A stretch of DNA of 54,491 nt, counting the filler, from Jimgerdemannia flammicorona (Eukaryota): NCBI GenBank assembly GCA_003990765.1. It is 2 parts of 2 records of this genome, joined end to end, with 100 filler letters (N's around TTAATTAATTAA, not from the genome) between each part and the next. Parts side by side here need not be neighbours in the genome. Positions count along the whole stretch, not along the records: positions 27,303 to 54,491 come from RBNJ01000653.1; 1 more part is not named here. One strand, given 5' to 3'. Position numbers and translations under genes: made by a program. Positions 1 through 54,491 of this stretch are shown here, piece by piece (position 1 is the first letter of the stretch; every line of letters starts with the position of its first letter). The notes under the pieces are model-generated. The model did no database searches. It was not told where the DNA came from and worked only from the letters and a program-made list of their open reading frames with translations.

Positions 1-890
1 ACTCAATGTTCTGTGGATTTTTATTGGAAGGAAACCTAGACTATATAGGCCAAAACCCTCCCCCACCACCTACCAAGCACTGCTCCCCCATGAACCTAGA
101 CTAACTATTGTCCAGCAGCTTGACCATACCAGATACAGCAGGGCCTATGTTGGCCTATACCTCATTTTATATACTATGCTCTTCCTACCACCAGGGAGAA
201 CTCAGCCATATGTCAATAACTGAAAGTGCATGTCCAAAACTCCAATGTATATAAGGTCATGTCTGAGCTGAATAGAAACTAGTCTCTGCCACCCCAAAGA
301 GAATGATAGATAAAGAAAAAACTCTCATCAAAGTACCTTACAGTGGGTAGAGCCTGGTTCTCCCAGATAAGGTAAGTAGAGAACTTATATATGAGATGAG
401 AGAAGACCCCTAATATCCCATTACTCAAGTCTATAGGCCTCAATCATATTGCCATATCAGCTCCCAGTTTCAGTTGAGTGTAGCTAAGATGTCTGAAATG
501 GGTAGCCTTGAGCCCCCCAACTCCCTCCCAATGACCAGGGCCTAATATGTCAAATTGCCAAAAGAAGCTGAGAGTATCACCTACTACCTAACCACTCAGT
601 ACCAATCAAAAGGCCCCACTGAAGCAGCACCTGCCCCAGTCTTGATAACTGCCCCCAGTCTAGTACCCTACTGGTTCATTATCATTGTCCTTCCTCCTAT
701 CTGTAATGGCCATCTCCTCTCCTATCTCAATAATACCTGAAAAGCAGTCACTTATATCAGAACTGTACTTGCTGAGAAGCTTGCCAAAGCCAGAGGGCTC
801 CACTATAGGTACCAAGGATCTGTAGGTAATCTATACTGAGCACTTGACATCCAAGGTTGGCTGACTCCCTATGCAGCCCATGATATACCA
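1..890 (-). pseudogene. Heavily decayed retroelement fragment, possibly the C-terminal part of a different LINE ORF2
   Basis: CpG-depleted. One minus frame reads as Trp/Gly-rich coding sequence broken by TAG/TGA stops, with remnants resembling the L1 C-terminal Cys region (LPYLGEPGSTHCKVL..FFLY...ALLYLVWSSCW). No diagnostic domain is intact. Confidence 0.3.
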
Positions 891-989
891 AGACAATATC
901 TTATTTTTATTTTTTTTTTATTTTTTTTTTTTTTATAGTCTCTTGGACTGCCCTTTATTACCGAATCTATATTATTAACGATATAATGA

Positions 990-3900
990 CACCCACCCCA
1001 TAAACCAATGCCCTGGGGGCCCAACCCCCCACCCTCCACCTCCCCCTGCCCAAGCACCACCCGATCACCCACAACCAGAACCCTCCCACCACTTTTCTGG
1101 GAGATACACTGCACCAAACCCCTGCGGCGCCCCCCACCCAGACCCCAACCCTGCCACCAGCTGTTTAAAATGTCCCACAGCAACCATTCCCACCGTGCTA
1201 CCTTCTCTCCAACCCCAACCCGATGCCCATCCTCAAATACATATACCCAATGCCCTGCCAACCCGACCCATATAGCCAAGGCCCAACTAAGGGTCAGCCA
1301 TTCGTCCCCGACCCCACCCACCAAACGCCGGTGAAGCTCTCCCCATCTCCCCCCTCCCTCCCCTCCCCCAGCCCCCAACCCTAACCTGGCCATTATACAT
1401 TTCCAGAACTCCCCCAGAACCTCACACTTGCCAAGCCAATGTTCAGGCGTTTGTACCACCCCTCCCTCCTGACCAACATTGAAACAATCCTCGCACTCGA
1501 AAACCCCACCATCCACCAAGTGACCAGACCGATAGTTCAGCATCACATTCCGCCAAAGGATCCGCCACCACGCCAACCAGAACTTAGAGGGCAGCCACTG
1601 CCTCACCCTTTTGCTCCAAAGCCAGAGCCCATTCCAATTCCACTCTTCCCCGATTCCAACCCTCTGCCAGGCTTCAGGCCACAGGTCTCCACCTAGGCCT
1701 CGCAGGCACTCCAGACCCTCGCCAAGCTGAAAGTCCTCCACCGGAACACCACCCAAAAGAAGCCTGTCCCATCTCCACATCTGCGGTCCCCAAACCTCCT
1801 CGGCCTCATCTCCTCGCCACCAAAGGCTGATTTTCCTAGCTCCATCCACCGCTCTCTACCAAAAGCCTGTAAACCGCATCCTCTGGCTCCCATCCATGGC
1901 CACCATTGCAAGCAGGTCGCCGGAGCCACCACGTGGGGAGTATCAAACCTCCCACAACCTCTGCATGAGTGGCACCCACTCCCGACCTCTAAGCTCACTC
2001 GCTCTCCTTAGCCACCAGGCCCTCAGACACAAAAGCCGCTTAGTAAAGTCCACTAAGCCCAGTCCACCTCTTTCCAAGGGCAGTGTGAGCACCTCCCAAC
2101 CAATCTGGCTCCGCCGCCCTCTCCAAATCCATGACCTCACCATCTTCAACAACCCCTTAACCACCCACGGTGGGAAATCCAAATGATATCCAACATACCA
2201 CAGCTTTGGCATCCAGTACACATTCAACACCATTACCCTTCCGGCAAGGGACATATGCCGACCTCCCCACCGAATCAAAACATTGCCCCACTCCAGCAGT
2301 TTATGATCCCACCATGCCTGGGGAAGAAGAGATCTGAACACCGAGAAGTAGATCCCCAAGTAGCGCACTGGTTCACCAGCCAGAACCACCGTCCCAATAA
2401 CATCACCTCCTACAATTCCAGCACCCAGCACCAGCATCTCACATTTGTGCCAGTTCAGTTTAGCACCAGAGCCCTGCTCATACCATTCCACTGTCCTCTG
2501 TAACTCTCCAACATCCCCCAAGGAACCCAGTCCGACCACCATGTCATCAGCAAAGGCCCCCACCTTCCAGTTCACCCCTAGAACGTCCAAACCGCCAATC
2601 TTACACCGAATCCTATCCAGTAGTGGCTCCAGGGAAAGGGCATACAATATGAGTGACAAGGGGTCCCCTTGTGGCACCCCATGGCCCAGGGGGAAGGTCA
2701 CCCCCTGGTGGCCATTGATGACCAATGCCGCCTGACTGTCCTCCAAGAGGCTGACCAATGAACCTCGGAACCCCGGGGGGATACTAATCTGCTTCAGCAC
2801 TCCCTCCAGCCATATTCTCCGCACTCTATCATAAGCCATCTCCTGGTCCAGAAACACCAATCTGCCATCCACCCCTGTAGCCCGGGCACCTTCAATCACT
2901 CCATGAACCCAGGCCGTCCCATCTCGAATCAACTGACCTCCGACAAACCCACGTTGCTCCACCCCAAGCACCTGTTGCGCGATCCCTTGCAACCGCAACA
3001 CCACGATCTTCGTCACCAGTTTGCAGTCCATGTCCAGAAGCATGATTGGCTGCCAGTTCTTCCAATCCTCCCTCCTGCCCTTGTTCTTATAAAGCAAGGA
3101 GATCAGCCCCAAGTGCTGTCCCCCAATCCAGGCACCAGACCGTAGAACTTCATCACACATAGCCCTCATTTCCTCTAGTACCTCATGCACCCCTGTCATC
3201 TTCTGCCAAAAATCCCAGGGGAGTCCATCCTCTCCCGGGGCTGTCCCTTTACTCGTAGATGCCACCACCTTGCAAATCTCCTCGCCACTCACTGGGTCCC
3301 CCAACGCCCCAAGTCCAACTGCAGGGTCCGGGTGCCAATCCCCCAGCTGCCTGTCAATGTCCAGAGCATCCAGTCCCCCTTCATCCTCACTCCAAAGGTT
3401 CCCCCACTGGGATCGCAATAGTTCCAAAATCGCCAGGGTCCCCATCACCAGCTCACCATCATCGTCCAAAACTCCCTCCCACCACTGCCTCGTTCGTCGT
3501 GCTCGTAACAACCGTGACAAGAACCTGGTAGGTCTCTCCCCTTCCTCAAGCCCCTGCCATCGTAAGCGGGCCACCATCCCCTGTAGTTGTTCCTCTTCCT
3601 CCCTTCGTAGCACCCCTTTGAGCTCCTCCACCTCCTGCCGGATTCTTGCAATATGCCAATCAGTCTCGGCCCTGTCCTCCAGCACACCCGCCCATCTCTC
3701 CGTGAGTGCCGCCAAATGCCGTGAGGCCCACATCACCCATCGCCTTTGCTGAGCACTCTTTCCTTTCCCCGCTTCCCTCCAATACCCCTGAGCCTTCACC
3801 TTCAGCCTCCTCCAGCAGTCCCCAATTGCCAGTCCTCGATCCTGCTACTTGCCGATATCTCCAACCACCTCTATCTCCCAACCCTCCCACAATGTCCTAT

Positions 3901-4663
3901 CCTCCAACAAGGAAGAGTTTAGCCGCCAATGTCCGGGCCCATCCTCATTTCCCCCAAACCTCCCCCCTCCAAGCAACCCCCAGTGATCAGACCATGGACA
4001 CCATATGACTCCCAGCACCGTCCAGACATCCACTCCCCAACACTCTGCTGTAAGAACCCAGTCAATCCTAGAGCCCAGTCCTGCTGCCCAATGGGTATAC
4101 ACCCGCCGATCTGCCCAAAAATGTCTCCCTGAGTCCACTAAAGAGCACAATCTTTCCATCTCCAACCAGTCCGCTAACCCACCACTCTCACCCCGCATGC
4201 CTCTCCCTCCATCAGTTCTGTCCAACTCCTTATCTCGTACCATGTTGAAGTCCTCCCCCATACAGTCAAACCCAATTTCTCCCAATAATCCATCCTCTTT
4301 CAATCTGCGAATCCAATCCACCCTCTCCCCTCTCTCAGCCAGGCAGTAGTAAGACCCAACCATCAGCAAGCCCCATCCAGGCCTTTTCCATACTCCCCAC
4401 ACCACACGCGACCCCCAATGTCCAATGTCCCCAATGTCCCCCATCCCTTTCCGAACAAGAATACCCACTTTCCCCCTCCAAACTGCTGCACCCCCCCATT
4501 CCTTAGTCCAATCCTGTAAATCCACATCTGCCTCATACCGAACATCCTGTAACAAGAAGAGGTCCGCATCTAGATCCCGAAGCCAACCAAAAATGTACTT
4601 CCTCCTAGCCGCCCCCCATAGCCCATTAATGTTCAATGAGAATATCCTAGTTGTACTGTTCAT
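990..4663 (-). pseudogene. LINE ORF2 (AP-endonuclease / reverse transcriptase / Cys-His domain), disrupted
   Basis: MNSTTRIFSLNINGL, LFLLQD, EDFN, SRIDW, SDH (APE); APGEDG, WQPIMLL, EQRGF, FLDQEMAYDRV, GVPQGDPLS, AFADD, YLGI (RT); CEDC...EHWLGKC. Split over ORFs 3845-4693, 1943-3799 and 869-1849 by stops and frameshifts. 3' end approximate. Confidence 0.92.
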
Positions 4664-4694
4664 ATTGAGTAGATATTGTAGAGGAGACCCCAAT

Positions 4695-6611
4695 CTATAA
4701 TTCCATGCTCATCTCATCCCTCGCCAAGTCCAAGAGCCGCTCAGCTTCCAATTCACCCTCCGCAATATCCCAAGCATCCAGTGCCCCCAAGATTTCCTAA
4801 TACTCCACCCTGTCCACCTCCTCCATATCCGCCCTGTAATCCAAGCAAACTGCGCGCCACTTCTCCAGTCCCTTCCTCGAGTTCCACAAGACAAGTGCCC
4901 TATCGCTCGCAATCCTTCTAAGCTCCTCCTCTCGCTGATCATCAACCTGATACTCAACAGACTCCAGGAGGACCGCCAGGATCTCATTCCTCATCTTCCT
5001 CGGCACCTCTTCCCAACGTAGAATCTCTTCCCAGTGCCTCTCCTCCATCACCCTGAAATCCTCACCCCCCAGCTCCTCAGCCGCTACCCCTTCCAGAGTC
5101 TTCCACATCCACTTCTCCTCATCTACCACCTCTGCCACCCCCTGAGCAATTTGTCCCCCATCCACCTCAGGGTCCACCAGCACACTCCTCCTCACTGACT
5201 CATCCCACTCCTCATCCGGCACATCCATTAGCTCCTCCTCGCCTCCTGCCCCATTTGGAACACTATACTGAAGGTGTCCACCTTCTCCCATTTCAGCATC
5301 CACCTCTAAGTTATCCTCCCTCCCCTCCCCGACTCCAATTTGAGCCCCGCCCTGGGCCATCTCACCCCCTTCAGCCCAGGCGCTCTCCTGCAACCCTGTG
5401 GCCCCCTCCTCAGAGCTTCCACCAGTCCTACCCCTGCCCATCTTCGCCAACAGCTCCTTCTGGATCCTCCTCCCCTGCATCTTCTCCCAGGCCCCCTTCT
5501 CCATTCAAACCCTCTTCCCATCCACCTCCCCCACCACCATCCTGGCCTCAAACTCCTTCCAGGCCAATCTCCTCCTCGCAACTGCCCCTTCCAGGTCCTC
5601 CAGAGCCTCCAATAGGTCCTCCTCCTCCTCCTGAGTCCCCTTCACCCTGGTGACCTTACACTCCACTGGTCCCCACCTCAATGCCGCTGGCCAGTTCCTT
5701 GACTTCCCTGTATTCTCCTTTCCAGCCAGTCTCACCCTGACATCAACATCTCCAGTTCTAAGCTCCATGCCCTCTCAGACCTTGAACCCAACATCCACAA
5801 TCTCACCATACTCCTTGATCGCCTCCACAACCAACTCCCTGGTCCATTCCTTCGACACCGTAGGAAGGTCCAACACCGTCAACTGCACCACCCGGGGGTC
5901 CCAGCGCATACACTGGGCCATAGGGACCATGACCCCGCCAACCACCACCCCCTTCTCCATAGCTGCCAACAAGGCGTCTTCCTCCTCAAACCCCACTTCG
6001 ACCCCTTCCTTTCCTCTCAAGAACTTCACTGATGCCGCTCCCTTAGCCTCCTGCACCACCAGCCCCAAAATCATTCTCGCTGTCACTGCCAAGCCCCGGA
6101 AGCACATCGTGACCACGAATTCGGACCTCGACTTCTTGAGTAACAGGGCCGACACCATGCCTGTCACCCCATCTGCCAGGTCCCCGGGTCTCGTACCCCC
6201 TCCAAGCCCCAAATTGCCAACCACCGTCACATCTGGATTTTTTGCCAGATCCCCAGTCACAGCCCCATCAACCATCACATCTCCAGCCCCTACTCCAGCC
6301 CCTTCCCTACCACCAGAAGTACCCCGGGGTGCACCTCCCTGACCCCCAGCAGTAGCCATCGATGCCTTCCCCAGGCCCAGCCAACTATTCAGCCCAGAAG
6401 CCATCTTCTCCATCCTGACCTTGTCAGCAAAGGTCATCCTCTCCCCTCCTCGCTGCCGCAGACCACCCCTCCCTCTGCCACTGGGGCCGTGGCCAGCCAT
6501 CGAGGCCCCTGGCATCCCCAAACCATCTCCCCTCTGCCCCACCTACTGCCAGCCAAAGGTGCCATCACCCCCCTGGCCAGTATGCTCACCAGATCGATCG
6601 TTGCCGTCCAT
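4695..6611 (-). pseudogene. LINE ORF1 (Gly-rich N-terminus, RRM-like domain, acidic helical C-terminus), ~638 codons with in-frame stops
   Basis: ATG at 6611 and TAG at 4697-4695 are in frame with ORFs 5775-6542, 5505-5768 and 4797-5504. RRM-like segment VVQLTVLDLP...IKEYGEIVDVGF. Homologous to 19011-21065. Confidence 0.85.
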
Positions 6612-6677
6612 GTTGTTAGTCGTCAGGCACCAAAAACATTGTAAAAGATGTTGTCTGAGTCTTGTGTCACCCAAATA

Positions 6678-9600
6678 TTACTGGTGAAAGGGGTGAGTTC
6701 AAATCTTACTTATCAATCAGAAGAATCAAGACTATATAGTTAAGGAAGAAGACTGAGTTACATAAATAATCTTAGAAAATGCCAGTTAACCCAAGATTAT
6801 AAAAGTCTAAAAACTATTTGAAACTAAGTAAGACTAGAAAGGATTTAGTAGTACTGATCAAGTAGTAAGTCTTACTGAAAACTGAGCTCAAGTCATACTT
6901 ATTTTTAAAGGTCTAGTTAAAGAGAAAGAAGTTGAAGTACTCATAGATAGCAGAGCTACAAAAAACTTTATCAACTAGAACCTTATTAAAAATCTCAAGA
7001 TTCTCATCAAGCCTATATTCAAGAATAATAGTATAGTTATTATAGATAATATACTATATTCCATCAAGTCAATTGTTGCCAAACTACTCATCAAGATCTA
7101 GAAATATTCAGAATAAGTGAACTTTGAGATTATACTACTAGGAGATTATAATCTGATCTTAGAAAATCTCTGGCTTATCAAATATAATCCAAACATTGAT
7201 TGATATAAGAATAAAGTTACTTTACTTAAAGATAGAGTTAATATCACTATCAAGATAGATAAGACTATGAGCAAAATCCAGATTACAATATTATCAGTAA
7301 TATAATATAAGAAAGTACTCAAGAAGATAGTATATACCTTTGTTACAATTATCTGTCCCAAGAAATAAAATAAAAAGCTATCAATTAATAAAAGTATCAA
7401 GTTGTTACTTGAAGAATTTAAAGATATCTTTCTAGAAAAGCTATCTGATCTATCATCTGTATGAGAAGTTAATTATGAAATTGAACTGATCCCAGAAGTC
7501 ATACTACTCAAAAAATACATATACTGTATATTATCTCTTAAAATTGAAGTAGTCAAAAAGAAACTAGAAGAGTTACTTGTATAAAGAGCCATTTAACCAA
7601 ACAAATCCCCTTATGGCTCACCAGTCCTATTTATCAAGAAGAAGAATAGTACTCTAAATATATATAGACTACTGAGCACTCAATAAGCTTATAGTTAAGA
7701 ACCAGTATCTACTACTCTTAATTGATCAAATTTTTGATGCTCTCAAGAATACCAAGTACTTTACTAAGTTAAACCTTATATTGGGTTATTACTAAATCTG
7801 AATCAAGTTAGAAGATATTCTTAAGATTATATTTATATGTAACTCTCTTTGGACTCTATAAATTTCTAGTTCTAGTATTTGGTCTTACTAATATACCTAT
7901 CATATTTCAGATCCTCATGAATAAGATATTCAAGAACTAACTATTTATCTTCTTATTAGTATATCTTGATAATATCCTAATCTTTAGTATAACTAAAAAA
8001 GAATACCTCAAATATATCTAAGTAGTTCTGGAAATCTTGTACAAATATAAGCTTTATATAAAGCTTAATAAATATCAATTTTTTAAAAAATAGGTCAAAT
8101 ATCTTAACCACATTGTCTCTGTATAAGAAATTCAAGTAGATCTATACAAGATAGAGGTAATTCAAGAATGGTCTATTCTATCAAACCTTATAGAACTTTG
8201 GTCCTTTCTTGGTCTAGTTGGCTATTACTATCACTTTGTTAGAAACTTCTCTAGTATTGCTGAGCTACTGACTAATCTCATAAGGAAGACCCCTCACTCT
8301 GATCACTATGTACCCTATACCTGTGCCATTTTTTGTCAATAAGTCTTCTAAAAACTCAAGAACTATCTAACTCATACTTCAGTTATGTATAATGCAGATT
8401 CAAGTCTGAAATTTACTGTCATCACTAATATGTTAAATTTTACCATTGAAGTAGTTCTGTTATAAGATGATGACAAAGAATATCACTCTATTTTTTTTGA
8501 GTCGCACAAGTTGGCCCTAGCTAAACAAAAGCTAGCTACTTATGAAAAAGAGCTACTGGTAATAATATATGTACTAGACCACTGGTAATATTATCTAGAA
8601 GATATTGAGTTTGATATTATTACTGACCATCAATCTCTCAAGTATATCAACACCCAACCTATTTTATTATATCTATAAACCAAGTAGAGTCTAAAGCTTC
8701 AAACCTTCAACTTAATAATTATCTATAAGTCTGGAAAAATACTTATAGTACCAGATATCTTATCTGGATGTCCAGACCTCACCACAATTATATAAGTCAC
8801 CCTAGTATCAGAATTTCTAGACCAAATTAGATAAGTTTATAAAGAAGACACTATTACTACTAGAGTCTTCTCAAATAAGTTTAAGGATATATATACCATT
8901 AAGAATAATCTGATCTACTATTAAGACAAAGTCTATCTATCTGATAATATAAATCTATACTATAAGATACTATAAGAATACTATGACTCTCTACTTATCA
9001 GCTATCTTAAAATTGAAAAAACTATTAAGAATATTCAGCACCACTACTATTGGCCAAGTATGGTCAAGAAAATCAAGAACTATATTACTAGCTGTGATCT
9101 CTGTTAGTGCAATAAGTCTATCAACCAAGTACTAGCTAGTTTTCTACAACTACTGTCTATTCTAACTAAGAAATTTAAATAAGTTATAATAAACTTTATA
9201 ACTTAACTACTATGAACTCAATCTGGTGCTGATGCTATTATTATATTTATTAACTACCTAATCAAAACTATGGTTATCAAATCAACTACCACTAATATTA
9301 TCATACTTAAGATTATAAGAATCTTCTTCAAGTCCATCTTTCATCACTATGGCCTACTATGAGTAATTATAAGTAACTGTGACCCCAATTTTATTAGTCA
9401 CTTCTGACAAATTCTCTTCAAGACTCTAGAAATCCAATTGACCATATCTACTACCTTCTATCTACAAACTAATGGACAAACTAAGTACATGAACAGAACT
9501 CTAGAATAAATACTCAGAAACTATATTTCTTATAAGTAGAATAATTGAGACTATTACTTAACTTATATAAAATTTATATATAATAATGTCATCTAATTAT

Positions 9601-10977
9601 CTACTAGCCATTCTCTCTTTTGGCTACTCTATGGTCAAGATTCCAAGACTTTTGCAAGTTTGATCTCTTATAGGAAAAGTAGTTAAATATGTATAAGTCT
9701 CTATTACCAAGAACCTTATAGATAAGATAGATGAACTACTTAAGATTGCTATTGTGAATCTTCAGAAAGCCCAATAATATCAAGTCAAGTATGCTAATAA
9801 GAAATACTGAAATATCATCTATACTATTAGTGATCAAGTCCTACTGTCTACTAAAAATCTCAAGATATAATCTCAAGTTAACTGCTTATTAAATAAATTT
9901 CAACTCAAGTATATTAGACCCTTTAAGAGTACTGAATGAGTCTCAGTATTCTTCTATTATCTCAAGTTATCTGAAACTATAAGAATATATCTAGTTATTT
10001 ATATATCATACCTCAAGACCTAGAACTAGTTATCACTCTATTCTGGTCAAATTTCCAAGCCATCTACCCTTATAATTATTGAAGACTATATTGAGTACAA
10101 AGTTGAGAAAATCCTTAACAAAGGAATCCACTACTATCATTCTGAATATCTGGTCAAGTAGATGGGCTATCTCAAATATGATACTATCTAGAAACTACTT
10201 ATTAATCTCAAGAACTACCAAGATCTAGTTTAAGACTTTGAGGCAAAAATATATTATTCAATTTCTATAGTGACTTCTTTAGATTATTGATGACCTATAG
10301 TAATAACTATATCTTATATATCAGAAGTTTACTTTGGGATCTCAGAACTAGTAGAATATCTAGTAAACAAGAAGTCTACTAAAATGAAGCTACTAGCTAG
10401 ATTCAAACCCCTCTCAGTTAGTTAGTCTGATAATATCTTATATGAGGATAACTAGTTCTCATCAATATACTGATATAAGTTTGAAAAATTTTGGTTGAGC
10501 ATATTTAGTCTTATATAACCTAAGAACTTAATAAGAATATTAGTTTTTAAGAAGAGAGAGATATAATAATTTTATAGTTATATTTTAGTCTTAGTACTTT
10601 TTTCATATTTTTTCTCTAGTCTTTTCTTATCTTTTCTTGAATATTCTATTATATTCTATTACTTTCCAAATACTGAGAAATCTTCTCTTGGCACTAAGTA
10701 TCTTATCTTAGCTAGTATAGAATCTTTTGGAATATTATAGAATTCTATTAGTTATCTTTACTAAGAATCTATTTCTTGGCTTTTCGCTTCTTTTTCAAGA
10801 TTCTTCTAAATCTTTCTTTCAGATATTATATAAATATCCTTATTCTCTACTTAAATAAAGCTCAGAATATTTTCTCCAAGAATCTCTTCAAGAATACTTC
10901 AACCTATAAGTATCTCTTTGAGCTACTTTAGACCTTAGATTTAGCTATTTTCTCTTAAATAAATTAGAACTATTATA
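6678..10977 (+). mobile_element. pol: Ty3/Gypsy chromovirus-like LTR retrotransposon, copy A (5'-truncated, strongly mutated): dUTPase C-terminus, protease, RT, RNase H, integrase, chromodomain, 3' LTR
   Basis: Remnants read on the plus strand: ETK*D*KGFSSTD (dUTPase motif 5), VLIDSRATKNFI (~6937), SPYGSPVLFIKKKN, VYLDNILIFS, FYLQTNGQTK, KYIRPF, YKVEKIL...EYLVK*MGY (chromodomain ~10087-10245). PPT at ~10549-10560. Colinear with copy B. Confidence 0.9.
10562..10977 (+). repeat. 3' LTR of Gypsy copy A
   Basis: Reverse-complement match to LTRs 11996-12459 and 16787-17220. Follows a purine tract. Eroded TG..CA ends (tataat...attata). Confidence 0.85.
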
Positions 10978-10979
10978 GT

Positions 10980-11705
10980 ATATATCAGAATTCTTAGACT
11001 CAACATATTTGTAATACTAAGTCTGATTAACTTGAAATATAAGTACAGTATCTCTACTTAGTCATAAGATCCTGAAAGTAATATTTGAACTTAATCTCAA
11101 TATTAGGTAATTAGAACTTAGAAGCCTCAGTATTAATTTAACTAATTAGATTCAGTACTTCTTCATTGAACTCAAGACTTAGAACTAATAGTCTATAGTA
11201 GATTATCTGTAATATATTAATTCTATCAATATATATTCTTATATATTATAATTTGATAGTAGTAGTGATTTCTCTTATCTATAAGTAATTTTCTCTAGAT
11301 AAAATCTTATAGCAAATATAGACAATCTTACAAAGAACTCAGATCTTAGAACTGATATTATCAATATTAATAGTACTAGTCAAGAATATTTTCAATCTAA
11401 ATACTCTTCAGAATTAAGCTAAAAAAGCTAATAAAATTATCACTGTATAGACTGAGATTTATACTAGCTAAGTGAAATTTAACAAACTTAACAATGAGAT
11501 AATATAAGAAGTATTTAATATATTTATAATACTTAATAAAGAATTTACCTATACTAAAGATATCAAAGAGGAATTTGAAAGACTAATCAGCAGTTATTTC
11601 AATAAGAAATATATCTTAGAATTTATCAAAGCTATAAGTGAATAATTTCTAAATTATTTTCTCAGAGATAGATACTACCAAGCTTAGATCTTTCTAAACT
11701 ATAAG
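10980..11705 (+). mobile_element. Decayed LTR-retrotransposon 5' part (LTR remnant, PBS, gag start)
   Basis: ttataa-tt-TGATAGTAGTAG at ~11247-11266 is an eroded LTR end plus TGGTAGCAGCAG PBS. Downstream sequence is paralogous to 18225-18660. Interrupted at 11705 by a Copia insertion. Confidence 0.65.
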
Positions 11706-11995
11706 TATTGAGATAGTAACTTAATATATTAGTATATAACTTATGCTATTTTATTAGTTTTATATTATTTATCAATAATATATGAAATATATAATCTATA
11801 TAAGTTCAATAAAAGTGATCTCTTTTATAATAAAAGTTATAAGCCCTAGAGCACCAAGTAGCTATAGAAATAAATCACCAATATATACTATAAGTAAACT
11901 CTATAATGAGTCAAGATTGGCTTAGTAATATAGATACATATACTAATTATAAGTATTTCAGTAATAGTGAAAATAGTCTCTATTGTAACTGATAT

Positions 11996-12459
11996 TATAA
12001 TAGTTCTAGTTTCTTTAAGAGGAAGCAGCTAAGTCTAGAAGTTCTAGTTGGCCAAAAGTAGCTCAAAGAGATACTTAAAGGTTCAAGTATTCTTGAAGGA
12101 TTTCTGGAAGAAAATATTCTGAGCTTTATTTAGGCAGAGAACAAGAATATTTATATATGATCTGAAAGAAAGATTCAGAAGGATCTTGGAAAGAAAGAGA
12201 AATATCAAGAAATAGGTTCTCAGCAAAGCTGACTAATACTATTCTACAATGTTCTGAAAGGTTCCATGACTAGCTAAGACAAGATGCTTGGCACCAAGGA
12301 AAGACAAGAATGTTCTAGTGGTGTCTGAATACCAAGAGAAGGTTTCTAAACAAGTAGAAGGTGATGGAACATAGTAGAATGTTCAAGAAATGATAAGAAA
12401 AGACTAACTAAAAGATGCAAAAATATACTAAGACTAAATATGACTATGAAATTGTTACA
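11996..12459 (-). repeat. 3' LTR of Gypsy copy B
   Basis: Direct repeat of 16787-17220 with about 30 extra bp. Begins TGTAAC on the minus strand right after the polypurine tract AAGGAGGGAGGG. Confidence 0.92.
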
Positions 12460-12469
12460 TCCCTCCCTC

Positions 12470-15324
12470 CTTAAGAACCAATATCCTTGTTGAGTTCTTA
12501 GATAACACAAGATTAGATATACTTAATCAAAATTTCTCAAACTTAAATTAGTACATTGGCAGAGATTGTTCATCCTTATATAGGGTAGAGGGTCTATTAC
12601 TAGACTAATCAACTAGAAGGGGTTTGAACCCAGCTAGTAGCCTCATTTTGGTGGACTTCTTGTTTATTATATTCTGCTGATTCTGGGGTCTCAAAGTAAA
12701 CTTCTGATGCATAAGATACTGGTCATTACTATAGATCATCAATAATCCAAGAAAGTCATTATAGGGATTAAGCAATGTGTTTTATCTCAAAGTCTTGAAC
12801 TAGATCTTGAGAGTTCTTGAGGTTGACCAGTAGTTCTCAGATAGTATCATATTCAGAATAACCCATCCACTTAACTAGGTATTCAGAATAGTGGTAGCAA
12901 ATTTATTTATTAAGAATTTTCTCAGCTTCATACTTGATATGATCTTCAATAATCACAGGGATAAAAGGCTTAGGAATTCGACCAGGGTAGGGTGGTAACT
13001 GATTCCAGGTCTTGAGATATGATATATAAAAGACTGGGTGTACTCTCATGGTTTCAGGTAGCTTGAGGTGGTAGGAGGATGCAGAGATCTGTTCAGTGAT
13101 CTCAAAAGGTCCAATATACTTGGGTTGGAACTTATTCAAAGGGCAGTTGACTTGAGATTGTATATTGAGGTTCTCAGTGGACAGTAGGACTTGATCTCTA
13201 ACAGTATAAGTGACATCACAGCATTTCTTATCAGTATACTTAACTTGATGCTATTGAGCCTTCTGAAGATTTAAAGTAGCAATCTTGAGTAGTTTGTCCA
13301 TTTTGTCTAGGTTCTTGAAAGTTGGGACTTATATTTGACTGGTTTTCTTGAAAGGGAATAGACTTGCAGAAGTCTCAGGATCTTGACTATGAAGTAGCCA
13401 GAAAGGGAAAAGACCAGTAGATGATAGGATGGCATTGTTATATACAAACTCCACATAAGTTAGATAGATGTTTCAATTATCTTGCTTATAAGAAATATAG
13501 TTTCTAAGCATTTGTTCTAGAGTTCTGTTCATGTGCTCTGTTTGTCCATTAGTTTGTGGGTAAAAGGCAGTAGATATAGCCAATTGGGTTCCCAGAGTCT
13601 TGAAGAGAGTTTGCCAGAAGTGACTGGTGAACTTGGGGTCATGATTACTAACAATTACTCATAGTAGGTCATAGTGACAGAAGATGGACTTGAAGAAGAT
13701 TCTTGCAATCTCAGATATAGTAGCATTGATAGTAGTTGGTTCAGCAACCATAGTCTTGATCAGGTGGTCAATAAATATAATAATAGCATCAGCACCAGCT
13801 TGAGTTTGTAGTAGTTAAGTTATAAGTCTATAGTGACTTACTCAAACTTCTTGGTAGGAATTGGTAGTAGTTGTAGCAAACCGGCAGATACTTGGTTGGT
13901 AGACTTGTTGTGCTGATATAGATCACAGCTGGTAACATAGTTCTTGATTTCCTTAACTATATTTAGCCAATAGTAATGGCATTGAATATTCTTAACAGTC
14001 TTCTCAATTTCCAGGTGACTGGCAAGAGGGGAGTCATGGTGTTCTTGCAAAACCTTGTAGCATAAGTTTATGTTTTCAGGTAGGTAGACTTGATCTTGAT
14101 GATAGATCAGATTGTTCTCAACAGTATATGTATCCTTGAGTTCATTCAAGAAAACTCTAGTGGTAACTATATCTTCTTTATAAGCTTGCCTGATTTGGTC
14201 TAGAAATTCTGATGCCAAGGTGACTTACATGATTGTGGCAAGGTCTGGGTATCTTGATAAGGTATCTGGTACTACAAGTATCTTGCCAGGCTTGTAGATA
14301 ATCATCAGGTTGAAGGTTTGAAGCTTGAGGCTCCACTTGGCTTATAGACAGATAGAGTAGGTTGAGTGTTAATGTACTTGAGGGATTGATGATCAGTAAT
14401 GACATCAAACTCAATACCTTCTAGATTGCATCACCAGTGGTCTAGTGTATATATTATTACTAGTAGTTCCTTCTTGTGCATAGCTAGCTTTTGTTTAGCT
14501 AGGGCCAGCTTGCGGGACTCAAAAGTAATAGAACAATGTCCTTTGCCATCATCTTATGACAGGACTGCTCTAATGGCAAAATTTGATGTATCAGTAGTAA
14601 TTGTGAATTTTAGGCCTTGATCTGCATTATGCAGGACTGGAGTATGGGTTAGGCAGTTTTTGAGTTCTTGAAAGGCTTGTTGACAGAAGAGGTCCCAGAT
14701 GTAGGATATATAGTGATCTGAGTGTGGGGCCTTCCTTATGAGATTAGTCAGTGGCTCAGTAATGCCAGAGAAGTTTCTGACAAAGTGGTGGAAATAGTCA
14801 GCTAGACCAAGGAAAGATCAGAGTTCTGTAAGGTTTGACAGAATGGGCCATTCTTCAATTGCTTCCATCTTGTATGGGTCTACTTGAATTTCTTATGCAG
14901 AGACAATGTGGCTAAGGTATCCAACTTGTTTCTTAAAGAATTCACACTTCTTGAGCTTAGTATAAAGCTTGTATTTTCACAGGATCACCAGAACTATTCA
15001 AATATGTTTGAGGTGTTCTTCTTTAGTTGCACTAAAGATCAGGATGTCATCAAGATATACCAACAGAAAAATAAATAGTTGATCCTTGAATATCTTATTC
15101 ATCAGAGTCTGAAATATGGTAGGTATATTGGTGAGACCAAATGCTAAGACCAGGAATTCATAGAGTCCAAAGGGGGTCATAAATGCAGTCTTGGGAATGT
15201 CTTCTGGCTTGATTCAGATCTGGTGGTATCCTGACATGAGGTCTAGCTTAGTGAAGTACTTGGCATTCTTGAGAGTATCAAAGATTTGATCAATCAAGGG
15301 TAACAGATAGCAATTCTTGACAGT
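12470..15324 (-). pseudogene. pol: pol remnant of copy B (RT, RNase H, integrase, chromodomain)
   Basis: KLDLMSGYHQI, KTAFMTPFGLYEFLVLAFGLTN, YLDD, TDTSNFAIRAVL, integrase HHCC and DDE remnants, GPF motif, chromodomain. Many C>T-type stops. Confidence 0.9.
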
Positions 15325-15340
15325 GGATCATTATAATAAA

Positions 15341-15725
15341 GGGTTTCAGGGAGTTCTTGGACTTCTGTAATCTTGAGTTAACTGGTTTTTTTCAGGATTA
15401 TTTGCATGACTTAATCTCCTTCTTTAACTGTGTAGTCTTGATCCTTCTGATTGACAAGTAAGACTTGAACCTGTCCTCGAAAGTCTGAATCAATGACACC
15501 AGTACCTATATCTAAATGATGTTTGACACTGAGTTTTGATTGCAGTACAATTCTAGCATAATGTCCTTCAGGGTATTGGACTGCAATTCCAGTAGGCACC
15601 AGAGTATGGTTCTTGGCTAGAATAGTGACTTGTTTGACTGAGTGTAGGTCAAGACCAATGGCTCTTTCTGTTTGATATTGAGGGACCTGGGCCTTCAGAT
15701 GAAGCTTATTAACCTTGAGCTCAAG
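15341..15725 (-). pseudogene. dut: dUTPase domain of copy B, in frame with gag
   Basis: AIGLDL (motif 1), VPTGIAVQYPEGHYARIVLQSKLS (motif 2), GVIDSDFRGQVQV (motif 3), GD*VMQ (motif 4). Motif 5 is lost by deletion here but present in copy A. Confidence 0.9.
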
Positions 15726-16696
15726 TTAACTGGTGGTGGGATTGACAGGTGTGTCTTTGGACAACATGGTGACTGGTCTTGAGAGTTTGCTAGTCTTCCT
15801 AGAACATTTGGTTGCAATGTATCTTGTTTGATAACAGAAGAAACAAGCTCTGGATTTCTTCAGGTGGTCCTTTTCTTTAGGGGTGAGCTTGGTGCTCTTT
15901 TTGTTCATGGTGTCTAAGTCCATTGGTGCTGGGCCAACTGTCCTTGGTTAGTTTCTGTGGTGGTTCTTGAAGTGGTTCTTCTTGTGGTATTCTGGTTCAA
16001 AGCAGTTGCCAAAGATGATGATATCAAATTTATCAATAATTCTCATAGCTTCATCAAGAGTTTTGGGCTCTTCTAGCTCAACCTTGACTCATGTATTTCC
16101 CTTCAGACCTCAGACATAGCAGTCTATCTTTTCATCCTCAGATACTGCTAGTAGCTCAAGTAGGATTGATAAGAATTGTACATTATAGTTTTGTATAGAC
16201 TTGAGTTGCTTAATGTTTACTAACTTGTCTCTGGCTAGCTTGGTGGTATTAGCAGGCTTGAACTGCTTGTGAAGGACTCTCTTGAAAGCTTTCCAATCTC
16301 TGATTCATACATATGAGTGTACAGATATAACCATGATATGATTGCACTACCAGATAGCTGTATTTTCTTGGAGGAGTATGGCAGTAAATTAGACTTACAT
16401 ATCATCTTCCATTCTTATGAGCTTGAAGTATTAATCCAACTGGAAGGTCTATACATCTGTAGATAGTTCTCCTCAATGGCTGTTAAAGGTATCTAGCTTA
16501 AGTAGCTTAAAACTAACTGGTACTATAGTAGGATGTAATATATCCATAGCTTGTGTTTTCTGCTGTTCAGTTGTACTTGAAGTTCTTGAATTTGGTGGGC
16601 TATAGCATTGATCATATCTTCTATGTTGAGTTGTGATCCTCCTGCTTTTTCTGTAGCAGAGGGATCTGGCTGGTAGACTGACTCTTCATGGCTCAT
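15726..16696 (-). pseudogene. gag: gag of copy B with PMDLD motif and zinc knuckle
   Basis: Starts MSHEES at 16696. Retrotransposon capsid-like middle region, GPAPMDLD, and CFFCYQTRYIATKC (eroded CCHC). Confidence 0.85.
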
Positions 16697-16772
16697 TTTA
16701 GATTCATGTGACTAGTTGTGATTGGTTTCCAAATTTATGTGAGGTTTCTTAATAAGGCAAGGTATAATAACA

Positions 16773-16784
16773 CTGCTGCTACCA
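16773..16784 (-). other. Primer-binding site complementary to the 3' end of initiator tRNA-Met
   Basis: Minus strand reads TGGTAGCAGCAG 2 nt after the 5' LTR. TGGTAGC pairs with the GCUACCA end of eukaryotic tRNAi-Met. Confidence 0.85.
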
Positions 16785-16786
16785 AG

Positions 16787-17220
16787 TGTAATAATTCTAG
16801 TTTCTTTAAGAGGAAGCAGCTAAGTCTGGAAATTCTAGTTGGTCTAAAGTAGCTTGAAGGATTTCTGAGAGAAAATATTCTGAGCTTTATTCAGGCAGAG
16901 AACAAGGATATTTATACATGATCTGAAAGAAAGATCCAGAAGGATCTTGGAAAGAAAGAGAAATGTCAAGAAATAGATTCTTGATAAAGCTGACTAATAC
17001 TATTCTACAATATTCTAAAAGATTCCATGACTAGCTAAGACAAGATACTTAGTACTAAGGAAAGACAAGAATGTTCTAGTGGTGTCTAGGTGCTAAGAGA
17101 AGGTTTCTAAACAAGTAGAAAGTGGTGGGACATAGTAGAATATTCAAGAAATAATAAGAAAACACTAACTAAAAGATACGAAAATGTACTAAGACTAAAT
17201 ATGACTGTGAAATTATTATA
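16787..17220 (-). repeat. 5' LTR of Gypsy copy B
   Basis: Direct repeat of 11996-12459, flanked by the PBS inside and the GATAT TSD outside. Confidence 0.92.
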
Positions 17221-17769
17221 GATATAGATACTATTATAGAAAATACAGTTCTAATTGTTAGCATAAATACTACTAAGAGATCTATTCTAATCTTCAAATA
17301 ATAAAGATTATACCATTTGGGTCTTCTCTATAATAAATTTTTTTAATAAATATAGCCTTTCAAAGTATACAAAACCATAAGCACAAATTTAAAATTATAA
17401 TACTATAAATAATACTGAGCATTATAAGAAATCATATTCATATTATTAAATTTTCAAACAAAGCTCATAATATATACTATAACAGTCTATGAGATATATG
17501 AGACTTTATACAACTATTATATATAAGCATCTGTATCAAATTGATTTTACTTGAAATCTCAGCTATTTAATTTATAAATAAAGTCCAAGAAGAATATCTA
17601 TAAATATATCAGTTATATTGATAATTTAGTAAATTAAGTAAATTCTCTTAGTATCTTTGTAAATTGTATTAGCAATAAAGATAAAGTTCTAATACTTATA
17701 AAAGATCTTTCAGTAATATATAATATAGTAGTTACAGCTCTACATAAGAGCAAAAGTATAATGAATCAT

Positions 17770-18949
17770 TACAAGCCTGTGGAATTTCCAATGGAAATTT
17801 CTATGAAAATTCTTATATAAATTCCTATAAAATTTCTGACTAGTAGTCATAGTTACCCAAAGTAGTATAATTATATATAGATATACCCAGTGTATCATAT
17901 TTAGTCATAGCCTCTAAATATATATAAATATCTTCTATACTGAGTAAATTACAACCTTAGCTCTACTTTCTACAATATAAGAATAAAGCAGTATTCTTAT
18001 CATAAAAACCTCAGATCTGATATATTAATGATTCTGAGTCTGATCAACTTAGGATATAAGCATGGCCTCTTCTAAAGTAAGAATCTGAAAGCAATACTTA
18101 AACTCTATCATTTTAGATAATTCAGAACTCTATGCTTTCTTAAGAACTTAGAACTCAAGGCCAATAGTCACTATTGATTATCCATAATATAGTAATTCTA
18201 TCAGTATATAGTTTTATTATAATTTGATAGCAGCAGATAGTTACATACTACTTATAAACAACTCTTCTTCAAGAATACTACAAAACAATCAGACAGATCA
18301 ATACTACCAATATTGATAGTAATAGCTAAGAAATATCTTCACTCTAGATACCCCCTAGACTCAAGCTGAAGAAGCCTATAGAATTATCACTAAGTAGACT
18401 GAACCCCATATCAGCTAAGAGGAGTTTGATAAACTCAATAATGAAACTATCCAAGAAGTATTTAATATCTTCCTCATACTTAATAAAGAAGTTCTCTATA
18501 CTCTAGAACTTAAGAAAAGATTCAACAATCTAGTTGATAGCTACTTTTATAAAAAGCATACTTGAGAATCCATTGAAGCTATAACCAAATACTTCCTGAA
18601 CTACCTCCCAAATGATTGTTACTATAAAGCCAAGACCTTTCTAAACTATAAGGAATATTATGCTTATCAAAAGAAATTCCACTTCTACTACTAAATTCTC
18701 TGTATACAAGTAAGAATAATCTAGTAACAAGAGCCACAAGCTGCCAGACTCAGTAGAATCCTTGCTACATCATCTAGACCTAGAAGAATAATTGAAGAAA
18801 CTCCCAAACCTGATCTTGGCAGCCTCAGTACTATTATAGAACCACCACCAAGGATATCAAGCCTACTTAAGATCACAGCAGACCCAACAATCACTCTATT
18901 AAAACCACTAGTCTACAGACTTACCCATCTTAGTGATATTATAGAAGAA
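17770..18949 (+). mobile_element. Decayed LTR-retrotransposon 5' part (LTR ~17770-18222, PBS ~18225-18236, gag start), probably related to the C/D family
   Basis: LTR shares blocks with 29539-29997 (cccaaagtagtata; aaacctcagatc). ttataa-tt-TGATAGCAGCAG PBS. gag-like region paralogous to 11255-11705. Cut by LINE copy 2. Confidence 0.65.
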
Positions 18950-19010
18950 TCATCTCTCTCCACTACAATTCACATTACACACACTTTTCAACACACTTTC
19001 AAATCGTTTA

Positions 19011-21065
19011 TTGGAGAAAGATATTAAGGAGATATCAACCAGCAAGCGAGCCAATGCATGTCCTAGGTCAGATGGACCTGGGGCCTTCGACTGGCAGCAT
19101 GTCGGGAGAGGGTATGGACTGGGGATGGGGTCTTTCAGTGGATTGAGTGGACTGGGCAGCTCGGGGGGTGGAGGAGGCACTGGTGGGGGGGCTGGAGGGC
19201 AGCAGGGAGGGAGCTTTGCGGATGCACTTAAGGCTGGGGGCTGGCCAAGGGGTGCTCGCAGTGGACAGGTAGGAGGAAAGGGGAAGCAGAAGGTTGGTGA
19301 TGCTGGGGGAGCTGGGCCTTCGCTGGTGGGAGGTGGAGAGAGTGGAGTAGTGGCTGGGGGTAGTGGCAGGACTGCTGATGGTAGTGTGATGGTGAATCAG
19401 GAGAAAAAAAGAGATGTGATGGCTGATGGCCAGGGGGGGCAGGGGCTCCTGATGTGGAAGGGGGACCTGGCTGATAGTGTAATGGGACTGGTGGTGGCCC
19501 CATTGCTCAAGAAGTCAATCTCGGAGTTTGCGGCTATCTTGTGCTTCCCGGGCTTGGTGGTGACAGCAAGGATGGTCCTGGGGCTTATCTCGAGGCAGGT
19601 GGCTGGTGTGGCCTCAGTAAAGTTCTTGAAGGGCATGGAGGGGGTTGAGGTGGGCTTTGAGGAGGCAGGCCTACTGGATGAGGCCATGAAGACAGGAGTG
19701 GTGGTTGGGGAGGTGGTGGTCCCCATGGTAAGGTGCTTGAGGTGGGACCCCAGGGTGGTGCAGCTTCTGGTGAGAGGGGTGCCCATGGTGATTAAGGAGG
19801 AGACTAGGAGGAGGGTGGAGGAGGTGATGATAGAATATGGAGATGTGGTGGACATTGGATTTTAGTTGTGGGAGGGGACAACTATCTGGATGGGCAACGT
19901 TGATGTCAGGATTCAGTTGGCAGAGAAGGAGGCCACAGGGAAGACAAGTGACTGGCCCTCAGTGCTGATGTGGGGGGCCGTCGTCTGCAAGGTATCGAGG
20001 GTAAAGGGGAGCGAAGAGGAGGAAGAGAACTTGTTGGAGGTGCTGGAGGAGTTGGGTGGTGCTGTGGAGAGGAGGGAGAAGGCCTGGAAACTGTATGAGG
20101 AATCGACACATCTGGAGATTGTGGGTGGGAGGCATATCTGTATGGATAAGAAGTAGTGGGAGTGGATCCAGGGACACAAGAGGCAGAAGGAGCTGTTGGT
20201 GAGTATGACAGGTGGGGGGAAGATGAAGTCGGGTGAAGCTGAGGAGTCTGGAGGCACTGAGGCCAGTGTCTGGGCTGGTAAAGGAGGAGAGGAGGTAGAA
20301 GCGAAGGAGGCAGGGGCTGGGAAGGGGCTGGACAAGGACCCATTTGCTGATGGTACCTTTGAAGTGTGGGAGCCAGAGTTGGATACCACTCCCCCCCCAC
20401 TTATCAGGAGGGGCCTAGTGGGGAAGAGAGGGAGGATGGAGGATACACAGATGCAGGGGGCCCAGCAGGTGTGCTTTGGGGTCCCTGATGTGGCTCAAGG
20501 GGGTCAGGTGGTGGCAGTCAGTGAGGATGAGCTGGTGGATGTCCCTGAGGAGGAGTGGGATGAGGCTGCTAGTATAGGAGCTGACACCACAATGTTGGAT
20601 GCAGAGTGACCAGGGACTCCGGGAGAGAAGGAGGTGAGGAACTTGTTGTGGGTACACAAGGTAATAGATAACCTTGCAGCAGAAGCATTGGGGGAGGTAG
20701 ATCTGAGGGCGATGCCTGAGGAGCATTGGGTAAGGATCCTGTATGGGGATGGAATGGTGAAGGCACTGAAGGTGGAGATTCTGGCGATTTTGCTAGAGGA
20801 GGAGGGATATGAGGTTGACGAGGTGAGGAAGGCAGAGCTGGGGGTGGTCGCCGCTGAACGGGCAGACTACTATTGGGCGGAGCATTGGGGTCTGCAGCTC
20901 TGGCAGGAGGCCTGTCTGGAGTATTGCGAGGATTTTGAGGAGTGGGAGGATGGGGCAATGGTAGAACTTCTGGGGGAGTTGGAGGTACAGGAAGCTGGAG
21001 AGAGGGAACTGGCTGCTGAACTTAACTTAGACTTGGTGCAGGAGAGGCAGGATGCTGACTTTTAG
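19011..21065 (+). pseudogene. LINE copy 2 ORF1, with in-frame stops
   Basis: ORFs 19011-19865, 19866-20156, 20196-20609 and 20634-21065 share one frame and align to copy 1 ORF1 (VASVKFLKGMEGVEVGFEE, RWDPRVVQL, EYGDVVDIGF). Confidence 0.85.
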
Positions 21066-21097
21066 AGGATGGGCTCTGATATATATCATTATTCTTT

Positions 21098-22790
21098 ATG
21101 AATAGTACAACCAACATTTTTTCCTTGAATGTGAATGGGCTAAGGGGATCTGGGTGGTATAGGAACATTTTTACTTGGCTCAAGGGATTGGAGGCTGATC
21201 TCTTTTTATTGTAGGATGTTTGATGTGAGGATGAGGATGATTGGGCAGAGTGGACTAGGGAGTGGGGGGGGGCTGTTGCCTGGTTTGGAAAGGTAGCAAT
21301 TCTGGTGAGAAAGGGCAGAGGAGACTTGGGGGAAATCAGGAGCTGGGACAATCACTTGGTCTGGGGAGATTGGCATCGGCCAGGGTAGGAATCGGTGAAG
21401 GTGGGCTCTTGCTACTGCCCTGCGGCTAGGGGTGAGAGGATTGCATAGATTAGGAGATTGCTGGAGGAGGGTATTCTTTTGGAGGAAGGGGTCAATGTTC
21501 TTGGTGGGGACTTTAATATGGTTCGGGATCAGCATCTGGACAGAACTGATGGAGGGAGGAGTGCCGGGGGTAGAAGTGGAGGTCTGGATGCATGGGAGGA
21601 GGTGGAGATGTTGAGCTCCTTGGGGGATATAGGCAGAATGAGGTGGGGTGGTACCAGGGTTTACACGTATTGGGTGAATGGCCTGGGTATGAGGATTGAC
21701 TGGATTCTGACAGCAGAGTGCTGGGGTTCAGATATTTGGAAAACATTGGAAGTAGAGTGGTGCCCATGGTCTGATCACTGGAGACTGTTGGGGCAGGGGC
21801 AGTTTGGGGGAAGTGGAGATGGACCCGGACATTGGCACCTTAACTCCTCCCTACTGGCTGAGAAGGGGCTGTGGGAACTGTGGGTAGAGGACATTCAGCC
21901 AAAAGTTTTTATTTGGAAACATGAGGGTTTGCCTGTAGCTGTCTGCTAGATGAGGTTGAAAGAGGCTGTAAGAGCTTATTGGAGAGAGGCTGGTAGAGAG
22001 GCTGGGAGGCAGAGAAGGAGGCACATGAGGTGTGCTTCCAGCAGGCTGAGGAGACTACAAATAGATTGGGCAGATCTGCTCACTGTTGTAGGGGTGGAGG
22101 ATTGGAGGATAGAGAGGGTGAAATTGGAGATAGTGGAACTATAACAGGTGCTGAGAGAAGAGGAGGAGACCCATATGCGGGGCATGGCTGCTAGACTGTG
22201 GTGGCAGGGGCTTGAGGAGAGTGAGCAGCCTACTAGGTACTTATCGAGACTTCTCAAAGCTAGGAGAGTGCATCATTGGTGGGATGGAGTCTTGGATGCT
22301 GATGGGGACATGGTTCATAGCATGCAATAAATCCTGGGGGTCTTGAAGGAGAGATGGCAGAGTTTGTGGAGTGAGGGAGAAGGGGGTGCAGATGAGGCAG
22401 AAATTGTGAATACACTAGATGAGTGGGGGCCTCCACAGGTTGCTGGACTGAGGGACTTAATCATACTGGTGCAAGGGGAGGAGATCCAGAGTGTCCTGGC
22501 AGCAACTAAGCTTGGGACAACACCAGGGGAGGATGGATTGCCTTGGGACTTCTGGAAGAAGATGATAAATGTCCCCAGAGTATTGGGCGAGATGGCTGAC
22601 CTTTGTGACCATGTCCTTCAGAGTGGTGAGTGGGTTGGAGAGCAGGATCTGGGGCTGGTGGCCCTATTGTACAAAGACAAGAAGAGGAGGGAAGACTGGA
22701 AGAACTGGAGGCCAATCATGCTTCTAGATATAGACAGGAAGATAGTGACTAAAGTGATTGTCACAAGGCTGTAGAAGGTTGCCCAACAGG
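21098..22790 (+). pseudogene. LINE copy 2 ORF2 (APE and start of RT), disrupted and truncated
   Basis: MNSTTNIFSLNVNGL, GGDFN, MRIDW, WSDH, TPGEDG, WRPIMLL. Confidence 0.9.
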
Positions 22791-22842
22791 TAGTGCTCCA
22801 CAAACCTGACCTGATTAACCCAAAACCCAACCCGTAAAACAG

Positions 22843-23130
22843 CCAACCCAGAATTAGACATCACCCATCTTTAACCCAACCTGGAATTATACATTACCTG
22901 TCTTTAACCCAACCCGGAATTATACGTCACCCATCTTTAACCCAACCCAGAATTGTATGTCACCCGTCTTTAACCCGACCCGGAAAGATACATTACTCAT
23001 CTTTAACCTGACCTGGAAATATATGTCACCCGACCTGTTATTTACCCTTAACTCAAACCTGAACTCGACCCCTGAACCCGACCCTGAACCTGACCCCTGA
23101 ACCCGACCCTGAACCTGACCCTCTGAACTC
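22843..23130 (+). repeat. hAT subterminal repeat arrays (about five ~40-bp units, then ~12-bp CCTGAACCCGAC-type units)
   Basis: aacccaacccggaattatacgtcacccatcttt repeats through ~23030; cctgaacc(c/t)gac repeats at 23058-23128. Confidence 0.9.
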
Positions 23131-23269
23131 TGCTCTGAAAAAATGATTCAGAAAATATTTGGATAATATTCAGAGTAATTGAAAGTGAAAAATATCTGAA
23201 GACCACTAAGAATCCAAACACATGCATGCACAAATTGTATTTACACACAAGCTGTTTCAACGTTCAGTC

Positions 23270-25525
23270 ACTAGCTCACCAGCAATAGAAAAAATATATT
23301 CAGATGAAACAGATATCACTGAAATAGCAAGATAATCGTGAGCCATTCGTGAAAGATTAGGATATACCGACTGATTTCACTGCCACCAATCCAGTATATC
23401 TATACGAGGATCAGCTGGATTCTCTGACAAATAACTGAAACAGAGAAATATGAGTGAAAATTAACCAAGCCAATCAAAAAACATAAAAACAACACCCACT
23501 ATTCAAGCTCATCATCCACATCGACATGCTGTTTCTTCTCATATATTGAGTTAATAAAATCATCAGCATTATGAGATATTGAGGGTATAATGATAGCATT
23601 AACAGGCTTATACTCCTTTTCCCAGATATGTTCCATCTGATTCTTCTATTCATCAATTAAGGATTTTTTCCATTGCTCACGACAGAAATAATACATGTTG
23701 ATACATGGATCTAAGGCCAAAGCTATGCTGTATAATGGTGTCATCTTGCAGTAATACTTTAGAAGTTTCATATGTGCATTCTCAGCAGCAGTAAGTATTA
23801 TCTATAAAAAATAAAAATATATACATATTACTTCCCAATTACTTACTAAATTAGTTCCTAAATTCACAAATAAAATTACTTTCAAAATCATATATATACC
23901 TGATTAAAATGTTCACCAGTTTGATATGTATCAATGATATCTTCGAGGTGATCACATAGCTGATTAAATAGTGGGATAACAGCTGCTATTGTAGGATACT
24001 TCGAAGCTGACATCACAGTTGTCACTTTGGCAAAAGACTCGAGAAATCAGCAAATCAATTCAAATTATTACCATGCATCTTCAGATATATCACTCATTTG
24101 CTTATCTATAGCACACAATATATCCAAGCCCTATTTGGATGTAATATCAATTTATTTAGTACCAAAATACTTCCAAATTGTATTCCAAAATTTATACAAA
24201 TAGATTCAAAATCTTACCTTACGAATCTCCAGAGCACACACTAACATTTTATGTGTAGAACTCCATCTCATCATAATATCTAAGAGAGGCTTCAAAATGG
24301 GAATTCCGGAGGATTCACAGACCTTCGCCAGTTGTGCTTGTCATTGCGCTGAATTTTTGATCTTCTTTATCAACTCCCATAGCTTTCCAATGGGCTTGCT
24401 AAGAGAACCAAGAGCATCATGAATGACGAGATTCAACACATGCCTGAAACAGCATACATGAGCGAGTGGATGATAGAGATTCTCAAACAGAGTATCATTG
24501 TTACTGGCATTGTCACACACAACAGCAATGATTTGATTGTCACTAGGCAATATATCATCTATTACCAGCTCCAGACTTTTTGCAAGATTGGCACCCATGT
24601 GTGTTATTTCGCTGATATTCACAAAGTCTAAGATAATGTCATGCATTTTCCAATCACTGTCAATCCAATGGGCTATTATTCCAAGAAAAGCCTTGATGTT
24701 AATGTCTGATGTCCAACAATCAAGTATAAGTGACACCTTTGACTTGAGTCCTGCTAGCCTTGCTTTCACTTGAGTCCATAATAGTTCAAATTCCTTTTGA
24801 ATAACTCGCGAAATTGTATCAGCTGATAGAAGGGCCAGATCAGGGTGTAATATGTGAAGGAGATACTTGAAGCCAGCATTTTCGATAGTGGAGAATGGCT
24901 GATATCCAGTGACAATGAAGTTGGTAATTAACCGATAGAAATTTTCATCACTTAAAGTCTTGCTAGTGTGTTCCTATTTGTAATAATAAAATTTGATCAA
25001 TTATTTTTCTAATAACCTCCTAAGTACTTCCCGAATTCCATTCTATCCATACTCACAATATCATCTTTCTTAGACCAGCGAGGATTCTCAGCATGCTGGA
25101 GAGGTAAGAGCATGGCATTGTGATGCTTCCAGAGATATCATTTAAGATTGTTGATATTGCCATCTTTCGATATATAGCTCTAAGTCATGCAATGGTTGCA
25201 ACTGATGAGCTTACTTTGTAAATTCTATTTGAATAGAGAGATATGAGACTATATTAGAACCTCAACCACTTACAACCAACCACCCACTCTTACGACTGAG
25301 ACCAATCACCCCTATGAATTCAACCATTAGCACAATATATAAAACTACCTTTGTGGCATGATTCCACACCCAGCTATCACTAGGTTTTGTTTTTATTTTT
25401 ATTCTCATGCTCATTGGTGATAATGAACTAGTGGAGATATCTGATATATCCTCCGATATATCCTCCGATATATCATCCAATGGTTCCGAGATTTCTCCTA
25501 AATGTACTTCTTGATCTTTAGACAT
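23270..25525 (-). pseudogene. hAT transposase (BED finger, DDE core, hATC dimerisation domain), multi-exon, with stops
   Basis: SWVWNHATK / ISCNHC...LWKHH (BED), LILDCWTS, FLGIIAHWIDSDW, VVCDNASNN, HVCCFRHVLNL (CxxH), RWSSTHKML, KYPTIAAVIP, LDP, DILDWW..NQSVYPNLSRMAHDYLAI..SVSSEYIFS. GT-AG introns, e.g. 25348-25225. Confidence 0.93.
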
Positions 25526-25871
25526 TTCGAATGTTTGATGATGGCAGGGACTGGGAGCTTGAGTGGGAGGCCGAGAGCTGGAAAGTGGCTAGGAAGTGGC
25601 GAGCTAGGGAGTGGCGAACTGGGAAACGAGCTGGGGGGGCAGTGAACTAGGGGGCAGGGAGTTGTGGGGAGGCAGCAAGCGGCGAGTGGCAGGAAAAGCC
25701 AGGAACTGTGGGGGGCAGCAAGAGGGAGAGTAGCAAGGTGGTGTACGATAGCCAATGATCGATTGTGGACAGAGGATGGATGAATAAATACACATGGGTG
25801 GTGAACTGATACCCATCATGCAACTGCAAACAGCAAACAGCAAACATACTTTAGAGATTCAGCATGTTCTG

Positions 25872-26240
25872 CATTGAGCAAGGTTTGCAATGACGTTTGA
25901 GTGAGGTTTGTGGTGTGTTTGAGTGAGGTTTGTGGTGTGTTTGAGTGAGTTTTGCAGTGAGGCTCGAGCAAGATTTGCAAGCGAGATTTACAAGTGAGAT
26001 TTGTACATAAGATTAAAGCAAGATTTGCATAAGCCAGGCTTTGCAAGCCTTGCACTTGCAAGCCTGGACAAGCTCAGTCACAAGCTGATATGATATGTAT
26101 ATAAGCTGATATCACGTGATATCAGCTATCAGCTGAGCTTGCAAGTGCAAAGCTTGCAAATCTCACTCGAATTTCACTGCAAATCTCACTCAAACACACC
26201 ACAAATCTCACTCAAATGTTGTTGCAAACCTTGCTCAATC
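25872..26240. repeat. Long imperfect inverted repeat 1 with perfect 24-bp palindrome AGCTGATATCACGTGATATCAGCT (26104-26127)
   Basis: Left arm attgagcaaggtttgcaa..tttgagtgag.tttgtggtgtgtttgagtgag..tgcacttgcaagc is mirrored by gcttgcaagtgca..ctcactcaaacacaccacaaatctcactcaaa..ttgcaaaccttgctcaat. Confidence 0.9.
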
Positions 26241-26271
26241 AGGGCTTATGCAGAACTCACTGAATCACACA

Positions 26272-26510
26272 GAGAGGAGTGGAACGCAGTGAGGAAAGCT
26301 CCAGATTGCAAGTGTAAGTGTAAGTATAAGCATAAGCATAAGCATAAGCATAAGTATAAGCTTTGCTCTGCTCAGTCTGACAAGCTGATAATAAGCTGAT
26401 ATCATGTAATATCATCTATCAGCTGAGCAGAGCAAAGCTTGTGCTTGTGCTTATGCTTATGCTTATGCTTGCAATCCAGAGCTTTCCTCACTGTATTCCA
26501 CTCCTTTTGC
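26272..26510. repeat. Long imperfect inverted repeat 2 with the same core and (AAGCAT)n arms
   Basis: aggagtggaa..cagtgaggaaagctc..gattgcaag(..taagca)n..gctttgctctgctcag / ctgagcagagcaaagc(ttatgc)n ttgcaatc..gagctttcctcactg..ttccactcct. Core aagctgatatcatgtaatatcatctatcagctgagc. Confidence 0.9.
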
Positions 26511-26744
26511 ATTCCACTCCTCTTGCATTCCACTCCTCTTGCACAACCCTCATGTATTCCTCCACCTCCCTCACCCTCATTCCTCAGATTGCAAATAATA
26601 TGCAATTTAGAAATGGGTTTTGAAAGAGATTTTGAAGAGATTCCGAAAGAGATTTCAAAGAGATTCGAAAAGAGCTTCTGAAAGATGTTATAGCTTTTGA
26701 ACATTTAAGATATTGAAAGCTTACTTTCACCTCTCATTCTTTTT

Positions 26745-26836
26745 ACCTCATCCTTTGCTTCGCCTCATCCTTCGTTTCGCCTCATCCTTCACTTCGCCTT
26801 ATCCTTCGCTTCACCTCGTCCTTCACTTTGCCTCAC
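26745..26836 (+). repeat. 17-bp tandem repeat (CCTCATCCTTCGCTTCG consensus)
   Basis: About five adjacent units immediately upstream of the ATG at 26850. Confidence 0.85.
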
Positions 26837-26849
26837 TTAATTCACCACT

Positions 26850-27153
26850 ATGTTGAGAAAACGTAGATATGACTACCCAGCCAATAAGTATTTACTTGGC
26901 CCCCCCCAAGCTCGACGTGCTTCAGCTCACCATCCCAAAGCTCAGTGCCCTAAAGATATCCAGCTTGCCGACACCCAGTCTGCCAAGCTTGCCGACACCC
27001 AGCCTGCCAAGCTTGCTGACACTCAGGTTGCCGAGCTCGCCGACTCCCAGCTCGCTGACCCTCAGCTCCCCAATCTCCAGCTTGACCGCCAGCTCACCAC
27101 CGGTCTGCAAGCACAAGGTCCCCCACCAGATCCCAATAATACAGCTTGAAAAA
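26850..27153 (+). CDS. Putative first exon of an unknown gene divergent from the hAT transposase
   Basis: ATG after a pyrimidine-rich leader. MLRKRR (basic, NLS-like), then 8-aa LADTQ-type repeats. TGA at 27147 may be CGA>TGA, and is followed by a GTTAGT donor-like site at 27154. Truncated by the gap. Confidence 0.4.
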
Positions 27154-27202
27154 GTTAGTTTTTTTTTTTTTTTTCTTTTTAAATCAATGTCTGAATTTTT
27201 TT

Positions 27203-27302
27203 NNNNNNNNNNNNNNNNNNNNNNNNNNNNNNNNNNNNNNNNNNNNTTAATTAATTAANNNNNNNNNNNNNNNNNNNNNNNNNNNNNNNNNNNNNNNNNN
27301 NN
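27203..27302. other. Artificial contig-joining linker (44 N + TTAATTAATTAA + 44 N)
   Basis: A six-frame stop spacer centred in an exact 100-bp N block. The two sides need not be truly adjacent. Confidence 0.95.
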
Positions 27303-27309
27303 CAGATTC

Positions 27310-27864
27310 ATGAGAGGATTCTCCAACATTGCAGACCCAATCTACGAACTCAACAAGAAGGATACCAAGTTCCAGTGGACTGGCAGACAACAAAAAGCAT
27401 TTGACGAACTCAAGGTCAGACTAACTCAGGCACCCATCCTCAGACAACCCAATTGGACCCAAGAATTTATCCTTCAGACAGATGCAAGCACACAAGGACT
27501 AGGAGCAGTCCTGGCTCAAAAAGAAGACAGAAAAGAGTATGTCATTGCATATCTTAGCCGCGGGACCCGAGGGGCTGAAAAAGAATACGAGTCCTACAAG
27601 TTGGAATGCCTTGCAGTCATCTGGGCTGTGGAAAAGTTCCACTACTATCTGGCCGGAAGACACTTCACCATCCAGATGGACCACTCAGCTCTCACCTGGC
27701 TACTGACAACCGGACAACCCAAGGGAATCTATGCCAGATGGATAATGAAGTTACAAGCCTATGATGTAACCATCGTGCACTGCCCTGGAAGAACAAATTC
27801 CAATGCAGATGCTCTCTCACAGATACCTCGAACTACCTCCAACCAACAAATCAATCATGAATAA
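27310..27864 (+). CDS. pol: RT connection / RNase H (partial, starts at gap)
   Basis: FQWTGRQQKAFDELK, FILQTDASTQGLGAVL, YKLECLAVIWA, DHSAL, NADALS, then TAA. Confidence 0.92.
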   Translation: MRGFSNIADPIYELNKKDTKFQWTGRQQKAFDELKVRLTQAPILRQPNWTQEFILQTDASTQGLGAVLAQKEDRKEYVIAYLSRGTRGAEKEYESYKLECLAVIWAVEKFHYYLAGRHFTIQMDHSALTWLLTTGQPKGIYARWIMKLQAYDVTIVHCPGRTNSNADALSQIPRTTSNQQINHE

Positions 27865-29050
27865 GGAGCTCTACTATGGAATCATCATATACCTGGGACA
27901 GCAAAAGATGCCCCAACATCTGGAAGAATGGACACAAATGATTATCAACAGAACATGGAAACAATTCGAAACTGACGGAGAAACACTGAAGAAAGGAAAA
28001 CTACTAGTCATACCAGAACACAAGAAGGAGCAAGCAATGAAATCAGTACATAAACTTGGCCATCTAGGAGGAACAAATATATACAACAAGGCAAGAAGAA
28101 CAATATGGTGGCCAGGGATGGAGGAAGATATCAGACAATTCATCAAGACCTGTGACAAATGCCAGAAACAGAAATAAGACCAACGAAATCAAGCCCCAGG
28201 ATCAGCACACATAGAACCAGTACCATTCGCCCACATTGCAATGGATATAATTGGCCCCCTACTGTTGACTTTGACTGGCAACCGATACATCATTGTCATC
28301 GTAGACCTTTTTACAAAGTGGATAGAAGCGGGACCCCTTATGGAAGCCAATGCACAGTTAATCGCCGATTTCTTCCATAAGGAAATCATCTGCCGGTTCA
28401 AGACCCCAACACAAGTAACTACAGATAGAGGAACCGAATTCGTGAACCAGTTCTTCGAAGTTCTCTACAAGAAGTACAAGATCCAGCACATTCGGACCAC
28501 AGCCTATCACCCTCAAGGGAATGGACAAGTAGAAAGGACCAACAAGACCCTCAAGAATATTATTGCCAAGATCTGCAATAGCTACGAGAACTGGGATCAC
28601 TATCTACCAATAGCATTATCTGCTCTCCGGGATATCCGATCACAAAGTACCCACTTTACCCCTCGAGAAATGCTGTTTGGAGAAGAATATTCTCAAGGAA
28701 CCCTATCATCCAATGGAGACACTGTATGGAAACATGTGGACACGGAAATACAGAGACTACACCAAATCAGGAAGAAGGCTGAGGATTACATAACGAAGGC
28801 GCAGACACTACAATGGAGAAACGTGGAAAAAACCCACAAACTGTTGGAGATCATCAAGATAGGAGACAAAGTCCTGGTGTATCGGAATATGGTTGAAGCT
28901 TCATGGTCACGAAAACTGGAGCCCAAGTGGGAAGGACCTTACCTTGTGCAAGATATAAAAGGGACCACCTTTTGGCTACAAAATCCCTCAGGCATAATAA
29001 TCCCCACCACCATTCACCGAAACTGACTCAAGAAATACCATGGCCAGTAA
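27857..29050 (+). pseudogene. Integrase encoded in a separate reading frame
   Basis: Own ATG at 27857. HHCC (HKLGH...CDKC), DDE (AMDIIG, TDRGTEF, QVERTN), KWEGPY. Internal stops at 28175 and 29024 look like CAA>TAA and CGA>TGA. The likely natural end is HRN(R)LKKYHGQ* at 29050. Confidence 0.88.
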
Positions 29051-29501
29051 CAAAAGTACTGCAATAGCACTCAAGATCACTAGTGCTGCCCAAAGAGCCA
29101 TCAAAAGACAATGGCACACCACCGAGCCTCCAACCATAGAGCTATTCTATGAGGATATTCAGAGTATTGGGCAGACTCATCTCTCTCAGATCTCGCACTT
29201 TAGAGCCTATCAATATCAGGCAGAATTCCAAGAGTACTTCAAGCTTGGACAGGTGCTCAATCAGGATCCAGCAAAGACCAAGGAGGACTGGATTGCCGAG
29301 TGTCAACTCTCCCACTCACAGATCACTGTTGCCAAAAGGATCCACAAGTTATTCCAAGAAGATAAAGCAGCGATAGACCACCTGAGAGGAGTAACCCCTA
29401 CCGACTTCGAGAAAGTGAGAAGACATCATTGGGAAACAGTTATACAGCAAATCGCACAGTACAAGACCATACAGACCGTTGAAGCCTGGGAGTTTGAATA
29501 G
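29040..29501 (+). CDS. Extra 153-aa ORF of unknown function between integrase and PPT
   Basis: Intact ATG to TAG, overlapping the integrase end. A degraded homologue sits at the same position in copy D (31118-31543, minus). Confidence 0.8.
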   Translation: MASNKSTAIALKITSAAQRAIKRQWHTTEPPTIELFYEDIQSIGQTHLSQISHFRAYQYQAEFQEYFKLGQVLNQDPAKTKEDWIAECQLSHSQITVAKRIHKLFQEDKAAIDHLRGVTPTDFEKVRRHHWETVIQQIAQYKTIQTVEAWEFE

Positions 29502-29538
29502 ATACCTCAGGGACAAGACCATCTATTCAGGAGGAAGT

Positions 29539-29997
29539 TGTGATGGTACAGCCAGATTTAGAAAAAGGAAATAGGGAATAGACACTTGATCGCACCAATT
29601 CCCAAAGTAGTATAGCATTATAGTTAGCCGTCCTCGATTTTGACATTGTCTAATTTCTTAGACATTATCCAAATCGAATACCCCGATTTAGTATAGTATT
29701 TAGACATTGTCCAAATGTTTCGACAAAGTCCAAATGACTCATTTATTACTTAGCCACCCTCTCATAGCTAGCAAACTTGTATAAATAACCCAGTATCTTC
29801 AAGTGAATAAACCTCAGATCAAAATAGTTCAAAGCAAAGAGATAGCAAAGGAACTAGTAAGCCTGCGGGCAGATATACTTCGAACTCACCCACCCTCCCC
29901 TGCAACTTCAAGAAGACTCTGCGAGAGTCAGAACAGTCAAGTTTTCAAGATACAGAAATCCAACGTACTTTCAAGAGTAAGCGTCCGCCACATTACA
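29539..29997 (+). repeat. 3' LTR of copy C
   Basis: TG...CA ends, follows the PPT, contains TATAAA and AATAAA. Homologous to 30628-31080 and 40380-40650. Confidence 0.9.
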
Positions 29998-30176
29998 ATA
30001 TATACAAATATATCTAATATACTATTAATATACTGAATTTAAATATTGAAGTAATGATATTTTGCTATTTAAGTATACTTTCTACTTATAATAAATTATA
30101 ATTTATTTATTAAATAGATTAGTTATACATAGTTTGAGATTATATAAATTAATATAATATTAAATATATATATATA

Positions 30177-30612
30177 TAATAGGAGAATAAATAGATACTA
30201 TACAGAAAAAACTAATATTAGGTAATTAGAAGTATATAGTATCCTCAAAAAAAATAAAAATCAATTATTTTAAATTCTATATATAATATCTGTCTTTTTG
30301 AATTTTACAGTCAATTAAAGGTTATATGACTTTTTCTATATTGAAAATACTGCAAAACTATATTAAACTGACTATAAATACTCAAATAGTATATTATTAT
30401 TATCTCAAATATCTAAGATACTATAAAATTGAATTAAAGAAATAAAATACCATTTAATACAAGTTATGTAACATTAGTTAACTAAAATTTGAAAAGATAT
30501 ATATTATATATAGAATTCAAAATGATTGATTTTGTTTTATTAGAAGATACTCTATACTTACTATCACCTAATATAAGTCTGTTCTATATAATATCTATTT
30601 ATTCATCTATTA
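30177..30612. mobile_element. AT-rich foldback/MITE-like element with ~155-bp inverted arms
   Basis: 30177-30333 matches the reverse complement of 30461-30612 (gaataaatagata..atattaggt..agtatc..aaaatcaat.atttt.aattctatatataatat). Confidence 0.7.
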
Positions 30613-30627
30613 TTCTTATATACATAT

Positions 30628-33600
30628 TATAACCTAATCTCAGAAGTATGACAGATTTCTATATCTTGAAATCTTGACTTGTTCTAACTCTTACAGAGTC
30701 CTCAGATTGCAGGAGAGTGAGTTCAAAGTATATCTGCTGCAGGCTTACTAGTTTCTTTGATTTCTCTTTACTTTAAACTATTTTGACCTAAGGTTTATTC
30801 ACTCTAAGATACTGGGTTATTTATATACGTTTTCCAGCAATAAGGTGGCTAAGTTATGACTATATTATGAGTTACTTTTTGCAAGTATTAAATCTTTTAA
30901 TATCTGCAGAATCTTCAACATCTGCAAAGAGTTTAATATTCATAAAAACTTTAATAGTTGCAAAATACAATAGCTACTATTTATAAGACTATACTATATT
31001 AGATATGTATTGGGTTCAGATATCATAATCAAATATCTAATTCTCCTGATTCATATTCTTAATTTAGATCAACTATTACAACTTCCTCCTGAATAGATGA
31101 GTTATCTCTGAAACATTCTATTCAAACTCCTAAGCTTTTATAATTTATATCTTCTTGTACTGTACAATTTATATTATTATATACTCCTAGTACTATCTCT
31201 TGATATATTCAAAGTCTTTTAGGACTACTCTACAAAGATGAGTGAGAGCTGGCTTATTATCCTTAAATATCTTTTTAACTCATTTGATAGTTGTGATCTA
31301 AGTATAAGAGAGCTGGCACTCTTTAATCCAGTCTTCTTTTCCCATATCTTGCTGTGAGTTCAATAGCTATCTCAACTTAAAGTATTCTTGAAACTCAGTT
31401 TGGTTCTGATAGGTCTTAAAGTATAAGATTCATAATAAGTATATCTAAACTATGCTCTATATACTATCAAAGGATACTTCTATAGCTTACTATATAGTAC
31501 TGATGATTTTGAGGGCTGTGGCAGTACTCTGTTAATTAGCCATGATATTTCTTGAGTCAGTTTCAGTAAATGGTAGTGGAGATGATTGTGCCTGAGAGTT
31601 TTTATAGCCAAAAGATGATTCTTTTTATATCTTGTACTAGGTAAGATCCTTCTAACTTAGGCTCCAGTTTTTATGACTATGAGACTTATGAATCTTTTCT
31701 ACATTATTCTATTATAGTTTCTGCACCTTAGTTATATAATTCTTAGCCTTCTTTCTGCTTTTGTATAGTCTTTATATCTCCATATCTATATATTTCCATA
31801 TAGTATTAATAGAGTTTCTTGAGAACTTTCTTCTCTAAACAACATCTCTCAAGAGGTGAAATAAGTACTTTGTAATCTGATATTCCAGAGAGCAGATAAT
31901 GCTATTGGCAGATAGTAATCCCAGTTTTCATAGTTATCATAAATCCTAATGATAATATTCTTAAGAGTCTTATTGGTTCTTTCTACTTATCCATTCTCTT
32001 ATGGGTAATAGGCTATAGTCTGAATGTGCTGGATACTGTACTTCTTGTAGGAAATCTCAAAGAACTAGTTTACAAATTCTGTTCCTCTATCTATAGTTAC
32101 TTGTGCTGGAGTCTTGAATTAGCAGATGATTTCTTTATGAAAGAAATCAGTAATTAACTGTGTATTGGCTTTCTTGAGAGATTCTGTCTCTATCTATTTC
32201 ATAAAAAGGTTTACAATTACTATAATGTATTGGTTGCCAGTCAATATCAGAGATAGCAGGCCATTTATATCTATTGCTATATGAGTAAAGAGTACTGGTT
32301 CTATGTATACTGATTCTGGAGTTTGGTTTTGTTGGTCTTATTTCTGTTTCTGACATTTATCACAGATTTTGACAAATTGTCTGATATCTTTCTCCATTCC
32401 TGGCCACTACATTATTCTTCTTACTTTATCATATATATTTGTTCCTTCTAGATATCTAAGTTCATATATGGATTTCATTACTTACTTCTTCTTATATTTA
32501 GATATTACTAGTAATTTTCCTTTCTTCAGTATTTCTCCATCAGTCTGGAATTGTTTCTATGTTCTGTTGATAATCATTTGTATCTATTCTTCTAGATATT
32601 GGAGCATTTTTCACTGTTCTAGATAGGTAATGATTCTATAGTAGAGCTCCTTATTTATAATTGATTTGCTGGTTAGAGGTCCTTCAGAGTATCCATAAGA
32701 GAGTATCTATATTAGTGTTAGTTCTTTCTGGATAGTATATGATGGTTACATCATAGGCTTATAACTTTATAATCCATCTAATATAGATTTCTTTGGATTG
32801 TCCAGTAGTCATTAGCCAAGTGAGAGCTGAATAGTCTGTCTGGATAATGAAATATCTTCTGGCAAGGTAGTTGTGGAACTTTTCTATAGTCCAGATGACC
32901 ACAAGGTATTCCAACTTGTAGGATTATGACATATTCTACTTTATCTTTCTTTTGAGCCAGGACCACTCCTAGTTCTTAGGTGCTTGCATCTGTCTATAGA
33001 ACGAATTCTTGAGTCCAATTAGGTCTTCTGAGGATAGATGTCTGAGTCAGTCTGACCTTAAGTTCATCAAATACTTTTTATTGTCTACTGGTCTATTAGA
33101 ACTTCATATTCTTCTTATTAAGTTCATAGATTGGACTTACAATATTGGAGAATTCTCTGATAAAACTTTGGTAGTAAGAGATAAGTCCCATGAAGGCTTG
33201 GGCTTTAGTAACTATAGTGGACCTTCGGTATGCTGCTACTACTTGAATCTTGAGAGAGTCTGTATATATTCTATCTCTAATAATATGATCTTGATAGATG
33301 ATCTCAATTTCTACAAACTTGCACTTCTTGAGATTGATATAAAGACCATACTGTTTTAGCTTTTCTATCATCTGCTAGATATACTGTAGATGATAATATC
33401 ATTTATATAAACTATTATCTATCTTCCTATATCATAGTGAAAGATTTTGTTCATCATTCTCTGAAAGCTTACTAGTGTATTGTATATTCTAAATAATATT
33501 CACAAATAGATATAGATTCCATCTGGGGTAATGAAAGTGATTTTTTGCTTGCTGCTTTAGTAAGTCTGATTTGATAGAATTCTGAGTATAAATCCAAGAT

Positions 33601-35520
33601 GCTGTAGAACTGTACTTCATCTCCCAAGGTTATGAGGATGTTACTAATAAGAGGTAATGGTTTGTGATCTTTCTTGGTAACCAAATTGAGCTTTCTGTAA
33701 TCAGTATAGAGTCTTGGGGTGAATTCTCCTGACTTACTTTCTTTTTTTAGGGCTAGTACAACTGGTGAAGTCCAGGGGCTGCTGGCTTCTTTAATGATTT
33801 TGACTTCTTTCATCTGTTTGATTTCTTCTCTATGTCATTTATGGTAGACTGGTAGTATTGGTCTTGCTTTTTGGTAGATTGGTTCAGTGTCTCCTATATC
33901 TATATCATAATAGTAGTATGGAGTCTTTTTTTTGATATTCTTGAAATTCATAACTAGGATATTCTTGAATTCATAGAGAATCTTCTTGAGTTCCTTCTTG
34001 AGAAAAAATTTGTTTTCAATGGTATAGCTATGCTTGTTCATCATTTCCTCCTTCTTGTAATCCAGTTTGGTAATTTTGATACTAGCAAATACTCCTCTTC
34101 CTATAGATCTGAATTCTTTTCATCCTCTTTCTATTTCCTCCAACTTCTTGATTCTATGATTCTTGGCTGAAGAACTAGGAAGATCAATATCTGTATTAGT
34201 CAGTCCTTCTTCTTGATTGGAAATAGAATTGTAGAATTGTAGAATTGTAGTTCCTAGTAATGAGTAGTATTTCTCTAATATAATCTAAATCGATGACTCC
34301 TCCTTCAATTGTAATTTTACTCTTAGCCAGGCTACTTTTGTCTTAAGAATTCTGACATGGTTCTTTGGAAGAGCCATCTCCAGACCAGTTGTAAGTAGGG
34401 TGATTGTCTGGGGCTCTAATACAGTTTCTTTTACTATTGTGATATCTATTCCAGCTACATTATCTGACTTATATTCTGGTAGAACTGTATCAAAGTGGAT
34501 CCTCTGAATCTTGAACTTGATTTCTTTCTCATCATTACTCTCCTCTAGGAGGACTAGTGGTTCATCATCCTCTTTCTCCTTCTCTTCTCTTATATACTTT
34601 TTGAGAGCCTTCTGTCTTCTTTTCTAATAGATCTTTCTGATGCTAATGCTATATTAGTAGCAGTCATTGATGTGCTCACTATAGTAAATCTTAATTTCAT
34701 AGAGACAGACTCCTTGTGGTATATATTTTTCTACAATCTTTCTGCATCAGTCTTCTTCACTAATCTATTCAACTTTCTTCTTCTTTTTCTGAGTAGTCAC
34801 TATATAGGCTTCTTTTTGCTCACTTTCTTCTTCCTCTATCTCAGGTAGCACTTCTTTATTGACATTAATGGAAATTTGCATCTTCTGACCTTAGTAGATG
34901 ATTTGTATTCAAATTAATTATTGTCTTGACTTTATGAAGCCACTGGTTGAGAATATCATAGTTGGTGACATTGATCATGATTATATCTACTAGAATAGTT
35001 GCTTTCTCAAACTTGATGGAAATATCTTGAAACTTTTTCAGAGGTGTGGCTCTTGTACTGTCTACTGTGATAAATACCAATTTGGTTACTTCTTCAACTT
35101 CCCAATCTAGGCAGTCTGCTGTTTTCTTGCTGAGGAGATATCCTTCTACTTCTGTATCAATGATGGCTTTGAAGATTCTATCTTCAATCTGATAGATTAT
35201 TTAGGCAGAGGTCTTGTAATTGTCTTTGCTCTCTTTTTCTGAATCTTCTTAAATATTTTTGGCCTTAGTTATCTTTCAGTATTGCTTCTTAGTTATCTTG
35301 GCAAGTCTATATCTCATTTGCTATCTAAATGTGGATATTTCTGCTCTTGATATTAGTGAATATTTATTCTTAAACTGATAGACCTGGGTGGCTTCTTGAT
35401 CTAGCTATTTGATAGATAGCAGTATTTTGTTTTATTATAGATTTTCTATTTGTGGTTGATGCTTTGTACTTTTTCTCTTAATGTTTCTTTTATATCTTGA
35501 AGGTCTTCTTCTTTAGTCCA
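30628..35520 (-). mobile_element. Gypsy-like family 2, copy D (strongly mutated): protease, dUTPase, RT, RNase H // integrase // extra ORF, 3' LTR 30628-31080
   Basis: KAIIDTEV (protease ~35150), SSPWTSPVVLALKK..PRLYTDYRKLN, ILDLYSEFYQI (RT), integrase and extra ORF colinear with copy C, PPT at 31082-31090. 5' end lost. Confidence 0.9.
34255..34500 (-). pseudogene. dut: dUTPase domain between protease and RT in copy D
   Basis: SDNVAGIDIT (motif 1), LLTTGLEMALPKNH, SLAK (motif 2), IEGGVIDLDYIREI (motif 3). Confidence 0.8.
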
Positions 35521-35923
35521 GAGAGTAGAGTTATCTGACTAGTATTAGTATACCACTAAACTTATCATGAGTTATTATAAATTCAGTTACAGATCATCTT
35601 ATGATTAAGTTGAGTTATAGTTGAGTCATAATTAGCAATCAGTGGCTTGTAAAGTTAAGACAGACTTCCAAATTCTGATATCACTTATTTCAAAGATACA
35701 TATCATTACAATATAAATACTATAATAATAATTAAAAGATACTCTAAAAATAGATTATACTTTAGTAAGAGCTGATATAATAAGTAAATAATATAGTATT
35801 GCTAAATGATAGATATATTCAACATAGTATAGTTATTTATATCTAATTACTTATATATACATACTACTTCTTATAATTAGCTAAAGATATAAAATCAGAT
35901 TTATTGATCTATATTCTAAGAAC

Positions 35924-36362
35924 TAGTACTCTCAAATATTTAAATCAATTTAAATTAAATTAAATTTAGAGTTATTGAATCAAATTAAATTAAAGATTTT
36001 TTAATTGGAATAAATTTCAAATTGAATTAAATTCAAATGGAATCAAGAGTTTGATTTGAATTCTATTTTTTGAAATATAATAACTTGATAAATATATGTC
36101 CAAATTTAATGATATTTAACTTATTAGATTCATCTTATATAGAAGAATCTAATAAGCTAAAGACTGTTAAATTTGAATGTATATTTGTCAAGTTAATAAA
36201 TTTCAAAAAATAGAGTTTAAATGGAATTTTAAATCAAATTAGCATTTGATTCAATTTGAATTAAATTGAATTAGATCTTTGATTTAATTAAATTGAACTA
36301 AATTGGTATTTGATTTGATTTAAATTAAATTAAATTAGATCTTTAATTTATTGAGAGTACTA
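35924..36362. mobile_element. Fully palindromic non-autonomous hAT-type MITE
   Basis: TIR TAGTACTCTCAA...TTGAGAGTACTA. 8-bp TSD CTAAGAAC / CTAAGGAC (35916-35923, 36363-36370). Arms mirror around ~36138. Confidence 0.85.
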
Positions 36363-36367
36363 CTAAG

Positions 36368-36450
36368 GACACATCTGTATCTATTAGACACATCTGTGTC
36401 TATCAGATATACCTGTACTTACTAGATATACCTGTATTTAATAGATATAT
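36368..36450 (+). repeat. 19-bp tandem repeat (GACACATCTGTATCTATTA-like, about 4 units)
   Basis: Adjacent eroded units directly visible in the sequence. Confidence 0.7.
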
Positions 36451-39036
36451 TCAGTTACTTCCTTTTCTAAATAAATATTATTATACATTCTATAGTTTGC
36501 TACATAGTAATCAGAGAGTAGTCACAACTGTATAAAATACTTCAGAGATAAGAGTATATAAATCTCAGTCTGAAATCAAAGCAAAAGACAATTATCTGAT
36601 ATATATACTTTGGAGGAGAAACCTATCAATAAGCTAATACCAAGAAGTTGTGAGCTATTTTTTCTCTAATCTACTTTGTAATACAAAGCCTGAGTTTTTG
36701 CTAAGTTTAAGTAAAGAACTTTACTATCATTTGAGAGAAATCTATATTATCCTAGTTATTTTCAAAAAGTCCACTATTTTGCCACAAAGCCAGTCTATCA
36801 GATACACTTTTACAATAAATCTATTTATACAAATAAAGCAGTCTTTGATATAACGTTCAGCCAAGAAGAGAAATTTATCATTTTTAAGTAATCTACTAAT
36901 TTAAAAAGAATTTATATTACTCAAATTTCTCATCTAATAAAGAAGACCACCATATTGTCTATGTTATGATTATCAGGATCATTATATAGAAGTTATTTAA
37001 AAAGAAAAATACTTGTACTATACAGAAATTGCTACTACTCCTTTTAATAAAAAAATCCATCAATTATCTGTATTATATATATACAGAAACTCCAAGAATG
37101 CTGTCTAATTAGAAAGGCTGCTGAAATTATCTATATTATACAAAAAAGAGAAATCATTGAATATTTTGTTACTTTTGATAAAGTAACTGAGAGCTCAAGC
37201 CAAACTACTTAGCAGCCCCAATCTTGTAATTTACCTCTATTGAGCCAGTATATTGTATATATATAAGTTATAAATAACTAAATAGTATATTACAAATATC
37301 AATATTATTACTTGAGATTGATAATATAGCAAAGGAAGAGTTGTTCAAGTTTTGAGATATATAGTATATATAGTATATATGCCAAAATATCTGTTGGATA
37401 CAGAGAGCAACCAGAGCTTATATATATATGTACTTATTAACCCAAAGGTTCTGGTTTGATCCCTTCTTAAAGGTAGTGACTGATTTCATATTCATACCAA
37501 ATAGTCAGATGAGATTTTTTTTTTTACTATACCCCTACATAGTGATTCATTTGTGCGGTATTATAATTTGTGAAATTTCTTCATATTTTGGTAAAAGTAC
37601 GGAAAGATGTATAGGCCGAGAGATAGAATGCAGTTTCACAACGGAATGGGATAATTATATTATTAAATTATGATCCTTTCTTTTTTAGATGGTGTTTTTG
37701 TTATCTGTCATCTTAAAGAGCATAAATGCCGAAGAATCTCGAGCGTGCTGATGCCTTTTAAGTTAGAACATCGCGGAAGGTTTCATGTTACCGAACGTGT
37801 CCAAAATTTGTTTGTCCGAATGTAGAGTGAGGACTCATCATTGTACCAAGAACTGATCGTTTTGATAGTTCATCCCTCGGACGTATTTGGAATGGTTTGT
37901 ATTTTTTTAGGCCTTCAAAAACAACTGTATGAAGCCAGGTCATCTCATAGACTGCGCGCACAATCGGACCCTTTAGACCTTCATACTATCGCATTTTTTT
38001 TTTCCCTAGCGTCATACATGGAGCTCGAGCCTGTAACTAATCGTGGCTAGTCATTGCCAGTAACAAAATCGTTGGAACGGAGCAGGTTAGTCCATCCCCT
38101 GTTCCCGGATATCGCATCATTCTCCTATCATACCAGGAATATGGCATTAAATTTACACCTGTACGTTAAAGTTGTTACGGGTGTTCCTCAGTTTCGAAAA
38201 TGGGTTTGTTAATCAGCCGCCTTACGTGGACGATGTCAATTGAATAATCCAAATCAATACGTGAAAATAATTGTGGAGATTCAGTGCCACAAACACGGGG
38301 AACTATCAGGATAAACGTCGTATGTGGGAGGTTATGACATGCGGGCGATCCAAACATCTAGATGTTCTAAATGCCAAGACAGTGCTCAGCAAATGAGACA
38401 TGGATTCGCTGTCAGAAGCTGTGATTTAGTACATATGAAGATCAGACCGATCGGCAATACCTAATAGGGAAATTGCCTGAATCTCATGGCGAATTTTTAA
38501 TTCAAATGTAGCCACTCACATTTCACAAAAATCTATGCTTATTTGTACTCCGAAATTGGTCACGTATTAGCTATTGTTACACGCCATGCATAAAGGAGGT
38601 CAGACCTCCTAAAACGCGTCTTCGCCTTGTAAGTGCTCGCTTTTCATTTGTAGTCACCACGTCCATAATTTTTATCCTTTTTTTTTTTTTTTTGACATTA
38701 TGATTACCAGCATTACATGTTAATTTCGACGTTACATTGTAATTTTGTAAGCGCATCAAAAGTCATCGGATAATTATCCCGATAACTGTAACCGTGAAAG
38801 ACATCTAGAATTGTCTAGCGTGTACAACTTGTGGGTCGAAATTTTTATTTAACAATATGTCATAAACCCGTAAAACGAATAGGAGCAAAAAAACATTAGT
38901 ATTGACGTCCCGGCCGAAACTCCCCACTCGATATACGCCATCCACGCATCATTCTTTGGGTCTAAGTCGCGGTCTTGAACTTTCCAAAATCCGCAATTTG
39001 TCCAAACATAGATGATGTGCTAGATTGTCTGGCGTG

Positions 39037-39044
39037 TATATAAA
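39037..39044 (+). promoter_or_regulatory. TATA box of the secreted-protein gene
   Basis: TATATAAA about 100 bp upstream of ATG 39140, followed by a CT-rich leader. Confidence 0.7.
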
Positions 39045-39139
39045 CCGTTCTTCGCCAGATCGAAATGCCTCACCATCGACACAGACAAACTTCAAAGCGT
39101 AATCTCTACCTTCTCCCCTCTTCCACATCCCTGCACAAT

Positions 39140-39574
39140 ATGAAGTTCATCACCGTTGCTGTCTGCGCCTTGCTCACCACCGTCGCCTTCGCCGCACCCG
39201 TCAAAAAGCCGTCGGATGAGCCCTCCTTGTTATCTCATAGACCCTTCCCGACCGGTTCTTTCTCACATAAGTCGTTCCCAACCGACGAACCAATCCCCTC
39301 GAGTTCCTTCTCACTCCCCCCTGACAATAACTCTGATCGTCATCACCATCGGCCGACTGATACATTCTCGCATGAGCGGCCCTCGGGCTCATATTCTCAT
39401 GAACACCCCTCTGGCACATTCTCTCATGAGCGCCCCTCTGGCTCACTCTCCCATCATCGCCCCTCTGGCTCACCATCCCCTCATCACTCTGGCTCCGTCT
39501 TACTCCACCACCATCGCTCCACCGGCTCGTTCTCCACGCCTTCTGACCTTCCCACTTCCAAATCCACCCCCTAA
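39140..39574 (+). CDS. Small secreted His/Ser/Pro-rich repeat protein, 144 aa
   Basis: MKFITVAVCALLTTVAFA|AP signal peptide, C-ending codon bias, CpG retained, 9-aa SHERPSGSx repeats, TATA upstream, intron right after the stop, AATAAA at 39814-39819. Confidence 0.9.
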   Translation: MKFITVAVCALLTTVAFAAPVKKPSDEPSLLSHRPFPTGSFSHKSFPTDEPIPSSSFSLPPDNNSDRHHHRPTDTFSHERPSGSYSHEHPSGTFSHERPSGSLSHHRPSGSPSPHHSGSVLLHHHRSTGSFSTPSDLPTSKSTP

Positions 39575-39677
39575 GTAAGTGTTAATGTTTTTGAAAAATG
39601 ATCGGTGGTTTTATCTCATGAAAGTGTTGGCCCTTGCAAGCTCGCTGACAAAATCAATATGTTCCCTGTGCCTTCAG
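39575..39677 (+). other. Predicted 3'-UTR spliceosomal intron
   Basis: GTAAGT directly after TAA, branch-like GCTGAC at 39644-39649, pyrimidine tract and CAG ending at 39677. Confidence 0.7.
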
Positions 39678-42600
39678 GCTGGCTTAGGCGAATCTCAACG
39701 TCAACAAAAAGGCGTGTCCAAGGGTAGAAGTTCGGCAACCTCTCAAAACTGCGCATATAAACCCACTCACTGCGCAACTTAACTACAAAATCTAAATATG
39801 CTCATCCTCCGAAAATAAAGAATTTTTATTTTTTTGTCCCTCACGTGTTTCAATATTTGTAACGTGCTACGGAGATTGGACATGTCGAGTTCGTATGTGT
39901 ACTCGTGGGACAGCAGTTGTTCGGTATAAGGGGAATCAAAATCAAATTATTGGACGGAACAAAGATTACCTGGAATTCTCCTTGTAGCAGTACTTGAAAG
40001 TATATTTCTCGTTGGTGTACTGGGCGATTTGTGGGATGGATTTGTATTAAAAATTTTAAGAATATATAAATTCTAAACTGACGACATTGAAAGAGAATAT
40101 TTTGAAATGTAAATAATGGGCTCAACCAGTGCGGAAGTCCTTCTGTTATTGACGCTGAGTCCGTGGAAGGACGTTTTTTTTCTGCTCCCCCCTTTTTCGA
40201 AGCGCTATGCAATAATCGATCTTTCATGCTCTCTCTTGTCACAACATCCCCCCACTGTTGTATGTGTGCTCCTTCATCATCTGCGACTGGAAATTCTCTT
40301 CCCTATTTTGACATAAATCTACCGAGGCCCTCCTGGGCCGCTTGTTCCCTGAGCTTTAGATATTTTTTATCCGTAAAAGTGTAACGTAGCGGACGTGTAA
40401 CAGCAGATTTCCATATCTCTATCAGACTACCAGGGTGAGGCTCAAACTCTTTTGGCCTGAGGTTTATTCACTCTAGATACTAGGTATATTTATACAAGTT
40501 TGTTAGCTATATGTTGGCTAAGTTAAGACTTCTTTTCCTGTGAGTCATTTTGTACAGTTGTGAGATCTGTACATCTATACAAATTGAACATCTGTTCGCT
40601 GTGAGATCGAGTGACTGCTAACTATAATGCTATACTATATTGGGAATCAGATTTGAAGGGATAGCGCGTTAAAGACGTGTATTACTCGATTAGGCAATAT
40701 ACATTTATAATTAGCAATTATGCAATTATTGTTCGCCAACATCCTGACCTCTTCCCATCCCGCTCAATCACTACCATACGGTTTTCACTCCATATATTTC
40801 ACTCACACATTTATTATCTTACTTCGAATAATAATAATACATCATAAAACTAATGTACACAAATAACCTAATATACACACATAACCCAACCTACACCAAT
40901 CCGTGCAAGACCATATACATGGCACGTTTGCGCCACGCTTGCCAAGTCTGCCACATCGCTGGTGACGACTTCCCAGGACGCCACGCTACTGGCTCTATTA
41001 CATACCCCTTATCCCATGATCTCGAGGCCATAATGGCTGCTATTGCCGCATGCACCAACAACGATTATGCCGTCGATTTACCGACCGTTCACCAACTTTC
41101 CCCTGACCTCGCCGGCTCATCTTCCACATCGCCGGCTCATCTTCCACATTGCAGCCTACTCTGACCGAGACACCCATATCGCTGAGCAAGACCAGATTAT
41201 CGCCGCCTTATGTCGCCGCCTCGGAAAAACTCGAGCCCCACTGGCGACGCCTGTTTCTTATTCTGCGCCAATTTCGGTTTTAGGCACTCCTTCAGTCTCC
41301 AGTCGGGTCTCAGGCATTTATCCGGTCTCTGGTCAGGTTCCAGGCATTACTGTCTCGGATTATTTCGTGACAGTTCCATCCGTTTTCTGGCCATCCCACC
41401 CACCTATGGCTGTTCCGCTCCCGGCATTCGCCCGGAGCTCTGCTCTATCCCGGCATCCCACCTCTATTTCCAGCACCCACCCATTTTCTGTATATGGCAA
41501 GCGCTACAAGGCCATTCACAGTGCCTATCCTAATGGCTGCCTCGATGTCGGGTGTAATGCCCTTAGGTGCGTCCCTCTTTTTCCTTCTGCATATGATACC
41601 TCTATCCTCGTCAAGTTCTGACGTGAACCCTACCACGGTTTCCGCTATCATCCACAATACATTTCGCCCACGCAATCTGGGGAAGCTTGTCATCCCCTCT
41701 CCTTCCGTCATTATACCTCACAACCCCCATTTCATTGAGGAAATCGATCCTGCCATTCTTTCTCGCGTTCTACGCCCATGGGAGGTCGCGATCATCAAGG
41801 ATTTTCCAAACCTCCTCACATTACGTGGCCCGCTGCACCTGTCTTTCTACATTCTTCACAACGCTTTTCCAAGCCTCACCGACCCCACCACATTCTTTCG
41901 TTACATCACCGATCCTATTCAATTGAATGTTGATTATCAATGGGAGGCACTCCTCAATTATCACCTCGAATTTCATGCTCGATGGATCACGTCTCCCCTC
42001 TCCCATACTGCTTACATGGCTTGGGCTTCACAGGATGGTGAGCTCAAGTCTTTACACCTTCTCCCTCATCCTCTCTACCCACTGTCTCGAGAACCTCCTA
42101 TTCCTCCGGACCTCCTTGACGCAATCAACCATATTCACCACTAAATGTGTGCCAGGCCTTCAACCACATCGATCGTACCAGTACCATCAACTTCTCTATT
42201 ACTGGCTGCACCCACCAGCAATGTCCTTACCGACACCAATACTCCCGCTGCAGCAAATGTCATGGCCCCTTCTCCTATCCCCCATTTCAAAATTTTCGGG
42301 CATCACCACTGGGCACCGTTGCAAAGAAGGGACCTGCAATGCAGTGTTGCATCCACCATTTATCTTGGCCCCATGGCATGTCTGTCAATGACAGGATCGA
42401 TTTCGCTGTAACATACATGGCCTTTGACCAGGCACTTGACATGGTACGGCGTCACCTTATTATTCAAGGTTGATCTGGCAAACGCCTTCCGACACATCAT
42501 GATTTATCCAGAACACTGGGAACAGCGTCCAGGCTACCCGTCCCCATCTTCCCTGGCATATTCTTGTATCCACCAATTGTTCTCACATCTCCAGCTACCG

Positions 42601-43089
42601 GGCCCCAGATATTACGTTCACCACGGCCATCACGCTTGCATACTTTGGGTTCCTCCGGCCTGGTGAAATTACGTGGGATCACCCCTTCGAACAACCCCTC
42701 ATGCATATCTCTCGGGGCTGCATTGGTTTCCATCCATCCGTCTTTATTCCCGCTCACATCATCCCGACACTCCCCTCCTTCAAGTCAGACCCATTTCAAT
42801 GCCTACTATGCGCCGTTTCTTTTCTCCAGCACCTTTTTCTCTCCTGGACCGCAGGTCAAAACACTTTGTTTCCCTGCCCAGTCAGCAAGCAATTTTGCGA
42901 CGATGGTTGGTCGGCCTTGATCCTTTGGTTATAGCTTCGGATTGGTGCTGCCTCGGATGCCGCGGCTGCTGGACTAGGTCGACCGCTTGTCACCCCTCTC
43001 CGCCTGTGCTGCTTGCGCACCCGCCTACCGTGACCGCATGTCGCCCCCTCCACCTGCGCCACTTGCGCACTCGTTTACCGCAACTGCTT

Positions 43090-43490
43090 GACGCCCCACT
43101 TCTCCGCCACCTTGCCCGGCACATATTCTCATCTGCTCTACACTGGCCTGCGACCGTTTGTCACCCGACTTCTATGCCACCCTGACATCCCTGCGCTGGC
43201 ACATATTCACATCTGTTCTACATTGGCTGGCGACCACTCATCACCCCACTTCCCCGACATTCCCGCACTGGCACATATTCACATCTGTTCCACATTGGCC
43301 CGCAACCACTTGTCGTCTCACTTCTCCACCACCTTGACGTTTCCGTGCTGGCACATATTCACATCTGTTCCACATTGGCCTGTGACTGCTCGTCGCCTCA
43401 CTTCTCTGCCACCTTGACATTCTTGTGCCAGCACATATTCACATCTGTTCTATATTGGCCCGCGACTGCTGATCGCCCCACTTCCTCGCT
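43090..43490 (+). repeat. ~79-bp minisatellite (5 units) inside the YR gene
   Basis: GCACATATTC(A)CATCTG anchors near 43119, 43198, 43271, 43351 and 43430, with mutually similar intervening sequence. Confidence 0.9.
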
Positions 43491-44119
43491 ACTTTGTTAT
43501 TCCCGCACTGACCCATTTTGCAAGGGTATTACTCTTTATATCGCCCGCGCACCTACCGGGCCCATGCGCCATTCTCCTCCTCCGAGCCCTCTTCCTCTCT
43601 TTCCCGGCTCCCCCTGAATTGCCCCTTTTCTGATGATCTGGCTATGCCCCATTCACCAGCGCATGGCTTCTATCTGGCTTACGGCCTCTCCTCACTGCCA
43701 TCGGACTTCCGGCATCCGCTTTTGCCGGACATAGTTTTTGCATCGGGGCCACCTCCGATGCTGCCGAGGCCGGGTCTTCATATTATGAGATTCAAAATCT
43801 TGGGCGGTGGTGTAGTGATGCCTATTGACTCTACATCCGGTTGCCAACTTCCCGGATACTTCATCTAACGACGGCCTTAGCCTCACACACTATCCTTCGA
43901 CCTTTATGACTCGGTCTACGACGACCCGTATAGGACACGCCTTGTCCACTTTATGACGCTATCTGACACCATTTGACGTCAACTTTCACCACCATGGCGT
44001 ATGGCCATGGTTTGGCTTCGCCCCCGTGATGAGAATCGGCCCACGACGACCCATGTAGGATATATACGGTGGCAGTGCAGGTTTCGAGGACCCCGGGCTG
44101 GCATTTATATATTATGCCA

Positions 44120-44438
44120 ATTTTTGGCTCTATCCCCTTCCGACTTGCCACTTTTCCGCCGGGCCAACGATGCTCCATTCTCTCAAGCATGGCTCCTTTT
44201 GGGCCTACAGCTCCTTCTTACGGCTGTCGGGCTGCAAGCATCCACCTTTGCCGGACACAGCTTTCGCATCAGGGCTGCTTCTGACGCCGCCGAGGCTGGG
44301 TTCTCGGATTACAAGATTCAAATTCTTGGGCGGTGGCATAGTGACGCCTATCAACTATATATTTGGATGCCCATCTCTCGCATCCTCTCCTTGACGACGA
44401 TTCTGGCCTCTCATAATATGGCCAGACATGCTACGTGA
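44120..44438 (+). pseudogene. Tyrosine recombinase catalytic C-terminus (second, better preserved copy)
   Basis: LPLF...PFSQAWL..FAGHSFRIRAASDAAEAGFSDYKIQILGRWHSDAYQLYI contains the H-x-x-R, W and Y catalytic signature. A diverged duplicate lies at ~43590-43870. Confidence 0.9.
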
Positions 44439-46469
44439 TCATACAAATCACTGCCATCACATCCAACCTTTATCGGCCATCCATGTAGAACTCTTCACCA
44501 CGAGCGCCCACATAGGACCTGCTTTTGCGCCGAGTCCCAAGATTGTGAGGCAGTGAAGTTTCCACGACCATGGTTTGGTACGCCCCATGACGCAGAATCC
44601 TAAGACCACAACGACCCGAGTCCTACGACTGCGGTAGTGCAGGATTTGAAGACCATGGTTGGCTCACTTGCCCCCATGACGCAGAATCCTAAGATCACAA
44701 AGACCCGGATAGGACACGCGCTCTAATGCCGAGTCTCAAGATTGCGGGTAGTGTAGGATTTGAAGACCATGGGCAGGCTATCTATCCTTACTCGGGCAGG
44801 GCCCTAGACCACGGACAAATCGCATTAACATAATGCAGGTCCTAATGACCACGCTCCGTGTAGGCCCTACGACCACGATGTAAGCTCATCTAATTTCTTT
44901 GGGCCGGGTTCTTCGAACTGACCGATGCAACGCATTCGAGACAGAACTTTCCTCATGCACGCATTCGCCCAATACACAAACATATATTCATCCAATTTAT
45001 TATTCACGAAGGGACGGGAGGGTTGGGTTCGGAATAGTAAGACGGGGATTTAACAGGTATACACCGTCTATCCCTGATAGTTCCTAATTCGGATCACTCG
45101 TCATAAAAGGTAGAGCGATTACCATTGCCCACTTGGAGATAGAATATTTCATTATAGAATCGAACTTGGCGGCAAAACCACTAACCATATTTTCACCGAA
45201 GGAATCATTCCTTGACCCGCAATTGCAATCGAGCCCATCCGTGATTACCTGAAATTTTCAAATCGTATCTTGTTGTCTGTCTATATTCCATTTGTTGACG
45301 AATCGGAAATAATTTAAAATAAATGATGAAATAGGGAGACCAATAATCCCATCGTTTGGCCCCGAAATTACAAACATTCATATAGCCATGTCTGTATTGG
45401 GCTACCACGACGGCCACACTGAGGTCGTGAGGATGCTTAACTCGTTTCCCATTGACATTTCGCAAGTACGATATTCAACTATAACTCGTAGTTGTTAGGG
45501 TAATTAAGAAAATAATTAGATACACAATGTAAATTCAATCAACCGAGAAGCTTATTTTCAGTTGTAAATGTTTTGGCCGAAATTAAAATTTTACAGACAA
45601 TAAATATCTTTATAACATGATTATGATATTCTGGCTCTATGTTATTATTGATTCAAACTTTAGCTGCAATTTTTATATCACAGATGAAGATATTGAGAGT
45701 TCGAGCAAAAATCGTCGTTTTGCCAACAATCGTCGCTCTGCCAACAATCGTAATACAGCAATCGTCGTTTTAGGATTTGTAAACGAAGAACTATTTTTAT
45801 TAATTCCATCCCACCCAGCTTTACATCGCATCCACCCATCTTAGAACAAATTCACCGTTTGACCAATAAATGACCTCCCTCGATCTGTTGGTTATATGTC
45901 AACATTTCCCACACCCTCCCACTGCTCACTATTCGGCGCCTTGTTTTGCACCTTGCATACACCTTTTCACCATTTGTTTATTTTCAAAGTTGTGTGCTCC
46001 TCCTTCCCTCTCTTACCTATCATGGCGATGTGTTCAGAATCGTGGGCCATTGGTGATGCTAAGGACGTGCGACAGTCCATTGGAAACCAACAAGATACAT
46101 ATTTAAACCAAAATTTTCTATGTTGCAGGATTCCCTTGGATGGATGAAGGAAAAAAGTCCGTGAGTCGAAATAGTAACGTCTAGCGTTACTTCAGACATG
46201 ACAATGTGAGAGTTCCTTTAAAGGGACTCTGGAGCCAAAGACAACCGGGATTGACTGTGACTTTTCTTTTTTTTTTTTATTCACCGCAAATAAATCTGCG
46301 CTGTATAGCCACTCCAATCTGAAATGCGGAGTGCAAGCAACTGATACATTATAATTGACGTGGAAGAAATACAACATCTTTTGTGAGAGCGAGGTACACA
46401 AACGTAATTCTCTGAAACACCTTTATTGAATGTGAAATATAAAAATAACCATTGTCTCCGTATTTATTA

Positions 46470-46935
46470 CAATAATAATAATAATAATAATAATAGACCA
46501 TCCTCTCACCCAAGCAACATCTTAGTAAAATCTCAACGGTTACACAGTCATTCCCTACCGAACTCTCTTCTGTGACATTTCCATTCCTACCCCGTGGCCG
46601 CCCAACTCTTACCTTGCCGCGCACCTGACCTTGTTCGTGAAAATGGCTCTGTCCTTGATTTATGTTAGTGGCAATTGCATGCTTGCATCGGCGGTGGGTT
46701 TCCTCCCATCGTGCTGTTGAATCTGTACTAGCGCCCACAACCCCATGCCAAACCTGGACACGACAGTAGGCGCACACCTTGCTCATTTCCTCCTAGCTCT
46801 GTCGACCACGCACTGCCTGCCTCAGCCAACTGTGGGGTAATTCACTAGGATGTCTTCTATTATAGCACCCGAGTTGGGTTTGTAGTACTGGTCGTGGTTC
46901 GAGCAGAGGCGGTGTTGTTTGAGATGGCGTTAGCA
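46470..46935 (-). mobile_element. Possible 5'-truncated LINE 3' end with (TAT)n tail
   Basis: Minus strand HRLCSNH...IEDILVNYP resembles an eroded C-terminal CCHC motif and ends in a (TAT)n microsatellite at 46470-46495. Confidence 0.35.
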
Positions 46936-47029
46936 TTTTTTTTTTCTTTTTTTTTTGGGGGGGGGGGGTATGGGGGAATTTAGAGAATCTCTAATTTCCT
47001 TTGTCGATATCATAAATGATGCCCAACTG

Positions 47030-47805
47030 GCTCAATCCACTTTATAAGTTATTTTCATCATTCTCCTTAACCTTATGATAGCAATTGTTTTGCATATGTC
47101 CATACTTGCTGTAGTAATGGTAGTTTCTATTGAATTTTTCACATTTTTGACCTTGTTAGTACTTCTTGCCTCATCTGCATGATCTGTAGAATGTTTTCTC
47201 ATTATTCTTATTGCCACATTTCCTTGATGCATCTTTTTTTTGATGAGGCTTATTGTTATATAGATGTAGTTTACAGTTTTCTGCTCTTATACATAGCTAC
47301 CACTATGATATTATATGCCTTAAGGGGCCTTATATTAGTGCTAGAATTTTGTCTTTATTACTAATGCACTCTGCTGGTATATTTAGAAAATTCACCTGAT
47401 TCATCAGATTATTGACATGATCAGCATATTCAGATACTCTCCTTGGGTTGCATTTATAGATAAAATAGATAAGATTTAGATAGAATCAATTTAATAAGAA
47501 TACTTATATATGATGATTGCATAGAGTCCTCCATATATATACATATTATGGACTATTATAATATATACTATAAGCTTGATTTACTAGTTCAATAATATAA
47601 AGGCAATCTCTTATAATACTTATTAATCATTTGCAGTATTATAATCTTGAATCTATTTCTATAGTTTTATATATTCTACTAAGCTTTATTCTTTTAGAAG
47701 ATTGCTCATATAGAATATTTAAATAGTATAATCCTTACTATTAAAGATAGAAATCAACCTCTTAGCTATGTTTATGTTTGCTGTAGAAATTATAATAGTT
47801 ATCAA
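47030..47805 (-). pseudogene. gag: Ty1/Copia gag remnant
   Basis: LMNQVNFLNIPAECISNKDKILAL... and NYHYYSKYGHMQNNCYHK (eroded CCHC knuckle). Paralogous to 52575-53430. Confidence 0.7.
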
Positions 47806-47812
47806 TGTCTAG

Positions 47813-48463
47813 CTATAATATCTAACCAGTATATAAAAGTTAAAACCCTTCAATGTAAAAGAAGATAACCTGCATTTAAAATATATAACCCCCTGATGTG
47901 AAAGAAGAAAACTCATAAATGTAATTATTGTTTTCAGTAAATATATTTAGGAGAAATACACAGTGAAAAGAAAACTGGCCCCATTACTATATATATATGA
48001 GCAGGGAGAGGGGGTGGTAAATGAAAGTAAGAGTGAATATATATGCAGTAAATATATATATAGTATAGAGAGTAGTATATTGAGCTAAGAATAATGAATA
48101 AAATACTTAATACTATAGATTACTTAAATAGAAATATATACCTACAATGCAAATTAAAATATTATATTATATATTCTGCCACTATTATAAAATAGAAATA
48201 CAGATAAGGTATATATATCAAAGATATTAATGCCAAAGACATTTCTATAATCACTGACCTGTAGTCTCAACTGAGTCCACTCATTCAAGTTTAACTATAA
48301 TGTCCAATCAGTATATAAAAGTTAAAACACTCTAATGTAAAAGAAGATAATTTACATATAAAAGATGTAACTCTCTAATGAGAAAGAAGAAAACTCATAA
48401 ATATAATTATTGTTTTCAGTAAATATATTTGAGAGAAACACATAGTGAAAAAAAAACTAGTCC
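47813..48463. repeat. Split direct repeats (~169 bp at 47813-47981 and 48295-48463)
   Basis: Two aligned copies about 310 bp apart, downstream of the YR gene. This matches the B1-A2-B2 3' end of Ngaro elements. Confidence 0.85.
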
Positions 48464-51400
48464 AAATAAAGTATTGTGTAATGTGAAGAAGAGGATGAAT
48501 GAATGTTGCCAGAGAAAAAAAGAAGAGAGAGAAACTAAAGAGATATCCAAAAAACAGAAATATTGAAAGTAGAAGAGAGAGAGAAAGATAAGTAGTGGTA
48601 CAAGTAATGCAAGAGAATGGAGCAGAGAGCTGTGCACAGCACAGAGCCATAGGGCTGGTAGCATATAGAATGAAGAGACTATTATCTACTAGCTATAAGT
48701 GACCAGAATATTAATAGAGATTATTGGTTATTGAGAGAGATATGTAAAGCTTAATGATTTGAGAGATGGGCATATATATATACTCTTTAAAAGTCCTGCT
48801 AGACTATTGTCCAAGTATTTGTATTTCATAGTCTGAGATACCTGCCATGGCAGCATCAGATATAGTACTAATTTGAAAGCTGTGACCAGTGAAGAGAGTT
48901 AAGATAAGACTGATTTGAGGTAGTAGAAATTGAAAATACTAAATAAGATAGAATTAAGAGAAGAGATGGTATGCTGAACATGTAAATAGATAGATTCCAG
49001 GTAGTGCAGAAAATGTAAGAAATAATAAGTATAAGAGTGAGATGACACATAGAATATTGGAGGTTATTCAGCGAATAAACAGAGAGCAACTCTGTCAAAA
49101 GGGGTCTGTTTTAGACACTGATAGGATGAAGATAATATATATAGAGTCCATGATATATATGAGGATAGAAGATGATATAACATTGAAATATATGGTGAAA
49201 TATATTGAAAGAGAGATCTTACATAATTTTGCCAAACAGTAAAAAGCCAATATATATAAGAAACATTACTATGGTAAGGTTGAGATCATTGAAATTAGGC
49301 AAGTATAGGAGAGTGAAGAGGCAGTATAGAATATTAATTATAATCAGTAACTGAGGGCAAGATGGGTGCAGCCAAAGCTAGTATTTTATACTATATATTA
49401 CATAAGAGAGCTATTGAAGACTGATGAATGAGTCAGCAAAGCTAGAGTCAATGTAGAGAGATTGAACAGCTGAGAGATACTTTTTGGTAATAGGTGGTTA
49501 CAAACAATATTGTATGAGAGAGCATATCTAGTATATTAATACTAGCTCAGATATGATGAGAGCATTGTGGAGATCAGTATAATCAGATCTATGATGACCA
49601 CAATAGAGAGTATAGAACTGAAGGAAACTATATTGTTCTGATTAATATGAGTGATGTATTAATTTTACCAGACCAAATTATAGAAATAAGGCAATGATAG
49701 ATAGAAGTATGATATGTAAATAGTACTAATCTATCTCATAAGCATCTGTATATATGGGGTAAGGTAGTGATAATGAGGTAGGTTAGAGTGGGATAGAGTA
49801 TTGGCAATACTATTATCAGCTATAGAGATATATGTAGTAAAGAGTTGAAATGTATAAGATACCTTAAGGAAGTGAAGCTAGTATAGTAGCTCAAGAAGAA
49901 GAGAATTCTGAGAGGTTCTAGAATTGATAATAGCAATGATAGCTTAGTTGTCCATATGAAACTAGATTCAACAGAATAATCAGCAATAGTCCTAAGTTGT
50001 AACAATAGCAATGTCTATATATAGCTCCTTAAATTAAATATTATATAGAAGGAGATCAGAGAGCCAGAGGGCAGAGAACCAGGAGTCCTTGTAATATACT
50101 CTAAAGCCAAAATTGCTGCTGATATTGGTCCAGAGCTAGAAATCAGAAGAGCAAGACCAGTCAACTGAATAGATGATAGAGATACATACTATTCCATTAT
50201 AGAGAAACTTGAGCCACTATAATATATTAGTATAAAAGTTATCTATGAGTGAGATATAAAAAGCAGATATGCTAGTAATTAGATCAATAAATTGGCAAAG
50301 GAATGGGTAGCTGGGAGGGACAATCTTAGTTATGAACATTAATAGATTGATTAGAGATTGAAGTTGTGGTCTCATATATTGAGCATGTTGACCATTAGTG
50401 TAGGTATTCTATAATCATATTGATCTTTCTGATGAGAAGGTAAGCTTCTATAGCAGCCAAATCAAATTTGATACCTAGGAAGACTAGAGATATAGTAGGC
50501 CCCTCCATCTTGGAGTCCTATATTGACTAACTGAGATTACAGCTAAGTAATGGGAATAATTATAGCTCTTGGTTGGTAATCTTTAGTATAGAGGTAGGAA
50601 ATCATCAATATAGTAAATAAGAGATCAAAGACCCTACTAAAGAGCCATCTATGTGAGGAGTTCTGTGAAAAAATTGAAGAGAAAAGGCAAGGAAGAGACA
50701 GTGAAAAGAGTGAATCAGTTAAAATAGAACTGCTCCACCTTTTCAAACCCAAGTAGCTCCTAGTTAGTAGGGTGAATGAGAATATAGTAATATATATTAG
50801 TCAGGTTGATCTTCAATAAAAGGCACCCATGGTCAAGCTGATGAACTAGGTCTAGCACATTATCAAAATGAATATATGATAGCTGAAACATATTATGGTC
50901 AATGCCAGCATTCACTGATCCACTCTTGTGAGATCAGGAGAGGTCATGAATATGATACTAGGTAGTGCTGAAGTTCTTTTTTACAATAGTGCCTAGAGGG
51001 GAAGATTGGAAATTCAGAAAATATGGAGAGAAGAATGGGCTACAGATATGTCCTACTAATACTTCCCATTCAATGTCCTGAGCAATAGCATCAGAGTGGA
51101 CTAAGGTAGAGTGATAGTTATAGGCAAGGAGGCAACATCTGGGGTCATCAAAACTGAGTAGAATACCAAATTAAATAGTATCAATAGTAGCTTGAAATAT
51201 GGACTGATTAGGGTAGGATTACAGTTTGTATATCTATATAGTAGTGAATAATGAAATAGACTGTAGTGGAAAATGATATAAGATAACTAGAGTGACATCA
51301 TCAGAAGGTAATATGATTGGACATCAGAGATGAAAGTTTGGAGCAGGAGGAGGGGTGAAGGGAAACTCAACAGAGACAAGTTCCTAGGGATGAAGTGGGT

Positions 51401-52570
51401 TATAATAGCAGTATAGCCATGAATGGTCTTTACTACAATGGGTGCAGATGTGGATATAGATATAGCTCTTCTGTCAACAGCTAAGATCTCTGGCAGGAGA
51501 ACTATTAAATATGATACAGTCATATGTACAGTATGTAGACCTACTAGATATACCTTCAGAAGTCTGTAGGGTAGAGAACTTTACCAAGCAAGAGGGGCAA
51601 AGAGAGTTGCAGACTTTCCTGAGGGGTTTAGAAGTAGCAATAGGTACATATATGGGGTTATTGGTGTAGACTCAGAACTATGAACAGTTCAGAGTCATAA
51701 TGTATCCAGAGGTGGTACTATACCAGAGAGATGCTGTTGCTCACTATTTCAGTAATCTACTTAGTGTAAAAGGAGATATAATAGTTGAAAAGTACAGATC
51801 ACAAAGATGATATAAATAGTAAGATAAAGTCAGCAGTATAGGTGAATAATGGAGTAGATTCAGTAAGCCCAGAATATATATTATAAGAATGCTGAAGTAG
51901 GTAAGAAGGACTATAAGGAATGTCAGAATATTAGATAGATCTTTAAAGATAGTTAGAGGTTTCTGCAGAATGACCTTTGAGACTGAATTATTGACAATTT
52001 CAATAAATTGGGCCTTGGGGGGAGTCCCAGAGAATGAGATGTTGTACTTAAGAAGACAACTGAGAAAAATGGCAGTGAAGAAGTTATTGATGATTGCAGC
52101 TAATAAGTATTAGTAGATATGAGTATATTTAAGTAAAAGATTCATGCTGCAAACTGTGGTATATGGGATAGTGGTGGGAGAGATATGAAGGATGGAAAGG
52201 AACTTACCCTGAGAGTTGCCTGATAGGCTAAAACTGCTTATAAGGGTTGAGGTGGAGATAGCTATCAAAGAGATGAGTATGGTCACAATGGTAGCAGTCA
52301 ATGAGGTAGTAGTATAGTTGATGATAGCTTGATTAATAGCTGGAGTAGGAATGCCAGAGGGCCATGGAGTGACTTAGATGGAAGTGATATGAGGCTATTG
52401 CTAGAAGGATGAGACTGAAGTAAATAGAGAAGTTCATCAAAATGGTAGTCCTGAGTGATAACTCATTCTCAAAGACAAGTCACACTAGTCTTGACAGAGA
52501 GGTCTATAGAGAATAGTATACTGATAGACATAGACTATAATGGTGGGAGGGGTAGTAGTATATGTAGTAC
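47813..52570 (-). mobile_element. Tyrosine-recombinase retrotransposon (Ngaro-like), copy G, strongly mutated
   Basis: YR GHSFQISTISDAAMAGISDYEIQILGQ*SSRTFKEYI (~48775-48890) and KTDPF (~49110). RT FQSSPLGTIVKK..IHDLS..GSVNAGID (~50890-51030). Split direct repeats at the 3' end. Confidence 0.85.
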
Positions 52571-52574
52571 TCTA

Positions 52575-53700
52575 GTTTTTATCAATTTTAGCAGATTTTA
52601 CATTATATTTTCTTTTGCTATTATATTTCTTTCCACTGCTTCTATATTGCCAATACTGGCTTCTATACTTATTTTCATCATTCTCTTTATCTTTATAATA
52701 GCAGTTGTTTTATATATATCTATACTTATGATAGTTTCTATTAAATTTTATATATTTTTGACCTTATTGATACTTCTTACATATCTCATCTATAACCTAT
52801 AGAATACTTTTTCATTATTATTATTACTACCATTTCCTTAATATATCTCTTCATTAATAAGACTCATTATTATATAGGTATAGTCCATGAGTTTCCTATA
52901 CTCATATATAACTATCACTATGAAATTATATATCTCAGAGAGGTCTCTAATAAGGGTCAAAATCTTTCTTCATTATTGATATACTCTGCTGATATATATA
53001 CTTAAAGAATTCACCTAATTTACCAGATCATCAATGTGATCAGCATATTTATAAATACTCTTCTTAGGTTTTATTTATAGATTAAATAGCTGAGATTTTA
53101 GATAAAATTAATTTGATGAGAATACTTATGTACATATAATGATTGTATAGAGTTTCTCATATATTGTGGGCTACTATAGTATATATTATAAACTTTATTT
53201 ACTGGTTTGATAATATAAATATAATCTCTCATAATACTTAGCAATTATTTGTAGTATTGTAATCTTGAATCTATGTCTGTAGTTGATATACTCTGCTAGC
53301 TATATTCTTTTAGGAGATTGTTTATATAGAATACCTATGGTATAGTCCTTACTATCAAAGATAAGAATTGACCTCTTAGCTGTGATTATATTTATCATGA
53401 GAACTGTTACCATTATACTCATTCTGGTATCCATACCTTCTATATTTAGTATATTTATAGTTTATCTATACTAGTATTTTAATATAGAGTAGTATATAGT
53501 CTTAGAGAGGTATTTCTTATTAGCCACTAAGTGGGACTCATAATCTTTATTGTATCTTAGTTGGAATATAAAGTGAGAGAAGAAAGAAATATTATTTATA
53601 AGTTCAGATAGTACATATTTATATATCAAGTAATATAACTTAAAAATGATATAGTTATAATCTATATTATTAAGATATCAAAATAATAGAAATTTCAATA
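52575..53700 (-). mobile_element. gag: Ty1/Copia remnant: short 5' LTR (53548-53700), PBS (~53533-53545), gag
   Basis: Minus strand caata-aa-GATTATGAGTCCC is an eroded CAACA plus GGTTATGAGCCC. gag is colinear with 47030-47805. Confidence 0.7.
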
Positions 53701-54491
53701 TTAAAGAAGGAGAAACAATAAACCCTAGATATATAGATGAAATCAAGATCAACTTGAAGAATAGTAGTATAAAATAGATTTGAATTTATAGAGTAGTGAA
53801 TATTTCCCAAGTAGTCTTTATAAAGATCAAGATACTCTAACTTCAGAAAGCCTCTGAACCAATCTAAGGTATAAGACAGACTGAAGGATTTAGAAGTTCA
53901 GATAAGAAGAAAGTATATCTTCTCCAAGTCAACTACTTCAAAAATAATATACCTCAATAAATGTAATATCAGCTAGTTAAACTTCTCTAGAACCTTAATC
54001 TGGAATCAGAAGAGCACATCATCTTTGAAATCTTTGTACCATCAGACTCCAGAAATCTCTTCTTCAAGCTAAATAAAGAGCTCAGGAATCTTGATATAGG
54101 AGAGTACACATTTTTAGACAAAATGAACCCTGTATATTATTGAGCATTTAACTTAAGCTAAGACAATCTAATCCTACTAAATAGAACTATTATAGGCTAT
54201 CTGATACTTTATCTCAATTAAATATATATGTAGAGAAGTCTATAAATTGAATTTATCAGAAAATAGCAAAAGGTCTCAGAAGAAAGAAAAGACCTCTCTG
54301 TAATTTAGGAGAAAGTGAAGCCTTCTATTAATATTGGAGAAGAATTAATTCCTCAGTAATAGTAGCAACTAGTAGAACTTCTTGATAAATATCAGGATAT
54401 CTTTACTATAGACTATGATAACCTGACATATAATTCATCATACTATTAGGAAAAGGCAACACTCATCCAGTAGAAGTCTTATAGAATACCC
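53701..54491 (+). pseudogene. Decayed Gypsy pol segment just upstream of RT
   Basis: ELLDKYQDIFTIDYDNL...HHTI..NTHPV at ~54370-54480 resembles the pre-RT linker of Ty3/Gypsy pol. Runs off the window. Confidence 0.5.

What the first reader, a model, noticed from the sequence alone, without database searches (positions are those of the whole stretch)
27310..29501. Gypsy-like retrotransposon with an operon-like layout: integrase split from Pol into its own overlapping ORF
Seen: RNase H ends at TAA 27862-27864 and integrase starts at its own ATG 27857 in the +1 frame (ATGAATAA overlap). The independent copy D has the same spacing at 32651-32658, with TAA kept and ATG eroded to ATA, so the break looks like a family trait rather than decay. 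A third ORF again overlaps the integrase end (ATG 29040, TAA 29048-29050). Established: Ty3/Gypsy integrase is normally cleaved from a single PR-RT-RH-IN polyprotein. Inference: this family makes IN and ORF3 by termination-reinitiation, +1 frameshifting or subgenomic RNAs, which would be an unusual expression strategy and possibly an undescribed lineage.
Basis: partly seen in the sequence, partly recalled or inferred. Interest (0 to 1): 0.75.

Follow-up and report, generated by a model that had tools for sequence, protein, structure and literature searches.

The report
Gypsy retrotransposon with separately encoded integrase
This is a dead, truncated copy of a Ty3/Gypsy retrotransposon from a large, apparently undescribed clade whose integrase and a small extra gene have their own start codons beside the preceding stop codon, instead of being cut from one polyprotein.

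Summary
The coordinates are right. RNase H ends at TAA 27862-64, integrase (IN) starts at ATG 27857 in the +1 frame, and ORF3 starts at ATG 29040.

Two points were missed. IN in this copy also carries in-frame TAA 28175 and TGA 29024. "Copy D" is the RIP-degraded other arm of one inverted duplication, so it is not independent evidence.

The split is nevertheless a family trait:
- Of 119 IN homologues, 105 begin at the homologous Met and 4 more keep it.
- Five related metagenome loci put the RNase H stop and the IN ATG within 8 nt of each other (TAATG, TGATG, TGAtcATG, ATGAATTGTGA), in -1 or +1 frames.
- Contigs from four sequencing runs cross the junction without an indel.
- All 20 stand-alone INs fall in one clade of an IN tree.

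ORF3 is conserved (79% identity, same length, in one relative) and has no known fold.

Most likely mechanism: termination-reinitiation (about 0.5). A separate mRNA is next (about 0.25). Frameshifting is disfavoured. No description was found in print. It is a new variant of a known kind; interest 0.68.

The parts
27203..27302 (.). Scaffold joint (44 N, TTAATTAATTAA, 44 N) that cuts off the 5' part of copy C (gag, protease, dUTPase, most of RT).
27303..27864 (+). 3' end of the Pol cistron: RT C-terminus and RNase H, open for 186 codons, ending ...DALSQIPRTTSNQQINHE then TAA 27862-64.
   Evidence: (RT_RNaseH_2 E 6.2e-36, RT_RNaseH 1.1e-35)
27857..27864 (+). Stop-start overlap ATGAATAA: the IN ATG (27857-59) lies 2 nt before the Pol TAA (27862-64), and IN is in the +1 frame.
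   Evidence: Identical in bridging contigs of runs X1, X3 and X4.
27857..29050 (+). Integrase cistron (N-terminal helix MNKELYYG..., H2C2 zinc finger, DDE core, GPY/F-type C-terminus; no chromodomain). In this copy it is broken by TAA 28175-77 and TGA 29024-26. The family's own stop corresponds to TAA 29048-50.
   Evidence: At 28175 every covering contig of four runs reads C (CAA). Relatives read HRNRLKKY where this copy has HRN*LKKY.
29040..29501 (+). ORF3: 153 codons, intact, again in the +1 frame. Its ATG (context ACCATGG) sits in IN's conserved Y-H-G codons, 5 nt before the IN stop (ATGGCCAGTAA). Predicted all-helical; function unknown.
   Evidence: (P0382 79% identical, 153 aa)
29530..29832 (+). 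Purine run GGAGGAAG (29530-37, PPT-like), then an LTR-like stretch starting TG at 29539 and ending near 29832. Parts of it recur at 40647-40445 (minus strand).
   Evidence: Boundaries are inferred, not proven.
30163..30628 (.). AT-rich, self-complementary centre of the C/D palindrome.
30654..34336 (-). Arm D: the same insertion in inverted orientation. It reaches further 5' (dUTPase-like fragment, RT, RH, IN, ORF3) and is heavily RIP-type mutated. The junction reads ATAAATAA at 32658..32651.
   Evidence: (C>T 220, G>A 147 against 83 reverse transitions; CpA context 162 of 366)

Best explanation
Window 27303-29832 is the 3' two-thirds of a dead Ty3/Gypsy LTR retrotransposon. It is cut by a scaffold joint and has two nonsense mutations in IN. 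Its partner D is the RIP-degraded other arm of one inverted duplication.

The element belongs to a large clade, seen so far almost only in soil metagenomes. In this clade Pol ends after RNase H, and integrase is a cistron of its own. The IN ATG lies at a fixed homologous position, within a few nucleotides of the Pol stop. A conserved third gene, ORF3, starts inside the last IN codons.

Most likely all three are read from the genomic-length RNA. A ribosome that terminates Pol (and later IN) stays on the RNA and reinitiates at the adjacent ATG. This termination-reinitiation would give IN and ORF3 in lower amounts than RT. IN would then be supplied as a free protein rather than carried into the particle as part of Gag-Pol.

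Shown: the anatomy, its conservation and its restriction to one clade. Inferred: the translation mechanism and its consequences.
For: Family trait (my odds about 0.9):
- The top six 'longer' homologues (46-48% identity, 100% coverage) hold only IN domains and start MNQEVYYG, MDPNLYYG and the like, against MNKELYYG here.
- Of 119 listed homologues of P0124, 105 start at the homologous Met, 4 more keep it behind 7-18 extra residues, and 10 are N-truncated.
- DNA junctions read L001 TAATG, L002 TGATG, L003 TGAtcATG, L036 ATGAATTGTGA and window ATGAATAA.
- Four runs give contigs across 27857-64 with 0 gaps. The only indels in 27310-29700 are at 27944 and 29657.
- All 20 stand-alone rows lie in one clade (local support 100) of a 130-row IN tree, and none of the 92 rows outside it is stand-alone.

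Reinitiation rather than frameshifting:
- IN is in the -1 frame in L001-L003 but +1 in the window and L036.
- L002 has only 16 nt of frame overlap, and I saw no X XXY YYZ heptamer in it by eye.
- In L006 the IN frame opens after the RH stop, so no frameshift can join the two.
- The ATG itself is conserved.
- The second junction in this subfamily has the same form (ATGGCCAGTAA). Most P0124-like INs end 3-10 residues after KKY(H/Y), where the ORF3 ATG sits.

Precedents:
- Stop-start reinitiation occurs in hypovirus CHV1 (UAAUG), victoriviruses and the non-LTR element SART1 (PMC5972666 section 15, read; PMC2699510 abstract).
- A short intergenic sequence supports reinitiation after long ORFs in yeasts and filamentous fungi (PMC10352335, passages).
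Against: - No RNA or protein data: no RNA run holding the stretch was listed.
- No shared RNA structure upstream of the junction. Fold z-scores were -2.26, -1.34, -0.94 and +0.30 for four loci, and hairpins in L001 and L002 are not matched in L003 or the window. Known viral systems need such elements.
- In L001-L003 the ORF3 ATG lies 122-404 nt before the IN stop. That is too far for simple stop-start coupling, so at least ORF3 in those relatives needs another route.
- In L006 the IN ATG lies 110 nt after the RH stop.
- Protein starts come from automatic gene calls on metagenome contigs. The 'near' search could not return fused forms (227-723 aa only).
- Two genuine RT-RH-IN fusions (P0211, P0212) fall inside the clade, on long or uncertain branches.
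- The tree is FastTree only; the likelihood search did not finish.
- Only five in-family junctions were seen as DNA.
Confidence: 0.5

Rival explanations
1. IN, and ORF3 with it or separately, is translated from its own subgenomic RNA. That RNA would be either spliced from the leader to an acceptor just upstream of the IN ATG (as for retroviral env) or made from an internal promoter. The stop-start closeness would then only reflect tight packing.
For: - ORF3 starts 122-404 nt before the IN stop in L001-L003, and IN starts 110 nt after the RH stop in L006. Both fit a separate RNA better than coupling.
- The ORF3 ATG has a strong ACCATGG context.
- No conserved reinitiation structure was found.
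Against: - Stop and ATG lie within 8 nt in 5 of 5 in-family DNA junctions. A separate RNA does not require that.
- No RNA evidence either way.
- The pyrimidine run plus CAG at 27812-21 is simply the DALSQ codons.
Confidence: 0.25
2. Programmed ribosomal frameshifting (+1 in the window's subfamily, -1 in others) fuses RH to IN, so that a normal polyprotein is made. The Met would be conserved for another reason.
For: - Frame overlaps exist: 27773-27864 in the window, 133 nt in L001 and 118 nt in L003.
- Ty3 itself uses +1 frameshifting at gag-pol (recalled, not from a call).
Against: - The direction differs between close relatives.
- The L002 overlap is 16 nt, and I saw no slippery heptamer in it by eye.
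- L006 has no overlap at all.
- The ATG is kept in 109 of 119 homologues, which a fusion does not need.
Confidence: 0.1
3. The break is decay: C and D merely share an inherited indel, or a short intron rejoins the frames.
For: - C and D are one duplicated insertion and share two nonsense mutations.
- Breaks are common in decayed Gypsy loci. In 56 of 69 informative metagenome loci the IN frame is closed within 150 codons upstream of the predicted IN start or inside IN; in 13 it is open.
Against: - Relatives at 36-63% identity have the break at the same place, with intact ORFs on both sides.
- 105 of 119 homologues start at the Met.
- Bridging contigs of four runs have no indel.
- There is no GT between the DALSQ codons and the ATG (27812-27857), so no canonical intron fits there.
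Confidence: 0.04

Closest known systems
Ty3 of Saccharomyces cerevisiae (Metaviridae), structures 4ol8 and 7q5b
   Same: It is the best solved match for both halves. RT-RH of relative L001 scores E 4.5e-91 against the Ty3 RT/RNase H chain. IN of P0124 scores E 5.4e-30 against Ty3 Gag-Pol residues 1073-1424. The domain order RT-RH-IN is the same.
   Different: In the 7q5b chain, RT-RH and IN are parts of one Gag-Pol polyprotein chain. Here IN has its own ATG next to the Pol stop, and a third gene follows.
dUTPase-bearing fungal Gypsy elements (Tmt1 of Tuber, PosPlaTy3 of Postia, elements of Phanerochaete)
   Same: Relatives L001 and L036, and arm D, carry a dUTPase domain upstream of RT. PMC2864245 (passages) reports dUTPase in fungal Gypsy elements, in some of them between PR and RT.
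   Different: The passages I read describe chromodomain elements and mention no separate IN cistron. No chromodomain was found here. I did not see the Tmt1 paper itself, and no tree against these elements was made.
Stop-start termination-reinitiation: hypovirus CHV1 (UAAUG), victoriviruses, non-LTR retrotransposon SART1 (UAAUG)
   Same: Overlapping or abutting stop and start codons between two long ORFs, including TAATG and TGATG. Two of these systems are fungal viruses and one is a retrotransposon (PMC5972666 section 15; PMC2699510 abstract).
   Different: Those systems join capsid to polymerase, or ORF1 to ORF2. Here the junction lies inside what is normally Pol. No upstream pseudoknot, TURBS or downstream structure could be shown.
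Caulimoviridae (e.g. CaMV) polycistronic pregenomic RNA
   Same: They are reverse-transcribing relatives of Metaviridae. The chain titled 'Enzymatic polyprotein' (8r0s), which I take to be caulimoviral (recalled), is the next-best distinct solved RT match after the two Ty3 entries (E 4e-54). Several cistrons are read from one RNA by reinitiation (PMC5902531, abstract only).
   Different: Caulimoviruses have no integrase and use a viral transactivator (TAV). No such role is shown for ORF3, which has no detectable similarity to anything.
Split pol genes in other Gypsy elements: Skipper (separate protease ORF) and Ogre (intron between protease and RT)
   Same: A Pol domain is separated from the rest.
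   Different: Both are recalled from memory, not from a call. A different domain boundary is split, and a different mechanism is proposed (readthrough, splicing).

Membership tests
Ty3/Gypsy (Metaviridae) LTR retrotransposon | RT-RNase H of the Ty3/Gypsy type | tested here: met
   Window RH matches Pfam RT_RNaseH_2 and RT_RNaseH at E 6e-36 and 1e-35. Relative L001 RT-RH scores E 4.5e-91 against the Ty3 RT chain 4ol8, ahead of the chain titled 'Enzymatic polyprotein' (8r0s) and the retroviral RT chains. No RT tree against reference clades was made.
Ty3/Gypsy (Metaviridae) LTR retrotransposon | Domain order RT-RH-IN (IN downstream of RT) | tested here: met
Ty3/Gypsy (Metaviridae) LTR retrotransposon | Two LTRs, PBS and PPT | tested here: inconclusive
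   A PPT-like run lies at 29530-37 and an LTR-like stretch at 29539 to about 29832, partly repeated at 40647-40445. The 5' end of C is lost at the scaffold joint, and no PBS or target-site duplication was identified.
Ty3/Gypsy (Metaviridae) LTR retrotransposon | Gag and aspartic protease upstream | tested here: inconclusive
   C is truncated. In arm D, tblastn with fused relatives reached only the dUTPase/RT region. The related loci start inside dUTPase.
Canonical single PR-RT-RH-IN polyprotein layout | RH and IN in one reading frame, with IN released by protease | tested here: not met
Chromoviruses | Chromodomain at the IN C-terminus | tested here: not met
   No chromodomain hit in the window IN, P0124 or L006 IN. 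IN ends a few residues after HRNRLKKY.
Termination-reinitiation (stop-start) systems | Start codon of the downstream ORF within a few nt of the upstream stop | tested here: met
   5 of 5 in-family junctions lie within 8 nt. The distant relative L006 has a 110-nt spacer.
Termination-reinitiation (stop-start) systems | Cis element (TURBS, pseudoknot or structure) near the junction | tested here: inconclusive
   z-scores were -2.26, -1.34, -0.94 and +0.30 with no shared structure. There were too few sequences for covariation. rRNA complementarity was not tested.
Termination-reinitiation (stop-start) systems | Downstream translation depends on termination of the upstream ORF | not testable with these tools
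   Needs reporter assays or ribosome profiling.
Programmed ribosomal frameshifting | Frame overlap with a slippery site, same direction among relatives | tested here: not met
   IN is -1 in L001-L003 and +1 in the window and L036. The overlap is 16 nt in L002 and absent in L006.
RIP (repeat-induced point mutation) of duplicated DNA | C>T and G>A transitions with CpA preference between duplicates | tested here: met
   D against C: C>T 220 and G>A 147, against 83 in the other direction. CpA context accounts for 162 of 366.

The most novel reading that the evidence does not exclude
A large and diverse clade of Ty3/Gypsy retrotransposons, abundant in soil eukaryotes (probably fungi) and so far undescribed, has turned pol into an operon-like set of three cistrons: PR/dUTPase-RT-RH, then IN, then ORF3. 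These are read from one RNA by ribosome reinitiation at stop-start overlaps. Integrase would then be made as a free protein that joins the replication complex in trans, not via Gag-Pol. ORF3 would be a new accessory protein of this lineage.
Probability: 0.4. Interest if true: 0.8.

Novelty: new variant of a known kind. Interest (0 to 1): 0.68.

Why it matters
In retroviruses and LTR retrotransposons, integrase is taken to reach the particle as the C-terminal part of Gag-Pol, in a fixed ratio to RT. A whole clade that encodes IN as its own cistron would show this link is dispensable. It raises a testable question: how does a free IN find the cDNA or the particle?

The clade would also give a natural and apparently widespread case of translational coupling after a very long ORF in eukaryotes, on a retroelement rather than an RNA virus. 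The short junctions could be useful for polycistronic expression in fungi.

There is a practical point too. Metagenome pipelines label these INs 'transposase InsO' or 'IS30 family transposase' (source names), so the clade is currently hidden as bacterial-looking genes.

Tried and rejected
- Whole-genome search: no genome is held for this window, so other copies in the host assembly could not be collected.
- Cluster look-up for source names: the database was switched off, so the host taxa of the relatives stay unknown.
- RNA evidence: no RNA holder was listed, so expression, transcript ends and splicing could not be examined.
- The table of base differences is cut (222 rows not shown). I cannot say whether other copies read C at 29024.
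- Junction folding gave no shared structure. L036 could not be folded because it contains N.
- ORF3 function: no Pfam family. The Atlas returned only unnamed or unrelated clusters. The AlphaFold2 model has mean pLDDT 62.2 and is all-helical. The best Foldseek PDB hit has E 0.18. No function can be assigned.
- Viral and prokaryote-genome collections gave only distant relatives at 26-42% identity. L100 is a fused element and L084 is too short to read its junction.
- As a control, I looked at how often the IN frame is closed upstream in the 80 metagenome loci. It is noisy: 13 loci are open for 150 or more codons, 56 are closed and 11 are uninformative. Many of the closed ones are simply decayed, so a break alone proves nothing.
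- The likelihood tree search did not finish. FastTree was used instead.
- Earlier notes of this scan: nothing for this genome, this sequence or these words.
- Considered and rejected: that the family is prokaryotic because of its operon-like look. The window carries RIP-type mutation, a LINE-like element and other eukaryotic transposon remains.
Full report
**1. What is in the window**

The stretch 27303-29832 reads, on the + strand, as the 3' part of a Ty3/Gypsy element.
- The end of RT plus RNase H runs from 27304 to 27861 (186 open codons; Pfam RT_RNaseH_2 E 6.2e-36) and stops at TAA 27862-64.
- Integrase follows in the next frame, from ATG 27857 (Integrase_H2C2 E 1e-18, rve E 3.6e-13).
- A 153-codon ORF3 follows in the next frame again, from ATG 29040 to TAG 29499-29501. 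It has no Pfam family.
- A purine run (29530-37) and an LTR-like stretch starting TG at 29539 come next.

Three things were overlooked.
- The element begins abruptly at a scaffold joint (44 N, TTAATTAATTAA, 44 N; 27203-27302). ATG 27310 is therefore not a start.
- The IN frame of this copy holds two further stops, TAA 28175-77 and TGA 29024-26. IN is dead here and does not physically reach the ORF3 ATG.
- No whole genome is held for the window.

**2. Copy D is not an independent witness**

C (27304-29960) and D (33167-30654, minus strand) are the two arms of one palindrome. Its AT-rich centre (30163-30628) is itself self-complementary.

A third LTR-like copy at 40647-40445 shares sequence with both arms only up to about 29832. 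C and D stay alike beyond that point. This means one insertion was duplicated together with its flank.

D also shares both extra stop codons. It differs from C mainly by C>T (220) and G>A (147) changes with a CpA preference (162 of 366), against 83 changes the other way. That is RIP-type damage of a duplicate. The agreement of C and D at the junction therefore says nothing about the family.

**3. The split is nevertheless a family trait**

(a) Proteins.
- A search for longer homologues of the IN core returned six top hits of 530-571 residues (46-48% identity, full coverage). They hold only IN domains. The nearest hits that also hold RT/RNase H domains are far lower: P0007 has 39% identity over half the query and P0008 has 34%.
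- All six start MNQEVYYG, MDPNLYYG, MNNDLYYG or MDQELYYG, exactly where the window reads MNKELYYG.
- With the closest representative P0124 (413 aa, ending ...HRNRLKKYYSQDA), 120 proteins were listed. Of the 119 others, 105 begin with their Met at the homologous position, 4 more have that Met behind 7-18 extra residues, and 10 are N-terminally truncated.
- That search could only return proteins of 227-723 residues, so it cannot show fused forms.
- The unrestricted HMMER search does show fused proteins, but they belong elsewhere in the tree (see c).

(b) DNA. Metagenome loci related to the family show the junction directly.

| Locus | Junction | IN frame relative to RH |
|---|---|---|
| L001 | TAATG | -1 |
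| L002 | TGATG | -1 |
| L003 | TGAtcATG | -1 |
| L036 | ATGAATTGTGA | +1 |
| window | ATGAATAA | +1 |

The ORFs on both sides of the junction are open in L001-L003; L036 is a low-quality contig with Ns and several stops in its IN frame. A more distant relative, L006 (31% identity, GC 0.33), has intact RT-RH and IN ORFs separated by a 110-nt spacer with stops in all frames, and its ATG is at the homologous MEIPLYNG.

(c) Tree.
- Of the best 150 representatives, 126 had 300 or more aligned profile positions. I added P0001, P0003, P0004 and P0005, giving 130 rows.
- In a FastTree tree, all 20 rows that start at the homologous Met lie in one clade of 38 rows with local support 100. None of the 92 rows outside it does, and 77 of those 92 are fused.
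- Thirteen further rows in the clade are shorter or poorly aligned at the N-terminus.
- Five rows in the clade were scored 'fused'. Three of them are tandem-IN chimeras. Two (P0211, P0212) are genuine RT-RH-IN proteins, and they sit in a sub-branch of the clade that includes a flagged long-branch pair (P0211 with P0166).
- The slower likelihood search did not finish.

(d) Near-identical copies.
- Contigs of four public runs (three soil metagenome runs of one study and one run of the coded 'organism A'; shares of words 0.16-0.23) were laid at 85% likeness or more.
- One contig per run bridges 27857-64 with 0 gaps. In X1, X3 and X4 all their differences are accounted for at 27781, 27821 and 27824, so ATGAATAA is unchanged there.
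- Only two indels are reported in all of 27310-29700, at 27944 and 29657.
- At 28175 every contig covering that position reads C: 13, 4, 2 and 2 contigs in the four runs. TAA 28175 is thus a private C>T hit on CAA.
- Relatives read HRNRLKKY where the window has HRN*LKKY, so TGA 29024 is likewise damage.

**4. ORF3 is a real gene**

- One metagenome protein (P0382) is 79% identical over the same 153 residues, and four partial ones are 63-73% identical.
- L001-L004 have an ORF at the same place. In all six pairwise comparisons only that frame is stop-free and clearly conserved (E 1e-11 to 8e-52). The overlapping IN-frame tail is not.
- The two ORF3 subfamilies align weakly (hhalign probability 56%, E 1e-4) around a shared motif ahead of '...L.GVT...'.
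- The ATG lies in IN's conserved Y-H-(G/D) codons, as ACCATGG in the window and L001.
- In the window's subfamily the IN stop follows 5 nt later (ATGGCCAGTAA). Most P0124-like INs end 3-10 residues after KKY(H/Y). In L001-L003 the overlap is 122-404 nt.
- Function is unknown. There is no Pfam family. The model is all-helical with pLDDT 62. There is no fold match (best E 0.18) and nothing useful in the Atlas.

**5. How it most likely works**

Shown: three successive cistrons, with a conserved ATG at each boundary and a stop beside it.

Inferred: translation of IN, and in this subfamily of ORF3, by termination-reinitiation on the genomic RNA (my odds about 0.5).

Frameshifting is disfavoured (about 0.1) for four reasons.
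- The relative frame is -1 in three relatives and +1 in two.
- L002 has only 16 nt of overlap, with no slippery heptamer that I could see.
- L006 has no overlap at all.
- The ATG is conserved.

An intron that rejoins the frames is unlikely. There is no GT between the DALSQ codons and the ATG.

A separate spliced or internally promoted RNA (about 0.25) cannot be excluded. It is the better explanation for ORF3 in L001-L003 and for L006.

I found no shared RNA structure at the junction (z -2.26, -1.34, -0.94, +0.30), and no RNA run was available.

Precedents exist.
- UAAUG/AUGA stop-start reinitiation occurs in hypovirus CHV1, victoriviruses and the non-LTR element SART1 (PMC5972666, section 15 read; PMC2699510, abstract).
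- A short intergenic sequence gives reinitiation after long ORFs in yeasts and filamentous fungi (PMC10352335, passages).
- Polycistronic transcripts are widespread in mushroom-forming fungi (PMC4503453, abstract only).

**6. Comparison with what is known**

- By RT-RH and IN sequence the family is Ty3/Gypsy. The best solved matches are Ty3 at E 4.5e-91 and 5.4e-30.
- It has no chromodomain.
- Relatives carry a dUTPase upstream of RT, as reported for some fungal Gypsy elements (PMC2864245, passages).
- It departs from the usual layout in having IN outside the polyprotein, plus ORF3.
- Four literature searches aimed at this and the passages read gave no description of a Gypsy lineage with a separate, stop-start-coupled IN. 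The library lacks most subscription journals and Repbase, so this is absence of evidence only.
- Split pol genes in Skipper and Ogre are recalled from memory and concern other boundaries.

**7. Verdict**

- The copy itself is ordinary junk. The family architecture is the interesting part.
- Novelty: a new variant of a known kind.
- Interest: 0.68.

Noticed in passing
window 27203-27302: 44 N, then TTAATTAATTAA (stops in all six frames), then 44 N. It looks like an artificial scaffold or contig joiner, so sequence left and right of it need not be adjacent in the genome.
   Followed up: partly
window 7706-10981 vs 15309-11992, inside 3009-6316 vs 22752-19323: A second, larger nested palindrome with arms 67-78% identical. 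The inner arms hold another Gypsy family in which RH and IN are one frame (a single tblastn HSP with P0008). The outer arms hold LINE-like RT and endonuclease ORFs (1943-4708, minus strand; named by eye). Large inverted duplications seem typical of this region.
   Followed up: partly
window 27304-29960 vs 33167-30654: RIP-type damage is very uneven between the two arms of one duplication. There are 367 C>T/G>A changes towards D against 83 towards C. GC is about 0.43 in C and 0.26-0.33 in D.
   Followed up: partly
proteins P0001-P0006; loci L001-L003: In one subfamily the IN gene call runs on for about 130-150 residues of R/P/S-rich sequence. This is the out-of-frame reading of ORF3. Only the ORF3 frame is conserved and stop-free in all 6 pairs of L001-L004.
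   Followed up: yes
L006 (GC 0.33), L084 (GC 0.30); proteins P0145-P0270: The stand-alone-IN clade includes very AT-rich members with N/K/I-rich proteins, so its hosts are probably diverse. Host taxa could not be looked up.
   Followed up: no
source names: Metagenome pipelines name these retrotransposon integrases 'transposase InsO family protein' or 'IS30 family transposase'. Several relatives sit in bacterial MAGs as likely contaminant contigs.
   Followed up: no
window 24341-24973 (minus strand): A 210-codon open frame that looks like a fragment of a hAT-type transposase. This is by eye only and was not tested.
   Followed up: no
window 25873-26505: Two short self-complementary stretches (25873-26239 and 26275-26505) with simple dinucleotide-like repeats, just upstream of the scaffold joint.
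   Followed up: no
window 27944 and 29657: One contig of run X4 lacks 3 nt at 27944, which is in-frame inside the IN N-terminal region. One carries an 18-nt insertion after 29657 in the LTR-like part.
   Followed up: no
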